DNA from: an uncultured Acidimicrobiales bacterium
GTDB taxonomy: Bacteria; Actinomycetota; Acidimicrobiia; Acidimicrobiales; SZUA-35
NCBI GenBank assembly: GCA_963803875.1
Contig: CAWDOA010000016.1
Location: 619,033 to 683,032, forward strand
Direction of reading: 5' to 3'
Length of the DNA stretch: 64,000 nucleotides
Part shown: one piece after another, positions 1-64,000 of the stretch
How positions within the stretch are numbered: position 1 is the stretch's first letter
Layout of the letters: every line of letters starts with the position of its first letter
Position numbers and translations under genes: made by a program
The notes under the pieces: model-generated
Seen by the model: the letters and a program-made list of their open reading frames with translations, nothing else
Databases searched by the model: none
Told to the model about the DNA's origin: nothing

Positions 1-1333
1 GGTCAGCACTGCGCCACCACCGAGCAGAGCGATCCTGCTGGCGGTGCCGGAGATATCACCGAACAAGCCGAACGTTCCGACGGCCACACCGGCTGCCATG
101 ACCAATGCGCCGGTGAGATTCCGGCGGGTGTCGCTGGCCCGGGGGGCGTCGACGCTGTCTTGCATCGCCGCAATCGGCGCCACGCTTGACGCCTTGCGGG
201 CCGGACCAAACGCCGACAACAAGGTGACGCCAACACCCACCGCGAACGCCACCGCGATGGTGCGGGGAGCCAGGATCAGAGGCGAGTCGGGTAGCGAAGC
301 ACCGAGCAGATCGAACATCGCACGCAGGCCGTAGTTGAGTCCGAGCCCGCCGAGGATGCCGAGGCCCGACGCGACCAGACCGACGATCAAGGCTTCTGTC
401 ATGGTGGAACGGCGGACCTGGGTTGGGCTGGCACCGATCGCCCGCAGCAGGGCGAGTTCCTTGGTGCGTTGGCCCAAGACGATGGCGAAGGTGTTGGCGA
501 TGATGAAGATCGAAACGAACAACGCCACGCCGGCAAAGCCGAGCAGGATGTTGTTGAAGATGTTGATGCCTTCGTTGAAGTCGGCCTTGGCGTTGTCGAG
601 TAGCTGATCCTGGCTGATCGCCTCGGCCTGAGCCGGCAGCACGGCGGTGATCGCACTCTGTACCGCGACCGGGTCGGCGCCGTCGCTGTAGGACACCAGG
701 ATCGAGTCGTACTGGTCCGGTCGGTTGAAGAGCTCCTGTGCGGTTTCCACTGGATACTGACTGAGGACCGCGCCGAGCGTGGAGTTCGATTCGCCGAAGC
801 GGCTGATCCCGACCAGTTCCATGTCGACCCGCCCGTTGGGGGTGACGATGCCGTAGGTGTTCCCGATCTCGAAACCGTTGTCGCCGGCGGCGTCCTGATC
901 GAGCGAGAATTCCATTCCGCTCGCCGGGGCGCGACCCTCGACGATCGTGAAGCTGTTCAGAGCCGGATCATCGACCCACGAGAAGCCGATGAGGGGCGGA
1001 CCGAAGGTACTGAGCGGAGTCCCGTCGGCCTTGACCGGTTGGATGTTGTCCGCTTCGACCAGCCCGACCGCATTCTCGACACCGTCGACGTTGCTGACGG
1101 CGACCGCGAGATCCTCAGCCAGCGGCTGGGGTGACCCGAAGTCCGATTGCGGCTGGATTTCGAGTTCGGTGCCGCCGACGATTTCTTCGGAAAGCGACCC
1201 GAAGCTGTTGCGCAGCCCGTCGCCGAGGACGAGCGAGGAGACCACGAAGCTGACGCCGAGAACGACCGCAAACGTGGTGAGGGCCAACCGAATCTTGTTG
1301 GCGTTGAGGGTGCGAAGTGGTGAGGTTGATCAT
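1..1333 (-). CDS. ABC transporter permease, FtsX/MacB type (N-terminal ~440 aa; gene runs off left edge); frame break near codon 6
   Basis: The minus-strand frame is open from 1 to ~1318. It reads LRTLNANKIRLALTTFAVVLGVSFV, a long extracytoplasmic segment, then the FtsX block IIANTFAIVLGQRTKELALLRAIGAS. The only ATG (1333, MINLTT) is offset by one nt and lies 2 nt after the stop of the upstream ATPase. Confidence 0.75.
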
Positions 1334-1334
1334 G

Positions 1335-2126
1335 TCAGTCACCCATCGCAATCATGTGGTTGATGACGCTGTCGGCGGTGGGGGACTCGATCTCGTCGAC
1401 GATCTGCCCGTCGGCCAGGAACACCGCCCGATCGGCGTAGGAGGCGGCGATCGGATCATGGGTGACCATCACGATGGTCTGGCCCATTTCGTTCACGGCT
1501 GACCGCATGAAGCTAAGGATCTCGGCACCGGTGCGGCTGTCGAGGTTGCCGGTGGGTTCGTCGGCGAAGATCACCTTGGGTTGTGAGGCCAGGGCACGAG
1601 CGACCGCGACTCGCTGGCGTTGACCGCCGCTGAGTTCGTCGGGGCGATGGCTCAGCCGGTCACCGAGACCGACTGTGCTGATGACGGTGTCGAGCCAGCT
1701 CTGGTCGGGCTTTGACTTGGCCAGATGCGGTGGGGAGGGTGATGTTCTCTTCCACGGTGAGGGTGGGAATCAGATTGAACGCCTGGAAGACGAAGCCCGA
1801 CCTGATCCCGGCGGAGGCGGGTGAGTTCCTTTTCGTTGAGGTCGCCCAGTTCGATCGCCGCCGACCGACACCGAACCGGAGGTCAGTTGGTCGAGGCCTG
1901 CGACACAGTGCATGAGGGTGGACTTGCCCGAGCCCGACGGGCCCATGATGGCGGTGAAGGCACCCTGGGTGAAGTCGACGCTCACCCCGTCGAGGGCCCG
2001 AACCTCGGTGTCACCGGTGCGGTAGGTCTTCACCGCATTCCGGGCGCTGGCTGCGATCGTTGGCGGAGTGACCGGCAGCTTCGTTGCCGTTGACCCTGTT
2101 GTGGTTTCGATGCTGAGCAGTGACAT
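1335..2126 (-). pseudogene. ABC transporter ATP-binding protein (MacB/LolD-like), three frame breaks as written
   Basis: Walker A GPSGSGKST is in ORF 1770..2126. LSGGQRQRVAVARAL (signature) is read by manual frame-stepping just upstream of ORF 1335..1574. VIFADEPTGNLD (Walker B) is mostly in ORF 1335..1574, which starts at MIFADEPTGNLD. The middle (IELGDLNEKELTRLRRDQVG / FVFQAFNLIPTLTVEENITL / PPHLAKSKPDQSWLDTVISTVGLGDRLSHRPDE) is readable only by stepping +1 near 1858, 1796 and 1734. The net +3 puts the two ends back in one frame. Confidence 0.8.
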
Positions 2127-2423
2127 TTGGAGGTTCCCTCGTGACTAGGCGATGTGGTTACGCCATCACCGTCGTCCCGATCAAGCCCGCTGAACATGCG
2201 GGACAACCCCCAACGTCCCCCGAATGACCCTGAGCGGACCCTGACCCCGAACCCCGACACGCCCTCTAACCCGCCCTGTGTCCCAAATTGCGTCGCCCCA
2301 CCACATCCCTCCCAAGAAGCGTCGCGCCGCCACCCTCCACGTGCTCGCCCGACGCCAGAACGGCCAGATGTCGTGGAGCGACGACAGAACCAGACGCAAC
2401 GTCCCGGTATCCTCTCCGGCCAG

Positions 2424-2496
2424 GCCCTTGTAGCTCAGTGGATAGAGCGTCGGTTTCCTAAACCGTGCGTCGCAAGTTCGATTCTTGCCAAGGGCG
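2424..2496 (+). tRNA. tRNA-Arg (anticodon CCT)
   Basis: 73-nt cloverleaf: acceptor GCCCTTG/CAAGGGC, D arm GCTC-AGTGGATA-GAGC, anticodon loop TTCCTAA (CCT), T arm GCAAG-TTCGATT-CTTGC, discriminator G. CCA is not encoded. Confidence 0.9.
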
Positions 2497-2569
2497 CTCC
2501 GATCTTGGCCGAGTTCAGGTGGCGTGGTCATGTGCTGTGACGCAGTCTCGGCACCCTGGTGCGTTTGTT

Positions 2570-2746
2570 CTACGGCGTCGTGGATAGTGACCCGTATTCT
2601 GTTGGGCGGCTTGTTTGCTGACGCCGAGCATCGCTGCGATCTCGGACCAGCTTTGCCCCTGCGTCCCGTGCAGAGCGCACCGCCGCGACGAGGTCATCAT
2701 CTACCTCGTTGCGTTGTTCGACGAGTTCGGCGGGCCCGATGAACAT
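2570..2746 (-). pseudogene. small helix-turn-helix protein (~58 aa) readable only with two compensating frame steps
   Basis: MFIGPAELVEQRNEVDDDLVAAVRSARDAG continues as QSWSEIAAMLGVSKQAAQQ in the neighbouring frame (step near the GGGG run at 2656-2659). It returns near 2598 to ..YGSLSTTP stop. The HTH-like segment is ORF 2515..2700. Confidence 0.3.
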
Positions 2747-2845
2747 CGTGACTGCGGGGTCCTCTGTTCGAAGGCCCGCCAGTGGTTGCGAATCGCATGC
2801 ATCATGTCGTCGTCGGTCGACAACAAACGACCGGATCGGTAGGCC

Positions 2846-3184
2846 TCACGCACCAGGAATCTGAAAAACGACGACTACGGCGAACATCGCAACGACGATC
2901 GACGCGAGCAGAGGCAGTACCAACAACAGGCCCCGATCACCCTTGCGTATGGCCAGGACCAAGAAGATGAGGGCACCGAACATCGCTACGCCAAGAAACG
3001 GGATCGGCCACAACACCCCGAAAAACACTGCGACGCGTCCTTCAAGAGTCGTCGGCAGAACCGAGCGACCCCACAACGTCCAGCGGGCAGTCTCGGAATC
3101 GGCGGGCTGGTGTTGGTAGGGCTGCTGTTCGTGCTGTACGCCCTCGCCTCGTTTCTTCTCGACCATCTTGGTTCTACGTGTCAT
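2846..3184 (-). CDS. hypothetical membrane protein (2-3 predicted TM segments)
   Basis: ORF with a polar N-terminus, then hydrophobic stretches VAVFFGVLWPIPFLGVAMFGALIFLVLAI and LLLVLPLLASIVVAMFAVVVVF. Start is ATG at 3184 (GTG at 3193 also possible). Confidence 0.45.
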   Translation of the reverse strand: MTRRTKMVEKKRGEGVQHEQQPYQHQPADSETARWTLWGRSVLPTTLEGRVAVFFGVLWPIPFLGVAMFGALIFLVLAIRKGDRGLLLVLPLLASIVVAMFAVVVVFQIPGA

Positions 3185-3445
3185 CGGAACCACCTCTTTC
3201 GGTTTGTGACCACCCGGAAAAATCGGATGTCTCTAGCTTCTTTCTGCCACGTCAGCGTCGCCGCCACCAGAGCCGAATGACCAGATCTTCGGCGAGAGTC
3301 CGTGCTCGGGCCGCCAGACCGGATTGCGGCAGAATGGCCGCCCGACCGAAGAGCTCACCTCGCATATTGATAAACGTTCGATTCGAACGACCCCTCAGCT
3401 TGCAGCGTTTCTGAATATCCCCACTGACGATTCGATCGACTCAGC

Positions 3446-3841
3446 TTGAACGTCGGTACTGATCAGGCCAAGAACTTCAAGGACCTTGCAGCCCCTCTCT
3501 GCGAAGACGCCGAGTCGGCGAAGAAGATCGGCGAGTACAAACAGGCCGTCGAGGCCGAACCCGTTGCACACCAGCTCGGCGAACTCCGTTGCGAACTTGG
3601 AGTCGACGAAGTAGAGCTAGCTGAACGGCTCGGGACGAGCCAGGTCGTTTCGTCGAGACGCATGCTCGCCGATTTGATCGATCTCTTCGGGTGCGAGCGG
3701 TCGTGCGAAGCTGCTCATGTACGTCATGCGTTTCATCCAGACCTCATCCTCCTGATCCCCGGTCCTGCGAGAGACGCTAGTGGAAGGTCGGGCCGCATCG
3801 TCAAGGTGCTGCGGCGTGCACGAGCCAGCTCAACTCGATGA
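3446..3841 (+). CDS. hypothetical protein with XRE-like HTH segment (weak call)
   Basis: The TTG-start ORF contains LGELRCELGVDEVELAERLGTSQVVSS, which resembles an XRE-type HTH. The region looks lower in GC. The C-terminal third looks non-protein-like. Confidence 0.25.
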   Translation: MNVGTDQAKNFKDLAAPLCEDAESAKKIGEYKQAVEAEPVAHQLGELRCELGVDEVELAERLGTSQVVSSRRMLADLIDLFGCERSCEAAHVRHAFHPDLILLIPGPARDASGRSGRIVKVLRRARASSTR

Positions 3842-3912
3842 ACACTTGGCGATCCACGAGTCGGCGTGGGTATCAGTTTGGATGTCCAGAATGGTCCTAG
3901 TCTGGCCACTTC

Positions 3913-4248
3913 ATGGTTCTGGTGGTACTCACGCTTGGTTCGGCAGGAGCCTTTCTGTTCTATGGGTATGAGACGCTGTTTGGGGATCCTCGGCGAGCGG
4001 AGTTCGAGCGCTACGGGATGTCGAGACTGAGAGTCTTTGTCGGATGTATGCAAGTGCTGGGAGCGGTGGGCACTTTGATCGGGCTCGCATCTGCCCCGAT
4101 CGGGGCTGCGGCCGCTGGTGGTTTGACATTGATGATGTTGCTCGGCTTGCTCGTGCGGTACCGGATTCACGATGCGCCTCGGTTGATGGTGCCGGCAGCA
4201 ACGCTCGCTGCGGTCAACGGTGCGCTTCTCTTCCTTCACCTGGGGTGA
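3913..4248 (+). CDS. DoxX-like family small membrane protein
   Basis: 111 aa, about 4 hydrophobic segments, with a pattern typical of DoxX-like proteins (FxxYGxxxxxRxxxGxxxxxGAxGxLxG ... RxHD). Confidence 0.7.
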   Translation: MVLVVLTLGSAGAFLFYGYETLFGDPRRAEFERYGMSRLRVFVGCMQVLGAVGTLIGLASAPIGAAAAGGLTLMMLLGLLVRYRIHDAPRLMVPAATLAAVNGALLFLHLG

Positions 4249-4262
4249 GTCGCGGACACGCA
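4188..4262. repeat. direct repeat copy 1 (3' end of the DoxX-like gene plus 14 nt)
   Basis: 75 nt, about 90% identical to 6953..7027. The first 33 nt are identical (GGTGCCGGCAGCAACGCTCGCTGCGGTCAACGG). Confidence 0.9.
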
Positions 4263-4370
4263 GCGATAGCTTCCATCACGGTGTCGAACTGATCACAGCT
4301 CGGTGAGGCAGTGGTCACACGGCGGCCACTCGACTTAGCACTAAATGCTGAGCGGGTCTTTACTCTGGCC

Positions 4371-5189
4371 ATGTCCTTCGAGAATCTCTATGACTACTCC
4401 TCAACTCAGTTCGAGATAGTACTGAGCGTCTTTACCCTGACGGCCGCAGTGTTTGCTGCGGTGCTCGTGTACTCGCTGGCAACAGCCGGGTCCATTGCCC
4501 CCCGCTATCGCATCACGTCGTATTTGACCGGCGTGGTCATGGTCAGCGCAGTGCTGGAGCTCGGACTGTTGGCCCTCCGATGGTCAGGCTCGTTCTCCTG
4601 GAACGGGGAGAGCTACACCCTCACCGGCGACCTGTTCTCCAACGGTTTCCGCTACATGAACTGGAGCATCGACGTTCCTGTCCTGCTCACACAGCTACTG
4701 GTGGTGGCCGGCATCACCGGAGGTGTGTTCTTCCGCCGGTGGGCCTCCTTCGTCGTGGCCGGTCTCGCAATGATCTGGACCGGCTACGTCGGTCAGTTCG
4801 ACGAAGTCGACGGAGGCGCCCAGTTCTGGATCTGGGGTGCCATCAGCACCGTCTTCTATTTGTGGCTTCTCTATGTCGCCTATCAGACCATCAGCGATGC
4901 CCGTGCGAATGCCTCAGAGTCGGTGAGCCGCCTCTTCGGCATCGTGTGGATCCTCTTCCTCGTCTCCTGGACGATCTACCCCGTTGCATACCTCATGCCC
5001 CAGATCTGGGACACGGCCAACGGTGTGGTTGCACGCAACCTGATCTACAGCTTCGCCGACATCAGCTCCAAGGCTGTGTACGGCATCCTTCTTGCCGTGA
5101 TCGCCCAGAAGGTGAGCGCCGAAAAGGGTTTCAAGCCGGCCATCGAATCGGACTTCTGGTCTGACCGCAAGGCGGAGGTGGCGCCATGA
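4371..5189 (+). CDS. microbial (type I) rhodopsin, NDQ motif = sodium-pumping rhodopsin type
   Basis: Seven hydrophobic segments. Helix C reads RYMNWSIDVPVLLTQ (N/D/Q at the BR D85/T89/D96 positions). The retinal lysine is in FADISSKAVYG. The protein aligns along its length with KR2-type NaR as I recall it (GDLFSNGFRY, WGAIS, IWILFLVSWTIYPVAYLMP). Start is ATG 4371 (MSFENLYDY), with GTG 4311 possible. Confidence 0.9.
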   Translation: MSFENLYDYSSTQFEIVLSVFTLTAAVFAAVLVYSLATAGSIAPRYRITSYLTGVVMVSAVLELGLLALRWSGSFSWNGESYTLTGDLFSNGFRYMNWSIDVPVLLTQLLVVAGITGGVFFRRWASFVVAGLAMIWTGYVGQFDEVDGGAQFWIWGAISTVFYLWLLYVAYQTISDARANASESVSRLFGIVWILFLVSWTIYPVAYLMPQIWDTANGVVARNLIYSFADISSKAVYGILLAVIAQKVSAEKGFKPAIESDFWSDRKAEVAP

Positions 5190-5665
5190 CGACCGTGGCG
5201 ACAACCTCCCCCCTTGACCGGCCCTATCCCGAGCACGAGTCGAAGCCGTTCTTTGCGGAAACGATCACTCTCCTCCGATCGGTCAGGGATCACGATTTCG
5301 ACACGCTGGCTGGATTGTGCGATGACGACTACGGGATCGTCGACATCGCTCCCGACGGGACAAACGTGGCCATCAGGACCCGTGAAGAGTGGGAGGGATG
5401 GTTCCACGGTCTCTTCGGTCAGCTGACCGCAATGGGCGCTGATACCGACAGCGAGATACTGGCCTATGACGCCGTGGGTGCAGAGTCGATGGGCTATTCG
5501 GTACTCGAATTCCGACAGACCTTGAAGGTGGGCGACCTCGTGGCGTCATTCGACTGCATGACCACCATCGTGTGGAAGAAGGCCGACGGCGTCTGGCGCG
5601 AAGCTCGATGGCACGGTTCGGTGTTGTCCAGCGACGTGCCCCCGGGACTGGGAAGCGATTCGTGA
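5186..5665 (+). CDS. NTF2-like / SnoaL-like (DUF4440-type) small protein
   Basis: 159 aa. The ATG overlaps the rhodopsin stop (ATGA, 4-nt overlap). The pattern LLRSVRDHDFDTLAGLCDDDY ... EWEGWF ... TTIVWKKADGVWREARWHGS is typical of the NTF2-like fold. Confidence 0.7.
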   Translation: MTTVATTSPLDRPYPEHESKPFFAETITLLRSVRDHDFDTLAGLCDDDYGIVDIAPDGTNVAIRTREEWEGWFHGLFGQLTAMGADTDSEILAYDAVGAESMGYSVLEFRQTLKVGDLVASFDCMTTIVWKKADGVWREARWHGSVLSSDVPPGLGSDS

Positions 5666-5877
5666 GGTTCAAGAGGAGCCAACAAAGGCATCCACGCTGA
5701 ACAATCTGCCCTATCCCGTGCGAGCCAAACCGCCATTCCGTGTGGCAGGCTTCCTCGCTTTCCTCTTCTCGGTCTACCTCTAGTTCGTGCAGGGCGAGCA
5801 AATGATCGGCATCTTCGTCGGTCTCTGGGTCCGGTCGATCCACTCGCTCGGAACTCTGGTGCTGATCCCCGTTGCAG

Positions 5878-6873
5878 TCAGCTCGAAAGAACTTGCGTGG
5901 GTAGTTCGAGCCCGGCCTCAAACCCCGAGATGTTCTCCATTGTGACCCGGGCAATGGTGGTGAGCGCCGTCTCGGTGAAAAAGGCCTGGTGCCCGGTGAT
6001 CAATACGTTCGGAAACGTCATCAGGCGGGCGAAGGTATCGTCGAGCAACACCTCGGCAGAAAGATCCTCGAAGAACAGTCTTGATTCTTCCTCGTAGACG
6101 TCGAGCCCCAGGTGACCGATCTTGCCCGATTTCAGTCCGTCGATTGCAGCCTCCGCGTCCACGAGCGCACCCCGGCTCGTGTTGATGATCATGACCCCGT
6201 CCTTCATCACAGCCAGCCGTTCTCGATTGACGAGGTGGAAAGTCTCGGGGGTCAGTGGACAGTGGAGCGAGATGATGTCCGAGGCAGCGAGCACGTCATC
6301 GACCGGTGCGTAGGTTCCGCCCAACTCGAGGATCCGCTGGTTCTCGAACGGGTCAGCAGCAAGCAGTACGGTGCCGAACCCTGCCATGATCTCAGCGAAA
6401 CACGCGCCGATTTCGCCGGTGCCGATGATGCCGACCGTGCGACCATGAAGGTCGAAGCCGAGCAACCCGTCGAGGGCGAAGTTGCCATCCCGAACGCGGT
6501 TGTACGCTCGGTGGATCTTGCGGTTGAGGGACAGGATCAGGCCGACGCAGTGCTCGGCGACCGCGTGAGGCGAGTACCGGGGGACTCGCGCCACTGTCAG
6601 CCCCAGCCGGGTGGCAGCGTCGAGATCGACATGGTTGAAGCCGGCCGAGCGGAGTGCTACCAGGTTCGTTCCGCCCTCAGCGAGGACCTCGAGTGTGGTA
6701 GCGCCGAGATCGTCGTTCACGAACGGGCATACCACCTCAGCGCCTGAGGCCAGTCTGGCTGTGCCCGGATTCAGGCGGGTCTCGTAGAAGTGGAGTTCGT
6801 GGCCTGCGGTCGTGTTTGCAGCGCGCAGGAAGTGCTCGTCGTACGACCTCGCGCTGAAGACTGCTACACGCAT
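5878..6873 (-). CDS. ldhA: D-lactate dehydrogenase-like D-isomer 2-hydroxyacid dehydrogenase
   Basis: 331 aa, collinear with E. coli LdhA as recalled ([83 protein letters not shown]). Confidence 0.85.
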
Positions 6874-6952
6874 GGGTTGACGCTACCAAAGCCCGGAGAA
6901 CCAGAGCTAGCCGACGAGCTGGGAACGGTTCTGTCCCATTACGAATCGCGTG

Positions 6953-7027
6953 GGTGCCGGCAGCAACGCTCGCTGCGGTCAACGGAGCGCATCGTTTCCT
7001 TCACCTGAGGTGAGTCGCGCAGACGCA
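6953..7027. repeat. direct repeat copy 2 (orphan relic of the DoxX-like 3' end)
   Basis: Reads VPAATLAAVNGAHRFLHLR-stop, versus VPAATLAAVNGALLFLHLG-stop in the intact gene. No upstream coding part is present. Confidence 0.9.
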
Positions 7028-7031
7028 ATTC

Positions 7032-7418
7032 CTACCGGCCGTCGTGGTTTCCGCCGTTGAGGATCGCCGCTACTGCTGCTCCGGTGAAGACTGAGATGGC
7101 AGGTATGGAGCGCTTGAGGGGATCCTTGACTTTGACGTGCATTCCGATTGCCCCGAGCATCATTGTGGCGAGGCCGATTGATGCTGGCCGAGCGATCTTG
7201 GGGACGAAGAGCCCGATCAGCATCATGATGGCGAGGCTCACCTTCGTGGCTCCGACTACGTACATGGTTCTTTCCGAGAGTCCGTATTCCTCAAACTCTT
7301 CTCGCATGTTCGTTGCGTCACCGCCTCGATATCCGGTGTCTTTGTTGAATCGGTTGAACCAGACGTTGAGGAGCCAGAGTGCGGATGCGGTTTGGGCGAT
7401 CTTGCCGATGATGGTCAT
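7032..7418 (-). CDS. DoxX-like family membrane protein (second, divergent copy)
   Basis: 128 aa with hydrophobic segments. The EEFEEYGLSERTMYVVGATKVSLAIMMLIGL ... MHVKVKD pattern matches the DoxX-like family. Confidence 0.65.
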   Translation of the reverse strand: MTIIGKIAQTASALWLLNVWFNRFNKDTGYRGGDATNMREEFEEYGLSERTMYVVGATKVSLAIMMLIGLFVPKIARPASIGLATMMLGAIGMHVKVKDPLKRSIPAISVFTGAAVAAILNGGNHDGR

Positions 7419-7719
7419 GTCAAAACCCTTCGTTCAGGCCACAGCGGATCTGTGATCACACGTTCCCCACATGTTCGGGGATGAAACCATCGTATGACGT
7501 GCGCTGCGTCACCGGAAACTGAGCAGACGAAGTGTCGTGATCAGCGTGTCGCGGCCGGATCCGGCGTTCTCGGCACCTCGCGGGCTAGACCCGCCGCCAG
7601 GTTTGGAGCCAAACGATGGTCGACATCGAAACCCTCGGCAGTCGCCCGGCTTGCGAGCGGCAATGGCACCGATGTTCCGGTGAGTCGGTCACCCAGGATC
7701 CGGTTGATGTCGAGTTGTC

Positions 7720-8649
7720 TCACGACCTCGCGGGGCCGGACGCGGGGAGTGGTTGGCGGAACAGTCCGTCCGGGATCGGGGCGTTGCAGCGCACTAATGC
7801 GAGTTGCCAGGATGGTGATGCGCCGAGTGCCCATCGGAGTGCGCCCGTAGCGTTCTTTCCGATTCCGGCCGCGCGTTTGCCTGGCTCGACGTCCAGTTGG
7901 GTTCGGATGTCGGAGGGAATCGTGGTCAGGGCGGCTTCGAACAGCAGCCGGTAGCCGATCTTGACCGGCGGGTTCAGCGGAGGGTTGCGGAGAAAGCTGA
8001 TGGCGCTCGCCTGTGCTTTGGTCGCGACGCGATCGGGATGGTTGGTGATCCAGTGAGAGAGTTCTTCCGCTGTTTCGGGAAGCGGATCAGCACCCAAGAG
8101 CTTGCCGATCCGGGTCTGTTCGGCCACAAAACGGTCAGCGTCCGCGACGCTGAGCCGGTCTGGGCCGAACGCCTGGTAGGAAGCAAGGAACGAGTCGGTC
8201 AAGACGTTGTGGACCCATGCCGCCATCTCGGGACGGCTGGCACTGTAGGGGAGGTTCCGTTCAGACAATCCTTTCACGGGACGGTGTGCTCGACGAACAA
8301 CCTGCACGGCGGATTCAACCTCGGGCATCGCCCCATAGGTGGTTTCAGTGACATACACCGAGGTACGCGACAATCGTCCGAGAGGGTCCGAGCGATAGGT
8401 CGAGTGGTCCTCCACCCCGGCTACAACTTCAGCGTGGGCAGACTGGACCACCAGTGCCCGGATCCCTCCCACGAACACCGCAGCATCGCCGAGCACTCGC
8501 CACGACACCGACTCGGGTCCGAGCAGTCCAGGATCGCCGGGGAAGTCCAGAGTGTTCGCCAACGGTGTTGGGCCGTGTGAGAACAGGCCCGTCATCGCCG
8601 ACACAACCGGGTCACGAAGCTTGCGGCTCAAATTGCTCATGGCCAACAC
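7720..8649 (-). CDS. DUF2236 / MpaB-type oxygenase family protein
   Basis: 309-aa ORF. The segment SVSWRVLGDAAVFVGGIRALVVQSAHAEVVAGVEDHS is characteristic of DUF2236. The C-terminal ~40 aa look less protein-like. ATG at 8640 is an alternative start. Confidence 0.65.
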   Translation of the reverse strand: MLAMSNLSRKLRDPVVSAMTGLFSHGPTPLANTLDFPGDPGLLGPESVSWRVLGDAAVFVGGIRALVVQSAHAEVVAGVEDHSTYRSDPLGRLSRTSVYVTETTYGAMPEVESAVQVVRRAHRPVKGLSERNLPYSASRPEMAAWVHNVLTDSFLASYQAFGPDRLSVADADRFVAEQTRIGKLLGADPLPETAEELSHWITNHPDRVATKAQASAISFLRNPPLNPPVKIGYRLLFEAALTTIPSDIRTQLDVEPGKRAAGIGKNATGALRWALGASPSWQLALVRCNAPIPDGLFRQPLPASGPARS

Positions 8650-8805
8650 TGTCGCTCCTCATTGCAGAGGAGCGCCACTCGAAAGAAACTGTCAGCAGGG
8701 TCAACGGACCAACTTCCATCAGCGGCGTTGGTGTGGCCGGCTTCCTCTTCTCGGTCTACCTCTACGTCGTGTGACCTGTTCGGCTGCGTGGTTAGGATCG
8801 AGATC

Positions 8806-9276
8806 GTGCCCGAACTCGAAACGCTCAAGGCCTGGCCCGCAGCGCGTTGGTGGTTTGCAGTCGCGATGGCCTCGGTCAGCGCGCTCGCCATCGGGTTGCC
8901 TACCGACGTGATCCCCAACCCCGTGTTCGGGCGCCAGGGCACGCCGGTTGAGCCGTGGGCTCTGCCGGTGCTGGCGATCACGGCAGTACTCAGCGGTGTA
9001 CTTTTCGCCACGTACTACCAGGACGGCGAAACCGACTCGCGCAGCGAGCTCGACCGATCCAGCCGACTTGGCAGTGTCGGAGGGCTGCTGTCGTTCTTCG
9101 CCGTCGGATGTCCCATCTGCAACAAGTTGGTCGTGATTGCGCTCGGCACCTCCGGCGCGCTCACCTGGTTCGCTCCGGTCCAGCCCTATCTGGGTGTCGT
9201 CGCCCTGGGTCTGCTGGTGTGGGCTCTGCGGGTCCGCTTGCGAGGCGAGGTCGCCTGCACGGTCAAAGCCTGCTGA
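8806..9276 (+). CDS. hypothetical membrane protein with CPxC motif
   Basis: About 4 TM segments, with FFAVGCPICNKLVV inside a TM segment. A GTG at 8806 is the first plausible start, because the upstream part of ORF 8662..9276 is Ser/Thr/Arg-rich junk. Confidence 0.5.
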   Translation: MPELETLKAWPAARWWFAVAMASVSALAIGLPTDVIPNPVFGRQGTPVEPWALPVLAITAVLSGVLFATYYQDGETDSRSELDRSSRLGSVGGLLSFFAVGCPICNKLVVIALGTSGALTWFAPVQPYLGVVALGLLVWALRVRLRGEVACTVKAC

Positions 9277-9403
9277 GCTCGTCCCCTCGCCGGGCCGAAG
9301 GCGCCCGCAACGACGTCGGTACCCATGCCGACCCCGCCCAGTTGGCGGCTCGAATCGCGTTGAGAACTTGGCTATGAGGGTGCTCATGGGCAACGCTGGC
9401 GTG

Positions 9404-10351
9404 ATGACAGAGATTCGCCATGATTGGACCGTCGACGAAGTGCTCGCGGTAATCGAGCGCCCGTTCCACGAACTTCTTGCCGACGCCCACCGGTGTCACG
9501 TCGATCGATTCGAGGCCCAGGTAATCGAGGCGGCCAAGCTACTGTCGATCAAGACTGGCGGATGCCCTGAGGACTGTGCCTACTGCCCTCAGTCCGCTCA
9601 TCACAGCACTGGACTCAAGGCGTCACCGCTCATGGACACCCAGTCGATCGTCGCCGCCGCTGTGGAAGCAAAGGCCGAAGGTGCGACTCGTTTCTGTATG
9701 GGTGCAGCCTGGCGTTCACCCTCCGATTCCCAGGTCGATTCGGTTGCCGAGTCCGTCGAGGCAGTGGCCGAGGTCGGTCTGGAGACGTGCGTGACGCTGG
9801 GCATGTTGACCGAGGCGCAGGCCATCAGGTTGAGCGAGGCCGGCCTGGACTTCTACAACCACAACCTCGATACCTCGGCTGACTTCTACGGCGAAATCAT
9901 CACGACCCGGACCTACGAGGACCGGCTGGATACCCTCGCCAATTGCAGGGAGGCCGGCATTTCGCTGTGTACGGGCGGCATCGTCGGAATGGGCGAAACT
10001 CGTCGCCAGCGAGCTGCGCTTCTCACGCAACTCGCAACGCTACGCCCGCACCCGGAGAGCGTCCCGATCAACCTTCTGATCCAGGTGCCGGGCACACCGC
10101 TTCAAGGTCTGCCCGACTTCCCGCCACTCGAGTTGGTTCGCACGATCGCCGCAACCCGTTTGGTCATGCCGGCATCGGTCGTTCGCCTCTCGGCGGGGCG
10201 AGCCTCGATGTCGGAGGAGCTCCATGCCCTCTGCTTCCATGCGGGAGCGAACAGCATCTTTCTCGGGGAACGCCTACTGACGGCTGGCAACAACGGCAAC
10301 GAGGAAGACCATCGCATCCTGGACCAGATCGATGCAACCCTGAAGGTCTGA
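9404..10351 (+). CDS. bioB: biotin synthase
   Basis: Radical-SAM CPEDCAYC, with SIKTGGCPEDC, RFCMGAAW, YNHNLDTS and GGIVGMGE collinear with BioB. The N-terminus MTEIRHDWTVDEV matches the usual BioB start. The upstream extension of the ORF is Pro/Arg-rich. Confidence 0.9.
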   Translation: MTEIRHDWTVDEVLAVIERPFHELLADAHRCHVDRFEAQVIEAAKLLSIKTGGCPEDCAYCPQSAHHSTGLKASPLMDTQSIVAAAVEAKAEGATRFCMGAAWRSPSDSQVDSVAESVEAVAEVGLETCVTLGMLTEAQAIRLSEAGLDFYNHNLDTSADFYGEIITTRTYEDRLDTLANCREAGISLCTGGIVGMGETRRQRAALLTQLATLRPHPESVPINLLIQVPGTPLQGLPDFPPLELVRTIAATRLVMPASVVRLSAGRASMSEELHALCFHAGANSIFLGERLLTAGNNGNEEDHRILDQIDATLKV

Positions 10352-10526
10352 ACGCGTCGTTTGAGTCGGCGTTCTGTTTCTTTGGTACAAAGCAGTCGTC
10401 CTGGGGTGTTCAGCCAACTCGGAATTGTGCCGTAACAATGGTCCGACGAGGGCGCGACTCCGGGCCCGCCTGGAGCGTCCAATAGGCGTCCAGCAATCAA
10501 GGGGCTCGGCCCCGGAGAGGAAAAAC

Positions 10527-10700
10527 ATGGGAATGTTCGACAAGATCAAGGCTGCCGCCGAGGAACACGGCGACAAGATCGCCGAAGGCGTCGACAAGGC
10601 AACCGACGCCATCGACGACAAGACCGGCGGCAAGTTCTCCGATCATCTCGACAAGGTCGATGACATGGCTGAGGAGCACCTGGGAGACGACGACGCCTAA
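10527..10700 (+). CDS. Rv0909/MT0933-like antitoxin-family small protein
   Basis: MGMFDKIKAAAEEHGDKIAEGVDKATDAIDDKTGGKFSDHLDKVDD matches the family pattern MGFxDKAK...DKAGDxxDxKTGGKY. GGAGAGG lies 7 nt upstream of the ATG. Confidence 0.8.
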   Translation: MGMFDKIKAAAEEHGDKIAEGVDKATDAIDDKTGGKFSDHLDKVDDMAEEHLGDDDA

Positions 10701-10725
10701 CGAGCACCCAACCAGAATCGAATCA

Positions 10726-10750
10726 GCGACCCCGGCAGGTCCGGGGTCGC
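10726..10750 (+). terminator. stem-loop terminator candidate
   Basis: Perfect 10-bp GC-rich stem GCGACCCCGG / CCGGGGTCGC with a 5-nt loop, 26 nt after the stop. There is no U tract, which is common in actinobacteria. Confidence 0.55.
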
Positions 10751-10805
10751 TACGCGCCGCGGCCCGCCTTGCGGACTTTGGGCCCTAGGGACAGAGCGCA
10801 TCGCA

Positions 10806-11237
10806 GTGAACACTGGCCACATGACCGAGCATGAGCAGGGTGTCATCCTCGATGTGACCCCCGGTGATCACGAACACTTCGAACGACGCCTACTGGAAGG
10901 CTCGGGCCATGAGGTTCGGGTGTGTCACGGGCCTGGATCGGCACACTCGTGCCCGCTCATCGAGGAGGGAGTATGCGAGGAGGTCAGCCGAGCCCACGGT
11001 GTGGTCTTCAAGCTTGACCTCGACCGCGAGTACCACCGACGCATCCTCGCCACGTACAAGGCGACTATTCCCGACGACATGCCCATTGCGGCTGCGGTCC
11101 AGCCGGGCCAGGACGAGACCTATGCCGATCTGCTCGATGGCCTGTACGTGTGGAACCATACGCCCAGCGCTGCGGAGTTGGACGGCTTCGCAGCCCTGGT
11201 CGAGGCTGCCGACTACTCCAGGCCCGACAGCAAATAG
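10806..11237 (+). CDS. hypothetical acidic protein with Cys/His cluster
   Basis: 143-aa ORF with natural composition and CHGPGSAHSCPLIEEGVC. I recognise no family. ATG at 10821 is an alternative start. Confidence 0.55.
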   Translation: MNTGHMTEHEQGVILDVTPGDHEHFERRLLEGSGHEVRVCHGPGSAHSCPLIEEGVCEEVSRAHGVVFKLDLDREYHRRILATYKATIPDDMPIAAAVQPGQDETYADLLDGLYVWNHTPSAAELDGFAALVEAADYSRPDSK

Positions 11238-11325
11238 GCCTTTCTGCGCTGGGCGTTGCGTCCGCTCACCGCCGCCGGAAGCGGGGTCATCGTATTCGGC
11301 TACTGGTCTGGTGTCGCCGGGACGA

Positions 11326-11888
11326 CTAGGGCGAGTAGCCCCAGATCCAGGTGATGCCCCTTCCTCCGGTCTCAGCGTTCTGTGCCCAGGTCGCCGGGTC
11401 CGCGTCGATGACCTGATAGGAGCCAGCCGGGAGGGTCAAGTCGAGGTCGACCTCCCAGTAGGCGTCGGGCACCCCGCCTTGTCCTTCCAACGTCCTGGTG
11501 ACGGCCCACGGTCCATACAAGGTCCCGTCCGTTCCTTGCAGCCCGATGGTGCCCGGTGGAGCTCCTTGCCCCAAGTTCCAGTGGTAGGTGCGGAGGCGAG
11601 CCAACGTGACCGGTGTATCGAAGACAGCGTTCGTAGGTGCAGTGGGCAGGTTGCCAACACTGCCGAGGGTGTTCACTTCGAACAGCAGGTCCGGTTCCAG
11701 CAGGAGAGTCGTTGTCGTGGTGGGCTGGGTGGTGGTGGACTGGGTGGTGATGGTCGTGGGGGCCGTATCGGGAGCCGGCTGGCTCGTCGTTGTCGTGGTG
11801 GGTTGGGTGGTGATGGTCGTGGTGACCGTATCGAGAGCCGCCTCTCCTGGGAGGAGGGGGTGCGCGAGGAAATCAACCGTGCCCATGG
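11326..11888 (-). CDS. hypothetical protein: Thr/Pro-rich linker plus ~125-aa C-terminal beta-rich domain; N-terminus uncertain or truncated
   Basis: The C-terminal part of ORF 11326..13008 (NTLGSVGNLPTAPTN ... YWEVDLDLTLPAGSYQVID ... ITWIWGYSP) looks genuine. It is preceded by (TTTITTQPTTTTT)-type linker repeats. No signal peptide was found, and the upstream part is antisense to other sequence. Confidence 0.4.
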
Positions 11889-12228
11889 TGTGGTCTTCAA
11901 GCTCGATCTCGATCGCGACTACCAGTGCGCGGGTGGTCGTTCGCAGCGACATCGCGGCGTTTTCCATTTCTATTCTCCAAGGGTAGAAACCGGGTCCGGG
12001 TGCCCGGTAATCGGTGAGGTTCCACTCTCGCCCGTGGGTGTTTGCCGTGTTTCGGGCCGGATGACGATTGAGGTGTCCCCTGGGCACTCTCGCTATGAGC
12101 CGACATGCGCTAGCATGACCTTCGTCACGGTCGACGCGGGTAACCTTCCCAGCCGGCGCCGGGTCACATACACAACAGAGAGGAAATGCTGTCTGGATCC
12201 ACTGTGGTTCCCGGAGCATTGATTCACC

Positions 12229-13678
12229 ATGACAAGTTGCATAGAACGCCCCAGCATCATTCAGGGTGGGATGGGTGTTGCCATCTCGGGCTGGCCGCTG
12301 GCAAATGCAGTCGCCCGAAGAGGTGAGCTCGGCGTGGTCTCGGGCACGATTCTCGAGGTGGTCATGGCCCGTCGGCTCCAGCTCGGCGATCCAGAAGGGC
12401 ATGTGAGGCGCGCACTCCAACACTTCCCATTCCCGTCCGTAGCCGAGCGCATTCTCGACGCCTATTTTGTTCCGGGTGGGAAGGACCCCAAGAAGCCGTT
12501 CAAGAATGTCCGCACCTTCACTGTCGAGCCCGACCTGGCCCTCCAAGAACTGACTGTCGCCGCGAACTTCGTTGAAGTGTTTCTCGCCAAGGAGGGACAC
12601 GCAGGACCGGTCGGCATCAACTATCTGAGGAAGATCGAGCTCCCGATCCCGTTCTCGGCCTACGGGGCCATGCTGGCGGGGGTTGACTACATCATCGTGG
12701 GGGCGGGGAACCCGAAGGACATGCCGGGCATGATCTCCCGCCTGTCGCGCCACGAGCCCATAACGCTGCCCCTTCGGGTTCAGGGTCTCACCTCGAACGA
12801 CGAGGCCATCGAGGTTCGGTTCCAGCCAACCGATCTCAACGACGGAGCACCTCTCCCGAACCTCGTGCGTCCCGACTTCTTGGCGATCGTAGCTTCGGTC
12901 GATCTGGCCGAGGGACTCGCCGCTCTGCCGGAACCACCTGATGGCTTTGTCGTCGAAGCTTCCAGTGCTGGCGGCCACAACGCTCCACCACACCGGCAGG
13001 AGACTCACCGACGAGCTGGGTCAGCCGGTGTACGACGAGCGCGATGAGGTCGACCTTGTTCGGGTCGCCGAGATCGGCCTGCCGTTCTGGCTGGCCGGAT
13101 CATTCGGAACCCCGGCTGGGCTTGCGAGTGCCAGGGCGCAGGGAGCGGCCGGCATCCAGATGGGGACAGCCTTCGCCTTCTGTGAGGAGTCGGGCCTTAC
13201 CCCTGACCTGAAGGCCAAGATTGTTGCTCAAGTTGCCGACGGTACCGTCGAGGTCCGCTCCGATTGGCGGGCCTCACCGACCGGGTTCCCGTTTCGTATC
13301 GTGCAGGTCGACGGAACGATCTCTGAGGAAAACGTCTTCCAGGACCGGCGCAGGGTATGTGATCTCGGGGCGCTGCGGGTGCCCTTCCTGACCGACAACA
13401 AGAACATCGGATACCGCTGCCCGGCCGAGCCGCTGAAGTCGTACACCGAGGTCAAGGGTGGCCGGGCCGAGAACATCGAGGGACGGGCGTGTTTGTGCAA
13501 CGGCCTGTTGGCCAGCGCCGGTCTTCCCCAGTACCGAGTTGCGGCCGGTGTGGACGAGCCCCCGATCGTCACCGCCGGTTCCGATTTCGCCGGCGTACGT
13601 GAACTCATGGGCCGGGTCTCGGTCAGCACCGCCTTCTACTCGGCATCAGACGTCATCGACTACGTGTCGGGCAAATGA
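12229..13678 (+). pseudogene. nitronate monooxygenase (NMO / 2-nitropropane dioxygenase-like), one frame break as written
   Basis: IIQGGMGVAIS at the N-terminus. ASSAGGHNAPP (ORF 12229..13047) continues as TGRRLTDELGQPVYDERDEV (ORF 12941..13678). The step is near 12990, in CCACCACACC. Confidence 0.8.
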
Positions 13679-13769
13679 ACTAGCCCAGGGTCCCAACGCC
13701 GCAACCCTCGGTGAGGGGTTCCCCACCAATCTCATGGACGCATCGAAGCGGCAGAACTAGCGTCGGTTC

Positions 13770-14540
13770 ATGGCCTCGATCGACGTACACAAGAACCACA
13801 GCATCAGCTGGGTGGATCTCGCCGCCAGTGACCTCGACGCGGCGGTCGAGTGGTACCGCGGACTGTTCGGTTGGTCCACGTTCAACGACGGTGAAACCCC
13901 GTACACAATATTCATGGTGGGCGAAGCACCGGTGGCCGGTGTCCTGCAGATCCGACCCGAGATGGAGGGAATGCCATCGGTCTGGTCCGTCTACGTGGCC
14001 GTTGAGAACGCCGACGCCACGATCGCCAAGACTGCCGAAGCTGGAGGAGCTGTCGTTCGGCAGCCTTTTGACGTCCCCGGCGATGGCAGGATCGCAGTTA
14101 TCGCCGACCCTTCCGGTGCAGCTATTTGCCTCTTCGAGGGAATGGCGCACGAAGGCATGAAACTCATGGATGAGAACGGTGCACCGTGTTGGTTCGACTG
14201 CGTGACCAGAGACACCGAAGCGTCGGGTGCCTTCTATGGCGAGGTATTCGGCTGGACCAGCGAGTTCATGGAGGACATGAACTACACAGTGTTCTCGAAC
14301 GACGGTGAGTGGACCTGTGGAATGCTCGAGATGCCCGCCGAGGTACCTGCGGAGGTGCCATCCCACTGGGTTGTGAACTTCGTGGTCCCCGCTGCTGACG
14401 CGGCCGCCGGTTACGTCACCGCGAACGGCGGAACGGTGACAGTGCCGCCCATGGACACACCGTTCGGGCGGGCGTGCGGTCTCATGGATCCGTGGGGTGC
14501 AGTTCTCACCGTTATTGACCGCAGCACCGCCACCCAGTAG
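13770..14540 (+). CDS. VOC (glyoxalase/bleomycin-resistance) family protein, two tandem domains
   Basis: Two repeats of the pattern WVDLAASDLDAAVEWYRGLFGW ... and WFDCVTRDTEASGAFYGEVFGW ..., each ending with DPxGAxxxxxE-type strands. Confidence 0.8.
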   Translation: MASIDVHKNHSISWVDLAASDLDAAVEWYRGLFGWSTFNDGETPYTIFMVGEAPVAGVLQIRPEMEGMPSVWSVYVAVENADATIAKTAEAGGAVVRQPFDVPGDGRIAVIADPSGAAICLFEGMAHEGMKLMDENGAPCWFDCVTRDTEASGAFYGEVFGWTSEFMEDMNYTVFSNDGEWTCGMLEMPAEVPAEVPSHWVVNFVVPAADAAAGYVTANGGTVTVPPMDTPFGRACGLMDPWGAVLTVIDRSTATQ

Positions 14541-14626
14541 AAGCCGCTGGTTTCGGTCACGCCAACGTCAGAGGTCACATAGGCCCGGCTCGTCATAGCA
14601 GGGCTCGCCGCAGTAGTTCATACTGT

Positions 14627-16320
14627 GTGATGGCCCGAACTCCGCTGATCGATCTCATCAAGCGCTCCATCATCGGCGACGACGAGGTCGTCGACGGACC
14701 CTTCGGTCCCCGTCCGGTTGTGTACGCCGACTACACGGCTTCGGGTCGTTCGTTGTGTTTCATCGAGGACTACATCCGCACCGTCGTCCTGCCCCTGTAC
14801 GCCAACACCCACACCGAGTCCTCCGGCACCGGGCTCCAGACCTCCCGCTTCCGTGAAGATGCACGACAGATCATCGCTGAATGCCTCGGCGCTTCAGATG
14901 AACATGCGGTCCTGTTCTGCGGCAGCGGTTCCACGATTGCGATCGATCGGATGGTCGGGGTGCTCGGGATCCGCATCCCGTCGAACCTCGCCGATCGGTA
15001 TCACTTCGGCGCCCAGATTCCCGAAGACGAGCGGCCGGTGGTCTTCATCGGTCCATACGAACACCATTCCAACGAACTCCCGTGGCGGGAGTCGATCGCA
15101 ACGGTCGTCACCATCGACGAGGACGCCGACGGTCACGTCGACCTCGAGCGGCTCGAAGCCGCATTGGTCGAGTATGCGGATCGGCCATTGAAGATCGGGT
15201 CCTTCTCCGCCGCATCGAACGTGACCGGCATCGTCACCGACACGCGGGCTGTCTCCGGCATGCTGCACAACACGATGCCCTGGCCTTCTGGGACTTCGCA
15301 GCCGCCGCACCCTATGTCGAAATCGACATGGGATCAGTCGACGACGGAGACGGTTACTACGACGCCGTGTTCATCTCACCTCACAAACTGATCGGTGGAC
15401 CCGGAACACCTGGCGTGTTGTGTGCCCGTCGGGAGTTGTTCACCAACCGGGTGCCCGCATGTACCCGGCGGGCGGAACGGTCGCCTACGTCAATCCCGAC
15501 GACCACAGCTATCTCACCGACATCGAACATCGGGAGGAAGGCGGTACTCCGGCAATCGTCGAATCGATCCGGGCCGGCCTGGTTTTCCAGCTCAAAGAAG
15601 CGGTCGGCGTCGACACAATTCGAGAGAATGAAGAACGTTTCGTCCGAACCGGCCATCTCCTCCTGGCACGACGACCCGAACCTCCAGATTCTCGGCAATC
15701 AAGAGGTCGAGCGGCTGTCGATCGTCTCGTTCGTGGTTCGCCACGGCGAGAACGGGTTCCTGCATCACAACTATGTGGTGGCGTTGCTGAACGATCTTTT
15801 CGGCATCCAGTCGCGCGGCGGTTGTTCGTGCGCTGGACCCTACGGACATCGTCTGCTCGGAATCGATCTCGACCAGTCACACGAATTCGAACGGGAGATC
15901 AACCAGGGGTGTGAGGGCATCAAGCCCGGGTGGGTGCGGGTGAACTTCAACTACTTCATCACCGACGCCACCCTCCAATACGTGATCGACGCCGTCCATT
16001 GGGTGGCGGCTCACGGAGCAGCTCTGCTTCCCGAATACCGGTTCGAACCCAGTTCGGGGCTCTGGAAACATCGTGACGCTCCCCGCACCGCACCGATGAG
16101 CCTGCACGACATCAGCTACGACGGAGTGGGGCTGAACCACGCCGATCATCGCCAGCGACTGGGTTCAACCGATCTCTCCGAGTTTCTGGTCGAAGCCGAT
16201 CGGATTCTCAAACACAAACTCGGCGAGGGCATGGCGCCACTGGATCCGCCAGAGACGACCGCAGACTTCGAACACCTGCGTTGGTTCCCCTACCCCAACG
16301 AGGCCCCCGGTGGGAACTAG
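14627..16320 (+). pseudogene. class V aminotransferase / cysteine-desulfurase-like PLP enzyme, three frame breaks as written
   Basis: YADYTASGR, YANTHTE and SFSAASNVTG are in ORF 14627..15391. HDALAFWDFAAAAPY...ISPHKLIGGPGTPG is in ORF 15082..16320. GGTVAYVNPDDHSYLTDIEHREEGGTPAIVESIRAGLVF is in ORF 15420..15914. The sequence then returns to QSRGGCSCAGPYGH. Steps are near 15268, 15457 and 15650. Confidence 0.75.
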
Positions 16321-16329
16321 TTCTTCGTC

Positions 16330-17976
16330 CTAGCCTTTGCGGCGGTCGAGGTACCGAGCGATCAAGGCGTTGGTCGAGGCGTCGTGGCGGTCGGGGTCGG
16401 AACTGCCCGAAGAGAACTCGCTGGTGATCCGGGTGGCGAGAGCCTTGCCGAGCTCCACCCCCCACTGGTCGAACGAGTTGATTCCCCAGATCGTTCCCTG
16501 GACGAACACCTTGTGTTCGTAGAGGGCTACCAGTTGACCCAGGACGCTTGGGGTGAGTCGCTGGGCCATGATCACCGACGACGGACGATTGCCGGCGAAG
16601 GTGCGGTGGGGCACCAAGTCCTTGTCAGACACCTCGACCGAAACCTCCTCTGAGGTTTTGCCGAACGCCAGAGCTTCGGCCTGAGCGAACATGTTGGCCA
16701 TCAGCAGATCGTGCTGATTCCCGATGTCGTCGGAAGCTTCGAAGAAGCCGATGAAGTCACTCGGGATGATCGTGGTCCCTTGGTGGATCAGCTGGTAGAA
16801 CGCGTGCTGACCGTTGGTTCCGGGCTCGCCCCAGATGATCGGACCGGTGTCGTAGTCGACGGCCGCCCCGTCGAGCCTGACCGACTTGCCGTTGCTCTCC
16901 ATGTCGAGTTGTTGCAGGTAGGCCGGGAACCGGTCGAGGTGTTCGCTGTAGGGGAGCACTGCGTAGGTGGGCAAGCGCAAGAAGTTCCGATACCACACCC
17001 CGATGAGCGCAGCGAGAACGGGAACGTTGTGGGCCAGCGGGGTGGTTCGGAAGTGTTGGTCCATCGTGCGGAAACCGCTGAGCATTTCCCTGAAGTTGTC
17101 TGCGCCGATGGCGGTCATGAGGCTCAACCCAATGGCAGCATCGAAGGAGTAACGCCCGCCGACCCAGTCCCAGAACTCGAACATGTTCTCGGTGTCGATC
17201 CCGAACTCGGCCACCTTCTCGGCGTTGGTCGAAACGGCTACGAAGTGCTTGGCCACCGCCGCGGTTTCGCCGTCGAGCCCGGCCAGGAGCCAATCTCGTG
17301 CATGTCGAGCGTTGGTGAGAGTTTCAAGGGTTGTGAACGTCTTCGATGCAACGATGAAGAGCGTTTCTTCAGGATCCAGGTCCTTGGTCGCATCGAACAG
17401 ATTGGCGGGATCCACGTTGGAGACGAAACGAAGCTCGAGATCGGGATGCACATACGGGCTCAGGGCCCGGTAGGCCATCAACGGACCGAGATCCGAGCCT
17501 CCGATACCGATATTCACGATCGAGCGAATTCGGCGACCGGTGTGCCCGACCCACTCGCCGCTTCGGACCCGATCTGTGAACCTGCCCATCTTGTCCAGCA
17601 CGGAGTGAACGTCGGCCACCACGTCCTTGGCGCCCACCTCGAATCGGTCGTCGGGATCGGCCCGTAGCGCAGTGTGCAACACGGGACGGTTTTCGGTGGT
17701 GTTGATCACTTCGCCGCCGAACATGGCTTCGATCCGTTGGGGCACGCCGGTTGCCGATGCCAACTCGACCAGCAGATCGATGGTCTCGGAGGTGATTCGT
17801 TGTTTTGAAAGGTCCACCAACAGATCACCAACTTCGACTGTGAACCGATCGGCCCGCTCGTTGTCGGTAGCGAACAATTCTCGAAGGTGCAGCGCGCCCA
17901 GAGTGGAGGCATGAGCCTCGAGAGCGCTCCATTGAGGAAGCTGTTGGGGACTTCGGTTTGCCATGGTGTCTTCCAA
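16330..17976 (-). CDS. pgi: glucose-6-phosphate isomerase
   Basis: 548 aa, with [37 protein letters not shown] and [11 protein letters not shown] collinear with PGI. Confidence 0.95.
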
Positions 17977-18100
17977 TCTCGGGACGATGTCTTCAGGCTA
18001 GAGGCCTTCTTCACCCCTCCAGCCGCTTGGACCAGCCGGTACCAGGGTCAACGTCCATCGACGAGATTTGGCGGTGTGAGTGGCGTTCGGTCTTTGGGCC

Positions 18101-19729
18101 TCAGCGTGATTGAGGGTGATACAGCTTCGTGTAGTAGCCGTTCAACATCCGCTTCATTGCGAATTCCTCTGACGTGGTGCCGATACTCTCCCGCATCATC
18201 GACTCCCATTTGTCGGGATTGTCGTAGTAGGTGGGGAGGACCTTGTTGAGAACGACCTCGTACAGGGACTCTCGGTCATGGTCGTCGAGCTCCTGATGTG
18301 AATCCGATTCGAAACCGTCACCGATCTGCCATCCGTTCTCGCCGTCGATGCACGCTTCGGGCCACCAGCCATCAAGGATCGAACAGTTGAGGACACCGTT
18401 CATGGCCGCCTTCATGCCGCTCGTACCGCTGGCTTCCTGGGGACGGCGAGGGTTGTTCAACCAGACGTCCGAACCTCGGGTGAGCATCCGTCCGATGTCC
18501 ATGTCGTAGTTCTCGAGGAACACGACCGCATTGGGATAGGACCGCATCATTTGAACGATGTTGGCGACGATCTCCTTGCCGGTGTCGTCGAGTGGGTGGG
18601 CCTTTCCGGAGAAAACGATCTGCAGTTGACCACGTTCGAGGTACGGCTGGATTCTGTCCATGTCGGAGAAGATCAGGTCACTTCGCTTGTACGGCGCGGC
18701 TCGTCGGCTGAAGCCGATCAGGATTCGGTCGACCCGCAGTTGCGAACCGGTCCGCTGCTCGATGAACTCCAGCAATTCGGACTTGATCGTGTTGTGGACC
18801 GGCAGGAGTGGCTCATTCTTCTCGTACGCGTCGGTGATCCGCCGGTCGACCCAGGTTGGAGTGTGAATGCAGTTGGTGATCCCAACGATTTCGCTACGTC
18901 CTGCCACGTGATTCCACATCTTGTTCGCCGTCTCCGCATGAAGCATGGCGACCCCGTTGGAATTGCGGGCCAGCCGGAGGGCGGCGACCGTCATGTTGAA
19001 CGGGTTGCCGCCGATCCGTGTCATCTGCTTCGCGTTCAAACCCAGGAATGCGCCCATGAACTGCATCGTGCGAAGGTCATGGGTCTCGTTTCCCTGGACC
19101 ACCGGTGTATGGGTGGTGAAGACCACCTTTTCTCTGGTGGTCCGCCATGCCTCCTCGAAATCGAGTCCTCTGGACTTCTCCTCCTCGATCAGTTCCAAGG
19201 CTGCAAGGACGGCATGGCCCTCGTTGAAGTGGTACACGTCAACGTCGATCCCCAGCGCTCTCAGCGCTCGGACTCCGCCGACACCGAGCACGATCTCCTG
19301 GGCCAATCGCTCCTCTTTGAACCAGCCATACAGCTGTCCACATATCCACCGATCGTCGCTCTGGTTCTGTTCGATATCGGTGTCGAGAAGATAGAGATCG
19401 GCGTTGCCGTACGCCGTGGTCTTCCAAACCTTCACGTCAACTCGTCGCTCGCGAATTGTCACCGGGACGGTGATGCCGGTGTCCTCGAGATCGTATTTGT
19501 GGTTGGGATAACTGTCGTAGGGGCGGCCATCCTCATCCAGATATTGGTCGGTGTATCCCTGTTTCCACAGAATCCCCAAACCGATGATTGGCAGGTTTTC
19601 GTCACGAGCACCCTTCAGATAGTCCCCGGCGAGGATTCCGAGCCCTCCGGCGTAGAGCTTCAGGTCGCTTTCGAGCCCGTACTCCATGCAGAAATACGCA
19701 ACCGTCGGTGCGTTATCCATCTTTGCCAC
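18101..19729 (-). CDS. glgP: alpha-glucan phosphorylase family protein (GT35, short type)
   Basis: AYFCMEYGL, YAGGLGILAGD, HFNEGHA, FTTHTP, GFSRRAAPYKR and the PLP-site EASGTSGMKAAMNG. Confidence 0.85.
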   Translation of the reverse strand: MAKMDNAPTVAYFCMEYGLESDLKLYAGGLGILAGDYLKGARDENLPIIGLGILWKQGYTDQYLDEDGRPYDSYPNHKYDLEDTGITVPVTIRERRVDVKVWKTTAYGNADLYLLDTDIEQNQSDDRWICGQLYGWFKEERLAQEIVLGVGGVRALRALGIDVDVYHFNEGHAVLAALELIEEEKSRGLDFEEAWRTTREKVVFTTHTPVVQGNETHDLRTMQFMGAFLGLNAKQMTRIGGNPFNMTVAALRLARNSNGVAMLHAETANKMWNHVAGRSEIVGITNCIHTPTWVDRRITDAYEKNEPLLPVHNTIKSELLEFIEQRTGSQLRVDRILIGFSRRAAPYKRSDLIFSDMDRIQPYLERGQLQIVFSGKAHPLDDTGKEIVANIVQMMRSYPNAVVFLENYDMDIGRMLTRGSDVWLNNPRRPQEASGTSGMKAAMNGVLNCSILDGWWPEACIDGENGWQIGDGFESDSHQELDDHDRESLYEVVLNKVLPTYYDNPDKWESMMRESIGTTSEEFAMKRMLNGYYTKLYHPQSR

Positions 19730-19865
19730 TCCTCATCTGAGGCATCCATCGCCTCTAATTCGTCTGAGTGGGCACTCTAGGCCTCCCTTCCGACATGCCG
19801 GTCCATTCCGCGAGGTTGATCGGTTCCCTTCGACGGCGCCAGGCTCATGGGCATACGATCGGCTC

Positions 19866-21056
19866 ATGACAAACCTCGCCTCGGTTGGATCTGATCTCCT
19901 GGACGCTGCGAACAGCCTCCAGGACGCAACGATTGAGCTGCGCCGCGCCATCCACGCCGAACCTGAACTCGGACTGCAACTACCCGAGACTCAGAAGAAG
20001 GTGGTGGAGTCACTCACCGGACTCGGTTTGGACATAACGCTGGGGAAGTCCACTACATCGGTTGTGGCCGATCTCGACACTGGCAAACCGGGCCCCACGG
20101 TCCTGCTTCGGGGTGACATGGACGCCCTCCCGCTCACCGAAGACTTCGTCAGCGACTTCCAATCGACACGCGAGGGCGTGATGCACGCCTGCGGACATGA
20201 CACCCACGTAGCGATGCTGGCCAGTGCCGCCCGGCTGCTGAGTGAGAACAAGAACGAGTTCACCGGCAAAGTGCGGTTCATGTTTCAGCCCGGCGAGGAG
20301 GGTTATCACGGGGCGCGGTACATGATTGAAGAGGGCGTGCTCGACGGGGTTGACCGTGCGTTTGCCATCCATGTGGTGTCCAACGTTCCCAACGGACTCA
20401 TCGCCACAAAGGCCGGTCCGATCCTGGCGAGTTCGGACGAGTTCGAGATCACTGTGAGCGGGAAGGGCGGGCATGCCTCGGCCCCCCACGACTGTGTCGA
20501 CCCAATTCCACCGGCCGCCGCGATGGTGGGCGGCTTCCAGACCATCCTCACGCGTGAGCTCGATCCGTCCCAGTCGGCAGTTCTCACCGTCGGTCACATC
20601 ACGGCTGGCACCACCACCAACATCATTCCACCGTCGGCCTTTCTCGAGGGCACGATTCGAACCTTCGACGAGGATGTGCGGGCCACGATCCACGCCGGCG
20701 TGCATCGGGTGGCTTCGACCACGGCCGAGAGCCATCGCTGTTCCTGCACCACCAACATCATTTCCGGGTATCCGGTGACCAGGAACAACCCCGAGCAGGC
20801 CGAATTGACCGGTGAGGTGACCCGGGCGTTGCTGGGTGCCGAGGGCTTCCTCACGATGCCCGATCCGGCCTTTGCCGCCGAGGACTTCAGCTACGTCTTG
20901 AACGAGGTCCCCGGAGCGATGGCCATGCTCGGGGTGTGTCCCGACGACGTGAGCCCGGCCGACGCTGAGCCAAACCACTCGAACCTGATGCGAGTGAACG
21001 AATCAGCGCTCTACTACGGCGTCGGGCTCTATGCCGCTATGGCCATGGTCGGATAG
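19866..21056 (+). CDS. M20 family amidohydrolase (N-acyl-amino-acid / hippurate hydrolase type)
   Basis: LRRAIHAEPELG, LLRGDMDALP, MHACGHDTH, FMFQPGEE, GKGGHASAPH. ATG at 19866 follows non-coding-looking upstream ORF sequence. Confidence 0.85.
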   Translation: MTNLASVGSDLLDAANSLQDATIELRRAIHAEPELGLQLPETQKKVVESLTGLGLDITLGKSTTSVVADLDTGKPGPTVLLRGDMDALPLTEDFVSDFQSTREGVMHACGHDTHVAMLASAARLLSENKNEFTGKVRFMFQPGEEGYHGARYMIEEGVLDGVDRAFAIHVVSNVPNGLIATKAGPILASSDEFEITVSGKGGHASAPHDCVDPIPPAAAMVGGFQTILTRELDPSQSAVLTVGHITAGTTTNIIPPSAFLEGTIRTFDEDVRATIHAGVHRVASTTAESHRCSCTTNIISGYPVTRNNPEQAELTGEVTRALLGAEGFLTMPDPAFAAEDFSYVLNEVPGAMAMLGVCPDDVSPADAEPNHSNLMRVNESALYYGVGLYAAMAMVG

Positions 21057-21064
21057 AGGTCGGA

Positions 21065-21583
21065 GTGAGCGAACCGGACCACACGCCGGCGTTCGACGGA
21101 AGTCAAGGTCGAATCTCCATCGACAACGCGCTACGGACCGCGCAACAGAACACCTTGCAGCTGAGCGCCATGGCCGATCAGAAAGCGAGCGTCGTGCTCG
21201 GTGCCGCGTTCGTGATGGCGACGATCGTGGTCGGGGACCTTGACGGAACCAACGACCTCGTGCAGTTGATGTTGCTGATCACGGCGATCGGATCGGGGGC
21301 AGCAGCCGGTCTGGCGCTGATGCCGGGCTCACAATCCAGAGCAGCGAAGGGTCATCCCAACCCGCTGTTCTTCAACGGTGTCGTGAAGATGACCGAAGCC
21401 GAGTATTTCAGCGAGATGCGGCGGGTCACCAAAGACGATGCGGCGTTGTATCAGGCGATCTGTACCGATCTGTACTTGTCCTCCATCGCTTTGGGGAAAC
21501 GGAAGTTCCCGCTGCTGAGATTCAGTTATCAGTTTTTGATCCTCGGCATGCTGGTGACCTTGGCGACGGCCGTAGTCACCTGA
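21065..21583 (+). CDS. 3-TM protein resembling the DUF5706 / Pycsar-effector domain (tentative)
   Basis: 172 aa. It has N-terminal AMADQKASVVLGAAFVMATIVVG (TM1), a second TM, then NPLFFNGVVKMTEAEYFSEMRRV...LSSIALGKRKFPLLRFSYQFLILGMLV (TM3). The family is assigned from a remembered pattern only. Confidence 0.5.
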   Translation: MSEPDHTPAFDGSQGRISIDNALRTAQQNTLQLSAMADQKASVVLGAAFVMATIVVGDLDGTNDLVQLMLLITAIGSGAAAGLALMPGSQSRAAKGHPNPLFFNGVVKMTEAEYFSEMRRVTKDDAALYQAICTDLYLSSIALGKRKFPLLRFSYQFLILGMLVTLATAVVT

Positions 21584-21625
21584 TCGACATCTTGGGGCAG
21601 ACCGGCGCAGATTTGTGGAGGTGGA

Positions 21626-22738
21626 TTGATCCCCCGCTACTTTCAGCCAATGAGGCGTTCGACACTCGTACTCGCTCTGGTCGTGCTGACCGCGTGCTCC
21701 GGCGGGTCGGATGCATCGGAGCCAACAACAACTACCCGGCCAGCAAGTGCCACGACTTCCACCACCTCGACGTCGGCACCGGCATCGAGCACCACAACGA
21801 CCACCGAGCCAACAACGACGTCCACCGCGGAGGGGCCCTTTGCTTTGCCCGATGATGCTCAGGCCCAGGTGGACATCGTGCAGCTCGATGTGGCGTCGTT
21901 TGGGCCCGGCTATGTCGAGGGTGAGGACGACGACGATGGTGAGCCCCTCTGTGAGGGTGTTGAGGGTCTGCTGACTGCGTTCCCGTCCCAGGCCGAGAGT
22001 GAACTGTCGATCGAAGGTGATCACCTCTTCTTCTCCAACATCGCGGTGTATGCAACGGCCGAAGAGGCCGTGGAGGCATTCCAATATCTGGACGGTGCGT
22101 ACAAGACATGTGATGGTCGGACTCGCACGCAAGACGACACCGAGATCCTGCTCACCGCCATCCCGTTCACCCCACCATCAATTCTGGGAACCGACCGACT
22201 TGCTGGGCTCGCCCTCGAGCAGACCACACCCGAGCTGTCTCTTCTGGTGCAAACCAGAATCATTGCGGCCGACCGCTTGCTGATGTTTGTCGGGGGCACG
22301 GATCCCGATGTTGTGCAGGAGATGGCTGACGTTCTGGTGAGCCGAACCAGGCTGCCAGCCGAACCGGTGACGTTCGAACCCGTGGGTGGCGTGGCCATCG
22401 GCCCCGGTTACACCAATCCCTTCTACTACTCCTTCGACGCCGGCCCCGGCGAGTTGCGGTCGCTCAGCCTTAGCGATGGCGCGCTCCGATGGTTGAACGA
22501 AAACAGCGACGACCGCGTAGACGAAGTCGCCAGCACCACCTGTGTCATCACCCAAGAACTCAATCCTGGCGACTCAGCCGAGGCCGTGGACGCCGCCTTG
22601 CTGGGTGCGTTCAGCGACTCCGATCGCACCACATTCGCGCCCGAAGAACTCGGCGAGGTGTACGGCGCGGCCAACGCCATCTACTGTCCGGGCCTGAGCG
22701 AGTATCTGGTCGAGGTTCTCAACGCCATCCCTGGGTAG
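21626..22738 (+). CDS. lipoprotein with Thr/Ser-rich linker, function unknown
   Basis: Signal peptide MRRSTLVLALVVLTAC with lipobox LTAC, then TTTRPASATTSTTSTSAPASSTTTTTEPTTTST, then a ~300-aa domain. Confidence 0.7.
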   Translation: MIPRYFQPMRRSTLVLALVVLTACSGGSDASEPTTTTRPASATTSTTSTSAPASSTTTTTEPTTTSTAEGPFALPDDAQAQVDIVQLDVASFGPGYVEGEDDDDGEPLCEGVEGLLTAFPSQAESELSIEGDHLFFSNIAVYATAEEAVEAFQYLDGAYKTCDGRTRTQDDTEILLTAIPFTPPSILGTDRLAGLALEQTTPELSLLVQTRIIAADRLLMFVGGTDPDVVQEMADVLVSRTRLPAEPVTFEPVGGVAIGPGYTNPFYYSFDAGPGELRSLSLSDGALRWLNENSDDRVDEVASTTCVITQELNPGDSAEAVDAALLGAFSDSDRTTFAPEELGEVYGAANAIYCPGLSEYLVEVLNAIPG

Positions 22739-22750
22739 CTCCGCTATAGG

Positions 22751-23278
22751 GTGAGGTTCGTGGCCACACCTCCCCCCGAATCCGAACGTGAGATTCTCGA
22801 CTGGGCAACCTACGGGGTGGCGATACGGGAACTGGCTCAGACCGTGGCCGACGACGGATTCGCTCCCGACATGATTCTTGCAATCGCCCGGGGCGGTCTG
22901 TTCGCCGCTGGCTCCCTCGGCTACGCACTGTCGGTGAAGAATCTGTACGTGATGAATCTCGAGTTCTACGCCGGCGTCGACGAGCGGCTGGACATGCCGG
23001 TCATGTTGCCTCCGTACATGGACAAGGTCGACCTCACGGGAGCCAAAGTGCTGGTGGCCGACGACGTCGCCGACACCGGCCATACCTTGAAGGCGGTTCA
23101 CGAGTTCAGTCAGGATGTCGTCGCCGAGTCGAGAACTGCGGTTCTGTACGAAAAGCCGCACTCGCTCGTGAAATGTGACTACGTGTGGAAACGAACCGAC
23201 CGCTGGATCAACTTCCCGTGGTCCACCGAGCCCCCCGTCGCGGAACCGAGCGTCGGTGGCGTCGTCTTCGATGCCTGA
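22751..23278 (+). CDS. phosphoribosyltransferase (purine PRT-like)
   Basis: PRPP-binding motif VLVADDVADTGHTL and RGGLFAAGSLGY. 175 aa with a GTG start. Confidence 0.8.
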   Translation: MRFVATPPPESEREILDWATYGVAIRELAQTVADDGFAPDMILAIARGGLFAAGSLGYALSVKNLYVMNLEFYAGVDERLDMPVMLPPYMDKVDLTGAKVLVADDVADTGHTLKAVHEFSQDVVAESRTAVLYEKPHSLVKCDYVWKRTDRWINFPWSTEPPVAEPSVGGVVFDA

Positions 23279-23281
23279 GCC

Positions 23282-24085
23282 ATGGTGCTAGGACAGCTGA
23301 ACACCAGCTCAACCGAACTGGGAATACCAGTTCTCATCGCCAGCCTGGTCCTGGTAGCGCTCTCGGTCGGTCTGGCCCGGTGGCTCAGGCTCGGGGTCAC
23401 AAGGGAGATCGTGATCTCAGCGGTGCGGGCGGCGGTGCAGCTGCTCGCAGTTGGTTTCATCCTCACGAGCCTGTTCTCGTCGTCGGCGGCAACACTTGCC
23501 GCTCTCGGATGGATAGTGGTGATGGTCGCTATCGCTGCGTTCGTCATCGGACGGCGAGCCAAGGCGCCAAGCCGCAGCCTCTATGTGGTGGCGGGTTCGA
23601 TGGTCGGGTTCACAACGCTCCTCAGTTTGGTGGTGGTGTTCGTCAGCGGGGTGTTCGAGTGGTCACCCGTCGCAGGGGTGGTGATGGCGGGGATCACTAT
23701 CGGAAACGCGATGCCGTCGGCTGTCCTGGGAGTGAACCTGGCGGTGCAGGCGCATCGCGACGGGCGGGGCGAGTTGGAGGCACTGCTGTCGCTGGGGATG
23801 AACCGATCCCAGATCGTGCGCTTCATGGCGCCAACCCCGGCGCGCAACGCCCTGGTACCTCAGATCGAACGAACCAAGGTCGTTGGTCTCATCGCTCTTC
23901 CCGGAGCGATGACAGGGCTGCTGCTCGCCGGCGTCGATCCGGTAGATGCTGTGCTGATCCAAATCCTCGTGATGTATCTCGTGCTCGGCGCTACCGCCCT
24001 GTGCGCCATCACCACCGTCTCAGCGGTGAGCCGGAGCGCCATAACCGACACGCTCGTGGTCGCTCCCTGGGTCACTGAGGACTGA
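23282..24085 (+). CDS. ABC-type permease of the FetB/YbbM (UPF0014) family
   Basis: 267 aa, about 7 TM segments, with AVRAAVQLLAVGFIL and ALPGAMTGLLLAG. No cognate ATPase gene is adjacent. Confidence 0.7.
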   Translation: MVLGQLNTSSTELGIPVLIASLVLVALSVGLARWLRLGVTREIVISAVRAAVQLLAVGFILTSLFSSSAATLAALGWIVVMVAIAAFVIGRRAKAPSRSLYVVAGSMVGFTTLLSLVVVFVSGVFEWSPVAGVVMAGITIGNAMPSAVLGVNLAVQAHRDGRGELEALLSLGMNRSQIVRFMAPTPARNALVPQIERTKVVGLIALPGAMTGLLLAGVDPVDAVLIQILVMYLVLGATALCAITTVSAVSRSAITDTLVVAPWVTED

Positions 24086-24105
24086 GTTCGACGTTTGAAA
24101 ACGAG

Positions 24106-24135
24106 CTGGGCCCCTCCCGTTCGGGAGGGGCCCAG
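24106..24135. terminator. bidirectional stem-loop terminator between convergent genes
   Basis: Perfect 13-bp stem CTGGGCCCCTCCC / GGGAGGGGCCCAG with loop GTTC. Confidence 0.7.
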
Positions 24136-24159
24136 TGAGGCTTCCTATCGGGGCGAGAT

Positions 24160-24498
24160 CTAGTCTTCGTCTTGCAGCTCAGTGGCTGCCAGACCTTTGT
24201 CGATGACCCGCTGCCGTTCGGCCTCGCGCTCTTTGCGGGCTGCGGTGCGCCGCTTCCACGCTTTCACCTTCCAGTGTTTCTTCTTCTTTTTCTTGGGGGC
24301 GGTCCTGGGCGGATGGTCGAACTTGGGAACACTGAACACTGCGTCTTCGGGATCCTCCACGCTGTGTAGCTCCTCATGGAGCTGGTGCCGTACCTTCCGG
24401 TGCTCCTTGACCCGGATCGACTTGTCCGGCCGAAGGTCTGCCTCATCGGCTTTCGCAGGGGCTAGGAGGCTTCCGTCCTTACGGTGGCGTGCACTCAC
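24160..24498 (-). CDS. hypothetical highly basic protein (Lys/Arg-rich, KKKKKK run)
   Basis: 112-aa ORF with a GTG start and GGAG 10 nt upstream. Composition suggests nucleic-acid binding. No family recognised. Confidence 0.5.
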   Translation of the reverse strand: MSARHRKDGSLLAPAKADEADLRPDKSIRVKEHRKVRHQLHEELHSVEDPEDAVFSVPKFDHPPRTAPKKKKKKHWKVKAWKRRTAARKEREAERQRVIDKGLAATELQDED

Positions 24499-24734
24499 GT
24501 TTCATGGCTCCTTTCTCATCCGGGCAGCGCCGGACACTCAGGTCCTGGCTCTGGCATTCAGGGCCAGGAAACACCACGAGCTAGCTATCGCTAGCCCGTA
24601 GCCCACCTTCCCACACCGGAGGACCCCTGTCCATGAGGCTCACGAACCAATTCCGAACTAGAGGCAGAAGTCCTGATCAGCTTGTTGAAGGATGAGAAGC
24701 TGCAACTGCGTACGTGGATTCGCGTGAGTGGAGC

Positions 24735-25640
24735 TCAGCCGAGGTGCTGCGACCGCACCTTTTGGGTCGTCTCAACGGTCAACTGTCCGCCCTCCAGATC
24801 GAGAATCTTGATGGCTGGATGGATCCTGAGCAGCGACCGGACTCGCTCCAGGTTCACTGCCACCTGCGATCTGGTGGCTTGACACACGGGGCAAACACCG
24901 AGTCGGCGGCGCCAGGGTGACTGTTGACCCGAGTATCGGGTGACCCGCGAACCACACACCAGGCAGCGGCGTCGATCGTTGGGCAGAATCCAGTGCTCGG
25001 CCCGCACACGCGACTGCCCGGTTGTTCGTTGGGGTCCGAGGTGGGCGTTGGTTCGGATCAGCGCAGCACCCACTGCAACAACCCGTTCGAGATCGGTGAT
25101 CGATTCCACCGGCTGGAATGGGCTGATTCCGCAAATGAAGGGAGTCTCGACCGCGTAGATGTTGCCGAAGCCGGCAATAAGTCGCTGATCGAGTAGCGCT
25201 TCGCCCAAAGGCCGGGTTCGGGCGGTACCCAATCGCTTCACGGCCTCGGGGTGGTTGTAGTCTCCGCACAGGTCAGGTCCGAGGTGGGCCACTGCGCGTT
25301 GTTCATCCCTGGTCTTGACGATCTCCACTTTGGGAACGTCGATGCCGGTGATCGCTCCGGTCTGCAGTTCGATCTCGAATCGCCGCCGCCATTCAGGAAC
25401 GTCGTTGGCCCGCCCGAACCGAACTCGGCCCTGCATCAGCATGTGGGCATGCAGCGTGCGGCCGTCACTGAAACGGATGAGCAGGTGCTTGCCCCGAGCA
25501 TCGGCGCTGTCGATGATCGTGTCGGCGAGGTTGGTGAGAGCGAGGGAAGGGTGACGAAAGACGCTGGCCTGGACCTGCTGGCCTACGAATCGGTGCTCGA
25601 TGGCGTTTGCCATTCGCCGAATTGTGTCGCCCTCAGGCAT
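24735..25640 (-). CDS. nei: Fpg/Nei family DNA glycosylase (endonuclease VIII-like)
   Basis: N-terminal MPEGDT, H2TH LLDQRLIAGFGNIYAVE and zinc finger CLVCG...CPVCQ. There is a ~45-aa C-terminal extension. Confidence 0.8.
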   Translation of the reverse strand: MPEGDTIRRMANAIEHRFVGQQVQASVFRHPSLALTNLADTIIDSADARGKHLLIRFSDGRTLHAHMLMQGRVRFGRANDVPEWRRRFEIELQTGAITGIDVPKVEIVKTRDEQRAVAHLGPDLCGDYNHPEAVKRLGTARTRPLGEALLDQRLIAGFGNIYAVETPFICGISPFQPVESITDLERVVAVGAALIRTNAHLGPQRTTGQSRVRAEHWILPNDRRRCLVCGSRVTRYSGQQSPWRRRLGVCPVCQATRSQVAVNLERVRSLLRIHPAIKILDLEGGQLTVETTQKVRSQHLG

Positions 25641-25642
25641 CG

Positions 25643-26482
25643 CTACACATGAGCTGCCACCGAGAGCGCACGGGGGACGACCTCCACCGTCACAGGCCCG
25701 GTGCGGGGCAGCTTTTCCCCATCGGCCCACCACGCCGCCTCGGTTTCGATATCCACACGGTGGAACCGAAGCTGGTGGACCTTTCGGCTTCGTACATGCT
25801 GGCCCACAAAGGCCGCCGGCAGCACGGCGGCGAGGTGGATTGGGCCCACCGGGTCAACGACGATGATCTCGCCTACGCCGTCGGTGGGATCGGCGGTGGG
25901 ACAGATGGCCATGCCGCCACCGAAGAACCGCGTGTTTCCGATGGCCAGAAGCGAGAACCGTTCGTGATCTGAAAGCCCGGAAACCGAAGCGCTGCCCAGA
26001 TGTGGGAGGCAGCGAAGGGTTGCCACCGTGTATTTCAGTTGGCCCCCAGCCCACCCAATCGTATTGGCGATCTCGTTGACGGTCCCCGAAAACCCTGCCG
26101 TCAGCACACTGACTACGAACGACTCTCCGTGGTCATCAGAGATCCTGATGAGGTCCATGGGGGTCGGATCCTCGAGCGAGCGGCGTACTGCCTTGTGAAT
26201 TGATCGTGGGACGTTGAGGGCCCGAGCGATGTCGTTGCCGGTTCCAGCCGGAATGATCCCGAATGCAACGGTGGTCATGGCGATCGACTGGACCGCATGA
26301 TGGATCATCCCGTCCCCACCAGAGACGATCAGACGTTCGATATCGTCGCGGTCGAGCAATTCAGCCACATGGTGCGACGAGTCTGATACCAGTGGTTCCA
26401 CATCGCAGCCCGATTCGGTGAGCAGGGTGATGGTTCGGTCGATCTTGGGATGCTGGCGCTTGTGGAGGAGGTGAACTCGCAT
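25643..26482 (-). CDS. diacylglycerol/lipid kinase family protein (YegS/BmrU-like)
   Basis: VSGGDGMIHHAV and GIIPAGTGNDIARAL. Confidence 0.85.
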   Translation of the reverse strand: MRVHLLHKRQHPKIDRTITLLTESGCDVEPLVSDSSHHVAELLDRDDIERLIVSGGDGMIHHAVQSIAMTTVAFGIIPAGTGNDIARALNVPRSIHKAVRRSLEDPTPMDLIRISDDHGESFVVSVLTAGFSGTVNEIANTIGWAGGQLKYTVATLRCLPHLGSASVSGLSDHERFSLLAIGNTRFFGGGMAICPTADPTDGVGEIIVVDPVGPIHLAAVLPAAFVGQHVRSRKVHQLRFHRVDIETEAAWWADGEKLPRTGPVTVEVVPRALSVAAHV

Positions 26483-26889
26483 CAGTCGCGATCGGCCCGA
26501 TAGTTGCGTTCAGCCTTGCGCTGAGATCGTTCTCGTTTGGCCCGAAGGCGCCGCTCCTTGGCCCCTCGTCCCGGTTTGGTGGGAGTCCTTTTCGGTTGAG
26601 GACGAAGCGCCCGTGCGGCTCGTTCGGCCAGTCGGTCCAGAGCAATCTCTCGGTTTCGAGCCTGAGAACGGGTGTCGTCGGCGGCCACCCGAATTCGTGG
26701 TCCGAACTCCCGTTCCAGTGCGCTCCGCTGGGGACCGCTCAATACCGCACTGGTAGCAATCTCGAACACAACCTCGGCCCGGGTGTTGGCCGTGTTGGCA
26801 TGTTGGCCACCGGGTCCGCCCGAGGGACCGAATCGCCAGATCAGCTCGGTATCCGGGATGGACAACCGATCGTTGATGTTCAGCGGCAT
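26482..26889 (-). CDS. arfB: alternative ribosome-rescue factor ArfB (class I release-factor domain protein)
   Basis: SGGPGGQHANT (GGQ motif) and a basic C-terminal tail KRTPTKPGRGAKERRLRAKRERSQRK. Confidence 0.85.
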   Translation of the reverse strand: MPLNINDRLSIPDTELIWRFGPSGGPGGQHANTANTRAEVVFEIATSAVLSGPQRSALEREFGPRIRVAADDTRSQARNREIALDRLAERAARALRPQPKRTPTKPGRGAKERRLRAKRERSQRKAERNYRADRD

Positions 26890-26935
26890 CGCGCGACTTC
26901 GAACTTTGTGCGGAGGCACCGTCGATCGGGTCGGT

Positions 26936-27589
26936 TCAGCTCAGCTTCCATGGCTCATCGCCTCCGAAGATCAGGTCGACGTCGGCGTCGGGATCGGGGC
27001 GTGTTGGGCGAGGTTCGGCCAGGAGCCTTGAGGCCACGACACCGGCGACGAAGCCGGAAAGGTGACCTTCCCACGACACCGAATCCTGGGGAACAAGACC
27101 CACGATCACCGTTGTGGTGTACATCACCAACGCCACGAGGGCCGGCGCAAACGCCGCCGGGCGTCGTTCGAAGAAGGCCGCACCGAACAGTGCACCGAAG
27201 TAGGTGAACACGATGCCGCTGGCCCCGATGTGGTTGCCCGTACCGCCGATCAGCCAGGTGAGCAGACCGCCGAGGAACATCCCGATCAGAGTGATGGTGA
27301 CCCAACGCTGGAACCCCCGCAGCATGATCAGCCCCGACAGGATCAGGAACGGGAACGTGTTCGACATCAGGTGCCCGAAGTCGCTGTGAAGGAATGGTGA
27401 CCACAGAATTCCGTCGAAGCCCCGGGTTTGTCGGGGGACGATTCCATTGCTCTGGAGCCTGTCGTCGAGGAGATATGTGTCGAGGATCTCGATCGCCCAC
27501 CACAGCGCGACGATTGCAACCAAGCTGATGACCGCCGTGGCAACGGTTGATGACCAGCGGCTTCTCTTCTGATGCGACTCGGTATTCAT
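26936..27589 (-). CDS. rhomboid family intramembrane serine protease
   Basis: WSPFLHSDFGHLMSN, GASGIVF (catalytic Ser) and HLSGFVAG (catalytic His). 6 TM segments. Confidence 0.85.
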   Translation of the reverse strand: MNTESHQKRSRWSSTVATAVISLVAIVALWWAIEILDTYLLDDRLQSNGIVPRQTRGFDGILWSPFLHSDFGHLMSNTFPFLILSGLIMLRGFQRWVTITLIGMFLGGLLTWLIGGTGNHIGASGIVFTYFGALFGAAFFERRPAAFAPALVALVMYTTTVIVGLVPQDSVSWEGHLSGFVAGVVASRLLAEPRPTRPDPDADVDLIFGGDEPWKLS

Positions 27590-27851
27590 TTCAAGGTCAA
27601 GGGTAGGGCACGGCGTGGCCTACCCGAATGCGCCATCGTCACGAGCCATTGTCCGCCGTGAATGGGCCGAATTGCACTCGCATCGTGTGCTCCGTGGTGG
27701 TCATCTACCTGTCGCGTCGATCAAGTGGCTGAAGTCACATGGTGTCAAGCTGAGCGGATCGCTCAGGGAGAGTTCGTGGCAACCGCCAACAAAAACGGGC
27801 ATTCTGAAGGTTGAAACCACAAGGACAAGGCGACGCCATGGAGGTGAAACG

Positions 27852-28328
27852 ATGAGCGGGTTCCGACGAACCGAAGTATTCGTTGTCTTCCTGGTCGCCG
27901 TGCTTGCCGTCGGCCTTCTGCTGGTTGGCCTCAATCGCGATCGGACCGTCGTCGATGCGAAACCGGAGCGCACACCTTCGACCAGTTCCGCCTCGTTGTC
28001 ATCGACGACCAACACAACCCCGGCACTGATCACCGCCCCGACCACCGCTGCGTCAGTGGCCCGACAACCAACCGCTGCGCCCACAACAACTGCGCCCACA
28101 ACCGCGGCGCCCACAACCGCTGCGCCCACAACCGCTGCGCCCACAACCGCGGCGCCCACAACCGCGGCGCCCACAACCGCTGCGCCCACAACCGCTGCGC
28201 CGACGACACAGAGGAAGCGGACGACTACCACTAGGCGGCGCCCGCCCACCACCAGGCCGCCCACCACCGCCCCGCCCACGCAGCCGCCGCGGACGTTCCC
28301 CCCTCCAACCTGGACGGTGGCACCCTAG
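27852..28328 (+). CDS. membrane-anchored Pro/Thr/Ala-rich repeat protein
   Basis: GGAGGTG upstream of the ATG. N-terminal TM VFVVFLVAVLAVGLLLVGL, then (APTTA)n and a Pro/Thr/Arg tail. Confidence 0.6.
   Translation: MSGFRRTEVFVVFLVAVLAVGLLLVGLNRDRTVVDAKPERTPSTSSASLSSTTNTTPALITAPTTAASVARQPTAAPTTTAPTTAAPTTAAPTTAAPTTAAPTTAAPTTAAPTTAAPTTQRKRTTTTRRRPPTTRPPTTAPPTQPPRTFPPPTWTVAP
28077..28211 (+). repeat. 15-bp in-frame tandem repeat (~9 units) encoding APTTA
   Basis: GCGCCCACAACCGC(T/G) iterated. The first and last units are degenerate. Confidence 0.9.
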
Positions 28329-28337
28329 GGGAGCGCT

Positions 28338-29096
28338 CTAGCTGAGATCGTCGTCGGCAATGCAGGTGACGCTGCCATCACCAACCGACATCTCCACGCC
28401 ATCACCCATGTAGATGGGCTCGGGGTCGGAAAAGGTCGGGTCGCCATCGATCCGCACGCTCAATTGAGCCGGGTCAGCACCCTGGTCGATGAACTGCTGT
28501 CGGTAGGCGTTCGTGATCAAGCCCTGGGTCACGGTGTATGCCGTCCTCATACAGGAACTCGAGCCGATGACGTTCTGGCTATAGGCGTACGCTGTCGGAG
28601 TCAGTCCCAGGTCGTCGCTCACCCACGGGAACACGTCCGTGGCCTTGCCCAGCAGCCCCTTGGACACAGTGACCGAAGCTGCCGTTTCCACCGTGTTCAC
28701 ACGGGGTCGGACAAACTTGATCGACTCGGCAGGAATGACGATTTCGGTCGTTCCATCGGATCGGCGGAGCACCTTGGCCGAACCCCCATCGACACAGGTA
28801 TCCACATCGCCGATGGCCACCATGTCGATGGTGTCCGTGCGATAGACCTGGTCGAACAGTGCGTGTTCGCGCCGCCCCGAAATGGGGACTTCGGCGTGAA
28901 CCCGGGCTCGGCAGTCCAACATGATCGGCTCGACATCCACGATCCGAGCCTCGCTGGGAAGGATGAGCTCAACCTGCACTTCGTTCACCTCTGGGATGAT
29001 GTTCCACGGCCAGGTGAAGGACAGCGAATCGGTTGTGGCGATCAACACAACCACGCCGATGATCCCGACGGCCACCCCCGCAAGCACTCGCTTCAT
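28338..29096 (-). CDS. hypothetical membrane-anchored (N-terminal TM) protein
   Basis: 252-aa ORF with MKRVLAGVAVGIIGVVVLIATT, then a soluble domain. No family recognised. Confidence 0.6.
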   Translation of the reverse strand: MKRVLAGVAVGIIGVVVLIATTDSLSFTWPWNIIPEVNEVQVELILPSEARIVDVEPIMLDCRARVHAEVPISGRREHALFDQVYRTDTIDMVAIGDVDTCVDGGSAKVLRRSDGTTEIVIPAESIKFVRPRVNTVETAASVTVSKGLLGKATDVFPWVSDDLGLTPTAYAYSQNVIGSSSCMRTAYTVTQGLITNAYRQQFIDQGADPAQLSVRIDGDPTFSDPEPIYMGDGVEMSVGDGSVTCIADDDLS

Positions 29097-29208
29097 AGTT
29101 CATTCATCCTTGTTCATCTTTCAGACGGCCATATCGGCAGAAAGTCGCGTTGCGCCTTAGTGGAGTTCTCCGATCTTGGCACGGTCGATACCCTGTCGTT
29201 CGGTCACC

Positions 29209-30003
29209 ATGGCAACAATCACCACCCTCACAACCGACGAGCAGCGTCAGGCGTTGCTCGACGCACTCGCCCCCGAGGACTGCACCGACAGTCTGTGGGA
29301 GTTCTGCGATTCCGGTCTTGCCGACGTGGTCGTACCCGAGCTCACGGCGCTGAAGTTGGAGCAAGATCCGATCCACAAACACAAAGACGTGCTGGCCCAC
29401 ACCATCGCCGTCACGAGCAAGACTCCCGCAGATCCTGTCATTCGGCTGGCAGCGCTGTTCCACGACATCGGCAAGCCGGCCACCCGTTCCTTTGATCATG
29501 GGGGGGTTACGTTCAGACACCATGAAGCGGTTGGGGCCAAGATCACCAAGAGGCGGCTGCGGGCACTCGAATTCGAACGGCCCATCGTCAAGGATGTTGC
29601 CGAGCTCGTGCGGTTGTCCGGTCGGTTCAAGGGGTACGCCGACGGTTGGAGCGATTCGGCGGTGCGGCGGTACGCCCGCGATGCCGGACATCTGCTGGGT
29701 CAACTCAACCGGTTGATTCGTTGCGACTGCACCACGAGGAACCGGGCCAAAGAGGCCCGGCTGATGGCCCACATCGACGAACTGGAACAGCGGATCCTCG
29801 AGCTGGCTCGAGCCGACGCCAAAGCCAAGGAACGGCCCCAGATGGACGGGAACGCCGTAATGGACTACCTCGGCCTGTCGGGTGGTCCGATGGTGGGTAG
29901 GGCGCTCACGTTCCTGCTGGAAGTGAAACGAACCGAAGGCGAACTGTCGCAACGGGAACTGGAGCATCGGCTCGACGCGTGGTGGGCCAAGAACAAGCCG
30001 TGA
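29209..30003 (+). CDS. HD-domain protein corresponding to the C-terminal half of an actinobacterial CCA-adding-type enzyme (no nucleotidyltransferase head)
   Basis: HKHKDVLAHTIAV, LAALFHDIGKPAT, FRHHEAVGA, WSDSAVRRYARDAG, LIRCDCTTRNRAKEARL, PQMDGNAVMDYLGLSGGPMVG. The gene starts 113 nt after a divergent gene, so no room remains for a PolyA_pol head. Confidence 0.7.
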   Translation: MATITTLTTDEQRQALLDALAPEDCTDSLWEFCDSGLADVVVPELTALKLEQDPIHKHKDVLAHTIAVTSKTPADPVIRLAALFHDIGKPATRSFDHGGVTFRHHEAVGAKITKRRLRALEFERPIVKDVAELVRLSGRFKGYADGWSDSAVRRYARDAGHLLGQLNRLIRCDCTTRNRAKEARLMAHIDELEQRILELARADAKAKERPQMDGNAVMDYLGLSGGPMVGRALTFLLEVKRTEGELSQRELEHRLDAWWAKNKP

Positions 30004-30284
30004 CCGCCGGCCGATTCGAAGACGAAGTCCGCCGGGTGCTCGGCGAGACCGAGCCGGGAGACGTTCTGACCTACGGGGAGGTGGCGTCCGAAGCCGGATT
30101 CCCCGGCGCAGCGCGGGCGGTGGGCAACCTCCTCCGGGTGGGAGAGGGGATGCCGTGGTGGCGGGTTGTGGCCGCATCGGGTCGCCTGAATCCCAGCGGG
30201 CCAGACGAACATGCCGAGCGTCTTCGGGCCGAGGGGCATCGCGTAGAGCCCAGCGCCGCTGGTCACCTGAGAATCTGTCAGTAA
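30000..30284 (+). CDS. MGMT-family DNA-binding protein lacking the active-site Cys (alkyltransferase-like, ATL)
   Basis: TYGEVASEAGFPGAARAVGNLL ... MPWWRVV stands in place of PCHRV. The GTG overlaps the upstream stop (GTGA). Confidence 0.7.
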   Translation: MTAGRFEDEVRRVLGETEPGDVLTYGEVASEAGFPGAARAVGNLLRVGEGMPWWRVVAASGRLNPSGPDEHAERLRAEGHRVEPSAAGHLRICQ

Positions 30285-31225
30285 CCGAAGCGCTGCCTGG
30301 TGCCAGCGGTCAGCGCGCTCACCAGCCGACGTTGTGCGGAGGGCATCTCGGTCTTCCAGCGGTCGTCGAGCCGTAGCCGCACGCTGGCGCTGCCGAAACG
30401 CATCGGGTTGCCGGCGGCGGAATGCATCTGAGTTGACAGCACACCGTGCGAGCCGTCGAACACGCCGGCGGGAAGGGTGGGCGGGTCGATGCCGGCGAAG
30501 GCTGCGACCTGTTCCAAACTTCCCACCGAATCGGCGAGGAAGTCCTCGTACCGCAACCGCAGGGTCGGGATTCCGAGCCGCTCGAGCAGCGCAAAGCCAG
30601 CGTTGTCGGTGACCCAACGACCGGCGGTGCGGGCCGGGGAGTAGCGAGGCATATGGGCCGGGGTGCCGCCGGTTGCTTCCGGACGGCTGATCTCTTTGGT
30701 CGATGAATACGCCACTCCCCGGGGATCGCGGATCACGTGGAGAACACGAACCTCGAGGCGCTCATCGAGGGAATACAGCACGGCCGAGCTCAAGTGTTTC
30801 GACGAGTCGAGCACGATGTCGGCACCGGTTCGTTCCTTGGCGACAACCCCGGCAGAGGCGATCACAGAGCCGATCAGTTGGAGGTACTCCCGATACGCCG
30901 CCGGGACGATTCCGGTTCGATGGGCTCGGATCATTTGAGGCAAGCGCCGGGAACGATCGATGTCCCACCGTTGTTCGATCACCTGCGCGGTGTCGACCGC
31001 TGACCAGTCGCCAAACGCCCTTCGCCCGACCTCTGACCAGTAGTCGCAGTGATGGAACGGCTCACCGCAGCCGCACAGTTCGTTGTTGCGGAGACCCCGC
31101 TCCCAGATGTGGACACTCTCGCCGATGGCAAAGGTCTGGGGGTACTCGTTCAGAAGGCGCTCGATCAGGGTGCTTCCCGACCGTCCCAGGCCTCCGATGA
31201 ACAACACTCGCTGCTTCACAGCCAT
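30278..31225 (-). CDS. sulfotransferase family protein
   Basis: PAPS 5'-phosphosulfate loop FIGGLGRSGSTLIERLL. 315 aa. Confidence 0.75.
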   Translation of the reverse strand: MAVKQRVLFIGGLGRSGSTLIERLLNEYPQTFAIGESVHIWERGLRNNELCGCGEPFHHCDYWSEVGRRAFGDWSAVDTAQVIEQRWDIDRSRRLPQMIRAHRTGIVPAAYREYLQLIGSVIASAGVVAKERTGADIVLDSSKHLSSAVLYSLDERLEVRVLHVIRDPRGVAYSSTKEISRPEATGGTPAHMPRYSPARTAGRWVTDNAGFALLERLGIPTLRLRYEDFLADSVGSLEQVAAFAGIDPPTLPAGVFDGSHGVLSTQMHSAAGNPMRFGSASVRLRLDDRWKTEMPSAQRRLVSALTAGTRQRFGY

Positions 31226-32148
31226 CCCATCGATCGGCCGAGCAGCCCTTCGGTGGCTTCGACACTCGGGGTGAGGGCCTCGACAAGGCGAGGGCGTTGG
31301 GCGGCCGGTTGCGATGAGTCAGCCCGCTTGTTCCATGCCTCGAACTCGTCGAGGGAGAACGGTTCGATCTCCAGGAAGTCAGTCACCTGGCGGTAGATCC
31401 TGGCCGGTTCCTCATACATGTCTTCGCTGCGCAGGATCAGGAGCTGGTGGGCTGGCCAGTGGTGGATCCATCGGGCCAGACCGCGCTCATAACGACCCTG
31501 ATCGACGTAGCTGTAGTGCTGATGGGCGAAGCTCACATAGCCGGGTTCTGTGATGATCCGCTCTTCCTCACCGGCGATTCGTTCGGCTTCGGCATCGAGT
31601 GCGGCGGAGAAGGAGAGCCACTCAACTCTGTTGCGAGTGCGCTCTCCCCAATGGCCAAAGGCCCGGTCGACCGGGTTGCGAAGCAGAGCAATCACCTTGG
31701 CTGTGGGCGCGTGGGCCCGGGCCCGTATTGGGGCGAGCGGGTGGTGGAGGTAGTACGGAGCCGCTTCACCAACGATCTGAGAGCTGGCCTTCAACGACGC
31801 CGCCAAGGGAAAGTGCGACGCGTACCAGTCGCTCCCGCGCTCATAGTTGACGTCGAAGTAGTAGGTGCCCTTTCGCGTCTCCCGCTCCGGGTACAGCGGG
31901 GACACTTCCGGATGTTCGAGTATCCATCGAGCCAGCGATGTGCTCCCGCCCCGCTTGGTGCCGATGATGAGGTAGTCGGGTTTGGCCCGCAGCGAGCTGG
32001 TGGCCGAACCAAACGTGCGGGCGCCGCCCAGCATTCGCCCCCGCAGTTGGTCAGTCAGTCCAACCCGCTCGCGTTCAGGACCTCCGTACGGGCTCAAACG
32101 GGGGAGCGGGTGAGGCGGTTGGGGGCCGGCGAAGCCAGGCCTGGTCAT
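31216..32148 (-). CDS. sulfotransferase domain protein
   Basis: IIGTKRGGSTSLARWI (PSB loop) and ALLRNPVDRAFGHW (3'-PB-like). Overlaps the downstream gene by 10 nt. Confidence 0.75.
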   Translation of the reverse strand: MTRPGFAGPQPPHPLPRLSPYGGPERERVGLTDQLRGRMLGGARTFGSATSSLRAKPDYLIIGTKRGGSTSLARWILEHPEVSPLYPERETRKGTYYFDVNYERGSDWYASHFPLAASLKASSQIVGEAAPYYLHHPLAPIRARAHAPTAKVIALLRNPVDRAFGHWGERTRNRVEWLSFSAALDAEAERIAGEEERIITEPGYVSFAHQHYSYVDQGRYERGLARWIHHWPAHQLLILRSEDMYEEPARIYRQVTDFLEIEPFSLDEFEAWNKRADSSQPAAQRPRLVEALTPSVEATEGLLGRSMGWL

Positions 32149-33125
32149 GCGTGGATCGGTCCGTCGTGCGCAGAGAGCGACGCCGGGGGTCGACCTCGAC
32201 GCACCGCCAGGAATTCTGCGGCCATCGCCACCGCAGTCTCGGCCGGTGAGCGGGAACCGAGGTCGAGGCCCAGGGGACCGTGAATTCTCGACCGGTCGGT
32301 ATAGCCGAGGGCCTCCAACTGTTCACCCCGTCGGCGCTGGGTGTTTCGTGAACCCATCGCTCCGATGTAGCCGACCACCCCGTCGAGTCCCGCAGCCAGA
32401 ACGGCAACGTCAACAGCGGGATCGTGGCTCAACACCAGTAGCGCGTCGGCCGGCGTTGCGGCAGTGCAGAACTCAGTCGCAGTTGCTACGTCTTCGACGA
32501 AAGCAATCTCCCACCCCATCAGTTCCCCCTGGGCTCGAAACGCTTCGGCCATCGGCCCACCGCCAACCACAATGGCTTTGGTGGTGGGAACCGCTGCGGA
32601 CAACAACACCGACCGTCCCTCGATCTCCACGATTTCGGTGTTCGACTGGCCCTGTCTCAGCAGTTGGCGGGCGTGTGTGATGGCGGCGTCAGTAGCCTCG
32701 GTATTCCACAGGTTGCCGGCCACGCCAACCGGGCCGACGGCGAGGTCGGTGCCCGACCCGTCAGCGGCGGCAGCGACAACGACAGGTTCTGCGCTGGCGA
32801 ACCAGGCGCCGATCTCCCCGGGAAGATCGGCGACAGGGCTGAGCATCAGGGTGGCCGTGCCTCCGCACAACAATCCTGCTGCCACGGCGTCCGCCTCGGC
32901 GATCGGGACCTCGATCACCTTCCGTCCGCTTCCAGCGTCGAGAATGTGCCGGTCGACGATGCCCCCGAGTACCGAACCCTCTATCGTCGCGGCCCCGCCG
33001 GCGCCGGGGATGACAACGGCACCATCGGTGCTGTCTCGGACTCCGATTCCCCTGATGTGGACCACACGAACCAGCGTTCCGGCCTCAGCTCGTAGTGAAC
33101 GAAGAGTTTCTCGTACCCGTTCCAT
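32145..33125 (-). CDS. XdhC/CoxI family accessory protein
   Basis: N-terminal XdhC_CoxI-like LVRVVHIRGIG...GGTATLMLSP and a C-terminal Rossmann VVGGGPMAEA ... YIGAMGSRNT ... IHGPLGLDLGSRSPAETAVA. ATG at 33125. The stop overlaps the next gene (ATGA). Confidence 0.8.
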   Translation of the reverse strand: MERVRETLRSLRAEAGTLVRVVHIRGIGVRDSTDGAVVIPGAGGAATIEGSVLGGIVDRHILDAGSGRKVIEVPIAEADAVAAGLLCGGTATLMLSPVADLPGEIGAWFASAEPVVVAAAADGSGTDLAVGPVGVAGNLWNTEATDAAITHARQLLRQGQSNTEIVEIEGRSVLLSAAVPTTKAIVVGGGPMAEAFRAQGELMGWEIAFVEDVATATEFCTAATPADALLVLSHDPAVDVAVLAAGLDGVVGYIGAMGSRNTQRRRGEQLEALGYTDRSRIHGPLGLDLGSRSPAETAVAMAAEFLAVRRGRPPASLSAHDGPIHA

Positions 33126-33140
33126 CAACACAGGATGCCA

Positions 33141-33715
33141 ATGGGCGATACTCTTTGCGCCGTGGGTTTGATATGCAGCCGTATCGGGTGCCGGGAAAAG
33201 CAGCCGCAAGTCTTCAGTTCGACGTCGAACGTTCAACTGCGACCCTCATCGACCTCACCCACGCACGAAACGGCATGCCCCTGTGCGAACGACATGCGTC
33301 ATCGCGGACCGCGCCGATCGGTTGGCAGCTTGTCGACCACCGGACCGGGGCACGGCAGATGGACATCTGGTCGACCGAGGACGAGGATCGACCCGCCCCT
33401 GCCTTCGCTCCACCGACCGATCGACCTGCGGCCCGGCGGCCGGTAGATCCGGTCAGCACCGAAGAGAACCCCGGGGCACACACCGAGGCCGCTTCCGCCC
33501 CGACGGCTCCTCCCATCGACCGTCCTGCGGCTCGCCGTCCTGAGCCCGAGCCAGTCCCTGAGCCCGAGCCGGTCGACGAAGTCGAAGAAGCTCCGGCCGA
33601 GAGCGGATTTCACTGGCCAAAACAAGGTGACGAGCACGATGCGGCCGAGGATAAGAAAGAGGGCCTTGCCGCCGAAAGCCCGCTACTTTCACGAGCCTTC
33701 CGGGCTGCCAAATAG
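33141..33715 (+). pseudogene. DUF3499-like protein with Pro/Arg-rich tail, one frame break as written
   Basis: CSRIGCREK (frame of ORF 33135..33446) continues as AAASLQFDVERSTATLIDL...PLCERHASSRTAPIGWQLVD (ORF 33095..33715). The step is in the A run at 33195-33198. The start is uncertain (33135-33168). Confidence 0.55.
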
Positions 33716-33743
33716 CCTCGGAACGCGAGTGGAGGCCAACTGG

Positions 33744-36555
33744 TCAGTCGGCAAATGCCTCCAGCGGCGGGCATGAACACTGGAGGTTTCTGTCGCCGTG
33801 CGCGTTGTCGATCCGGCCCACCGGCGGGAAGTACTTGTCGCGCTCCATTCCCGGCAGCGGAAACGCCGCCTGCGCTCGGCTATAGGGTCGGCTCCACTCG
33901 TCGCTGAGAACATCGGCAGCGGTGTGAGGGGAATGGCGCAGCACGCTCTCATCGATGTCGACATCGCCGGAGGCGATCGCGCCGATTTCGTTGGCGATAC
34001 CGATCATGGCATCGCAGAAGCGGTCGAGTTCGGCCAGGCTCTCGCTCTCGGTCGGCTCGATCATCAACGTCCCCGCAACCGGGAAGCTCATTGTCGGGGC
34101 GTGGAATCCGTAGTCCGCCAGTCGCTTGGCAATGTCGTCGACGTCGATGCCTGTGCTCTCGTGGAGCGGGCGGATGTCGATGATGCACTCATGAGCAACA
34201 AGACCTCCCGGCCCGGTGTAGAGGATCGGGTAGTGCTCACGGAGTCGTGACGCGATGTAGTTGGCGGCCAGAACTGCGCCTTCGGTAGCTCGGCGTAGTC
34301 CCTCGGGGCCCATCATTCGGATGTACATCCACGAGATCGGAAGGATCCCCGCTGATCCGTAGGCGGCTCCTGAGACTCGACGTTGGCGTTCGCCAAGGTC
34401 GGCCAATTCAACCTGGGGCAGGAACGGAATCAGGTGTTCTCCAACCCCGATGGGGCCAACGCCGGGGCCGCCGCCACCATGGGGGATGCAGAATGTCTTG
34501 TGAAGATTGAGGTGGCTCACGTCGGACCCGAATGATCCGGGCTGGGCCACCCCGACCAGCGCGTTCAGATTGGCGCCATCGGTGTAGACCTGGCCGCCGG
34601 CGTCGTGAACCATCTGGCATACCTCCGCCACGGTGTGTTCATAGACACCGTGGGTGCTCGGGTAGGTGATCATCAGGGCTGCAAGTTCGTTGCCGTGGGT
34701 CGTGATCTTGGCCCGCAGGTCATCGAGGTCGATGTCGCCGCGATCATTGCAGGCGACGACGACGACTTTCAAGCCAGCCATAACCGCAGATGCGGCGTTG
34801 GTGCCGTGGGCGCTCTGAGGGATGAGGCACACGGTTCGGTGGCCTTCGCCGCGAGCGTCCTGCCAACCCTTGATGGCGAGCAGCCCTGCGTATTCACCTT
34901 GACTTCCGGCGTTGGGCTGCAAGCTGATGGCGTCGTACCCGGTGATCGCCGCTAGATCGGCTTCGAGATCGCCAATCAGCTGCAGATACCCGGCGGTTTG
35001 CTCAGCGGGAGCGAACGGATGAATGCCGGCGAACTCGGGCCAGGTGATGGGCTCCATCTCGGCGGCTGCATTCAGCTTCATGGTGCACGACCCCAACGGG
35101 ATCATCGTGCGGTCGAGAGCCAGATCTCGGTCGGCAAGCCGTCGCAGCCAACGCAGCATCTCGTGTTCGCTCTGAAAACGGTGGAACCTGTCGTCGGTGA
35201 GGAACGAAGAGCTTCGCGACAGCGACGTCGGTATTCCCGAACCTTCTTCCGACAGGTAATCGACTCCAAATGCGTCGAGCAGGTTGCGCACGGTCTGGCC
35301 AGTGGTGGTCTCGTCGAAGCTCACCGAGATGTGGGTGTCGCTGAACCTCCGTGATGTTGATTCCTTTTGCGGCTGCGGCGGCGACCATCGTGTCGGCGTC
35401 ACCCGCAATGGTCACGGTGTCGAAGAACGTTTCGGAGCACTCATGACCGGCCGCAGCCATGGACGACCGAAACGTCGATGTCAGACCGTTGATGCGCTCG
35501 GCAATGGCAGTGAGTCCGTCGGGCCCGTGCCAGCACGCATAGGATGCCGCAACGTTGGCCAGCAGCGCTTGGGCAGTGCAAATGTTGGATGTGGCCTTGT
35601 CCCTGCGGATGTGTTGTTCCCTTGTCTGAAGGGCAAGGCGATAGGCGGGGTGGCCGTGGCTGTCGATACTGACACCGACCAGACGGCCCGGAAGGGACCG
35701 GGCGTGTTTCTCCTTGGTCGCCATGAAGCCGGCGTGAGGGCCACCGAAACCCATGGGTACCCCGAAGCGTTGAGCGCTGCCGACCACAACGTCGGCGCCC
35801 GCTTCGCCAGGGGGAGTGCCGAGCGTGCAGTAGAACAGGTCGGTGGTAACAGCTGCCGTCGCCTGGGCATCGTGAAGTGATCGAATGATCGGGCCGAGGT
35901 CGGAGATGGCCCCGGACGATCCGGGCTGAGCAAGCAATGCGCCGTACACCTCATCGGGAACGAGATCGGTGGCGGGGTCACCGATGGTGACGTCGATCCC
36001 GAGCGGTTCGGCTCGGGTGAGGCAGACTGCGATGGTCTGCGGATGACAGTCCTGGTCTACGAAGAACCCGTTCCGTTTGGTTCGGTCGAGGCGGCGGAGC
36101 ATGGTCATCGCTTCGGCCGATGCGGTCGATTCGTCCAGCAACGATGCGTTTGCTAATTCACAGCCGGTGAGGTCGGCGATCATGGTTTGGAACACCAAAA
36201 GCATTTCCAGTCGGCCCTGACTGATCTCGGGCTGATATGGCGTGTAGGCCGTGTACCACGCCGGGTTTTCGATCATGTTGCGACGAATGACCGCTGGTGT
36301 GATGGTGTCGTTCCAGCCTTGACCGATCAGTGAAGTGAAGACCTGATTCTGGTCGGCGTAGGCCCGAAGGGCGGCGATCGCCTCGGTCTCCGAGAGGGCC
36401 GAGGGTACCCCCAACGGCCCATCGATCTGGATGTCATCGGGCACTGCGTCTCCCAGCAGATCCGATGCTGACCCGTAGCCGAGACCGGCCAGCATCTTGG
36501 CCCGATCGTCGTCGGTGAGGCTTATGTGGCGATCGGCGAATGAGTGGTGGGACAT
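33744..36555 (-). pseudogene. gcvP: glycine dehydrogenase (decarboxylating), single-chain P-protein; one frame break as written
   Basis: ORF 35002..36603 carries the N-terminal half (AWYTAYTPYQPEISQGRLE, GFGGPHAGFMA, REQHIRRDKATSNICT). ORF 33744..35408 carries the C-terminal half ([25 protein letters not shown]). The junction GINI|[14 protein letters not shown] is near 35350. The ATG at 36555 abuts the gcvT stop. Confidence 0.9.
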
Positions 36556-36556
36556 G

Positions 36557-37666
36557 TCAAGCTCCTCGGTGGAAACGGTGGGGGGTGAAGGGCAGGGATG
36601 CAACGGTGCAGACGACGTCGTTCCCGCGCACGTCGGCGATCAGTTCGGTTCCGATGGCGGCCAGTTGCGGTGGGACATAACCCATCGCAACCGGAGCTTG
36701 GACGGTAGGACCGAAGCCGCCACTGGACACCACGCCGCAAGGCTGAGTCCCTCCGGCAACTCTCAATTCAGCGCCATCCCGGACCGGTCGTCGACCACGG
36801 GGCGCCAGCCCAACCCGGACACGGGAAGGCCCTTCGGCCCACTCCCGCAGAACTCGCTCAGCACCGGGAAAGTCTGCGGCATCGCGACGCCGTTTGGGGA
36901 TGGTCCATTTCAGGTCGGCCTCGACCGGGGATGTGGTTGTGTCGAGATCGTTGCCGTAGAGGCAGAGACCAGCTTCGAGGCGCAGGGTGTCGCGTGCTCC
37001 GAGGCCAGCCGGTCGAACCCGATCGTCGGCCAGCAGCAATCGGGCGAGTGCCTCGGCGTTGTTTGTATCGACCGCGATTTCGAAGCCGTCCTCGCCGGTG
37101 TAACCGGCCCGGAATGCTGCTGCCGGAATCCCGCCCAGTTCTGTGGCACGGGCGTCGAGAAACACCGTGTCGGCCAGTCCGGCATCGTGGGCGATTACTA
37201 CATCGGCTGCTGCCGGGCCCTGGAGGGCGATGAGGGCGATCCCCGGCTTTGGACGTACCTCGATGCCGGTGAGCCGTTCGGTGAGGTGAGGAATGTCCAC
37301 ATGGGCTCGCGCCGCGTTGACCACCAGCGTGAAGTGTTGGCCCCAGTTGATCGCCATGAAGTCGTCGATCACCCCGCCATCGTCGTTGGTGAGGAGGCCA
37401 TATCGCTGCCGACCCTCGCCGAGGTTCGCGAAACCGGCCGGTGAGACCGTTTCGAGTGCCGTTCCGGGGTCAGCGCCCCACAGTTCAACCACTGCCATAT
37501 GGGCCACGTCGAAAAGGGCTGCGCTGGTGCGGCACCAGTTGTGCTCGGCCACAACTCCCTCGTACTGGATGGGCATCTCCCACCCTGCGAACGGCACAAG
37601 CCGTGCGCCCAGTTCCTGGTGAAGTTGGTGCAGCGGGGTTGTTTTCAAAGAGTCTGGACTTGACAC
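36557..37666 (-). CDS. gcvT: glycine cleavage system aminomethyltransferase T-protein
   Basis: PLHQLHQELGARLVPFAGWEMPIQY, SAALFDVAHM, GYTGEDGFEI, ARDTLRLEAGL. The start is set at GTG 37666 (GAGG 9 nt upstream), because the longer ORF start at 37726 lies inside the riboswitch. Confidence 0.9.
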   Translation of the reverse strand: MSSPDSLKTTPLHQLHQELGARLVPFAGWEMPIQYEGVVAEHNWCRTSAALFDVAHMAVVELWGADPGTALETVSPAGFANLGEGRQRYGLLTNDDGGVIDDFMAINWGQHFTLVVNAARAHVDIPHLTERLTGIEVRPKPGIALIALQGPAAADVVIAHDAGLADTVFLDARATELGGIPAAAFRAGYTGEDGFEIAVDTNNAEALARLLLADDRVRPAGLGARDTLRLEAGLCLYGNDLDTTTSPVEADLKWTIPKRRRDAADFPGAERVLREWAEGPSRVRVGLAPRGRRPVRDGAELRVAGGTQPCGVVSSGGFGPTVQAPVAMGYVPPQLAAIGTELIADVRGNDVVCTVASLPFTPHRFHRGA

Positions 37667-37699
37667 GGTGGGTACCTCATCGCGGTGGACGGTGGTCAC

Positions 37700-37880
37700 C
37701 CCCTCTGTCAGTGTGCCTGAGAGCATTTGCCCCTTCGGCGGTCGGCCTCACCAATCCCCAGGTGACCAACTCTCTCCAGAGGAGCCGGAGTGCAGATGCG
37801 GTACGGGGGCCTGAGAGATTCCGGGGTGGTTGCTCCTTCGGCGACCGGGATTGGACCGGTGCTCTCCCACACTGCTGTGC
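37700..37880 (-). promoter_or_regulatory. tandem glycine riboswitch (two aptamers)
   Basis: The minus strand reads GGGAGAGCACC...CGCCGAAGGAGCAAC...CTCTCAGGC, then CTCTGGAGAGAG...CCGCCGAAGGGGCAAATGCTCTCAGGCAC...ACAGAGGG. These match the two conserved aptamer cores, directly upstream of gcvT. Confidence 0.85.
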
Positions 37881-37932
37881 GGCTCACGGTCGAAGGTAGC
37901 ACTGTTCGCATCGAGGGAGTTCACTGAACCGA

Positions 37933-38805
37933 ATGACAATTGTGGTTGATGCCGGCGGTCCTGACGAGGTTTGGATGAGCGAGTTGGAACGTCTGCTTCC
38001 CGACGAAGCGTTCGTCGGGAAGGACGCCCCGGTCGACCCCGCCGATGTGGAATTCGTTGTTCACTGGCAGCATCCGACGGAGAAGATCCTCGGTTATCGG
38101 AATCTTCGGGGCCTGGTGTTGTCGAGCGCCGGATTCGATCACGTGCCGCCCGAGATTCGCACTGCGGTGCCGGTGGTTCGTTTGATCGACCCTGCCATGG
38201 CGGTTGACATCGCTCACTTCTGCTTGAGCTGGATCATTCATTTCCAACGAAACTTCGACCGGTTCGCCGATCAGCAGGTTCGTTTCGAGTGGCGCAAACT
38301 CGAGCCGATCTTTCCTCGCGACTACACCGTTGGTGTGCTCGGTCGAGGTCAGATCGGAACGGTGGTGCTCGACGCAATCGCCGATCAGGGATTCACGGTG
38401 GTTGGTTGGTCCCGATCGAACAACGATCGAAGTCTGAACCAGTTTTTCGCCGATTGTGACGCCGTCGTCAACCTGTTGCCGAACAATGAGGGGACCCGTC
38501 GTCTCATCTCAACCGATCTCCTGTCGGCGCTCGGCAATGGAGTCCTGATCAACGTCGGGCGTGGCCCAACCGTTGACTCCGACGCCTTGCTGGGGGCACT
38601 TGACGGTCCGCTTCGGGCGGCGGTGCTCGATGTGTTTGACACCGAACCCCTGCCGGCCGACAGCCCGCTCTGGGCGCACCCCAAGATCCGGATCACGCCC
38701 CACATCGCCGGGAGGACCGATCCCTACACCGCAGCAGCAGTGGTCGCCGACAACATTGGGGACCTGCGAGCCGGTCGTGAACCGGCTGGCTTGGTGCGGT
38801 TCTAG
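37933..38805 (+). CDS. D-isomer 2-hydroxyacid dehydrogenase (glyoxylate/hydroxypyruvate reductase A-like)
   Basis: VGVLGRGQIG, INVGRGPTVD, LDVFDTEPLP, ITPHIAGRT. Confidence 0.8.
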   Translation: MTIVVDAGGPDEVWMSELERLLPDEAFVGKDAPVDPADVEFVVHWQHPTEKILGYRNLRGLVLSSAGFDHVPPEIRTAVPVVRLIDPAMAVDIAHFCLSWIIHFQRNFDRFADQQVRFEWRKLEPIFPRDYTVGVLGRGQIGTVVLDAIADQGFTVVGWSRSNNDRSLNQFFADCDAVVNLLPNNEGTRRLISTDLLSALGNGVLINVGRGPTVDSDALLGALDGPLRAAVLDVFDTEPLPADSPLWAHPKIRITPHIAGRTDPYTAAAVVADNIGDLRAGREPAGLVRF

Positions 38806-38830
38806 AGCTGTACCCCTTTTCGTTTCCCAT

Positions 38831-38933
38831 ATTCCGTTCGACAACCACATCCGGCCGAAATTCCGTTCGGAGCGCACAGCAGATGTGGTCCTGGAACGGG
38901 AGAAGTGAGTTATGTGGTGCCCGAACGGAATTT
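38831..38933. repeat. intergenic nested repeat element (three copies of an ATTCCGTTCG core, one inverted)
   Basis: AAATTCCGTTCGG (38858-38870) is the exact reverse complement of CCGAACGGAATTT (38921-38933). A partial direct copy ATTCCGTTCGA lies at 38831-38841. A second pair, CCACATC 38845-38851 / GATGTGG 38882-38888, interleaves with these. Confidence 0.6.
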
Positions 38934-38941
38934 GGCGGTGG

Positions 38942-39985
38942 TTATGCGAGGGCGGAGGCGAACAGTTCCAGCATGTTGGGTGGCCCCGACAGAATGAACG
39001 TGGTGATGCAACTCTTGCGCCACTCGGTGAGTTCCTCCTGGATCTTGCCGATCGGCCCAACCAGAGCAACGTCTTCCACCATCTTCAACGGAATGGAAGC
39101 GATCGCTTCGTCCTTGCGTCCCTCGAGGTAGAGCTGCTGAACCTTGGTGGCAACGTCTTCGTATCCCATCCGGACGAAGACATCGAAATGGAAATTGGCC
39201 CCTTTGGCTCCCATGCCGCCGGCGTAGAGTGCCAGGACGGGGCGGATCCGATCGGCGGCCTTCTCGACGTCGTCGTCGGGGGAGACCCACAGGGGAGAAC
39301 ACACTTCGAACCGCTCGGACTTGTCTGCATCGCCGGACGCGTCGAACCCGATCTTCAGCCGCTCCCGGTACCACGCGTCTTCTTTGGGTGTGAAAAACAG
39401 CGGCAACCAGCCGTCGCAGATCTCTGCCGACAACGACACGTTCTTGGGTCCTTCGGCGGCGAGGTAGATCGGGATGTCCGGCCGATACGGATGCAGTGTG
39501 GACTTCAGCGGCTTGCCCAGGTTCATGCCTCCGTCGAAGGGAAGCTGGTAGTGGTTCCCGTTGAATTCCACCGGTGCCTGTCGGGCGAAGACGTCCCGCA
39601 TGATGCTGACGTACTCACGGGTGCGAGCGAGCGGTTTGGGGTACGGCTGGCCATACCAGCCCTCCACGACCTGTGGTCCGGACGCACCGATCCCGAGAAT
39701 CATGCGGCCACCCGACAGATGGTCCATGGTCATGGCCGCCATGGCGGTGGCGGTTGGGGTTCGAGCTGACATCTGGGCGATCCCGGTGCCGAGCCGCACG
39801 TTGTTGGTGTTGGCCCCCCACCATGCCAACGGAGTGAAACAGTCCGACCCGTAGGCCTCGGCCGTCCACACTGAATCGAACCCCAGCCGGTCCGCCTCCA
39901 TGACCCCTTCGAGTGCGCCGTCAGGGGGTCCAGCGCTCCAGTACCCGACCGAGTAGGCCAGCTTTATCGTCTTGTCCGTGGTCAT
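38942..39985 (-). CDS. LLM-class (luciferase-like) F420-dependent oxidoreductase
   Basis: FDSVWTAEAYGSD, RLGTGIAQMSARTP, GRMILGIGASGPQVVEGWYG, typical of the LLM family. ATG at 39985 (MTTDKTIKL). Confidence 0.8.
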   Translation of the reverse strand: MTTDKTIKLAYSVGYWSAGPPDGALEGVMEADRLGFDSVWTAEAYGSDCFTPLAWWGANTNNVRLGTGIAQMSARTPTATAMAAMTMDHLSGGRMILGIGASGPQVVEGWYGQPYPKPLARTREYVSIMRDVFARQAPVEFNGNHYQLPFDGGMNLGKPLKSTLHPYRPDIPIYLAAEGPKNVSLSAEICDGWLPLFFTPKEDAWYRERLKIGFDASGDADKSERFEVCSPLWVSPDDDVEKAADRIRPVLALYAGGMGAKGANFHFDVFVRMGYEDVATKVQQLYLEGRKDEAIASIPLKMVEDVALVGPIGKIQEELTEWRKSCITTFILSGPPNMLELFASALA

Positions 39986-40058
39986 CTTGGGGACCCTAGA
40001 CCGCTGTATGGCGAACGACATAGTCTCGGTTGCCTCGGATTGCCTTAGGGTGACCGGC

Positions 40059-40898
40059 ATGGCAAACCGCCCCCAAATTCTGGTGACCAACGACGACGGA
40101 ATCGACTCGCTCGGGTTGTATGCGCTGGCCCGGGCAGTCTCTGAACATGGCGACGTCATGGTGGTTGCGCCCGATCAAGAGTTCAGCGGTGCCAGTTCGG
40201 CCATCGGTTCGATCGCCGACATGAAACCGCAGGCCCACCGGCGGCAAACCCCCCACCTGCCCGACGAGATCAAGGTGTGGGCCGTGACGGGCCCCCCGGC
40301 ACTGTGTGTGCTGTTCGTGCGAATGGGCGCCTTCGATTTCGAACCCGACATCGTCGTGAGCGGGATCAATCCCGGAGCCAACATCGGCCGCTCGGTGTAT
40401 CACTCGGGCACGGTCGGAGCGTGCCTCACCGGCCGAAACGGCGGAGTATCCGGCGTCGCAGTCAGTCAGGCCCTGCAAGAGTGGAATACCAACGGTCAGT
40501 CGTGGGACGAAGCGATCGCCAGTATCGATTGGTCCACGGCGGCGACGTTAGGAGCGGCAGCCGCCAAAGCGATATTGGACTCACCGTTGGCCGAGCCCCA
40601 GGTGCTCAACATCAACGTGCCCGACAAGCCGCTGGCCGAGATCGATCGCTGGTCGTGGACCAACGTGTCCGAGAAGCCTCCCAGTGAAACGACCGCCGCA
40701 AGGATGGAATCCATCGCAGGCCATACCAACTCCTTTGACATCAAGGTCGATTGGGGTAGCAAATGGGACGGCGAAGAAGGCAGCGATGTACACGCCATCA
40801 GTCAAGGCGAACTGTCACTGTCCTGGATCGGAAAGATGACCGCACACCCCGACAACGGCTCGGGCGTCGGGGTTGCACTCGATCAGCTACTGGGCTGA
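40059..40898 (+). CDS. surE: 5'/3'-nucleotidase SurE
   Basis: ILVTNDDGIDSLG, VVAPDQEFSGAS, SGINPGANIG, YHSGTVGA. Confidence 0.85.
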   Translation: MANRPQILVTNDDGIDSLGLYALARAVSEHGDVMVVAPDQEFSGASSAIGSIADMKPQAHRRQTPHLPDEIKVWAVTGPPALCVLFVRMGAFDFEPDIVVSGINPGANIGRSVYHSGTVGACLTGRNGGVSGVAVSQALQEWNTNGQSWDEAIASIDWSTAATLGAAAAKAILDSPLAEPQVLNINVPDKPLAEIDRWSWTNVSEKPPSETTAARMESIAGHTNSFDIKVDWGSKWDGEEGSDVHAISQGELSLSWIGKMTAHPDNGSGVGVALDQLLG

Positions 40899-42020
40899 TT
40901 TCATTCCCTCGGCCAACTCGATGGCCTTACCGGCCAGCGAATCGATCTGCACTCGAAACGTCTCGAGATCGACCTCGTTGTCCAGTGCACCTTTCATGTA
41001 GCGGCTGAGCACTCCCTCCACGATTGCGCCCAGTCGCCAGAACTGGAACGCCCGGTAATAGTCGGGGTTCTCCACCTCGAAACCGGTCTTGTCGACATAG
41101 CGGTCTATGAGTTCGGCTCGGCTCATGAACCCTCCGTCGGCCGTGGGAAAGTCCGTCGCTCCGGCCACCTGGTCGGCTTCGCCGGGCTCCACCCAGTTGT
41201 TGAGCAGATAGCCGAGGTCGGCGAGCGGATCGCCCAGGGTGCACAGCTCCCAGTCGAGCACCGCCACGACCTTCCCGGTCTCGGGGGTGATCAGCATGTT
41301 TCCCAGCCGGTAGTCGCCGTGAACAACGGTGTTGTACTTCTCCTCTGGCTGCGCCTCGAGGAGCAGCTGGTAGGTGCGATCCATCGCAGGGAGTTCGCGG
41401 GTTTTGGTCTTCTCCCACTGACCTTGCCACCGTCTGAGCTGCCGCTCCAGGTAACCCGAACGTCGACCGAGATCGCCGAGGCCGATCTCATCAGGATCGG
41501 CACTGTGAAGAGCCGCCAGCGTGTCGATCACAGATCGGCTGAGGTTGATTCTCTGGTCGGTGGGAACGGTCTCGGCGGTGATCGCTCGATCGTGCAAGAC
41601 CACTCCTTCCACGAAGTCCATCACGTAGAACGGGGCATCGTTCACGCTCTCGTCAGTACACAATCCCAGTGTGGCCGGGCATGCCACTGGAGTAGGTCCG
41701 AATGCGCTGATCACCCGGTACTCGCGAACCATGTCGTGGGCCGTGGCGAGAACAGCCGCCAGCGGCGGTCGCCTCAGCACCAGTTTGCGTCCGGCGCCAT
41801 CGGCCACTTCGAAGGTGAGGTTGCTGTGACCGCCCGCGATCGGGCTGAACGTGAACGGGGCTTCGACGTCGTCGATGTGTTCGATCAGCCATTCGGTCAC
41901 TCGGTCGAGGTTGATTCCAGCAGTGCTCACCGGCACGACGTTACTCCTTTCGTACAACCAGGGGCCAAGGCTGGCCTGGACGGTTGCTCGAGGACCCCAA
42001 AACGCGAGTGCGGAGGTCAC
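40887..42020 (-). CDS. phosphotransferase (APH / acyl-CoA-dehydrogenase-associated kinase) family protein
   Basis: IAGGHSNLTF, VLRRPP, VVHGDYRLGNML (catalytic loop), AVLDWELCTLGDPLADLG. The true start is probably downstream of 42020. Confidence 0.8.
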   Translation of the reverse strand: MTSALAFWGPRATVQASLGPWLYERSNVVPVSTAGINLDRVTEWLIEHIDDVEAPFTFSPIAGGHSNLTFEVADGAGRKLVLRRPPLAAVLATAHDMVREYRVISAFGPTPVACPATLGLCTDESVNDAPFYVMDFVEGVVLHDRAITAETVPTDQRINLSRSVIDTLAALHSADPDEIGLGDLGRRSGYLERQLRRWQGQWEKTKTRELPAMDRTYQLLLEAQPEEKYNTVVHGDYRLGNMLITPETGKVVAVLDWELCTLGDPLADLGYLLNNWVEPGEADQVAGATDFPTADGGFMSRAELIDRYVDKTGFEVENPDYYRAFQFWRLGAIVEGVLSRYMKGALDNEVDLETFRVQIDSLAGKAIELAEGMKSAQ

Positions 42021-42150
42021 GTCACGATCGAACCGACCTCAACCGGTGAACGAGGACATTCGCCCTGCTGAGGTGGGCAGATTTGGTCAGCCGGAGGTCT
42101 TCAACGTTTGTGGTCAACCGCAGTCGGTTTTCGGCCGATTCAAGTAGCGA

Positions 42151-45100
42151 ATGACTCATAACGAGGGAAAATGGGAAGGACGTCCTGTTGTCGCAGGGAT
42201 CCTGCGCGTTCTCATCACCCTCGCGCCCATCGCCATCTCTATCATCCTCGTCACGGTCGCAAGCAGAGTTGTTCCGCGACCCGATGGCTGGCTCAAAACG
42301 ATCAGCTGGTGGGTTGTCCTCTCCATCTTCGCCACCATCGTCTTGTTGGTGTTCGATCGACTCTTCCGGCGACTGATGCCGATCGTCGCCATGTTCAAGC
42401 TGTCGCTGATCTTCCCTGACCGAGCCCCAACGCGCTTCCGGGCGGCCCTTCGGAGCGGCACGGTCCGGCAGTTGCAGCGCAAGATGGAGTCGGGCGAGTT
42501 CAGCAGGGCGGCGCCGCAGGAAGCCGCCGAAGCCCTGATCGCACTCGCAAGCACGTTGAACGCGCATGACCGGCTGACGCGGGGCCACACCGAGCGGGTC
42601 CGGGCCTATTCGGTGATGATCGGACAGGAGATGGGCCTCGACGACCACGAACTTGAACTCCTCAACTGGTCCGGGCTGGTCCACGACATCGGCAAACTCA
42701 CGGTGCCAGCGGAGATTCTCAACAAGGACGGAAGGCCGACCGACCAGGAGTGGCAGATCCTTCGGCAACATCCTGCGAAAGCCGATGCCCTCGTCGAGCC
42801 GCTGCGGACCTGGCTGGGCGAATGGGCCGAGTCGGCCACTCAACATCACGAGTACTATCGACGGCAACGGCTATCCGCATGGGCTTGCCGGTCGGGAAAT
42901 ATCGCTCGCGGGGCGGATCGTTGCGGTCGCCGATGCGTACGACGTGATGACCTCGGCCCGCTCCTACAAGCAACCGATGCCAGCTTCGGAGGCTCGTCGA
43001 GAGCTAGCGGCCAACGCCGGCACCCAGTTCGATCCCCAGGTCGTTCGAGCCTTCCTCGGTGTCAACGTCGGCCGACTGCGATTGGTTGCGGGCCCTCTCG
43101 GATCGCTCGCGCAGCTGCCCGCCGGTTCGGCAACGATCGGTTCGGTGGCGACGACCGGGGCAAGCGTGGTCGCCACCATGGCGGTTGGAGCGTTCACCGG
43201 TCTCTACGGCCCGCAGGTCGAGGTGGCGGCTCCCACCGTCCCTGAAACGGTCGCCCTCGTGGCAGAAGCTCCCGATTACACGGTTTGGGGGGCCGAGGAC
43301 CAGACGCTCGAAGCCGATCTCAGCGAACTCGTCACCGACCTGGGGGTTCAGGTAAGTCTCCTCGACGAGCCCGAGAACGGCACTGCCGAAGTCTCGTCCT
43401 CCGGGCGAGTGTCGTTCTCGCCCGACCCGAACTTCAACGGCACTGTGATCCTGCCCTACTCGGCTTGTATCGAGGATGGAGCGTGCGATTTCGGGTCGCT
43501 CACGTTCGTCGTCGAAGCGGTGAATGACCGGCCGACCGCGGCCGACGACTCGGCGACCGTCATCGAGAACACACCATTGGCTATCGCGGTGTTGGACAAC
43601 GACGAGGATCTCGATGGTGATCCCCTCACGGTCAGCTCGGTGACAGCAGTGACGGGCGGTTCTGCGTTCAGCGACGGGTCGACCGTCACCTTCGTCCCCA
43701 CCCCGCGCTCCACCGGCCCCGCCAGCTTCACGTACTCGATCATCGATGGCAAGGGCGGCTCGGCTTCGGCTCAGGTTGCCCTGACGGTCGTCGACGACCC
43801 GGATCGTCCTTTGCTCGTGGCCGACTCGGTGACATCGCCCGAGGACCAGACTGTCGTGATCGACGTGCTCGGCAACGACAGTAGCGATGCGCCGCTCGAC
43901 CCGTCCGAACTGGCAGTCGTGCGCCCGCCGAGTTCGGGCACCGCCACGGTGGTGAGCGGTGCCGTCACCTACGTCCCGGCCGCGAACTGGTTCGGCGTGG
44001 ACACCTTCGACTACTTCGTCTGTGACGTCGAGGAGTTCTGTGACGTTGAGACAGCGACTGTCTCGGTCGGTTCGGTCAACGACCCGCCGACGTTCGTCGG
44101 GGGCGGACCGCCGGTCGTGCTCGAGGACTCCGGCGCACACGTTCTTGTGAACTGGGCGACCGCAATCGATCCGGGATCCGACGAGGTCGGGCAATCGGGA
44201 ACGTTCACCGTGGCGACGGACAACCCCGACCTGTTCGACGTGCAGCCCACGGTCTCGCCAACGGGGGACCTGTCGTTCACGCCTGCACCCGACGCCAATG
44301 GAACGTCGACGATCTCGGTCACGCTTCGCGATTCGGGCGGAGCCGCGGCGGGCGGTTCCGATACGAGCTCACCGTTCGAAACCCAGATCGTCGTGATCGC
44401 CGTGAACGACCTGCCATCTTTCAGCCCGGGACCGGCGTACACGATGACCGAGGACTTTGGCCCGACCGTGATCCCGGGCTGGGCAACAGGATTCAGTCCG
44501 GGGCCGGCCGATGAGACGGGTCAGGAACTGTCCTTCACCGTCGTCGCCGATGACCCGTCGCTCTTCGGTACTCAGCCCGCGATCTCGCCGGCGGGAGATC
44601 TGTCCTTCGCTCCGGCGGTCGACGCAAACGGTGCAGCGAACTTCACCATTCGGTTGGTCGACGACGGAGGAACGGAGTTCGGTGGCGTCGACACGAGCCC
44701 TGCTGCCACAGCAACGCTCACGATCGAACCGGTGAACGATCCGCCCAGCTTTGTCGCCGGGCCTGACGTCGTAGTGCTCGAGGATGCAGGTGGCCAAACG
44801 ATCGCCGGATGGGCGACCGCCATCTCGCCCGGTCCCCCCGATGAGATCGGTCAGACCGTTGCCTTCGCCGTGGTGGCGGACGATCCGTCGCTGTTTGCGG
44901 TGCAGCCGGCACTCTCGTCTTCGGGGGATCTGACCTTCACACCACAACCGGACACCGCCGGTTCGGCGATCATCACGATTACCACTTCCGATGACGGCGG
45001 AACCGCCCTCGGCGGCATCGACACCGGCCCACCGGTCACGGCGGCGGTCACGATCGACCCCGTCGACGACGCGCCCGAAGCATACGACGATGCAACCGCC

Positions 45101-48088
45101 ACGAGCGGGCCGGGGTTGACAAACATCGCGGTACTCGGCAACGACATCGACCTCGACGGAGACCTCGATCCCGCCTCCGTCTCGATCGTTGTCACTCCGG
45201 TCAAGGGCACTGCCGTACCGAATCCCGACGGCACGATCGGCTATACGCCGACCCCCGGGCAAACCGGACACCGACTCGTTCGTCTATCAGGTCTGTGACC
45301 TGGCGTCTGCATGCGACACCGCCACGGTGACCGTCGGGATCATGGGGCCGAATGCGGCCGACGACAGCGCCACCACCGACGAAGATGCACCACCGATCAC
45401 CATAGATGCGTTGGCCAACGACACGGACCCAACCCCTGATCTCGATCCGACGTCGGCCGTCGTCGTCACCGCACCGGCAAACGGGTTGGCGACGGCAAAC
45501 GGCGACGGGACCTTCGACTACGTATCGGACCCCCACTACTTCGGGATCGATTCGTTCGAGTACCGGGTGTGCGATCTCGCCGGTTCATGCGCCGAGGCCA
45601 CCGTCGACGATCGATGTCGCCACCGTCCCCGATGCACCGGGCGGTCAGGCCGATGCATTCGTGACCGATCGCGACGCCCCCATAGCGGTTGGCGCTCCGG
45701 GTGTGCTCGCCAACGACCACGACTACGACGATGATCCACTCACGGCAGTACTCGACACCGGGCCCGGTTCCGGCGCGGTCACGCTCGACCCGGATGGGTC
45801 GTTCACGTACACGCCGAACGCCGGCTTCACCGGTTCGGACAGCTTCACCTACACCGCCTTCGACGGAGCGATTGTCATCGACCCCGACGACCGTCGTCGA
45901 TCACCGTCGACTCGGGCGTCGCGGCCGAAGGGTTGGTTCCTCGGCGACAGTGGAGCCACCGCGGACGACTTCGACCTCGTGGCGACGCCTCCGACCCCCG
46001 GCGATCCGGATCCCGACGGAGATCTCGATCCCGGATTGACGATCCTGAGGAGCGATGGGTCTCAGACCGATCCCGATCCGCTGAACTACCACCACTGGAT
46101 CCTGAATCCTGGCGCATCGGCTCTCGATCTCAACGGTCCCGTGACGCTCAAGCTCTGGAGCACGCTGGCCGGGTTCGAACTCGGTGCTGACGTCGACTGT
46201 CGGCGTGGCTGTACGACTGCGATGCTGTCACCCTCGGTTCGTGCTCACCCGCCTTGTTGAGCCTACGAGAACGCCCACACCAACAACTGGAACGATGGGG
46301 TTGCGGACTTCGCGTATCGCGAGATCACTCTCGGAAGCCTGACCCACACGGTTGCACCGGGTCGCGTGCTCAAACTTGCGGATGATGTTCGGGCATGAGG
46401 ACATGTGGGTCGCCATGGACTCCGCCCACCCCTCCGAGCTGGAACTCACTCTCGCCAACGCGAGCCCCAATGCCGTCGACGATTCGTATCCGATGGGCTC
46501 GCCGGTTCTGGAAGGTGGCCCGCTCGTCAACCTCGATGTGTTGTCCAACGACATCGACGACGACCTCGATCCGACGAGCCTCTCCATCGAGCCGGCACCA
46601 ACGCCGGCAGGCGCGCTGGTTGTCAAAGGTGACAACACCCTCGACTACACGCCTTCGCCGGACTTCGTCGGAATCGACACGTTCGACTACCGGGTCTGCG
46701 ATCTCGGTGGTCTCTGCAGCGTCGCGACCGTCACGGTCACCGTTACGCCGGTCAACGATGCTCCTTCCTTCGTGAAGGGTTCGGACCAGACTGTCCCCGC
46801 AGATTCGGGCGCCCAGTCCCGGGTTGGATGGGCGACGTCGCTCAGCCGAGGCCCTGCCGACGAAGCAGGCCAGACGCTGACCTTCAACATCACTGCCAAC
46901 ACCAACCCCGGCTTGTTCTCCGCCCAACCGCAGGTCTCGTCGACCGGAACGTTGCTGTTCACACCGGCAGCCGGGCAGGACGGCTCGGCCACTATCACCA
47001 TCGAACTGCAGGACGATGGGGGAGTGGTCGACGGCGGCATCGATACTTCTCCTCCACAGACATTCGAGATCATCGTTGACGATCACGGGATCGTCGTGTC
47101 GGAGTTCCGACCGGCCGGACCGGGCGGCGGCAACGACGAGTTCGTCGAGCTCTTCAACGCTGGAGTTGTGCCAGAGGATCTGACCGGATGGCGACTGCAC
47201 ATCACGAGCGCACTCGATTTCGATTTCTACACCTTCCCGGCAGTGACGCTCCTCCCGGGTCAGCACTATCTCGTGACCCATCCGGGATCACCGCAAGCAG
47301 GCTTTGCCGACGACACCTGGAGCGGGCTGATCTACGGCTCAGGGTTCGGTGATGTGCAGGTTCTCACCTCGACCGGAACCCAGGTCGACGCGTTCCACTA
47401 CGGCTCGGGCCCGACGGTCGGCGAGGGAGCCGCCCTTCCGTCGTGGAACAACCCCGCCGGCCTCGACGGCAGCTGGGAGCGACTGTTCGGCGGAGCGTAC
47501 GGGAACTGTGTCGACAGCGACGACAACCGGACCGACTTCGTGCGCAACTACGGCAAGAGCACACTCCAGAACATGTCGTCACCGTTCACGCCCTGCGGCA
47601 GTCCAACCACCGCCGACAGCGTGATCATCAGTGAGGTTCGGCCGAATGGACCGGCAGGCATCGGCGATGAGTTCATCGAAGTCGTCAACGCGACGAGCTC
47701 CATGGTCGACATCGGCGGGTGGGCGATCGAGATTCCCCAAACCCTCCACACCTTCGCACCGGGCACGTTGTTGGCACCGGGAGAGACCTATGTGATCGGG
47801 TCACCCTCGGGGTACAGCGGCTTCGCCGACGCCGATTACAACGGGGCCGTTGCGTTCCCGTATCTCGGGAACGACCACTACGTAGCGCTGATGAACGGCA
47901 CCACGGTGATCGACGCCATCGCCTGGGGTTCGGGAACTGCCGAGGGCACACCGATGCCTTCCTACGACGGTGTTGCCTTCAATGACGTCAGCTATGAGCG
48001 CGGCCACGGCGGGTGCTCGGACTTCGACGACAACCTCGGTGACTTCGTGCTGTCCTTCGCCAGCACCCCTGGAACCGCCGGCTGCTGA
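42151..48088 (+). pseudogene. giant membrane protein: TM + HD-GYP domain + TM + cadherin-like/VCBS-like repeat array + two lamin-tail-like (LTD) domains; ~9 frame breaks as written
   Basis: N-terminal TMs. HD-GYP: HTERV, LVHDIGK, QHHEY|IDGNGYP (step ~42855), DAYDVMTS. A hydrophobic segment VATTGASVVATMAVGAF follows. Next come repeated ~100-aa modules with VNDxP, DxDGD and FxYxVCD motifs through ORFs 42653..45298, 45189..45734, 45406..46260 and 46352..48088. The C-terminus has two SE(F/V)RP..G..DEF(V/I)E(L/V)(F/V)N modules. Confidence 0.75.
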
Positions 48089-48114
48089 GGCCCCAGGCCG
48101 AGGTTTTCCCAGTG

Positions 48115-48879
48115 TCAGAGTGAACGACCGATGGGTGTGCGGCTGAGCACAACGAGTGACCAGGGCGGGTCGTTGCGTTGCTCAACGACCCGAAATCCGG
48201 CGTAGGAGGAGACAGCTCGATCGATCTGTTCCTGACCCTGGAGTCCGGTTGCGATGATCGTTGCCGTCGGGGATGCCAGTTTGGTGATTGCGGCCCCTTC
48301 GGCTTCGTGGGTTCCAACGAGGGCATTGATGACGACCACGTCGAACCCGTTCGATCCTGCCAGCCAGCCCGGCGTTGCCAGCTGCGTCGGGGAGGCGGTC
48401 ACGAAGCTGGTGTGGGTCTCCACGTTGTTGCGCTTGGCGTTTCGAACCGCAATTGCCACCGCTGCGGGCTCGATGTCGCATCCGGTCGCACGAAATCCCA
48501 GGCGGGCGGCAGCGATGCTGAGCACGCCGGTGCCGGTGCCAACATCGAGCAGTGGTCGATGGTGTCCCGGGCCGATCGAATGGAGCGCATCCAGAGCCAG
48601 TGCGGTGGTTGCGTGGGACCCATGACCAAAGGCTGTTCCCACCTCCAACTCGATGGTTCCCGATGTCAGAGCGACCCTGGACAGCTCATCCTGACCCCAC
48701 GATCCGGCCGCTTCAACCGACCCACCGTGGGCGTCGGCGAACACCCGTGCCGACGCATGATCAGCGAAGCCGACGATCATGCATTCAGCCGTTTCAGCGA
48801 TTCCGGTGGCATCGGCCAGGCTTGCTGCGATTTCAATGGCGTCCGGATCAGCACCCTCGATCCGGACAACCCAACTCAT
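48115..48879 (-). CDS. SAM-dependent methyltransferase, ribosomal protein L11 methyltransferase (PrmA)-like
   Basis: FGHGSHATT, LLDVGTGTGVLSIAAARLG, GCDIEPAAV. ATG at 48879. The upstream part of ORF 48115..49413 is antisense-type junk that overlaps the neighbouring gene. Confidence 0.7.
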   Translation of the reverse strand: MSWVVRIEGADPDAIEIAASLADATGIAETAECMIVGFADHASARVFADAHGGSVEAAGSWGQDELSRVALTSGTIELEVGTAFGHGSHATTALALDALHSIGPGHHRPLLDVGTGTGVLSIAAARLGFRATGCDIEPAAVAIAVRNAKRNNVETHTSFVTASPTQLATPGWLAGSNGFDVVVINALVGTHEAEGAAITKLASPTATIIATGLQGQEQIDRAVSSYAGFRVVEQRNDPPWSLVVLSRTPIGRSL

Positions 48880-48887
48880 CGTGGGCC

Positions 48888-50528
48888 TTAGCGCTGCGTT
48901 GTGATTCCAGCACGGACGAGCTGTACGAATGTTTCGCCCGGGGTCAACAGAATTGGTTCGGGCCCGGCCCGCAGCGTGAACGGTTGGCTGACGTCGAAAC
49001 GTTGCCAGGTCCCCACGATGTGTTTGCCGTCGGTGTACACGTGCGCCAGCCCGATGCCGGTGCTCACCGCTTCGGGGGTGTCGGCGTCGGCGGGGGACTG
49101 ACGGTGTTCCATCTCGAGCACCACAACATTGTCGGGAGCGATCACGGTGCCGTCGTCGAGCTTGTGGGTTTGACCGGCCTGAGTACGTTGCCAACCGAGC
49201 AGCGCCTGATTCCACTGGTATTCGACCCTGGTGCGTCCGTAGTCGATCCTCACGCCATCGGTCGAATCTCCCAGGGCGCTGGGGATTCCCGCCTCCCGAT
49301 ACTGGAATATCGCCTGGGGAGCGATTCCCTCCGGTGCGGAAGCCATGATCTGGCTGCTGTTGACATACAGGTTGTGCGGAGCCGGTCGGCTGGTGTCGCG
49401 AGAGTAGGCCCACGGTGTTGATGCACGATCTCGGTTCACCAGGGCCACTCCGTCGAATTCGTTGAGAATTTGGAGCACTGTTGGGTTCCCCCCGGAGGCG
49501 GCCAGCACCGGCAGGTTGAACGCCCCGAGGATCCCGAAGTCGGTGGTTCGGGCCGATCGAACCGGCCCGATGGTGGTTGGGAATTCGCTGTGGAACATGG
49601 CGAGGAATCGGCTGATCCCGAACTCGACCTCTTCTTCGAAGACGATGTCGGCGTCGTGAAGGGCCCGTTGCGGGACTGCGCCCTGGTTGTTGTCGATCTT
49701 CACCACCAGTGCTCGACCGGGGTTGATCGTCTCGGATCGTTCGCCGGTGAGCGGGTGTTTCACCGGGTAGAGCCGTGCCATCCGATTGCGGTATTCAGGC
49801 TGGCCCAAAAATCCTGCGATGACACCGGTGTAGGCGCCTCCATCCCGGATGACTCCGGTCCAGTAGTTGAGCCCGTTGGGTTCGGGCGCTCGACCCAACA
49901 TGCCCGCGTACAACATGGTGGCTTTCACGATCGGGTCCATGTCGCGAATGTTCTCCACGCTCTCGCTGAACCCGAGCATCACGGCGCCGCGGCTGGTGCC
50001 GGCTGCCATCCGGTCCAGCCAATACGCTCGTCCGGCCGCGTCCGATGCCCGGCCGAGGACGTTTTGGTACACGAGCTCGATGAACTCGGTGTCGCTGAGT
50101 GAGCCGTAGGTGTTCTGGAACTCGGCGGACTTGGCGAACTCGTTGGAAACTGCCAGGGTCGAGAATCCGACTTCGAGTTGGCTGGCCCAGAACTTCAACC
50201 CAACGATGTCGGGGGAGCGGCGGAAGTAGGCGTAGTACAGCCGCACGACGGGGGCGATGCGGCCCTCGAACTCCGGTGAGGTGGCCATGGCGTTGATGAC
50301 CTCTGATCCTGAGGAGCCGGATCGGAGCCTCCCGATCCAGAAGTCGAGGCCGGCGGCATCGGGCTCACGGCCCAAGAAATCTCGGTACTGTTGGGTGATG
50401 AACCATCCTTCGGTGGAGAACGGGCTGACATTGTCGCTTTCCGCCGATGCCGGACCGGCAGACATGATCGAGCCGACCAAGGCCATCGCCATGAGGAGGG
50501 GGAGAAGGATTCGCCGTTTCAATCGCAT
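48888..50528 (-). CDS. secreted protein: three DUF4214-like repeats plus a DUF3048-like C-terminal domain
   Basis: Signal peptide MRLKRRILLPLLMAMALVGSIMSAGPASA. There are three repeats of the type FI..QYRDFLGREPDAAGLDFW. The C-terminal half carries ALVVKIDN...GISRFLAMFHS. Confidence 0.7.
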   Translation of the reverse strand: MRLKRRILLPLLMAMALVGSIMSAGPASAESDNVSPFSTEGWFITQQYRDFLGREPDAAGLDFWIGRLRSGSSGSEVINAMATSPEFEGRIAPVVRLYYAYFRRSPDIVGLKFWASQLEVGFSTLAVSNEFAKSAEFQNTYGSLSDTEFIELVYQNVLGRASDAAGRAYWLDRMAAGTSRGAVMLGFSESVENIRDMDPIVKATMLYAGMLGRAPEPNGLNYWTGVIRDGGAYTGVIAGFLGQPEYRNRMARLYPVKHPLTGERSETINPGRALVVKIDNNQGAVPQRALHDADIVFEEEVEFGISRFLAMFHSEFPTTIGPVRSARTTDFGILGAFNLPVLAASGGNPTVLQILNEFDGVALVNRDRASTPWAYSRDTSRPAPHNLYVNSSQIMASAPEGIAPQAIFQYREAGIPSALGDSTDGVRIDYGRTRVEYQWNQALLGWQRTQAGQTHKLDDGTVIAPDNVVVLEMEHRQSPADADTPEAVSTGIGLAHVYTDGKHIVGTWQRFDVSQPFTLRAGPEPILLTPGETFVQLVRAGITTQR

Positions 50529-50540
50529 TCGGGTTCGCTC

Positions 50541-52109
50541 TCAGTAGGCCGCCGGTTCAAGCGCAGAGGGTAGCGAAACCTTCACCGATTGTCCGAGCGC
50601 GGCTGAGAGGAGGCTGACACGTTCATTGGCAGCATGGACCTCGATGGAGAGATCTTGTTCGGGGTCGCTGGGGACCGGCTCGATGCTGACGCCGTCGCGG
50701 GTGAGGACGCGGACCGAGGCGACCGTGGATCGATGGCGACGATCCAGTCCGATGGCGATCCGCAAGATGCCGGCCAGCACTCTGACTCGGTCGCGATCCT
50801 TGGCGCTGAGGCCCATGAACTCGGCATGGCCTTTGCTGGGGTGGGACTTGCGGTGATACCGGGCGATCTGTGCGATCAGCTCGATTTCGTTGTCGCTGAA
50901 GCCGGTGAGCTGCTCGGAGTTCCTGATGACGTAGTAGCTGTGTTTGTGATGTCCGCTATGGCTGATGAAGAGTCCGACGTTGTGGAGCAGCCCGGCCATT
51001 TCGAGCAGTTCGCGTCCGTGGGGGCCGAGGCCGTGGAGGTCGTCGGTGCGATCGAACAGTTGTAGTGCCAGGTTGGTGCAGTGTTCGGCGTGCTCGATGT
51101 CGGGGTCGAGAGCTCGGGCCAGACGAATCACATTGGTCCGGCGAAGGTCGTCGAGGTGCTCGGCGGCGGCACCGGGCATGCGGTCGAGCAGAACCCCCTC
51201 CCGCAGGGCAAACGAGCTGAACGTGAAGCCGTCGAGAGCGGACAGTTCAACGACCTGCTCGGCCAGGATCGCACCGCCGATGATGATGTCGGACCGCTTC
51301 TCGTCGAGCCCTGGAATTCGGGCCCGTTTGTTCGGCTTGGTTTCGACGATCAGGTCCACGAGTTCGCTCAGTTGGGTCTTCGTCACCTGGGTGCCGTTGA
51401 GACTGGCGGGGATTCCCCCCGTGGTTGCACACGCCATGGTTGCCAGGGTTCCCGCCGTTCCCGACGAGCCGATGAGCACCTGGGGGCGGTGACCGACGAA
51501 TTCGATCTCCACGCCAGCGAGCGCCTGTTGTACGTAGCGACGGCAGTCCTCGACCGCCGTTGCATTCGGAACTGCACCACCCGGGAAGAACCGTTCGGTG
51601 AGCCTGATAGCGCCGAGTCGGAACGATCGAGCGGCAAGAAGGTCCGAACCCTGGCCCACCACGATTTCGGTGCTCCCACCGCCGATGTCGAAACCCATGA
51701 TCCGCTGATCGAAGACGGGTAGCGCCTTGAGCAGACCGAGATGGATGAGCCTGGCTTCCTCGAAGCCGCTGATCACCTGAACATCGACGCCGGCTTCGTC
51801 TCGGGCTCGGTCGAGAAACGCAGACTTGTTCTTGGCCTCTCTGACGGCGCTGGTGGCAACCGCGGTGACGTCGGCACCGAGGCTCTCGGCCACCTCGCGC
51901 ATTCTGGTGAGGGCCGCAATGCCACGCTCGATCGCATCGGGTGCGAGCGTCTTCATATCGCCCGAACCAGAGCCGAGGCGGACCACTTCCTTCTGGGTAG
52001 TGACGACTTCGAAACCCGACTCGGGCGCTATGCGAGCGACGACGAGGTGGAACGAGTTGGTACCGATGTCGATGGCGGCAATGAGGTCGTTGGCGGGGAG
52101 GTCGTTCAC
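50541..52109 (-). CDS. Ppx/GppA family phosphatase with C-terminal HD domain (exopolyphosphatase-like)
   Basis: AAIDIGTNSFHLVV, GFDIGGGSTE, then LLHNVGLFISHSGHHKHSYY. Confidence 0.85.
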   Translation of the reverse strand: MNDLPANDLIAAIDIGTNSFHLVVARIAPESGFEVVTTQKEVVRLGSGSGDMKTLAPDAIERGIAALTRMREVAESLGADVTAVATSAVREAKNKSAFLDRARDEAGVDVQVISGFEEARLIHLGLLKALPVFDQRIMGFDIGGGSTEIVVGQGSDLLAARSFRLGAIRLTERFFPGGAVPNATAVEDCRRYVQQALAGVEIEFVGHRPQVLIGSSGTAGTLATMACATTGGIPASLNGTQVTKTQLSELVDLIVETKPNKRARIPGLDEKRSDIIIGGAILAEQVVELSALDGFTFSSFALREGVLLDRMPGAAAEHLDDLRRTNVIRLARALDPDIEHAEHCTNLALQLFDRTDDLHGLGPHGRELLEMAGLLHNVGLFISHSGHHKHSYYVIRNSEQLTGFSDNEIELIAQIARYHRKSHPSKGHAEFMGLSAKDRDRVRVLAGILRIAIGLDRRHRSTVASVRVLTRDGVSIEPVPSDPEQDLSIEVHAANERVSLLSAALGQSVKVSLPSALEPAAY

Positions 52110-52552
52110 GAGCGATCCAGTGTGAGTGTGAGGGTGGTGCCGCCCCAGCCGCTGCGCTGATCGCGACCTTCGATGATGACCTGCTCGACGCTCTCGGGAA
52201 TCTCGATTCCTGATTGTGATCGGGTGAAGGGCTGTTCGTTGGCGTGATCGTGGCTGAGGAACCGCTCACCGTACACGGTGCCGTCGCTGGCTCGAACCCG
52301 CCACGAGTCCGCATATCGCTCCCGGCTGTCGTAGGGCGAGGACAGCGTCACTGAGAAGGTCCAAACTCCGGGTTCATCCCGGGTGGCGACCGCGGCGACG
52401 ACATCGGGAAACAGCGGTTCACCCGGCGGTGCGGGTTCGAGGGTGGTAGGAGCGTTGTCCGAAGGTTCAGACGAGCTGGGTTGAATGGCTGGTTCCTCCG
52501 CTGCCGAGGTGCAGGATGTGAGCACCAGAACCGCAGCGATGAGGAACCTCAT
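52106..52552 (-). CDS. small lipoprotein, function unknown
   Basis: MRFLIAAVLVLTSC lipobox. The ATG overlaps the upstream stop, and its own stop overlaps the ppx-like start. Confidence 0.6.
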   Translation of the reverse strand: MRFLIAAVLVLTSCTSAAEEPAIQPSSSEPSDNAPTTLEPAPPGEPLFPDVVAAVATRDEPGVWTFSVTLSSPYDSRERYADSWRVRASDGTVYGERFLSHDHANEQPFTRSQSGIEIPESVEQVIIEGRDQRSGWGGTTLTLTLDRS

Positions 52553-53454
52553 CACCACAGTGAAGCCCGGGTCTCCGCTGGGTCCAACTCGATCAGTGAC
52601 CACTCGTCGTTGGTTTCGACCGCCACGAGGGTGCTGGCACCGAGATGACGATGGGAAGTCGTGGTACCGAACGCCTCGTCGAGGCACACCGACTGGGCAA
52701 CGAGGTATTCGGTATGATCGGGCCCACGGAGGCTGAGCAAGAGATCGTTCGCGACGTCAACCGATACCAGTTGTGGATCGGTGGTCAGAGCACCGTGGAC
52801 CCCGTGATACACGGCCACTCCGTCGGCGATCCGTTTGTTGGACAGGTCGGTTTCGATGGTGATGTGGTCGACCTGTTCGTCGAGGGACCAGGCCGGGGCC
52901 GGTTGGACGTTGGTCATCGAAGGCGACGATTCGCTGAACAAAGCCTCCAGCGAAAACCCCATGGCGGTGAAACACAGCGCCACGTCCTCATCGATCATTG
53001 GCAACAACCGGCGGTCGCGGCCCGCGCGCCCGAACAGTGAATCCCACCGTTGGTCGAGGAGGTGATTCCTTTGGCGGACCTTGCGGAGGTCGACCCCCTC
53101 GGTGAACTGCAGCAGGGGGCGATGGCCGATCCGCATGCCGCCACCTTCGGCAATCGTGAGTCCGGTGATCTCCACGGCGCCGAAGATTTCCACCTTGGTG
53201 CCGGTCCGGGCGACGATCACGCGATCGCCGGGCAATGGGAGGGACCCGGTGGGGAACAGGTTTGGTTCGAGCCCATGGCCGACGTCGGCCAGGGAGAGGA
53301 TTCCTCCGAATTCGATCGCCGTGGACAATGGTGTCTCCACCCAGTTCGGGGGAATGCCATCGACCGGGGTCAGCAGGGGACCGGGATCCATCGATGGTGT
53401 GAGTTTGGCCAGCCAGAGGGCCGAGGGAAGACTGATGGCGATCGATTCGGACAT
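52552..53454 (-). CDS. hypothetical protein (300 aa)
   Basis: ORF with protein-like composition. ATG at 53454 avoids overlap with the divergent ridA. No family recognised. Confidence 0.55.
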   Translation of the reverse strand: MSESIAISLPSALWLAKLTPSMDPGPLLTPVDGIPPNWVETPLSTAIEFGGILSLADVGHGLEPNLFPTGSLPLPGDRVIVARTGTKVEIFGAVEITGLTIAEGGGMRIGHRPLLQFTEGVDLRKVRQRNHLLDQRWDSLFGRAGRDRRLLPMIDEDVALCFTAMGFSLEALFSESSPSMTNVQPAPAWSLDEQVDHITIETDLSNKRIADGVAVYHGVHGALTTDPQLVSVDVANDLLLSLRGPDHTEYLVAQSVCLDEAFGTTTSHRHLGASTLVAVETNDEWSLIELDPAETRASLW

Positions 53455-53497
53455 GGTTTCAGCATGACGCGGGGGTGTGACAGTGATAGAAACAGGT

Positions 53498-53872
53498 ATG
53501 CGCAACGCCATCACCAGCCCAAACGCTTCTTCAGTTGGTCCATACAGCCACGCCATCGATGCCGGCGGTTTGGTATTCCTCAGCGGTCAGACACCGCTCG
53601 ATTCGGCCACCGGAACGCTGATCGAGGGCAGCATGGCCGACCGCACCCAGAAGTGCTTCGACAACCTCATGGATGTGCTGGCCGCGGCCGGGCTCACCTC
53701 TGATCATGTCGTCAAGGTGAACGTATTCCTCACCGACATGGCTGACTTCGCAGAGATGAATGAGGTGTACAAACAGCAGTTCAGCCAGCCGTACCCAGCC
53801 CGCAGCACCGTGGCGGTCGCCGAACTCCCGCTCGGTTCCGACATCGAGATCGAACTGGTGGCACAGCGATAG
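53498..53872 (+). CDS. ridA: RidA/YjgF family reactive-intermediate deaminase
   Basis: VGPYSHAIDAGGLVFLSGQ, VKVNVFLTDMADFAEMNEVY, PARSTVAVAELPLGSDIEIE. Confidence 0.85.
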   Translation: MRNAITSPNASSVGPYSHAIDAGGLVFLSGQTPLDSATGTLIEGSMADRTQKCFDNLMDVLAAAGLTSDHVVKVNVFLTDMADFAEMNEVYKQQFSQPYPARSTVAVAELPLGSDIEIELVAQR

Positions 53873-53983
53873 CTGCGAGTTTCAGCGATAGCTGCGAGTT
53901 TCAGCGATAGCTGCGAGTTTCAGCGATAGCTGCGAGTTTCAGCGATAGCTGCGAGTTTCAGCGATAGCTGCGAGTTCCAGCGG
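53864..53983. repeat. 19-bp tandem direct repeat, 6 full units plus a partial
   Basis: CAGCGATAGCTGCGAGTTT appears x5 exactly, the sixth unit has one mismatch, then CAGCGG. Unit 1 contains the ridA stop codon (TAG 53870-53872). Confidence 0.95.
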
Positions 53984-54007
53984 ACCGATTGGGCGCCCGC
54001 AGCGGCT

Positions 54008-54631
54008 TCAGTCTCCTGCGATGTCAGCCCGGTAGACCTCCTCGAGGGCGAGGCGCATCTCAGTTGCATCGGTGTCCTTGAACTGACAGGCGTAGATGTC
54101 GGCCAGGTCGGGTGCGTGTTGCAGCGCGGTCCAGGACGTGGGATCCCACAGCCCCGAACGTCGCAGTGCCTTGGCGCAGTGACCGAATACCTCGTCGGTC
54201 CGGATCACGAGGGCGAGTTTCGGAGTTCTGAGCTCCTTGGTGAACGAGCCCAGAAGGGCGGGTTCGGTTGACAAGTGGGCCGCACCGTTGATTCGAACCG
54301 TCTCTTCTTTGCCCGGGATCAGCAGAAGAAGGCCGGCCTGACCGCTTTCGATGATGTTCTTGAAACTGTCGAGCCGGTTGTTGCCACCGAGATCTGGCAG
54401 GGCCACGTGGGTCTGGTCGACAACCCGAACAAAGCCAGGCGGACCACCCCGCGGTGAGGCGTCAACGTGGCCCTTCTCACCCGCCGTACTGAGAACGGCG
54501 AACGGGCACAGGCTGATGAATCGGGCGGTCTGGGTATCGATCGACGAGGTGACCTTGCCCGCCGCCCGTTTCGAGGGCTCCCGGTACAGCTCCCGCAACC
54601 GCTGCATCGAGGTGATGTGATGCTCACTCAT
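54008..54631 (-). CDS. pyridoxamine 5'-phosphate oxidase-fold (FMN/F420-binding split-barrel) family protein
   Basis: CPFAVLSTAGEKGHVDASPRGGPPGFV, GNNRLDSFKNI, VRINGAA. The ATG at 54631 overlaps the upstream stop. Confidence 0.75.
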   Translation of the reverse strand: MSEHHITSMQRLRELYREPSKRAAGKVTSSIDTQTARFISLCPFAVLSTAGEKGHVDASPRGGPPGFVRVVDQTHVALPDLGGNNRLDSFKNIIESGQAGLLLLIPGKEETVRINGAAHLSTEPALLGSFTKELRTPKLALVIRTDEVFGHCAKALRRSGLWDPTSWTALQHAPDLADIYACQFKDTDATEMRLALEEVYRADIAGD

Positions 54632-56037
54632 TCCACCACCTTCCATTCGAGGGTTCTTGCGGTCGTGTCGACCGAGGCCAACTGAACCCGAAGTGACTCG
54701 CCCAGCTTGCGACCTTTGACGGCGACGGACGATTCGATCGCCGGATCGAGAATCTGAATGTAGGCCAGGCCACGCTTTTCGTTGAGTCCTACGACAGCCG
54801 CATCGAAAACCTGCCCCGTCGAGGACTGGAGCACGACCGTTTCGGCGTAGTCGACCATGGCCCGTTCGAAGGCGGACTCTCGGCTGCGGGCCCGGCCCAT
54901 CAGACTCGGCATCTCGGTGAGATCGGCGATCACCTGTTCGGATGGTTCTCGGCCGGCGAAGAGGGCCAAGAGCACCTCGTTGCCGAAGCGGTCCACCAGT
55001 CGACGAAGCGGCGCCGTGACGTGGGCATAGTGCGAGGCGATGGCGCCGTGTTCGGACACGGTTGGCAATTCGCCATCGAACCAGACATATCCAGCCCCTC
55101 GAAATGATCGGGCGGCCTGGAGGAGGAAGGCGCTCTTGTGGGGTGCGTCGGGTTCGACAGTCCGGATCATCTCGGCATAACTCAGTGACTCATCCCACCG
55201 GATCCCAAGGACCTTCGCCTCCCGCCGAAGCCGGCGGAGATCCTGTCTTCGGGGCGGTGGAAGTGTTCGAAGGATTCCTACCCCGGCGTCGACCATTTTG
55301 GTACCTGCCACGATCCCGGTCAGTAGGGATATCTGAGCATTCCATCCCTCGACGGGGATCGATGTGTCATAACGCAGGCGGTAGGTGCCGTTGAACTCTT
55401 CGACCTCCTGACTTGGGAGGTTGAGGCTGATACCGCCCCTCGCCAGCTCCTGCCGTTGACGGAGTTCGCCGATCTCCTGAAGAATCCGGAGCTTGTCTCC
55501 CGCATCGATTCGGTGCTGGGCTTCCTCATAGGAGATGGCTTCGGTGACGCGAACCAACGATCGGATGAGCGATGCGTCAACGGGCCGACCCTTCGGGTCG
55601 AGATCGATGGTCCACAGCAGACACGGTTTGTCGGTCCCCGCCAACAGGCTGGCCCGATCTTCGGACAGGATCGGTGGGTGCAGCGGTGTGCGCATGTCGG
55701 GGGAGTAGTAGGTGGTGCCCCGGTCGCGAGCTTCGATGTCGATCGGATCTCCGCTCACCACGAACGCGCCAACGTCGGCGATGGCGTAGAACACGCGGTA
55801 GCCGTCTTCCAGCCGCTCGGCATGGAACGCCTGGTCGAGATCTCTCGCTCCCGGCGGGTCGATGGCCACCAGGGGAACGTGGCGGTCGTCTCGTCTGGCA
55901 TCCAGGAATCGGTCCGAGGCAGCTTCGGCAGCCTCGAGAACCTCGTCCGGGAACTCTCGGGGGATATCGAGCTCGTCGCGGATGGCCTGGAAGCCACTCT
56001 CGAATGCTCGCGGTGCGATTATCTTGCGCGGTCTCAT
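54628..56037 (-). CDS. RNB-domain exoribonuclease (RNase II/R family, short actinobacterial type)
   Basis: VAIDPPGARDLDQAFHAE, YYSPDMRTPLHPP, HYAHVTAPLRRLVDR. Confidence 0.8.
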   Translation of the reverse strand: MRPRKIIAPRAFESGFQAIRDELDIPREFPDEVLEAAEAASDRFLDARRDDRHVPLVAIDPPGARDLDQAFHAERLEDGYRVFYAIADVGAFVVSGDPIDIEARDRGTTYYSPDMRTPLHPPILSEDRASLLAGTDKPCLLWTIDLDPKGRPVDASLIRSLVRVTEAISYEEAQHRIDAGDKLRILQEIGELRQRQELARGGISLNLPSQEVEEFNGTYRLRYDTSIPVEGWNAQISLLTGIVAGTKMVDAGVGILRTLPPPRRQDLRRLRREAKVLGIRWDESLSYAEMIRTVEPDAPHKSAFLLQAARSFRGAGYVWFDGELPTVSEHGAIASHYAHVTAPLRRLVDRFGNEVLLALFAGREPSEQVIADLTEMPSLMGRARSRESAFERAMVDYAETVVLQSSTGQVFDAAVVGLNEKRGLAYIQILDPAIESSVAVKGRKLGESLRVQLASVDTTARTLEWKVVE

Positions 56038-56046
56038 CGGACGTGA

Positions 56047-56493
56047 TCAGCTCGTGAACTGTGCGACAGACTTCCACACCCTGGAGAATGCCGGAAGATC
56101 TTGATCTGCGATGTGGTCCATCAGATGGCTTCGAACATCACCCACGTGGGTCTTGGCCGCTTCGGACAGCAGTTGCAGTCCCGGGTCGGTGAGTTGGGCG
56201 TAGAGACCTCTGCCGTCAGCGTCGACTTCACGCCGAACCACCAGGCCCTGCTCAACCAATCGATCAACCCTGTACGTGAGACGGCTGCGGGACACCAGCA
56301 CATGGTCGGCGATTTCTGACATGCGAAGCTGACCGTTGTCGGACTCGGAGAGAAACACCAGGATCTCGTAGTCGGTGAGTGGAATCCCGTGGTTCTCTTG
56401 AAGGCTGTGATCGAGGTGTTCCAACAGCCGGTTGACACCGAAGAGGAAGTCTCGCCACACCATCTGTTCGTCGTCGTCGAGCCATCGGGTCAC
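56047..56493 (-). CDS. MarR family transcriptional regulator
   Basis: 148 aa. Winged HTH LTDYEILVFLSESDNGQLRMSEIADHVLVSRSRLTYRVDRLVEQGLV. Confidence 0.85.
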   Translation of the reverse strand: MTRWLDDDEQMVWRDFLFGVNRLLEHLDHSLQENHGIPLTDYEILVFLSESDNGQLRMSEIADHVLVSRSRLTYRVDRLVEQGLVVRREVDADGRGLYAQLTDPGLQLLSEAAKTHVGDVRSHLMDHIADQDLPAFSRVWKSVAQFTS

Positions 56494-56514
56494 CCTCGAA
56501 AACGTACTCCGAAC

Positions 56515-57330
56515 TCAGCGGCGCTGGCACCTTCCGCACCACACAGTGGTGCGAGCGTCAATCACCGCACTCTTCAGGACGGTTCCGCACCTGATGCACG
56601 GCAACCCTGCCCGGCCGTAGGCAACGAGGGAGTATTGGTTCTGGCCCGTGCCCCCGTCAACATTGCGGTAATCCCGAAGGGTGGTACCGCCATTGATCAC
56701 CCCTTGCTGGAGAACAGAGCGGAGTTCGTCCAGAAGCCGGGCCGCCCGTGCCATACCGAGCCGAGTGACGTTCGGATTGATCTCCGCCGCCCATAGCGCT
56801 TCGTCGGCGTAGATGTTGCCGACGCCGGCGACTGGCCGCTGCGACAACAACTGGGTCTTGATGGCTCGTCTGCTTCGCCGAATCAGCGAGTGGAAAAGCT
56901 CGGGGGTGAGCGCGGGATCCCACGGTTCGGGGCCAGCGTTCGCCAATGTGGGGATCGACCGATAGTCGCCGGCGGGCACGACCCGAATTCGGCCGAAGCG
57001 TCGAACATCGCGGAACAGCATGACCGAACGGTGAAACCCTGCGCCCTCGTCGAACTGCCACCAGGCCCGCAGATAGGGGTCGTCGTCCACTTCGTCGGCA
57101 AAGGAGATCGTCCCGGTCATCCCGAGATGGAGTACCAACTCCCGACCGTCGGCGAGGGGTAGGAGCAGGAACTTCCCTCTGCGTCCAGCCCCGGTGATGG
57201 TGGCGCCGATGGTCTCGGTGGCCGGCGAGAACTTCGACGACCAGTGCGAACCGGCCTCGGTAATGGTTCGCCCGCTGACCCTCGGTTCCAGTTCCCGCCG
57301 TACGGTTTCGACCTCGGGTAGCTCAGGCAT
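56515..57330 (-). CDS. mutM: formamidopyrimidine-DNA glycosylase
   Basis: MPELPEVETVRREL, LLSQRPVAGVGNIYADEAL and zinc finger CIRCG...CGRCQ. Confidence 0.9.
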   Translation of the reverse strand: MPELPEVETVRRELEPRVSGRTITEAGSHWSSKFSPATETIGATITGAGRRGKFLLLPLADGRELVLHLGMTGTISFADEVDDDPYLRAWWQFDEGAGFHRSVMLFRDVRRFGRIRVVPAGDYRSIPTLANAGPEPWDPALTPELFHSLIRRSRRAIKTQLLSQRPVAGVGNIYADEALWAAEINPNVTRLGMARAARLLDELRSVLQQGVINGGTTLRDYRNVDGGTGQNQYSLVAYGRAGLPCIRCGTVLKSAVIDARTTVWCGRCQRR

Positions 57331-58545
57331 CTATGCGCTCATGACCGCCCGAGCCGCCAGCTGGCCGCTTTCCATCGCTCCGTTGATGCTGGCATCTCGC
57401 CGATGGTCACCACACACGACGATCCCACTTTCCAGCGTTGTAGCCGGACGATGGTCATATCCTGGCAGCTGAATTGGTTGAGCCTGAGGGATTCGATCGA
57501 CCCGCAGGGTTTCCCAATCTCGGGTCTGGGCTCCGAGCAGATCCTCGAGTTGGGACCGCATGGCATCTTCGGTGCCGTGCGCCACGGTGGGCGCCGATGC
57601 TACGACGGTGCTGGAACCTGGCGGGGCGTACGCCGGTGAGACCGAGCTCATGGTGACTACCGAATTCAATGGTCGTTTGCCGGTGCCGTTCAGCACGATC
57701 AGCGGCGCTGTCTCGGGCGGGGTGGGGGCGGAGAACCACATGCTGGTGACCCCGCGCCACCCGGGATCTGGAACGTCGGTGAGTCGGGCGGCTTCGGTGG
57801 CTCCGGTGGCCACGATGACCGCATCGGCGTCGATGGTCTCGCCGCTTGTGAGCGTCACGGTGCGCGCCGTGGTCTTTGCCACCTTGCGATTGAGATGCAG
57901 TGTGCCCTCTTCGAGTCGAGCAGCCAGTTGCGTACTGATCTCACCCATTCCGTGGCGGGGAACCGCGGCGTCGCCCTGGGCGAGCATTCGGAATACGAAA
58001 TCGACCACTCGGCTGGATCCGCCGAGATCAGCATCGAGTGTGATCCCGGCGAACAGCGGCTGAAGAAAACGTTCGATCATCGTGGGGCTGAACCCCAGTT
58101 CACGAAACCGGGTTCGGGCCGTGACGTCTTCACGGTCCCAGAGTTCCTCGAGTGTTCCCCGGGTGACCATCAGGCGGTACCGGAGGATTCGCGCCTTGTC
58201 GAACAGAGATCCGACGCCGGCTTTGATCGTTGGTAGCAACTGATCGGGTTTGCGGAACGGGTCGCCAACGAGTGCGGTTTGACCACCGCCCAGGAGAACC
58301 TTGGCGCCGGGGTCGAAGGTCTGAAGGTCGAGGGCGTCGAAGTCGAGTACGTCGCCGGCTGTGGGGTAGGCGGTGAGAAGGATCTGGAAACCTCGATCGC
58401 ACAGGTGGCCGTTCACCGTGTCGGTTCGGACCCGTCCGCCCGGCCCGTCCGATGATTCGAAAACTGCAACCGCGTGACCGTTCGCTGTCAGTTCGCTTGC
58501 GGCGGTGAGCCCAGCTAGTCCGGCGCCTACTACGACGATGTCCAC
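57331..58545 (-). CDS. NAD(P)/FAD-dependent oxidoreductase (amine-oxidase / phytoene-desaturase superfamily)
   Basis: Dinucleotide fold [16 protein letters not shown]...[11 protein letters not shown]. 404 aa. Substrate not inferable. Confidence 0.75.
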
Positions 58546-58600
58546 CGTGCCGGTCTAGCACGATTAGAGGTGAGTTCCTTGCCTCGCTACCCTCTCGGCC

Positions 58601-60331
58601 ATGACTATGCCCTCCGTCACAGATCTCGTTGCTCTCTTCAAGCAGCAGTGGGACGAACTCACCGGCCCGGGGGCCAAGTACGCCATGACCGAGGCCGAGG
58701 TCAACGGCGTCGAGATGCGAGTACTGGAGGGCGCTCCTGGCAATATGCGCGATATCTGGGCGTTCACGGCGGCGTACGGCGACGCCCGCTACCTGGTGTA
58801 CGAGGACGAATATCTCACCTACAACCAGGCACACGCGATCGTTCGTTCGCTCGCCGCTGAACTGGTAGCGGCCGGAGTTGGACGGGGTGACCGGGTTGGG
58901 GTTGCGATGCGCAACTATCCCGAGTGGGTCCTCAGCTACTGGGCCATCATCAGCACCGGAGCAGCCTGTGTGGGAATGAATGCCTGGTGGACCACTCACG
59001 AGATGGACTATGCGCTCACCGACTCAGAGCCCAGGATTCTCATCTGCGACGATGAACGACTCGAACGGGTTTTGCCGGTTCACGACGCTCTGCAGGACTC
59101 GTTCGGCATGACCGTGATCTCGGTCCGGTCCGAGCGCCAACTGCCAAAGGGTGGGCGCCGGTGGACAGACGTGGTCGACCCCGAGACAGCTCCCGACTCG
59201 CTGCCAGCGGTGGAGATCGATCCCGATGACGACATGTGTATCTTCTACACCTCGGGCACTACCGGCTTTCCCAAGGGTGCCCAGCTCACCCATCGGGGTT
59301 CGGTCCACAACCTTCTTCACATTGCATTCATGCAGGACATCCCCAAAGGTATGGCCGCCGCTCAGGGAGTCGACGTGGAGGCTATGGCCGCAGCTGGGCC
59401 GCAGCCGTGTGTGATGGCACCCACACCGTTGTTCCACGTGACCGCCAACAACTGCCTGCTCCATCCGGCAACGGCCATCGGTGGAGCAGTCGTGCTGATG
59501 CGGAAATGGGATCCGGCCCGGGCGCTCGAGCTGATCGAGCGGGAGAAGGTCACCAGCCTCAGTGGCGTGCCGACGATGTCTCGTGAGCTCGTGAATCACC
59601 CGGACTGGAAGACCCGTGACACGTCGTCGATGCAGTCGATGGGCGGCGGCGGCGCTGCGTTCCAGCCCGACCTCGTGGAGAAGATCGGTGACTCCCTCGA
59701 GACCGGCGTTCCATCCACCGGGTACGGACTGACCGAAACTCACGGGATCGTTGCCGCCAATAACAGTGCCATGTACCTGGCAAAACCCGCCTCGTGCGGG
59801 CCGGTGGTTCCTACATGTGATGCGGTTGTTCGGGACCAGCTGGACAACGACCTTCCCCGGGGAGAGACCGGTGTGTTGTGGGTGAAGGGACCGATCATCA
59901 TCAAGGGCTACTTGAACAAACCCGAGGCAACGGCCCACGCCATCCAAGATGGCTGGTTCAACACCGGCGACATCGCATACATCGACGGGGACGGCTTCGT
60001 GTTCATCGTCGATCGGGCCAAGGACATGGTGCTCCGAGGCGGGGAGAACGTCTACTGCTCCGATGTGGAGTCTGCGATCTATGAACACCCAGCCGTCGCC
60101 GAGGCAGCAGTGTTCGGCGTGCCCGATGAACGGCTCGGCGAAGAGGTCGGAATCGCCGTGGTCCTACAGGATGGGGCTTCGCTCGATGAAGACGAGGCTC
60201 GTTCGTTTCTGGCAGAACGAATAGCGGCCTACAAGATCCCCCGCTACTTCTGGTTTCTCGCGGACCACCTACCCCGCAACGCCAACGGCAAGTTCGTGAA
60301 GCGCACTCTCAAAGACCAGCTTCTTCAATGA
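58601..60331 (+). CDS. AMP-dependent synthetase/ligase (acyl-CoA synthetase family)
   Basis: IFYTSGTTGFPKGA, TGYGLTETHG, FNTGDIAYIDGDGF, RAKDMVLRGGENVY, PRNANGKFVKR. Confidence 0.85.
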   Translation: MTMPSVTDLVALFKQQWDELTGPGAKYAMTEAEVNGVEMRVLEGAPGNMRDIWAFTAAYGDARYLVYEDEYLTYNQAHAIVRSLAAELVAAGVGRGDRVGVAMRNYPEWVLSYWAIISTGAACVGMNAWWTTHEMDYALTDSEPRILICDDERLERVLPVHDALQDSFGMTVISVRSERQLPKGGRRWTDVVDPETAPDSLPAVEIDPDDDMCIFYTSGTTGFPKGAQLTHRGSVHNLLHIAFMQDIPKGMAAAQGVDVEAMAAAGPQPCVMAPTPLFHVTANNCLLHPATAIGGAVVLMRKWDPARALELIEREKVTSLSGVPTMSRELVNHPDWKTRDTSSMQSMGGGGAAFQPDLVEKIGDSLETGVPSTGYGLTETHGIVAANNSAMYLAKPASCGPVVPTCDAVVRDQLDNDLPRGETGVLWVKGPIIIKGYLNKPEATAHAIQDGWFNTGDIAYIDGDGFVFIVDRAKDMVLRGGENVYCSDVESAIYEHPAVAEAAVFGVPDERLGEEVGIAVVLQDGASLDEDEARSFLAERIAAYKIPRYFWFLADHLPRNANGKFVKRTLKDQLLQ

Positions 60332-60505
60332 TTCCCTCCGGGGGCCTCTCGCTCGCCTGCGGGGCCTCTTCGGTCCATGTTCTCGCTGCGGGCCTGGCGG
60401 CCCTTGCTACATGGACACGGCGCCTCCGGGTCGCTCCGGAATATGGCTCCTTCGCTCGTACCTCGCAAAGAAACCGTTTGATTCCCACAGGACTAGGATT
60501 CGCTG

Positions 60506-61414
60506 ATGACAGAGGCTCGGAGCGAGCGCAGGGTGGAGATCCCTGAACGGATCGATCTCAACTACACCATCAAAGGAGCAAAGAACCCGGTGATGGTCGG
60601 ACCGAGCGCAAATCTCTGGTCCACCCGCACCCCGATCGGGATCGCCACGCTGTATTTGAAGCGCAGCGGGAACCACGCCGAAGGGACCGCGTGGGGTGAA
60701 GGAGCTGAATGGATGCTCGAGCAGATGCCTTCGTTGCTGGGTTTGCGGGACAATCTCAGCGGCTTTGAACCCGACGGCAAGGTGGCGCGTGCATTCGCAC
60801 GACGCCCGTTCCGACTGAGTCGCACCGACCGTCCGTGGGATGCGCTCATCGGGGCGATTCTGGGCCAAAAGGTGCAGGTGACAAAGGCGGTTCAGTCTCG
60901 CCGGGCGATCGCCCGCCGCTTCGGAGAACCGGCACCGGGACCAGACATTCCCGGTAGGAAACGAGGCACCGTGTTGCCATCACCGGCAACGATCGGATCG
61001 CTGGGGTACAGCGATCTCCACACCTGTGGAGTCGAACGCAAGCGGGCCGAGGTGCTCATCCGCACCGCTCGCGAGCTGCGTCGGCTCGACTCGCTGTGGA
61101 CCCGGGAGCCCGCCCAGATCAGGGCAGGGCTGGAGAGGATCCGAGGCATCGGTCCGTGGACCTCGAACATGGTCACCGCGGTCGCCTTTGGCGACCCCGA
61201 TGCCGTGCCGGTGGGTGACTATCACATCCCCAACAACGTCGCATGGTGGTTGGCTGAAGAGGACCGAGCCACCGACGACCGGATGCTCGAACTCCTCGAG
61301 CCGTATCGAGGCCATCGCTGGCGGGTGGTTCGTATGGCCAAGACCAACGGCCCGGCACCCCGCTACGGAGCCCGCCTCAGCCTGACCTCAGACGGAATGA
61401 CACGGGCCCGCTGA
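60506..61414 (+). CDS. DNA-3-methyladenine glycosylase II family (AlkA-like, HhH-GPD)
   Basis: LIGAILGQKVQVTKA and IRGIGPWTSNMV...PVGDY (HhH-GPD with catalytic Asp). Confidence 0.8.
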   Translation: MTEARSERRVEIPERIDLNYTIKGAKNPVMVGPSANLWSTRTPIGIATLYLKRSGNHAEGTAWGEGAEWMLEQMPSLLGLRDNLSGFEPDGKVARAFARRPFRLSRTDRPWDALIGAILGQKVQVTKAVQSRRAIARRFGEPAPGPDIPGRKRGTVLPSPATIGSLGYSDLHTCGVERKRAEVLIRTARELRRLDSLWTREPAQIRAGLERIRGIGPWTSNMVTAVAFGDPDAVPVGDYHIPNNVAWWLAEEDRATDDRMLELLEPYRGHRWRVVRMAKTNGPAPRYGARLSLTSDGMTRAR

Positions 61415-61446
61415 AGGCAGAGAAGGTGCCCGTTTCCTCACGTTGG

Positions 61447-62403
61447 CTAGTCGAGGTTCGTGATGGCGAGCGCGGTTTCGATCGAGAAACGTGCGGCGGC
61501 AGCCTGGTTGAGGTGGGTGTAGTCCACGAAGTCGCTGTTGGTGTAGGAGCCCGACGTCCTGACGAGAGGCACATCCAGTTCGCGGGCGAGCGCATCGAGC
61601 GCCGAATCGACCATTGCCGCCTGATCCGGACCGCCGGGGTACAGCTCTTCGAATCGGGGCGGCACCGGCAGTTGCACCAAGATGACCTCGACACCCCCAG
61701 TTCGCAGCTGCTGCACCGATCGAACGATCGCCGCCAGATCGTCGCGGTCCAGAGCGAAGGGCGTGATTCTGCCCCGCACCTCAGCAGCCCGGGCCGGGGT
61801 CACCGCGGTCTGAAACTCGATGCGCTCGCCCCGTTCACCGGTTGCTGCCAGTGCATCGGCTCGCGAATTTCGGCGGGCGGTCGCCTTTCGTCCGAGCAGT
61901 TCGCTGGGATCGCGCAGCACGGTCCGGTTGCGCACCAGGCTGGAGATCGCGGCTGTGGCGCGTTCGGCTGTTGCTGGGACGCCCTCCTTGGTGGCCAGAG
62001 CTCTCTCGTAGGCGTTGAGGGTGGCGTTGCCGTACGTGGCGGAGATGTCGAGCGGTCCCAACCCCCACAGAACGCGGTCGGGCTCGATCCGTGGGGTTAC
62101 CTGGTCGCGCAACCACTGCTCGGCCACAACCGGCACACCACCATTGAGGCCGGCGTTGTATGAGCTGCCAAGCCAGGCTTCGAGATCCCGGGGAACAAGG
62201 GCTTGCTGGGCCATGGACGTCCCAACGATCACGGTGGAGACATGGTCGAGCTCGTCCATTTGTTCGATCTTCAGCTCCGCACTGTGGTCGTGCCATCGGA
62301 GCGCCGGGGCGTCCGAAGCAGCCACCAAAGTTCGGCCGGTGAGTTCTGCCACCGCGAGCACGACCAATCCTGCGAACACGAACCGAACGATCCTTCCGCT
62401 CAT
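61447..62403 (-). CDS. membrane-anchored protein, DltD/SGNH-like (tentative)
   Basis: N-terminal TM IVRFVFAGLVVLAVA. The C-terminal DFVDYTHLNQAAAARF resembles the catalytic-His block of SGNH/DltD-type proteins. ATG at 62403 overlaps the upstream stop. Confidence 0.55.
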   Translation of the reverse strand: MSGRIVRFVFAGLVVLAVAELTGRTLVAASDAPALRWHDHSAELKIEQMDELDHVSTVIVGTSMAQQALVPRDLEAWLGSSYNAGLNGGVPVVAEQWLRDQVTPRIEPDRVLWGLGPLDISATYGNATLNAYERALATKEGVPATAERATAAISSLVRNRTVLRDPSELLGRKATARRNSRADALAATGERGERIEFQTAVTPARAAEVRGRITPFALDRDDLAAIVRSVQQLRTGGVEVILVQLPVPPRFEELYPGGPDQAAMVDSALDALARELDVPLVRTSGSYTNSDFVDYTHLNQAAAARFSIETALAITNLD

Positions 62404-63914
62404 CCCGTGATACCTCGTGTGGCCATTTCGTCGGCGATTTGTCGGGTGAACGCCGTGGCGCCGTTGGATCTGAGGTGGGTGAGGTCCCGCCACAGCCCCG
62501 GATCATCGAATCCGCCGGAGAGATCGATGAACTGGGCGCCAGCCGCCGTCACTTCGGTTCCGAGCTGCGACATCGCATCTGCGATCGTGGAAGCCCCGCC
62601 CGGGACCAGTTCCACCGCCTCCGGGTTGATCGGCATGCCGGCGATGACGACTTCCGCACCCCATTCGCGGAGCTGGTCGATCACTTCCAGGGTGACGGCG
62701 ATCCGATCCGAACACACCGAAGGATCGGCGAACTGATTCGTGTAGTCGGGAACCTGGGCAGCGATCCCCTCGGCATTGCGGGCCGATGCCTTGGGAGCAT
62801 TCCCCATGTTGAGGTTCGGCTGGTCCGGGACCGGACCCAGCGCCAGCGCAATCGGATCGGTGGTTGAGAACCAGCCGGAGCTGGCGAAGAGGTTCTCTCG
62901 GTTGGCCAGCCGGTCCACGAACTGCTCGGCCCGTCCCGGCACAATGCAGGTGCCGATCAGATCGACGGGCCCCATGGGCCAAACGATGATCTTGGGAGTT
63001 GCATAACGGAACACCTCGTGAATCCAGTACTGCTGGACCTCGGCCAGTGAGCCCGGGAGGAATGCATTCCCCACCACCATTCCAGTTCGAGACGAGAGCA
63101 CCGGAACGTCGATTCCGTCGCCGGCTTGGGAACTCCCGATAACCACCAGTTGGGGCGGCGCGACCGGGTTGCGCAGCCATACATAGGCGGGGAGGGCGGA
63201 GTAGAAATGGAAGAGTCGAGTCATCACCGAGCCGGCAAGGAGACGGTCGGTCTCGGCAACTGCGGCTGACACGTCGGCGGTGAGCGTGAGCAGTTCGGCC
63301 ATTCTCGGATCATCAGTACTGATCGGCAACGCTCCGGGCGCAGCGCACTGCGGCTGGATCAGCAACTGTTCGAACAGCGAGCGGCCCAACGCGCGGGCCG
63401 GCGGTGATGCAACGTAGTCGGCGTACTCGTCGGCTTGAATTCGATCGTTCAGCGAGCGGGCTGTGGTGCCGGCATTGCGCAAGGCCGTGGTCCAGCGCTC
63501 GAGGTCCACGCCACAGGATGAAGCGAGCTCGGCGGCGATCGAATCGAACGACACGAGGTCGTCACGTAGGCCTTCGGGCGCGGCTTCGGCAAGCGGTTGA
63601 AGAACAAACCCCGGCAGTGGGTCGGTGAAGGCGAGCAGCTGGTCGGCGTTGATCGGGTCGCCTTCCTGCAACCCATCGGCCGGCACCGTGGCCGGGGGAG
63701 CATCGTCGGGGCACACGATCGATTCGGTCTCGAATCCGTACTCGTCGATCGTCACGGTGCGTTCGCATCCCGAGTCGAATACCGCAACACGTTCCTGAGG
63801 AGCACCCACGGCCTGGATCACACGGTCGGCAACGTCGTAGCCGGCCTGCTCACCGCTGGAGCAAGCGGCAACGATGAGGGCGAAGGCTGCGGTGGCGAGA
63901 GCGAGGCGGCGCAT
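62400..63914 (-). CDS. lipoprotein, C-terminal region paralogous to the downstream gene (SGNH/DltD-like, tentative)
   Basis: MRRLALATAAFALIVAAC lipobox. The C-terminal WRDLTHLRSNGATAFTRQI parallels DYTHLNQAAAARF of 61447..62403. Confidence 0.6.
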   Translation of the reverse strand: MRRLALATAAFALIVAACSSGEQAGYDVADRVIQAVGAPQERVAVFDSGCERTVTIDEYGFETESIVCPDDAPPATVPADGLQEGDPINADQLLAFTDPLPGFVLQPLAEAAPEGLRDDLVSFDSIAAELASSCGVDLERWTTALRNAGTTARSLNDRIQADEYADYVASPPARALGRSLFEQLLIQPQCAAPGALPISTDDPRMAELLTLTADVSAAVAETDRLLAGSVMTRLFHFYSALPAYVWLRNPVAPPQLVVIGSSQAGDGIDVPVLSSRTGMVVGNAFLPGSLAEVQQYWIHEVFRYATPKIIVWPMGPVDLIGTCIVPGRAEQFVDRLANRENLFASSGWFSTTDPIALALGPVPDQPNLNMGNAPKASARNAEGIAAQVPDYTNQFADPSVCSDRIAVTLEVIDQLREWGAEVVIAGMPINPEAVELVPGGASTIADAMSQLGTEVTAAGAQFIDLSGGFDDPGLWRDLTHLRSNGATAFTRQIADEMATRGITG

Positions 63915-64000
63915 CAGAACTGGAAGTACACGAACGGTCGAGGCAGACCGCCCGAGAAGACGAGTACGGACACGAGAGCGAGAGATACCAACGCGCCGGC
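63914..64000 (-). CDS. 3' end of a membrane protein gene (partial; possibly MBOAT-type, unproven)
   Basis: The minus frame reads ...AGALVSLALVSVLVFSGGLPRPFVYFQF-stop. The stop overlaps the next ATG (ATGA). Confidence 0.4.
   Translation of the reverse strand, partial: AGALVSLALVSVLVFSGGLPRPFVYFQF

Follow-up and report, generated by a model that had tools for sequence, protein, structure and literature searches.

Results

We looked at the gene order around a type-1 rhodopsin gene in the window, meaning the whole stretch of 64,000 nucleotides that was analysed. DoxX-A, which encodes an intact 111-aa membrane protein of the DoxX_2 family, lies on the plus strand (3913..4248; Pfam PF13564, 2.3e-9) behind a conserved leader (3883..3912, plus strand) at which blastn homology to all relatives starts. 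It is followed on the same strand by the rhodopsin gene (4371..5189; PF01036, 3.6e-34), by a SnoaL_3/NTF2-like gene whose ATG overlaps the rhodopsin stop codon (ATGA) (5186..5665; PF13474, 3.6e-7), and by a pseudogene of a small two-TM protein, sTM (5694..5864). On the minus strand are the gene of a D-isomer 2-hydroxyacid dehydrogenase, D-lactate-dehydrogenase-like and here called ldhA (5878..6873; PF02826, 4.7e-51; PF00389, 2.1e-26), then DoxX-B, a second DoxX_2-family gene and the ancestral convergent partner of DoxX-A (7032..7418; PF13564, 1.6e-12), and an MpaB/Lcp-type oxygenase-domain gene that is a conserved neighbour of DoxX-B (7720..8649; PF09995, 1.3e-45). DoxX-A and DoxX-B scored 37.8 and 47.9 bits, respectively, both above the PF13564 gathering cut-off of 26.3. 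The length of DoxX-A is equal and its tail conserved in the relatives L089, L092, L023, L048, and L050. Alignment of the upstream regions uncovered a common element of about 35 nt, beyond which every relative diverges from the others; a translocation of DoxX-A itself, with 3883 as a breakpoint, was rejected on this ground. Promoter, terminator, and Rfam scans gave nothing besides a tRNA-Arg (2424-2497), which was discarded as an island boundary, its 3' end being repeated nowhere in the window.

The locus is bracketed by two direct repeats of 75 nt on the plus strand, R1a (4188..4262) and R1b (6953..7027). They are identical at 68 of 75 positions (91%) including the first 33 nt, which agrees with the sequence-only reading, where about 90% identity and the same identical start had been noted. 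The window contains the 33-nt core exactly two times, where 100 dinucleotide shuffles gave an expectation of 0, and the sequences flanking the two copies do not align to each other. Only two dispersed exact repeats of at least 20 nt are present in the whole 64 kb, and both involve the rhodopsin-insert locus. R1a, the functional copy, consists of 1 nt, 19 codons, the stop codon, and 14 nt of spacer, and not of the last 20 codons plus the stop as previously described; it retains the conserved hydrophobic tail ...GALLFLHLG. R1b encodes VPAATLAAVNGAHRFLHLR followed by a stop and has no gene body, and was rightly described as an orphan tail. It ends 4 nt ahead of the stop codon of the convergent DoxX-B, and its own stop (7011-7013) is 18 nt from that of DoxX-B, as for the two DoxX genes of L089.

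R1b carries two derived, radical changes, Leu to His and Leu to Arg, where every functional homolog has Leu-Leu. At least three of the seven differences between the copies are clearly due to decay after inactivation, and R1b, which still sits at the ancestral position, is a decaying remnant of the DoxX-A 3' end. Since at least three differences arose later, the copies could have been identical initially, and a duplication in situ fits equally. R1a and R1b are closer to each other (68/75) than either is to the relatives (at most 61/75), from which both are equally distant. All seven mismatches fall in the variable last 42 nt and none in the conserved first 33 nt; over the same parts, the window and L089 differ at 14-15 and 2 positions, respectively. 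The pattern within the pair thus mirrors that between the window and L089, as expected from two diverged functional alleles. Maintenance of R1 as a terminator or another structure was ruled out, since it folds no better than shuffles (z = -0.75 to +0.27); a significant hairpin was found in the L089 spacer only.

We then defined the insert by comparison with relatives, using MpaB as the anchor for a genome scan that gave 80 orthologous loci. Of 80 DoxX-B-anchored metagenome loci, 60 have DoxX-A and DoxX-B side by side and pointing at each other; L023, L048, and L050 show this order too, and it was seen in several MAGs. The empty site envisaged in the sequence-only reading, a DoxX-like gene directly followed by the 7032..7418 gene, is therefore found in nature. 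In the closest relative, L089 (92% amino acid identity for MpaB, 91% for DoxX-B, and 80% for DoxX-A), the order is MpaB-DoxX-B-DoxX-A with the DoxX stop codons 18 nt apart. Homology to the left flank reaches 4242-4261 in L089, L090, L091, L092, and L097, and homology to the right flank begins exactly at 6953 in the same five; the 2,690 nt in between (4263..6952) are missing from these empty-site relatives. Because the left flank is matched up to where the first copy ends, and the right flank from the first base of the second, in five close relatives, they show an insertion of 2,690 bp with duplication of 75 bp, from DoxX-A codon 93 through 14 nt of the spacer. They likewise show an ancestor in which DoxX-A and DoxX-B stood tail to tail, with 18 nt between their stops and MpaB next to DoxX-B. 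The left copy now completes a functional DoxX-A, the right copy having stayed next to DoxX-B. The earlier proposal of an insertion at the DoxX 3' end with duplication of the target was thus supported by both the empty sites and the exact breakpoints. At about 65 other DoxX-A/DoxX-B pairs, the site is empty in every case. L047 was considered as a second use of the same site and rejected, as it breaks about 25 nt from there and represents a replacement rather than an insertion, no displaced DoxX-A body being detected in the available contig; L105 is disrupted in a similar manner and keeps a DoxX-A remnant of 40 codons. These independent truncations of DoxX-A to 3' remnants indicate that the DoxX-A/DoxX-B boundary rearranges often. 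Exact-sequence look-ups of the window's DoxX-A and rhodopsin matched no contig.

The rhodopsin has an N-D-Q motif with an extra Glu in helix B, as in the ErNaR-like 'subgroup 2' sodium-pump type. Its best PDB match was 8qle (ErNaR; 2.8e-68), with which RYMNW, IDVP, LTQ, and FADISSK (Schiff-base Lys and second counter-ion Asp) align column for column, and VLELG aligns with ALELG of ErNaR, which holds the additional helix-B Glu (E64). Following the residue roles and numbering described for ErNaR (PMC11006869), N101, D105, Q112, E64, D242, and the Schiff-base Lys are all shared, and the cargo rhodopsin is predicted to be a light-driven sodium pump of NDQ subgroup 2. In contrast to ErNaR, its host belongs to Acidimicrobiia and not to Erythrobacter, and its gene is translationally coupled to SnoaL_3. 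The coupled rhodopsin and SnoaL pair is also present in L002, L084, L085, L087, L088, and L169, and with a short gap in L170. Homology of the module to eight relatives is limited to about 4364-5651, and the pair stands there in five other gene contexts. An upstream element, AGCACTAAATGCT (4337..4349, plus strand; at -34), is common to the closest rhodopsin relative, L169, only. Among rhodopsins whose flanks exceed about 1 kb, that of L001 (93%) is the closest, although this locus is a fold-back assembly and was used cautiously only; P0123 and P0124 are closer and lie on contigs of 1-2 kb. In L128, a distant relative, an IS5/IS1182-type transposase adjoins the rhodopsin, indicating that IS-assisted rhodopsin movement does occur in the group.

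The interval had been thought to hold exactly three genes, in one cassette. The sTM pseudogene had been missed, with its in-frame TAG (5781-5783) in place of a Tyr in relatives and its 3' end lost at the ldhA stop. Intact sTM genes were found by tblastn and blastn in L024, L033, L041, L055, L059, L063, L092, L146, L158, and others, and relatives commonly have sTM beside DoxX-B, DoxX-A, and MpaB. In L092, it lies directly upstream of DoxX-A, a position where the window has lost it, and L109 has two copies. Part of the pseudogene (R2a, 5740..5789, plus strand) is repeated with a 9-nt indel in R2b (8731..8771, plus strand), a 41-nt 5' relic of another sTM copy just past the end of the homology between the window and L089. 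The 30-nt core of R2b is 93% identical to R2a and 86-90% identical to sTM genes of distant relatives, and so small an excess bears no mark of recent duplication. The notion that R2a/R2b is a second duplication from the same event was weakened by these distant matches and by the relatives with two sTM copies. As for ldhA, its best NCBIfam matches are D-LDH/VanH models, all under the curated cut-offs; homologs adjoin DoxX-B in L140 and lie within 5-8 kb of MpaB in L059 and L060. The non-genic parts of the insert (4263-4370, 5652-5700, and 6874-6952) have a homolog nowhere. Altogether, these comparisons show an insert that is not a simple single unit but a mosaic of at least three pieces, namely the rhodopsin and SnoaL/NTF2 module, the sTM pseudogene, and the D-LDH-like gene.

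A lower GC of the cassette relative to its flanks, and with it a horizontal acquisition of the pump, had been suggested by eye. Low GC extends from about 2800 to 6200 and again over 7000-7600, so it is not specific to the cassette, and the 5' half of ldhA is above average. The comparison of codon usage and GC3 that had been named beforehand spoke against a foreign origin: GC3 of the three cassette genes is 0.76-0.79, no lower than the background of the window (0.746 +/- 0.032), and their codon usage is native (CAI z of -0.1 to +0.3). The compositionally atypical stretch is 2846-4248 and includes DoxX-A itself (GC3 0.67, CAI z = -4.0). The idea of a cassette marked by lower GC was therefore rejected, and horizontal origin is unproven because codon usage is native. 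Similarity to plasmids is limited to generic 2-hydroxyacid dehydrogenases and phages gave nothing, so an origin of the insert from either was rejected. Because the codons are native, a pseudogene of a local gene lies inside and R1a and R1b are mutually closest, the source would be this genome or a close relative, or else the event would be old enough to have ameliorated.

Discussion

The explanation that we lean towards, with moderate confidence, is recombination and not transposition, the insert having been made by homology-facilitated illegitimate recombination (HFIR). The donor DNA, in which the rhodopsin block stood behind a DoxX-A 3' end, would have come from a closely related Acidimicrobiia cell or from a sister chromosome. 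The donor DoxX-A 3' end would have paired with the resident DoxX-A by homologous recombination, and an illegitimate joint would have linked the far end of the donor to the resident chromosome at a point 75 bp upstream of the end of shared homology; a single crossover with a circular form of the donor DNA would give the same product. The incoming tail would have become R1a and the resident tail, once stranded, R1b. In the present order, the D-LDH-like gene is downstream of MpaB and DoxX-B and co-directional with them on the minus strand. The event would have survived because both DoxX genes stayed intact. At the locus, the insert runs on directly from DoxX-A with R1a, R1b is left stranded where the ancestral tail lay, and neither an integrase or transposase in or beside the insert nor terminal inverted repeats were found. 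HFIR needs a donor in which the block was already joined 14 nt past the DoxX-A stop, so that the original insertion would lie one step earlier. Such an arrangement, DoxX-A directly followed by rhodopsin, was not found among about 170 loci, in scans anchored on MpaB, DoxX-B, and rhodopsin. Neither junction shows microhomology outside the repeat, with 0-1 nt at most at 6952/6953; in HFIR, microhomology is usual but not obligatory. As a route, HFIR is established and leaves 3' fragments of the resident locus stranded, along with orphan genes, in Rhs and T6SS effector-immunity arrays (PMC3240628; PMC5361080). As in these arrays, DNA would have entered beside a conserved anchor gene with one junction in homology and the other illegitimate, leaving a resident fragment stranded downstream and using no dedicated recombinase. 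Here, in contrast, the stranded piece is only 75 bp, nothing was displaced, both neighbouring genes are intact, and the cargo is a phototrophy module and not a toxin/immunity pair.

The repair of a staggered double-strand break, which would make R1 a true target-site duplication, seems unlikely to us. Nicks about 75 nt apart, at DoxX-A codon 92/93 and just ahead of the DoxX-B stop, would have left long overhangs, and a linear 2.69-kb fragment, or several, would have been captured by end-joining, filling of the overhangs giving two initially identical copies of 75 bp. The duplicated segment indeed coincides exactly with a single stretch of the empty site, the junctions show neither microhomology nor any homology-dependent feature, the radical changes in R1b identify much of the R1a/R1b divergence as later decay, and capture of multiple fragments would suit a mosaic insert. 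Yet 75 bp is far above the usual length of repair-generated duplications, and the absence of any change in the first 33 nt of R1b is somewhat unlikely under neutral decay (P of about 0.01-0.06, depending on how clustered changes are counted). Four or more events would be needed if there was no single insertion and R1b is the last remnant of a second DoxX-A copy, for example through tandem duplication of the DoxX-A tail with sTM, deletion of the DoxX-A body, insertion of rhodopsin and SnoaL, and insertion of, or replacement by, ldhA. This multi-step local history is not likely either, but it carries some weight, given the interleaved order R1a - sTM pseudogene - R1b - sTM relic, the mosaic insert, the sTM positions and copy numbers of L092 and L109, and the DoxX-A remnants of L047 and L105. 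However, a duplicated [sTM-DoxX-A] unit finds no backing in residual homology: the sequences after R1a and before the sTM pseudogene match nothing upstream of the relatives' sTM, and such a tandem duplication was rejected since the non-genic pieces of the insert give it no supporting homology. Moreover, R2a and R2b, at 93% over 30 nt, barely exceed the similarity to distant sTM genes (86-90%), and the homology end at 3883, common to all relatives, is not a breakpoint.

Known mobile elements account for the locus less well. Integrase islands have att repeats at the 3' end of a tRNA or protein gene, and the insert resembles them in its direct repeats at a gene 3' end, the replacement tail that restores the reading frame, and an identical core followed by diverged arms. 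R1a would then correspond to attL and R1b to attR, with the identical 33 nt as the crossover core, and a recombinase of the tyrosine or serine type would since have been lost. We consider such a remnant quite improbable: a Pfam scan of every ORF in 2846-10351 found no integrase, recombinase, or excisionase, the 2.69 kb and the adjoining 4 kb to the left and right are free of mobility genes, the insert is tiny (2.7 kb), its cargo contains a pseudogene of a local gene, and it matches no plasmid or phage element. Furthermore, no second site is occupied among about 65 pairs, L047 and L105 are replacements that break at least 25 nt away, and the nearby tRNA-Arg has no repeat of its 3' end. Target-site duplications made by transposases measure 2-15 bp. 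Like them, R1 places one stretch of the empty site on both sides of an insert, and a transposase does adjoin the L128 rhodopsin, but 75 bp is outside this range and the window insert has neither a transposase nor terminal inverted repeats, its ends at 4263 and 6952 showing no pairing. An assembler's collapsed or duplicated repeat is countered by the 7 positions at which the copies differ, and chance similarity is excluded by the shuffles (33-nt core, 0 expected). A transposon or IS, an artefact, or chance is hence highly improbable: with no transposase, no inverted repeats, and copies that have diverged, this reading is effectively already refuted.

Microbial rhodopsin genes are known to transfer and relocate laterally, as in proteorhodopsin 'photosystem' gene sets. 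The locus is a clean, well-documented but fairly ordinary insertion of this known kind, rhodopsin-gene shuffling: a small self-sufficient rhodopsin unit is found in many contexts among related organisms. It differs from other mobile rhodopsin genes in its NTF2/SnoaL-like partner and in that the insert holds no retinal or carotenoid genes. While rhodopsin movement is known, it is seldom that an insertion offers base-pair breakpoints, a close relative with the empty site, and a relic that can be dated; this locus has all three. It suggests that a sodium-pump-type rhodopsin of uncultured Acidimicrobiia moves as a minimal two-gene unit without mobile-element machinery. It also calls for caution, since a membrane-protein gene with a low total GC cannot for that reason be taken as foreign, GC3 and codon usage being native in this case. 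Should the flanking repeats still be recombining, ordinary homologous recombination could remove the cassette or transfer it, a simple mechanism for the patchy distribution of rhodopsins.

More speculatively, and with little probability in our view, the rhodopsin block might be a recombinase-free mobile cassette, or the DoxX-A/DoxX-B/sTM/MpaB cluster a light-response neighbourhood. If the cassette is mobile, the identical 33-nt block would let homologous recombination loop out a circle of 2,765 bp with exact restoration of the empty site, and the circle could re-enter the DoxX-A tail of any related cell; rhodopsin modules of Acidimicrobiia would then spread as hitch-hikers, carried by the conserved ends of the genes next to them. 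As to the neighbourhood, heliorhodopsin, BLUF, and type-1 rhodopsin genes recur beside the DoxX-A/DoxX-B/sTM/MpaB cluster, and for this reason the insertion site may be selected and not accidental.

The DoxX-A tail is duplicated around a rhodopsin block

The locus opens with DoxX-A, an intact DoxX_2 gene of 111 aa (3913-4248, + strand), followed by a type-1 rhodopsin gene (4371-5189, +), a SnoaL_3/NTF2-like gene whose ATG overlaps the rhodopsin stop (5186-5665, +) and ldhA, encoding a D-lactate-dehydrogenase-like 2-hydroxyacid dehydrogenase (5878-6873, -). R1b, the second copy of the direct repeat R1 (6953-7027), precedes a second DoxX_2 gene, DoxX-B (7032-7418, -), and an MpaB/Lcp-domain gene (7720-8649, -). 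Elsewhere in the window, a second 2-hydroxyacid dehydrogenase paralog was detected (37933-38805, +; 2-Hacid_dh_C, 2e-36).

R1a (4188-4262) and R1b are 75 nt long each and identical at 68 of 75 positions, including the first 33 nt, and the sequences flanking them on either side do not align; the coordinates proposed in a sequence-only reading were exact. The 33-nt core occurred twice in the window and in none of 100 dinucleotide-preserving shuffles. Only two exact dispersed repeats of at least 20 nt were found in the whole 64 kb, both involving the rhodopsin insert locus. Two tandem arrays were also present, a 15-nt unit in 8.9 copies at 28069-28201 (93% matches) and a 19-nt unit in 6.3 copies at 53864-53982 (99% matches). 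R1a is, as that reading held, the tail of an intact DoxX gene, but it covers one base, 19 codons, the stop and 14 nt past the stop instead of 20 codons plus stop. R1b encodes VPAATLAAVNGAHRFLHLR-stop without a gene body. A significant fold was looked for in the R1 segment and none was found, and promoter, terminator and Rfam scans gave no feature accounting for R1 retention.

To polarise the seven differences between R1a and R1b, we used outgroups. In R1b, CTT CTC was changed to CAT CGT, a radical replacement of Leu-Leu by His-Arg at positions where every functional homolog has Leu-Leu, and one spacer change was also derived. The derived changes of R1a were one synonymous and one spacer change, and one difference was ambiguous. 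Since the radical changes sit in R1b, this copy is the decaying one, a relic left at the ancestral position, and R1a is the working tail. Either copy matched any relative at no more than 61 of 75 positions, both being equally far from the relatives. Because R1a and R1b are closer to each other than to these, either the duplication arose within the lineage of the window or a very close relative supplied the incoming DNA. The seven differences are confined to the last 42 nt (P ~0.013 under uniform decay, P ~0.055 when the clustered CAT CGT changes are taken as a single event). As the first 33 nt code for the conserved VPAA(T/S)LAA(V/I)NG, the window and L089, the closest relative, show the same skew (2 differences in the first 33 nt versus 14-15 in the last 42 nt). 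Copies identical at the outset and two diverged alleles can therefore not be told apart by this pattern.

Relatives carry the empty site

An MpaB scan of species-representative genomes gave 80 Acidimicrobiia loci, and a DoxX-B alignment scan of metagenomes gave 80 further loci. The arrangement expected of an empty site, a DoxX gene directly followed by the 7032..7418 gene, was found: in 60 of the 80 DoxX-B-anchored loci, and also in L023, L048, and L050, DoxX-B and DoxX-A are convergent neighbours. L089 shares the order MpaB - DoxX-B - DoxX-A with the window, with amino acid identities of 92% for MpaB, 91% for DoxX-B and 80% for DoxX-A (84-89% at the nucleotide level). Its DoxX-A and DoxX-B stops are 18 nt apart, exactly as are the R1b stop (7011-7013) and the DoxX-B stop (7032-7034) in the window. 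At the DNA level, in five relatives (L089, L090, L091, L092, and L097), homology to the left flank ends at 4242-4261 and homology to the right flank begins precisely at 6953. In each relative, one stretch of ~55-74 nt aligns to R1a as well as R1b, reaching the full 74 nt in L090 and L097. According to these breakpoints, 2,690 bp (4263-6952) were inserted and 75 bp duplicated in the window since the ancestral state; the duplicated stretch begins at DoxX-A codon 93 and ends 4 nt short of the DoxX-B stop. Altogether, the empty site and the breakpoints strongly support an insertion with target duplication at the DoxX-A 3' end, as had been proposed.

In L089, the 18-nt spacer and its flanks (2005-2095) form a palindromic hairpin (GAGCGATC…GATCGCT, fold z = -2.9) that is probably a bidirectional terminator. 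It has been largely lost from the R1 copies of the window.

Homology-anchored recombination is the favoured mechanism

Transposition was excluded by the lack of a transposase and of terminal inverted repeats and by the 75-bp length of the duplication, features that set the locus apart from transposons. Nothing in or near the insert encodes a recombinase, the ~65 other DoxX-A/DoxX-B pairs are all unoccupied, and the 3' end of the nearby tRNA-Arg is not repeated, which makes an integrase-type island unlikely and sets the locus apart from such islands as well. DoxX-A 3' remnants were found beside an intact DoxX-B in L047 (~29 codons, 5500-5588) and L105 (~40 codons, ~1364-1483), with unrelated DNA in place of the DoxX-A gene body; these are replacements, and their breakpoints differ. 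L105 is 98% identical to L104, in which DoxX-A is intact, so the loss in L105 is very recent. The DoxX-A/DoxX-B boundary is thus a rearrangement-prone region, not a specific site.

The mechanism that we favour is homology-anchored recombination. A DoxX-A 3' end joined to the rhodopsin block would have come in and paired with the resident DoxX-A. An illegitimate joint at the far end of the incoming DNA, 75 bp before the shared homology ends, would then have left the resident tail stranded. A single crossover with a circular form of the block would give the same product. Orphaned resident fragments are a known outcome of homology-facilitated illegitimate recombination (PMC3240628, PMC5361080), and the locus resembles insertions of this kind and of the island type in that the target gene is preserved via a replacement tail. 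The weak point of homology-anchored recombination is that the donor arrangement, with the DoxX-A tail already joined to the block, was not found among ~170 loci from scans anchored on MpaB, DoxX-B, and the rhodopsin. We consider it improbable that the locus was built by a multi-step local history, and slightly more doubtful still that a staggered break was repaired with capture of a fragment. The locus represents an unusually well-resolved case of an already known kind of event.

The insert is a mosaic

The insert combines the rhodopsin and SnoaL genes, a pseudogene and the D-LDH-like gene. The pseudogene (5694-5864), overlooked when exactly three genes were counted between the repeats, derives from sTM, a small two-TM protein gene without a Pfam family. 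It has an in-frame TAG (5781-5783) where intact homologs carry Tyr and is truncated 3' at the ldhA stop. Its 5740-5789 part pairs with 8731-8771, and this pair is the sole dispersed repeat of the window besides R1. The 8731-8771 partner is a 41-nt 5' relic of another sTM copy, just beyond the end (~8715) of the homology between the window and L089 upstream of MpaB. In L092, L095, L108, L109, L143, L146, L149, L158, and others, intact sTM genes are found immediately upstream of either DoxX gene or as neighbours of MpaB, meaning that the insert carries a gene characteristic of its own neighbourhood. In relatives, a second small TM gene usually comes after sTM, the two overlapping as ATGA. In the window, a 162-aa membrane ORF with a GCPICN (CxxC) motif (8788-9276, +), without a Pfam family and absent from all ~170 related loci, begins directly after the relic; the right side of MpaB was therefore rearranged too. 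D-LDH-like homologs adjoin DoxX-B in L140 and are at a distance of 5-8 kb from MpaB in L059 and L060, and the remaining non-genic pieces of the insert matched nothing.

Homology to eight rhodopsin-bearing relatives is limited to ~4364-5651, from the rhodopsin start to just before the SnoaL stop. A search for the cassette elsewhere was answered by this module, present in five other contexts among rhodopsins 78-96% identical: adjoining a divergent CarH-like B12-binding regulator (L083, L087, and L088), between a cupin gene and a Usp gene (L002 and L084-L086), downstream of a Usp gene (L169), beside Tad pilus genes (L001), and between an IS5/IS1182-type transposase and DoxX-B (L128). SnoaL is absent in L001, L083, L086, and L128. 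The rhodopsin stop and SnoaL_3 start overlap as ATGA in the window (5186-5189) and in L084, L087, and L169, which implies a putative translational coupling in several lineages. A short upstream element at -34, AGCACTAAATGCT, is common only to the window and its closest rhodopsin relative, L169. The 78%-identical rhodopsin of L128 (146-3183) has the DDE transposase directly upstream and lies immediately upstream of the DoxX pair (DoxX-B, then DoxX-A), with which it is independently associated.

The best solved-structure match of the rhodopsin was ErNaR (8qle, 2.8e-68). The alignment matches N, D, and Q (RYMNW, IDVP, LTQ), the subgroup-2 Glu (VLELG), the second counter-ion Asp and the Schiff-base Lys, whose roles were taken from PMC11006869, so we predict a light-driven sodium pump of the ErNaR-like subgroup. 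The only PDB sequence match of its SnoaL_3 partner was the NTF2-like CaMKII association domain (E = 0.006).

Composition does not point to a foreign origin

GC3 was 0.79 for the rhodopsin, 0.76 for SnoaL and 0.77 for ldhA, compared to a background of 0.746 +/- 0.032 (47 genes), with codon-adaptation z values of -0.1 to +0.3. The lower total GC of the rhodopsin stems from codon positions 1 and 2, as expected for a membrane protein. It is 2846-4248, a stretch including DoxX-A (GC3 0.67, CAI z = -4.0), that is truly atypical. The GC cue read earlier as foreign was therefore mistaken, and horizontal acquisition, proposed on that basis among others, is unproven, the codon usage of all three genes being native. 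The insert had no plasmid or phage counterpart. The rhodopsins of the window and L001 are 93% identical versus 64% for PGI on the same two contigs, which hints against a purely vertical history, and the many module contexts argue for frequent rhodopsin movement among Acidimicrobiia. L001 (ena:ERZ25039499:contig_10176) is a palindromic fold-back assembly, its genes mirrored around ~9-10 kb.

Light-related genes lie near the DoxX/MpaB cluster

A tRNA-Arg(CCT) is syntenic between the window and L089, and the 1.4 kb from it to DoxX-A differs (window 2424-3882; L089 2368-3447). L089 has a heliorhodopsin there (Pfam 8e-97), and the window a 115-aa membrane ORF and a shortened remnant of a BLUF-like blue-light sensor, both of atypical codon usage (GC3 0.64-0.70). 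The remnant (3647-3808, -) stops after ~35 domain residues and is 59% identical to a BLUF gene at the same position in L092. In ~11 of 165 loci, including L089, L044, L006, L030, L104, L092, L128, and L158/L160/L166, photoreceptor genes (heliorhodopsin, BLUF, and type-1 rhodopsins of two clades) recur no more than 10 kb from the DoxX-A/DoxX-B/MpaB cluster, which they directly adjoin in five. The neighbourhood of the cluster may be light-related. MpaB/Lcp-type oxygenases cleave isoprenoid double bonds, and a link to retinal is pure speculation. Finally, a leader of ~35 nt upstream of DoxX-A (…CCAGAATG.CCGTAG.CTGG…ATG; 3883-3912 in the window and homologous sites in L089-L097) is conserved in all relatives, everything further upstream being different, and may be a regulatory element.

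Follow-up and report, generated by a model that had tools for sequence, protein, structure and literature searches.

NDQ rhodopsins (the NaR clade) include KR2 (Dokdonia/Krokinobacter eikastus rhodopsin 2), a member of Subgroup 1, and ErNaR from the alphaproteobacterium Erythrobacter sp. HL-111 (PDB 8QLE/8QLF/9TBD; Podoliak et al. 2024, PMC11006869), a member of Subgroup 2. The latter study described a Glu at the position of KR2 L74 as an extra Schiff-base counterion defining Subgroup 2, together with an extracellular triad of the E11-E160-R243 type, and reported ErNaR to be a Na+ pump over the range pH 5–9 whose H+ current is negligible. SrNaR (Salinarimonas rosea), assigned to the Glu74 subgroup in the same study and compared here by description only, showed very weak Na+ pumping and a very slow photocycle (seconds) in E. 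coli. From actinobacteria, a Micromonospora NDQ rhodopsin was included in a 2017 screen (PMC5531490), and Geodermatophilaceae NDQ rhodopsins were published in 2020–2024. Among these, MspDR of Modestobacter in E. coli pumped H+ at pH 5–6 and weakly transported Na+ at pH 6–7 after CCCP; its paper reports departures from KR2 at L74, N61 and G263, and places MspDR in an NDQ group with Val at H180 and Met at the carotenoid-binding position. The NTQ chloride pump NmClR/NM-R3 (PDB 5G28, 5B2N) represents a sister family.

The window (the whole stretch of DNA analysed, 64 kb) comes from an Acidimicrobiales MAG. In line with the actinobacterial context proposed in a preliminary description of the sequence, a phosphoglucose isomerase gene on the same contig had its best named relatives in Acidimicrobiales MAGs, and an F420-dependent LLM oxidoreductase gene was also present. 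The rhodopsin gene lies near the start of the window:

4371..5189, + strand: rhodopsin coding sequence, 272 aa plus stop, NDQ Subgroup-2 type (ORF, Pfam, PDB match, AF2 model and Foldseek)

The ORF is open from a GTG (4311..5189, + strand), with the 272-aa product starting at the ATG at 4371, and the resulting N-terminus, MSFENL, agrees with those of the homologues and of ErNaR. The product has an exact database copy (P0001, on an NCBI/ENA contig of 814,801 bp) and matched Pfam Bac_rhodopsin (PF01036) with an E-value of 3.6e-34, and its AF2 model (pLDDT 91) has seven long transmembrane helices and superposes on solved rhodopsins with TM scores of 0.88–0.91. These results confirmed that 4371..5189 encodes an intact type-1 microbial rhodopsin. 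Its GC3 of 0.78 is similar to that of the surrounding genes. No conserved promoter or operator was found in the upstream region, which did not align with those of relatives, and a sigma-70 consensus scan upstream of the gene gave no match.

Residue correspondences were obtained from MAFFT alignments to a KR2 reference identical to PDB 7Q36 at 280/280 positions and to ErNaR, whose numbering in the alignment agrees with that of PMC11006869. Three features were located in this way:

4650..4694, + strand: helix C motif R94-Y-M-N97-W-S-I-D101-V-P-V-L-L-T-Q108 (alignment to verified KR2 and ErNaR)
5058..5072, + strand: helix G motif D230-I-S-S-K234, with counterion Asp and retinal Schiff-base Lys (alignments; invariant in the clade described below)
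4557..4559, + strand: codon of Glu63, equivalent to KR2 L74 and ErNaR E64, the extra Schiff-base counterion (alignments; role according to PMC11006869)

The NDQ motif read in the preliminary description thus stood at the positions given there, with N97 (nt 4659–4661), D101 (4671–4673) and Q108 (4692–4694) corresponding to KR2 N112, D116 and Q123. The D-x-x-x-K spacing of the Schiff-base lysine was likewise borne out, since D230 corresponds to KR2 D251 and K234 (5070–5072) to KR2 K255 and ErNaR K246. The helix C and ADxSSK-type blocks that had been quoted as matching KR2 proved real: GDLFSNGFRYMNWSIDVPVLLTQ aligned to KR2 GDLFNNGYRYLNWLIDVPMLLFQ, and ADISSKAVYGILL to KR2 ADVSSKVIYGVLL, a match far beyond chance. 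R94 and S59 correspond to KR2 R109 and S70, the GDLFSNG block lies in the same register as KR2 GDLFNNG, and the extracellular triad E4/E145/R222 is equivalent to KR2 E11/E160/R243. Retinal is predicted to bind to K234.

The label 'KR2-type', which had also been applied to the protein, held for the NDQ clade but was imprecise as to subtype, because Glu63, overlooked at that stage, places the rhodopsin in Subgroup 2 with ErNaR. We therefore regard it as a clear member of NDQ Subgroup 2, a group already described, and so as a protein of known kind. ErNaR was its best match in PDB by sequence (8QLE, E-value 2.8e-68, compared with ~1e-55 for the NTQ chloride pump and ~1e-52 for KR2) and the top Foldseek match of its model (TM 0.90, rmsd 1.5 Å, 46% identity). 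Both proteins have the extra counterion Glu (ErNaR E64), the Arg-Asp-Lys centre (ErNaR R98/D242/K246), the triad (ErNaR E5-E149-R234), Trp at KR2 H180 and a C-terminal SAE(E/K)GF(E/K)PA extension. They differ in that ErNaR has a D-E loop 8 residues longer, His rather than Ser at KR2 H30, Ala rather than Ser at N61, Ser rather than Ala at G263, and Glu rather than Asp at D102. Although the NTQ pump had a slightly better sequence E-value than KR2 and a TM score of 0.91 to the model (40% identity), an NTQ-type chloride pump was ruled out as the identity of the protein, since the central motif position is Asp in place of Thr.

KR2, from a different subgroup and phylum, is ~40% identical with the same fold, and shares the NDQ motif, R109, D251, K255, S70, the E11-E160-R243 triad, W113, W215, P219 and D102, whereas its longer N-terminus and F-G loop insertion are both lacking in the window rhodopsin. 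Besides L74 to Glu, the substitutions relative to KR2 were N61 to Ser (S50, as had been tentatively suggested), G263 to Ala (A242), H30 to Ser (S19), S64 to Thr (T53) and H180 to Trp, so that the KR2 vestibule residues N61 and G263 and His30 are all replaced. N61 and G263 are, however, features of KR2 and not of the whole NDQ clade, as ErNaR pumps Na+ without either. At KR2 T216 the window rhodopsin has Thr, as does KR2, where ErNaR has Ser. Loss or substitution of KR2 D102, a Subgroup-2 feature, does not extend to the window rhodopsin (D87) or to the 57 of 111 members of its clade that have Asp, while other ligands of the interprotomer Na+ site are changed (Y25 to F14 and T83 to S72).

Close homologues were found in ~49 species-level Acidimicrobiia genomes, comprising more than 110 protein clusters. 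In all 111 clade members compared, the R, N, D and Q of helix C, the D and K of helix G and E160 were invariant, and Glu occupied the KR2 L74 column in 109. The clade is further marked by Ser/Gly at H30, Ser at N61, Thr at S64, Ala at G263 and Trp at H180. Such strict conservation across so many genomes and clusters argues for a selected function. In a neighbor-joining tree with bootstrap, rooted on an NTQ sequence (Leeuwenhoekiella locus L054), the rhodopsin fell within the NDQ clade and apart from the NTQ pumps. The Acidimicrobiia sequences were monophyletic (bootstrap 100) inside the Glu74 group beside ErNaR, but the grouping with ErNaR had a bootstrap of only 51% and deeper nodes had values of 30–54 in this simple tree, so that the exact sister group is uncertain.

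Actinomycete NDQ rhodopsins (Modestobacter MspDR and those of Blastococcus, Micromonospora and Pseudokineococcus) formed a neighboring clade and, at 54–58% identity, are the nearest homologues from cultured organisms. They come from the same phylum, although from Actinomycetes rather than Acidimicrobiia, and likewise have NDQ, Glu74 and Ser at N61. Unlike the window rhodopsin, they retain His30 and have Val/Leu/Gly/Phe at H180 and Met/Leu at T216 (Val and Met, respectively, in Blastococcus and Pseudokineococcus). Given these published proteins and the homologues in ~49 Acidimicrobiia species-level genomes, the host context is less unusual than had been proposed. Our literature search (NDQ with Acidimicrobiia or Ilumatobacter) found no published description of this large clade, which is apparently restricted to Acidimicrobiia, and no functional or transport test of any of its members.

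Based on these comparisons, we consider the protein to be probably (roughly 60%) a retinal-binding, seven-helix, light-driven outward cation pump of NDQ Subgroup 2 with Na+ as its likeliest substrate, transport direction and ion specificity both being predicted. On the model of KR2 and ErNaR, all-trans retinal would be bound to K234 as a protonated Schiff base, with D101 as counterion, aided by D230 and the additional carboxylate of E63, accepting the Schiff-base proton after photo-isomerization. Once the Schiff base is neutral, Na+ from a cytoplasmic vestibule formed by Q108, S50, T53 and A242 could move past it, dwell briefly near N97/D230 (the O state) and exit past R94 through the E4-E145-R222 cavity. 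H+ may also be carried when pH or Na+ is low. The Na+ pump is favored by the presence of the entire set of KR2/ErNaR residues (NDQ, the R109/D251/K255 centre, S70 and E11-E160-R243), by ErNaR, a demonstrated Na+ pump, being the closest solved protein in both sequence and fold, by the match of E63 to ErNaR E64, by the position of the Acidimicrobiia clade beside ErNaR, and by H180 and T216 positions unlike the Val/Met of Blastococcus and Pseudokineococcus. Against it we counted the unKR2-like vestibule (S50, A242 and T53, with Ser/Gly at H30 in the clade), the 51% bootstrap of the ErNaR grouping, the lack of a visible retinal-forming gene in the 64 kb, and the near absence of transport by SrNaR, another Subgroup-2 protein.

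The preliminary description had taken the NDQ motif to define Na+ pumps, but the motif gives no guarantee of such activity: SrNaR transports Na+ only very weakly, and MspDR, the sole actinobacterial NDQ rhodopsin with functional data, is mainly an H+ pump in E. coli and was also counted against the Na+ pump. By analogy with MspDR, which we compared through its paper and a Blastococcus family-mate (54–55% identical to the window rhodopsin), the protein could instead be mainly an outward H+ pump with pH dependence and marginal Na+ transport. The kinship with the actinomycete proteins, both as nearest cultured homologues and as neighboring clade, and the shared departures from KR2 at N61 and G263 are in keeping with such an activity. 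We nevertheless rate it as the less likely of the two, though a serious rival, because ErNaR with the same Glu is strongly Na+-selective, the H180 and T216 positions (Trp as in ErNaR, and Thr where ErNaR has Ser) differ from the Val/Met of actinomycete relatives, and the Q108 position offers no carboxylate proton donor. As the tested Glu74 NDQ rhodopsins diverge, with ErNaR strongly Na+-pumping, SrNaR almost inactive and MspDR mainly H+-pumping, a member of the Acidimicrobiia clade would be an informative fourth point on Na+ versus H+ selectivity.

For the predicted Na+ pump, the chromophore would be supplied by genes elsewhere in the genome or by the environment. As previously noted, the window holds no recognizable retinal or carotenoid gene: a Pfam scan of its ~60 ORFs found no phytoene synthase, lycopene cyclase, CrtI or Blh. 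The sole amine-oxidase-type flavoprotein in the window (57331..58545) was rejected both as CrtI (crtI_fam, 50 bits against a cut-off of 238) and as HpnE (69.5 bits against 283), and an MPAB/Lcp-type oxygenase (7720..8649) was dropped as a polyene-cleaving, retinal-forming enzyme because none of the related loci has a counterpart of it near the rhodopsin gene. Neither blh nor retinal nor sodium is mentioned in the Acidimicrobiales genome paper PMC4337565. No blh, crtY, crtB or crtI was found within ~6 kb of the rhodopsin gene in ~50 related loci either; absence nearby is thus the rule for the clade and says little about retinal supply. Taken at face value, these absences, and the recognized existence of opsin-bearing genomes without the last retinal enzyme (PMC12805836), would fit an opsin that has no chromophore in its host, retinal not being synthesized, and that has either no light-driven function or a membrane function independent of light. 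We judge this very improbable, since the window takes in just 64 kb of its contig, which spans at least 815 kb, exogenous retinal is also usable, and the positions of the KR2 retinal pocket and ion path are strictly conserved in the clade, which points to selection on photochemical function.

A second gene, overlooked in the preliminary description, is translationally coupled to the rhodopsin gene:

5186..5665, + strand: NTF2-like gene (SnoaL_3/DUF4440, CaMKII-hub-like), 159 aa (ORF, junction, Pfam and AF2 model)
5174..5178, + strand: GGAGG Shine-Dalgarno sequence inside the 3' end of the rhodopsin coding sequence, 7 nt before the NTF2-like ATG (read directly from the sequence)

The two genes overlap by 4 nt (ATGA, comprising the ATG of the NTF2-like gene and the TGA of the rhodopsin gene), which indicates that they form an operon, and one bicistronic mRNA would encode both the predicted pump and a cytoplasmic NTF2-like protein. 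The latter matched Pfam SnoaL_3 (E-value 3.6e-7), as did all 45 members of its family, and its AF2 model (pLDDT 89) is an NTF2 alpha+beta cone. CaMKII hubs have the same cone (Foldseek E-value ~2e-6, profile-versus-PDB E-value 5e-4), but identity to CaMKII hub-like, SnoaL_3 and DUF4440 NTF2-fold proteins is only 14–22% and the family has an invariant polar set of its own, comprising H36, D37, C45-D46-D47-D48, R64, R66, E68, W69, E70, Y94, Q111, C124, K131, E139, R141, W142 and H143. Resemblance to an NTF2 domain that binds carotenoids, for example the C-terminal domain of OCP, was unsupported, as the top 50 Foldseek matches were CaMKII hubs and dehydratases, including scytalone dehydratase, and the profile search against PDB yielded only CaMKII hubs; neither result hints at a function.

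Gene context was taken from 64 GTDB loci. The NTF2-like gene adjoined the rhodopsin gene in 13–14 of 50 Acidimicrobiia loci (~28%), and among 80 metagenome loci retrieved by means of the NTF2 profile itself, it adjoined rhodopsins of several types in 50, being a common neighbor of actinobacterial rhodopsins. The family was found beside DTE/His74, NDQ/Glu74 and NDQ/Ile74 rhodopsins, which would tie it to rhodopsins in general instead of to Na+ transport. Beside these pairs in relatives, B12-type light regulators, among them an HTH_17+B12 regulator, and a PAS-SpoIIE protein recurred, whereas no LitR-like regulator, photolyase, heliorhodopsin or second rhodopsin was found within the 64-kb window. 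A literature search (actinorhodopsin with NTF2, SnoaL or DUF4440) returned no paper on the association, and the gene pair is a more unexpected result than the rhodopsin itself. We tentatively propose the NTF2-like protein as a candidate for an undescribed, dedicated accessory of rhodopsin phototrophy in Actinomycetota. Its role could lie in chromophore handling or supply, in oligomeric pump assembly or in light-signal relay, and the light module would often also include a B12-dependent LitR/CarH-like regulator, a photolyase and a heliorhodopsin. Should the partner act on pump or chromophore, it would be a new component of actinobacterial rhodopsin systems, and it might bear on how retinal is acquired or handled in opsin-bearing genomes without a linked blh.

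Anabaena sensory rhodopsin pairs with a soluble transducer. By analogy, the window rhodopsin might be a photosensor with a slow photocycle, and the soluble NTF2-like protein translated alongside it the transducer, for which the coupling and solubility of the partner, the recurring B12-type regulators and PAS-SpoIIE protein, and the sensory role that the SrNaR authors speculated on from a photocycle of seconds could all be cited. This seems unlikely given that the pump residues are all strictly conserved and that the partner is present at only ~28% of the clade loci. The NTF2-like family also pairs with canonical DTE/His rhodopsins of the proton-pump type, which is easier to reconcile with a general accessory or co-regulated protein than with a transducer dedicated to one receptor type.

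The rhodopsin gene and its immediate surroundings comprise the following features.

4371..5189, forward strand: rhodopsin CDS, 272 aa from the ATG at 4371, N-terminus MSFENLYDY
5174-5178, forward strand: GGAGG, 7 nt upstream of the NTF2 start
5186..5665, forward strand: NTF2-like gene, 159-aa soluble protein, Pfam SnoaL_3
7720..8649, reverse strand: MPAB/Lcp-type (rubber-oxygenase-like, DUF2236) oxygenase, 2.5 kb from the rhodopsin

The forward-strand frame extends without a stop from a GTG at 4311 to the TGA at 5187-5189, and a start at ATG 4371 is supported by an identical 272-aa database protein (P0001, from the 814,801-bp NCBI/ENA contig), by the N-terminus M/V-S/T-F-E-N-L common to all close homologues and by the N-terminus aligning at residue 3 of ErNaR, a sodium pump of known structure. 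The gene has a GC3 of 0.78, similar to its neighbours. Its product matched Pfam Bac_rhodopsin at 3.6e-34 and, among PDB sequences, ErNaR best (8QLE and others, 2.8e-68), followed by an NTQ chloride pump (∼1e-55), KR2 and other sodium-pumping rhodopsins (NaRs, ∼1e-52) and xanthorhodopsin (5e-35). AlphaFold, given 35 homologues, predicted seven long helices (pLDDT 91), and the best structural match of the model was again ErNaR (TM 0.90, rmsd 1.5 Å, 46% identity).

Key residues were compared using a KR2 reference identical to PDB 7Q36 at 280/280 positions. The ErNaR residue numbers derived from alignment to the window protein (E64, R98, N101, W102, D105, Q112 and D242) equal those in the ErNaR paper, so the alignment register is right.

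Residues at KR2 positions in the window protein, with counts from a conservation alignment of 111 sequences (the window protein and 110 database homologues)
N112: N97; as in KR2 in 111/111
D116: D101; as in KR2 in 111/111
Q123: Q108; as in KR2 in 111/111
R109: R94; as in KR2 in 111/111
D251: D230; as in KR2 in 111/111
K255: K234; as in KR2 in 111/111
E160: E145; as in KR2 in 111/111
E11: E4
R243: R222
S70: S59
W113: W98
W215: W200
P219: P204
D102: D87; Asp in 57/111
L74: E63; Glu in 109/111
N61: S50; Ser in 107/111
G263: A242; Ala in 100/111
H180: Trp; Trp in 111/111
S64: Thr
H30: Ser

The preliminary description had read an NDQ motif, a D-x-x-x-K spacing and several KR2-like sequence blocks; the alignment agrees on each (N97/D101/Q108 for the motif, D230/K234 for the spacing), and the Ser that it tentatively placed at KR2 N61 is S50. 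It had overlooked Glu63 (codon nt 4557-4559) at KR2 L74. Podoliak et al. 2024 (PMC11006869) recognize two subgroups of NDQ rhodopsins: Subgroup 1, to which KR2 belongs, has Leu or Ile here, and Subgroup 2, with ErNaR and SrNaR from Salinarimonas rosea, has Glu. In ErNaR this Glu faces the Schiff base, bonds D105 and acts as an extra counterion, and the authors linked it to Na+ pumping at pH 5–9 with negligible H+ current (PMC11006869). Glu63 therefore makes the window protein ErNaR-type, so that the NDQ class first proposed stands but the KR2-type label does not. By its residues, the protein is a member of the already known Subgroup 2, within an Acidimicrobiia clade. Subgroup 2 is said to lack D102, which in KR2 helps to coordinate the interprotomer Na+, or to carry a substitution there (PMC11006869); in the window protein the Asp is kept as D87 (nt 4629..4631, GDLFSNG versus GDLFNNG in KR2), a departure, at the level of the alignment, from that generalization.

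Scanning one genome per GTDB species, we obtained 64 rhodopsin loci, 49 of which encoded proteins 65–91% identical to the window rhodopsin, in MAGs labelled Acidimicrobiales, Acidimicrobiia, Acidimicrobiaceae, Ilumatobacteraceae, Actinomycetota or unassigned. The remaining loci came from Pseudokineococcus, several cyanobacteria, Verrucomicrobia, Planctomycetes and one NTQ flavobacterium. More than 110 rhodopsin clusters at 64% identity or higher were present in the protein database, the named ones all from Acidimicrobiia or Actinomycetota MAGs. In a neighbor-joining tree (NTQ sequence as root, 100 bootstrap replicates), the Acidimicrobiia rhodopsins formed one clade (bootstrap 100) adjoining ErNaR (51), followed by a Micromonospora/Blastococcus/Pseudokineococcus clade (internal support 92; 54 where it joins) and then by Glu74 cyanobacterial rhodopsins, with KR2, Verrucomicrobia and Planctomycetes outside and weak deep nodes. 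The cyanobacterial Glu74 proteins (L049, L051, L053 and L061; 300–308 aa) differ from the actinobacterial ones in having an extended N-terminus, which is hydrophobic and resembles a signal peptide.

The window itself has a GC content of 58–66%, its phosphoglucose isomerase gene, on the same 814,801-bp contig, has Acidimicrobiales MAGs as best named relatives (84% and 73%), and an F420-dependent LLM oxidoreductase passes the NCBIfam cut-off. The actinobacterial host, first taken to be unusual, is less so than was thought: besides the 49 close Acidimicrobiia-type loci, a Micromonospora NDQ rhodopsin was among twelve NaRs screened in 2017 (PMC5531490), and Geodermatophilaceae NDQ rhodopsins were reported in 2020–2023, with an assay of one of them, Modestobacter MspDR, following in 2024 (bioRxiv 10.1101/2024.05.16.594530). 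Our literature search returned no mention of NDQ rhodopsins in Acidimicrobiia or Ilumatobacter and, as far as it shows, no earlier description or functional test of this clade.

The best-supported function is that of an outward light-driven cation pump working like ErNaR, and we put the probability that the ion is Na+ at about 0.6. For Na+ speak the complete central and release-side residue set, the extra Glu of the ErNaR type, the Trp at KR2 H180 common to the window protein and ErNaR, and ErNaR, a strong Na+ pump (PMC11006869), as the closest solved relative. Also in favour, actinomycete relatives differ from the window protein at both the H180 and T216 positions, the latter being Thr in the window protein and KR2 and Ser in ErNaR. 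Against Na+ are an uptake vestibule unlike that of KR2, the missing His30 and the heterogeneity of the tested Glu74 proteins: SrNaR is nearly inactive with a photocycle of seconds (PMC5531490), and MspDR pumps chiefly H+ and transports Na+ weakly (bioRxiv 10.1101/2024.05.16.594530). That the window rhodopsin, like MspDR, mainly pumps H+ is a serious but less probable alternative.

The rhodopsin stop and NTF2 start overlap in ATGA (5186-5189). For the NTF2-like protein (AF2 model pLDDT 89), the best 50 Foldseek hits and the profile matches were confined to CaMKII hub domains, scytalone dehydratase and bile-acid dehydratase. The protein belongs to a small, tight family (207 database proteins, 57–92% identity) with many invariant polar residues, whose few named members are from Acidimicrobiales, Kineosporiaceae and Nanopelagicales MAGs. 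In 13–14 of the 50 Acidimicrobiia loci the gene adjoins the NDQ rhodopsin gene, which it variously follows with an overlap, follows on the opposite strand or precedes, and in 3/6 NTF2-bearing contigs a rhodopsin lies beside it or within 4 kb. Among 80 metagenomic loci retrieved with the NTF2 profile (SnoaL_3/DUF4440, CaMKII-hub-like family), a rhodopsin was directly adjacent in 50, including 22/33 loci whose two flanks each reached 1 kb or more and 11/16 whose flanks each reached 3 kb or more; most commonly the NTF2 gene follows the rhodopsin gene in the same orientation. Loci bearing on the pairing are the window, L001, L002, L004, L005, L028, L044, L072, L073 and L074-L153. The association is solid. 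The paired rhodopsins were DTE/His74 (n = 30), NDQ/Glu74 (n = 8, including the window) and NDQ/Ile74 (n = 1); because the partner is thus found beside pumps for different ions, its role is more likely general than ion-specific, candidates being chromophore handling, assembly, light stress protection and simple co-regulation. A sensory rhodopsin with the NTF2 protein as transducer is, at this same gene pair, very improbable. For a link between actinorhodopsin and NTF2, SnoaL or DUF4440, the literature search gave no relevant paper. While the rhodopsin alone is of moderate to low interest, the pair makes the locus somewhat more interesting.

An HTH_17 plus B12-binding regulator of the light-responsive LitR/CarH type lies upstream of, and divergent from, rhodopsin genes or rhodopsin-NTF2 pairs in 14 NTF2-centred loci, in L073 (3251..4024, reverse strand) and, next to the NDQ rhodopsin gene, in L004 (∼148 bp upstream, opposite strand) and L006. 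Heliorhodopsin-like genes (L090 6510..7268, reverse strand; L094, L095, L097) and photolyase-like genes (L095, L097, L114, L124) also recur beside rhodopsin-NTF2 pairs, as does a PAS-SpoIIE phosphatase (L072 2129..3643, reverse strand), suggesting loose 'light islands' in actinobacterial genomes; none of these four types occurs in the window. L002, L004 and L005 share an AT-rich block upstream of the rhodopsin that the window lacks. DoxX-family membrane proteins flank the window rhodopsin (3913..4248, forward strand; 7032..7418, reverse strand), and two other Acidimicrobiia MAGs (L014, L029) encode counterparts of both, 54% and 70% identical, no more than ∼3 kb from their rhodopsin gene.

As first noted, no retinal pathway lies nearby: a Pfam scan of ∼60 window ORFs gave no phytoene synthase, lycopene cyclase, CrtI or Blh. 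The amine-oxidase superfamily is represented by a flavoprotein (57331..58545) that scores far short of the CrtI and HpnE cut-offs, and the oxygenase at 7720..8649, considered as a polyene-cleaving enzyme, is unlinked to rhodopsin in all related loci. The rhodopsin neighbourhood is highly variable across ∼50 related genomes and no crt/blh-like family recurs in it, so such absence is the norm for the clade; it concerns the neighbourhood only and has no bearing on the rest of the genome. An opsin without chromophore, for which one might look to this absence, is the scarcely credible reading of a protein with the full residue set.

Elsewhere in the window, we annotated the following.

2424..2497, forward strand: tRNA-Arg(CCT), the sole tRNA
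21065..21583, forward strand: 172-aa protein with a match to the Pycsar effector transmembrane domain (PycTM, 1.2e-13)
37789..37879, reverse strand: glycine riboswitch aptamer (Rfam RF00504, 56 bits), upstream of the gcvP region
42653..48088, forward strand: run of large surface proteins with Big_9/cadherin-like repeats

Beside the PycTM gene, no cyclase gene could be recognized. Two housekeeping genes are interrupted, one for an ABC-transporter ATPase (1335..2126, reverse strand) by two frame changes and the glycine dehydrogenase gene gcvP (∼33744..36520, reverse strand) by a frameshift near 35400; they look like pseudogenes or like the product of indel errors in a long-read assembly, and a fragmentary aminotransferase gene (14627..15391) is a possible further example. 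The ORF at 36497..37444 (forward strand) near the riboswitch is probably spurious. The surface-protein run includes one protein with HD_5 at its N-terminus and one with lamin-tail domains, and frameshifts may have divided what is really one gene. The odd HD_5 and Big_9 combination also occurs in a related MAG locus (L072 8076..10001, forward strand).

Follow-up and report, generated by a model that had tools for sequence, protein, structure and literature searches.

The window, that is, the whole 64-kb stretch of DNA analysed here, contains a type-1 rhodopsin gene followed directly on the same strand by a gene for a small soluble NTF2-like protein (Table 1). The rhodopsin ORF matches Pfam Bac_rhodopsin (E 3.6e-34), has its Schiff-base lysine within DISSKAVYG, and carries the NDQ motif in its helix C, RYMNWSIDVPVLLTQ. 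Its closest solved structure is that of ErNaR (8qle, E 2.8e-68), and the next structural relatives are Cl- pump rhodopsins and KR2-type Na+ pumps. Residue E63, in VLELG, aligns with ErNaR E64, the additional helix-B glutamate counterion that marks NDQ subgroup 2 (PMC11006869). With N, D and Q in helix C, the retinal lysine and the helix-B glutamate, the protein can be assigned on sequence grounds to this subgroup, with a putative specificity for Na+. Its start was placed at ATG 4371 and not at the GTG at 4311 given in the ORF list, because a database protein of 272 aa (P0265) is identical to it from this ATG, and the ATGTCCTTCG start is kept among relatives. A promoter and terminator scan of positions 3300-6100 gave nothing exceeding the shuffled expectation, and no conserved operator was found in an alignment of the regions upstream of six NDQ rhodopsins.

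At gcgccATGAcgacc, the ATG of the NTF2-like gene occupies positions 5186-5188 and the TGA of the rhodopsin gene positions 5187-5189. The initial annotation had described this overlap between the start of a 159-aa NTF2-like gene, now placed in SnoaL_3, and the stop codon of an NDQ rhodopsin, and its exact coordinates were confirmed.

Table 1. Features of the window in and around the rhodopsin-NTF2 pair
Feature	Coordinates	Strand	Remarks
DoxX_2 membrane protein, directly upstream of rhodopsin, link to pair uncertain	3913..4248	+	Pfam DoxX_2, E 2.3e-9
Type-1 rhodopsin, NDQ, ErNaR-like (subgroup 2), putative light-driven Na+ pump	4371..5189	+	272 aa
ATGA stop/start overlap, rhodopsin / NTF2-like gene	5186..5189	+	Read from sequence
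NTF2-like (SnoaL_3) soluble protein, conserved rhodopsin-linked gene	5186..5665	+	159 aa
Second DoxX_2 gene	7032-7418	-	Pfam
MpaB/Lcp-family oxygenase homologue, possibly pair-associated (weaker evidence)	7720..8649	-	Pfam MPAB_Lcp_cat, E 1.3e-45

The NTF2-like family and its predicted fold

The NTF2-like protein matches Pfam SnoaL_3 (PF13474) over residues 30-147 (E 3.6e-7, 31 bits against a gathering cut-off of 22), and matches to the same family were recorded for most of its homologues. DUF4440, SnoaL_2 and CaMKII_AD stayed below the Pfam thresholds, and the SnoaL family itself gave no match in the Pfam search. The ORF is a real gene, since it has 207 homologues with 45-86% identity across two phyla. 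These belong to a narrow and strongly conserved family: it is small (144 representatives at E<=1e-3 among 1.84 billion entries), and 27 alignment columns are invariant over both phyla, including D46, D48, D53, R64, Y94, Q111, K131, E139, R141, H143 and four tryptophans, while Cys45 is near-invariant. The actinobacterial members have disordered N- and C-terminal tails with the conserved motifs SPLD.P and SSDVPPEL, the Bacteroidota members are without terminal tails, and one variant (P0124) has a hydrophobic N-terminal extension of about 110 aa.

An AF2 model of the monomer, built on an actinobacterial-only alignment (pLDDT 88.7, pTM 0.84), confidently predicts the alpha+beta cone of the NTF2 fold, with N-terminal helices (23-34, 38-44 and 66-82) packed on a curved sheet of long antiparallel strands (51-54, 60-63, 85-98, 102-115, 118-133 and 136-150). 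Foldseek returned 367 PDB matches to this model at E<=1e-3, and all of the best 50 have the NTF2 fold. These listed matches comprise CaMKII hubs (including a putative association domain from a bacterium), scytalone dehydratase and a bile-acid dehydratase. The CaMKII hub and the bacterial hub-like proteins (PF08332; 1hkx, 7urw, 3gwr) are closest by profile (E 2.9e-5) and, among the matches listed, by fold (TM ~0.65), and they have the C-terminal pattern T.VW...DG.W.....H.S in common with our protein. However, the association domain PF08332 scores 13.9 bits against a cut-off of 22.1, and a kinase context is absent. An HMM alignment put the three cavity arginines of the CaMKII hub on E108, I128 and G144; this pocket mapping was not relied on, because it was inconsistent with the strand register derived from the DSSP limits of the model.

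Proteins with the NTF2 fold often bind hydrophobic ligands such as isoprenoids and polyketides, or convert them chemically. In the model, the conserved sheet face would combine aromatic residues with invariant acid/base residues, and in fold and sheet face the protein resembles the NTF2 enzymes (scytalone dehydratase, BaiE, SnoaL cyclases, ketosteroid isomerase and limonene epoxide hydrolase), but its identity to them is only 9-15% and none of their catalytic motifs could be mapped onto it. Polyketide, steroid or bile-acid gene context is absent, and the neighbouring genes that were examined, both in the window and in relatives, include no PKS genes. Having neither a SnoaL-family match nor PKS context, the protein falls outside the SnoaL polyketide cyclases proper. 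The C-terminal domain of the orange carotenoid protein (OCP), which the initial annotation had offered as an analogue, and its homologue CTDH do have an NTF2 superfamily fold and, like our protein, are soluble and could accommodate a polyene. This analogy was nevertheless not borne out, as PF02136 gave no match at E<=0.1 in the Pfam search, and no OCP or CTDH structure is among the Foldseek matches listed (best 50 of 367). Carriers of this kind bind a keto-carotenoid in their pocket by way of a hydrogen-bonding Tyr/Trp pair; the alignment of our family has an invariant tyrosine (Y94) and several invariant tryptophans.

Recurrence of the rhodopsin-NTF2 pair

We retrieved 108 loci with the NTF2 protein alone as query, and the sample is therefore unbiased for rhodopsin. 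A rhodopsin is present in 68 of these loci and adjacent to the NTF2 gene in 64. In 38 of the 60 fully informative loci, defined by at least 1 kb on either side of the NTF2 gene, the rhodopsin lies no more than 600 bp away, and in three more it lies at 2-4 kb. The comparison with other genomes that the initial annotation had called for, and that could have told against the pairing, thus came out strongly in its favour. Against these 38 of 60 loci, the estimate for a random gene is about 0.1%. After clustering at 90% NTF2 identity, the rhodopsin is adjacent in 52 of 71 informative clusters. The pairing is far beyond chance. No rhodopsin was found within 1-6 kb in 15 of the 71 clusters, or 19 of the 60 loci, and overall about a quarter to a third of the family members have no rhodopsin nearby. 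The neighbours in these rhodopsin-less loci are unrelated housekeeping genes, and no alternative conserved partner was found there. The reverse search identified a family member at two of the three acidimicrobial NDQ homologues examined, directly upstream in one case, and 2 kb off, in an NTF2-FMN reductase-epimerase operon, in the other; the NDQ lineage P0372 has no NTF2 family member within 6 kb.

Rhodopsin-NTF2 pairs occur in Actinomycetota and Bacteroidota, and the partner rhodopsins comprise 14 of the NDQ type and 44 of the DTE proton-pump type, with three flavours of helix C among the DTE partners. Whichever ion the rhodopsin pumps, the linkage is found. Adjacency also survives rearrangement into four gene orders: in 52 adjacent pairs the rhodopsin precedes the NTF2 gene on the same strand, in 5 it follows on that strand, and a further 5 pairs are convergent and 2 divergent. 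In three loci (L043, L046 and L049) the NTF2 gene sits between a type-1 rhodopsin and a heliorhodopsin. The 4-nt overlap of the window is found identically in L001, L002, L031, L089, L092, L097, L098 and L107, and in L007, L008, L023-25, L090, L091, L096 and L106 the spacing ranges from -14 to +9 nt. Three rhodopsin types, NDQ, DTE-VET and the Bacteroidota type, repeatedly show a stop/start overlap or a gap not exceeding 9 nt.

Could such pairs have arisen by hitch-hiking, for example by rhodopsin genes repeatedly inserting next to a conserved resident gene, with no functional link between the two? In the clade of the window's NTF2 protein (at least 72% identity), some members are linked to an NDQ rhodopsin, some to a DTE rhodopsin and some to none, and both the switching of partner type within one clade and the existence of unlinked close relatives would fit insertion. 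The same can be said of the tRNA-Arg gene that lies 1.9 kb from the window pair, in a stretch of slightly lower G+C. Against this, adjacency extends over two phyla, four orientations, at least four rhodopsin flavours and the 52 clusters mentioned above, and the stop/start overlaps have evolved repeatedly. Moreover, the genes flanking the pair are otherwise not conserved, and the constant element is the pair, not the insertion site. Hitch-hiking is thus already disfavoured, and we consider it extremely improbable.

The variety of partners also bears on the notion that the NTF2-like protein might act on the rhodopsin at the protein level, as a soluble transducer, regulator or assembly scaffold that would dock on the cytoplasmic face, maybe as a CaMKII-hub-like oligomer. 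Its role would be comparable to that of ASRT, the soluble transducer of Anabaena sensory rhodopsin, and there too a small soluble protein is encoded in one operon, directly after the rhodopsin. ASRT, however, is an all-beta protein partnering a sensory rhodopsin, while here an alpha+beta NTF2 cone is predicted and the rhodopsins have the NDQ or DTE motifs of pumps. Stoichiometric partners are typically coupled in translation, and the closest relatives in sequence and fold, among the matches listed, are the association (hub) domains of CaMKII, modules that mediate oligomerisation into rings of 12-16 subunits. The tail motifs resemble docking peptides, and the hydrophobic extension of P0124 could be a membrane anchor. 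Yet the partner rhodopsin types are only about 30% identical to one another, while the adjoining NTF2 proteins are about 75% identical, and a specific co-evolving interface is hard to reconcile with these figures. The absence of tails from the Bacteroidota members does not fit docking peptides either. We also considered the rhodopsin C-terminal motif SAE[EK]G[FY] as a docking signature and rejected it, because it is found in linked and unlinked NDQ rhodopsins alike and so does not separate the two. A role as protein-level partner therefore appears decidedly unlikely.

Light-related neighbours and retinal supply

The initial annotation had treated the rhodopsin and the NTF2-like gene as a two-gene unit. 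The coupling to the rhodopsin stands, but the unit was drawn too narrowly, the gene being located in a wider neighbourhood that is often light-related and includes a CarH/LitR-like regulator, heliorhodopsin, photolyase and a photolyase-related protein. The regulator, with an HTH and two B12-binding domains, adjoins the unit of rhodopsin and NTF2 gene in 15 loci, where it is usually divergent from the rhodopsin; L050 and L052 have no rhodopsin, and there the regulator is the immediate divergent neighbour of the NTF2 gene. It scores far under the CarH equivalog cut-off (49 vs 400 bits), and no such regulator occurs in the window. A B12 regulator standing by the unit, alongside photolyase genes, resembles the CarH/LitR regulons. 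The LitR/CarH regulons described so far mainly concern carotenoid genes (PMC6739363, PMC11519972), and in the literature searched no report of a rhodopsin-NTF2 operon as their target was found. The NTF2 loci suggest B12-dependent light control of rhodopsin expression in these uncultured Acidimicrobiia.

Other recurrent neighbours are FMN reductase, NmrA-like reductase, DoxX, and DUF4130 with radical-SAM DNA-repair genes. In L115-L118 the NTF2 gene forms an operon with FMN reductase and NmrA-like reductase genes, with DoxX beside it and a glyoxalase gene nearby, and an NmrA-like epimerase (cluster c4) occurs in 10 loci, in most of them directly beside the NTF2 gene. SDR genes, present in 17 loci, were dropped as candidate partners, because this number is close to the chance rate given the abundance of SDRs.

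The photolyase, FMN reductase, NmrA-like reductase, DoxX and radical-SAM neighbours fit a general light-stress role equally well. The NTF2-like protein would then be an enzyme that detoxifies or repairs a photo-oxidation product, such as a quinone, an aldehyde or a lipid or terpenoid epoxide, and that is light-induced together with the rhodopsin, e.g. by the CarH/LitR-like regulator, with no mechanistic link to it. The photolyase-related protein, the DUF4130 gene, the operon with DoxX and glyoxalase and the adjoining c4 epimerase are consistent with this, as are the two loci that pair the regulator with the NTF2 gene in the absence of rhodopsin, and the approximately one quarter of lineages that have no rhodopsin nearby. 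The many invariant Asp, Glu, Arg, His and Lys residues would also suggest catalysis. Co-regulation alone, however, fails to explain immediate adjacency in four orders, or the overlaps seen in three clades of rhodopsins. No other neighbour comes close to the constancy of the rhodopsin, which occurs in 68 loci; the regulator occurs in 15, no other cluster in more than 17, and photolyase in only 6. On this evidence a light-stress enzyme is rather unlikely.

A different set of observations concerns the supply of retinal. Rhodopsin-blh pairs resemble the pairs described here in that a second gene lies directly beside the opsin, is often co-transcribed, and accompanies any pump type. No blh homologue was detectable in the 64-kb window, and blh was found in only two of the 108 NTF2 loci (L074 and L084, in both alongside the rhodopsin-NTF2 unit), with an HMM that was built from two sequences (the true BCD genes recognised in L109 and L110) and might overlook divergent copies. 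Homologous rhodopsins of Micromonospora and Blastococcus that have no NTF2 gene have blh adjacent, and in Blastococcus it fills exactly the same-strand slot directly downstream of the rhodopsin that the NTF2 gene occupies in the window. Next to the Bacteroidota rhodopsins, the gaps contain no ORF of the size of blh. The polytopic membrane dioxygenase Blh (PF15461) differs from the NTF2-like protein, which is soluble, has a predicted NTF2 fold and gave no BCD (PF15461) match in the Pfam search.

Members of the MpaB/Lcp family cleave isoprenoid C=C bonds. Orthologues of the MpaB/Lcp-type oxygenase of the window fall into a single BLAST cluster (616 bits to its HMM) and are found one to three genes away from the pair in L009, L012, L053, L058, L061 and L081. 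The NTF2-like protein might belong to an alternative retinal-producing route that replaces blh, for instance by presenting a carotenoid to this neighbouring oxygenase. Such a route would agree with the scarcity of blh at NTF2 loci, with its presence beside the NTF2-less rhodopsins, and with the report of an actinobacterium that makes retinal without blh, by a route that is not known (PMC7734400). NTF2-like helper proteins of terpenoid oxidation, such as FoTO1, have been reported as well. On the other hand, L074 and L084 carry blh together with the rhodopsin-NTF2 unit, only 7 of 109 loci have the MpaB-like gene, and the blh count covers the retrieved loci, searched with a two-sequence HMM. We regard this alternative as very improbable.

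A possible accessory role in retinal-based phototrophy

Bacterial rhodopsin phototrophy is usually described as minimal, consisting of an opsin and the genes that make retinal. The NTF2-like gene is not among the usual rhodopsin partners (blh, crt genes, transducers), as the initial annotation had rightly remarked. We found nothing in the literature searched that links NTF2/SnoaL/DUF4440 or MpaB/DUF2236 proteins to microbial rhodopsins, and the ErNaR paper makes no mention of an operon (PMC11006869). The gene is likely an accessory gene of retinal-based phototrophy, apparently an undescribed one. Arguments for an accessory role are the adjacency, the four gene orders, the varied partners, the recurrent overlaps, the regulator, the narrow conserved family, the loci flanked by heliorhodopsin, the outcome of the reverse search, the blh in the equivalent Blastococcus slot and the NTF2 fold itself. 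Arguments against it are the rhodopsin-less clusters, the P0372 lineage, the other recurrent neighbours that suit light stress just as well, the membrane solubility of retinal, for which bacteria are not known to need a soluble carrier, and the fact that the closest folds among the matches listed are CaMKII hubs and dehydratases, not carotenoid binders.

What could such an accessory protein act on? Partners that are about 30% identical are swapped while the NTF2 protein stays at about 75%, and it would therefore most likely act on what they share, the retinal or a carotenoid-derived lipid. We tentatively propose that the protein is a dedicated cytoplasmic accessory of the retinal photosystem acting on such a lipid, and judge the chance of this reading to be somewhat less than even. 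The lipid would be held in an aromatic, polar-bottomed pocket of the NTF2 cone, and the protein would deliver, buffer, re-isomerise or otherwise process it, thereby allowing holo-rhodopsin to form and persist in the light. The many charged residues that are invariant in the alignment lean towards catalysis over a role as a binder. Chromophore handling is thus our leading interpretation and not a result.

It is tempting to go further and to see in the NTF2-like protein a third component of bacterial retinal photosystems that has so far gone unrecognised, namely a soluble enzyme or chaperone that handles retinal. As an enzyme, it might be a dark isomerase that turns photo-scrambled cis-retinals into the all-trans form by means of Cys45 and the Asp/Glu/Arg/His cluster. 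As a chaperone, it might be a carrier handing retinal to new opsins of any type, heliorhodopsin included. In some lineages, the NTF2-like protein and the neighbouring MpaB/Lcp-type oxygenase could together constitute a blh-independent retinal route. We consider this extended version unlikely.

A third gene beside Na+ pumps and several H+ pump lineages, in two phyla, would mean that a part of the system has been overlooked, which might serve to deliver the chromophore, to control the quality of its isomers, to handle an antenna or to protect against light. The NTF2-like family offers a concrete, small and easily expressed target. The MpaB/Lcp-type oxygenase is a second candidate, which bears on the source of retinal in rhodopsin-containing bacteria that have no blh (PMC7734400).

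The window gene pair and its protein family

The initial annotation had placed the start codon of a "SnoaL/DUF4440-type" NTF2-like gene over the stop codon of a rhodopsin gene. Direct reading of window positions 5181-5194 (...gcgccATGAcgacc...) confirms this overlap. The NTF2 protein matches Pfam SnoaL_3 (E 3.6e-7; 31 bits, cut-off 22); DUF4440, SnoaL_2 and CaMKII_AD each fall below their own Pfam threshold. The upstream protein is a Bac_rhodopsin (Pfam, E 3.6e-34). A GTG start at 4311, from the ORF list, was rejected in favour of the ATG at 4371, because the resulting 272-aa protein is identical to the database protein P0265 and relatives share its ATGTCCTTCG start. Helix C has the sequence RYMNWSIDVPVLLTQ (NDQ motif), and the Schiff-base lysine lies within DISSKAVYG. 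Among solved structures 8qle (ErNaR) is the closest (E 2.8e-68), before chloride pumps and KR2. NDQ subgroup 2 is defined by an additional helix-B glutamate, E64 in ErNaR (PMC11006869), the counterpart of which is E63 here. Motif, best match and E63 together mark the window rhodopsin as an ErNaR-like putative sodium pump.

Across window positions ~2400-6300 the G+C content drops to 0.585-0.60, against 0.63-0.65 on both sides; the DoxX, rhodopsin and NTF2 genes in this stretch may have been acquired together as a small islet. The rhodopsin is preceded, 1.9 kb upstream, by a tRNA-Arg(CCT) gene, and two DoxX_2 membrane-protein genes flank the rhodopsin-NTF2-dehydrogenase stretch.

Coordinates of the genes discussed, in the window and in fetched loci of relatives (L numbers)
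Feature	Location	Position	Strand	Further loci or remark
Rhodopsin gene	window	4371-5189	+	stop TGA at 5187-5189
NTF2 gene	window	5186-5665	+	159 aa, ATG at 5186
tRNA-Arg(CCT)	window	2424-2497	+	
DoxX_2 gene	window	3913-4248	+	
DoxX_2 gene	window	7032-7418	-	
MpaB/Lcp-family oxygenase homologue	window	7720-8649	-	MPAB_Lcp_cat, E 1.3e-45; three genes from pair
MpaB/Lcp orthologue	L009	2956-4059		L081, L053, L012, L058
MpaB/Lcp orthologue	L061	1061-2209		
CarH/LitR-like regulator	L043	3181-3948	-	L046, L048, L049, L063, L066, L074, L084, L108
CarH/LitR-like regulator	L001	994-1851	-	L009, L055, L088, L050, L052
Heliorhodopsin	L043	5510-6268	-	L046, L047, L049, L030, L054
NmrA-like epimerase	L026	8744-9631		L027, L052, L064, L068, L077, L079, L032, L002, L115-L118
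NTF2-FMN reductase-epimerase operon	L115	7275-9350	-	L116-L118
DUF4130 + radical-SAM/HhH genes	L015	3732-5736		L018, L019, L021, L104
258-aa protein gene	L014	5206-5982	+	
258-aa protein gene	L022	2586-3362		
Tandem NTF2 paralogues	L003	6004-6456, 6569-6988		~47% identity between copies
Tandem NTF2 paralogues	L028	8001-8465, 8533-9054		
Tandem NTF2 paralogues	L032	809-1258, 1464-1889		
Rhodopsin gene	L109	5177-5875	-	
Rhodopsin gene	L109	6001-6825	+	

The NTF2 ORF is a genuine, conserved gene. Searched by profile, 1.84 billion representatives gave only 144 matches at E<=1e-3 (24 at E<=1e-30), with no multi-domain fusions among them, which makes the family a narrow branch within the very large NTF2-like superfamily. 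In one 256-aa member, P0124, the N-terminus is extended by a hydrophobic segment of ~110 aa that has two or three putative membrane helices; this may be a membrane-anchored variant or a mis-called start. In the family alignment 27 columns are invariant across both phyla, including D46, D48, D53, R64, W69, W72, Y94, F109, Q111, F122, W130, K131, W137, E139, R141, H143 and S145, and C45 is nearly invariant.

The AlphaFold2 model is a confident NTF2 cone (pLDDT 88.7, pTM 0.84). Among the solved structures listed as matches, CaMKII hub domains (TM ~0.65), scytalone dehydratase and bile-acid 7-alpha dehydratase come closest to it in fold, and CaMKII hubs are the only PDB relatives detectable by profile search (E 2.9e-5). 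The pattern T.VW...DG.W.....H.S is common to the family and these hubs, and is thus a clan hallmark rather than a functional signature. The strand boundaries of the model leave turns of two residues at 116-117 and 134-135, and pairing across the strands would then put F109, Q111, F122, C124, I128, W130, W137, E139, R141, H143 and S145 on one sheet face. Since this face is more hydrophobic and much more conserved than the other, it probably lines the concave pocket, as an aromatic cage whose bottom is polar and charged; an amphipathic, polar-headed lipid would fit such a predicted site. The protein belongs to SnoaL_3 and the NTF2 superfamily. Membership of the SnoaL cyclases, OCP-CTD/CTDH, the CaMKII_AD family and Blh was rejected on every tested criterion, and the earlier analogy to the carotenoid-binding C-terminal domain of OCP is a likeness at superfamily level only.

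Association with rhodopsins in other genomes

Public collections were queried with the NTF2 protein alone, and the locus sample is therefore blind to rhodopsins. It comprises 108 loci: 25 from one-genome-per-species contigs (44-82% identity; 12 labelled Actinomycetota, mostly Acidimicrobiales, and 13 labelled Bacteroidota, from Cytophagales families), 80 from metagenome contigs and 3 from contig look-ups. Genes of the relatives were called with our own ORF and GC3 heuristic, and an HMM built from the rhodopsins of the first 25 loci detected a rhodopsin in 68 of the 108. Among the 60 fully informative loci (those extending 1 kb or more to each side of the NTF2 gene), the rhodopsin lies within 600 bp in 38, at 2-4 kb in 3, and is absent in 19, as scored inside the fetched loci. 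The loci are phylogenetically non-independent, yet the result holds after redundancy reduction at 90% protein identity, with 52 of 82 clusters adjacent, 4 nearby, 15 without rhodopsin and 11 uninformative. Chance adjacency was estimated by us at ~0.1% (a random gene in a ~3000-gene genome with one or two rhodopsins). The observed pairing exceeds this by far, and the co-occurrence in other genomes that the initial annotation had named as a check is borne out. Because the association is so broad, hitch-hiking of the gene pair merits hardly any credence.

The NTF2 gene is usually co-oriented with and adjacent to the rhodopsin, often with a stop/start overlap. In 52 of 64 adjacent pairs, from most lineages, the rhodopsin is upstream on the same strand; the NTF2 gene is upstream on the same strand in five (one NDQ lineage: L070, L072, L075, L078, L079), five pairs are convergent (Cytophagales) and two divergent (L054, L058). 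Tight spacing, defined as stop/start overlap or a gap <=9 nt, recurs among NDQ pairs (-4 nt in the window, L001, L002 and L031; -14 in L007 and L008), DTE-VET pairs (-4 nt in L089, L092, L097, L098 and L107) and Bacteroidota-type pairs (-1 to +3 nt in L023-25, L090, L091, L096 and L106); DTE-AEL pairs have gaps of 65-130 nt. Adjacency is thus conserved, with gene order and partner type variable. Fourteen partners carry NDQ and 44 carry DTE, the latter in three helix-C flavours (..LLLAEL, ..LLLVET and the proteorhodopsin-like RYIDWTLTVPLMCVEF of Bacteroidota) and only ~30% identical to the window rhodopsin. The window's own NTF2 clade (at least 72% identity) unites NDQ-linked (window, L001, L002), DTE-linked (L005, L006, L030, L037) and unlinked members (L003, L004, L028, L029), and the protein is therefore indifferent to rhodopsin type. 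Translational coupling and the similarity to CaMKII hubs would fit a protein-level partner or scaffold of the rhodopsin, but given this promiscuity we regard such a role as unlikely.

Tandem NTF2 paralogues occur without a nearby rhodopsin in L003 and L028, and after an NDQ rhodopsin in L032.

Light-related neighbourhoods and a possible role

Neighbour genes were clustered and representatives annotated, with counts taken out of the 108 loci. Independently of pump type, the neighbourhood is light-related. In 15 loci a CarH/LitR-like regulator (HTH_17 plus two B12-binding domains) stands next to the rhodopsin-NTF2 unit, in most cases transcribed divergently from the rhodopsin; L050 and L052 have no rhodopsin, and there the regulator and the NTF2 gene are themselves directly divergent. 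Rhodopsin expression in uncultured Actinomycetota may thus be under B12-dependent light control. Six loci contain a heliorhodopsin (317 bits to NCBIfam HeR, cut-off 100). It often follows the NTF2 gene directly, and in L043, L046 and L049 the NTF2 gene lies between a type-1 rhodopsin and this heliorhodopsin. Six have a photolyase-type FAD-binding gene, which adjoins the heliorhodopsin in L047 and L049. One orthologous cluster of NmrA-like/3-beta-HSD-like NAD epimerases (10 of 108, plus L115-118) ranks second in constancy among the neighbours and usually adjoins the NTF2 gene. In L115-118 the genes for NTF2, FMN reductase and epimerase make up a single operon, which converges with an NDQ rhodopsin gene; DoxX is beside the NTF2 gene and a glyoxalase-family gene nearby. 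From this recurrent set, the window has only the rhodopsin, the NTF2 gene and an MpaB-like gene; the CarH/LitR-like regulator is absent from its 64 kb.

In five Cytophagales loci (Bacteroidota), DUF4130 and radical-SAM/HhH genes, a putative DNA-repair pair, lie just upstream of the NTF2 gene, itself convergent with a proteorhodopsin-like gene. The neighbours in rhodopsin-less loci are unrelated housekeeping genes. Two such loci from Cyclobacteriaceae, L014 and L022, encode a 258-aa protein that matches TspO/MBR weakly (E 1e-4); in L014 its gene directly precedes the NTF2 gene, on the same strand.

A light-stress enzyme, co-regulated with the rhodopsin and mechanistically independent of it, would also fit the neighbouring photolyase, FMN reductase, NmrA and DoxX genes and the NTF2 lineages unlinked to rhodopsin; we consider this reading somewhat doubtful. 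Our tentative preference, judged from sequence, is a chromophore-handling accessory role, in which the NTF2 protein would bind, deliver, buffer or process retinal or a carotenoid-derived lipid. Such an element common to rhodopsins would be its likeliest target, because very different rhodopsins exchange while the NTF2 protein barely changes, and because the gene sits between a type-1 rhodopsin and a heliorhodopsin in some loci. The closest known arrangements in role are the opsin-blh pair and the ASR-ASRT operon; the fold is unlike either. In the full-text literature covered, which leaves most subscription journals outside, neither NTF2/SnoaL/DUF4440 nor MpaB/DUF2236 is connected with microbial rhodopsins, and the ErNaR paper (PMC11006869) does not mention an operon; an earlier description may therefore exist in subscription journals.

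The MpaB/Lcp orthologous cluster recurs in six other loci, one to three genes from the pair. Since this family includes enzymes cleaving isoprenoid C=C bonds, and blh (retinal synthase gene, PF15461) was not found in the 64-kb window with an HMM built from two sequences (Micromonospora and Blastococcus), the homologue is a candidate retinal-forming enzyme of blh-less rhodopsin bacteria (compare PMC7734400). That the NTF2 protein is itself a component of a blh-independent retinal route with this oxygenase seems very improbable, as blh coexists with the pair in L074 and L084, the only two NTF2 loci in which the same two-sequence HMM finds it. This coexistence also means that the NTF2 gene is not just a substitute for blh.

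The reverse survey started from homologues of the window rhodopsin. An NTF2 family member lies immediately upstream of P0343 (78% identity) and 2 kb downstream of P0375 (64%), there in an NTF2-FMN reductase-NmrA-like epimerase operon adjoining a DoxX gene; none was found within 6 kb of P0372 (68%). Cultured Micromonospora and Blastococcus homologues (55-57%) have blh adjacent and no NTF2 gene, and in Blastococcus blh occupies the same downstream, same-strand slot as the NTF2 gene here. The cultured Micromonospora sp. WMMD882 (L109) could serve as a culturable comparison system. It has two divergent rhodopsin genes with blh alongside, one NDQ and 57% identical to that of the window, the other a shorter, 232-aa Bac_rhodopsin.
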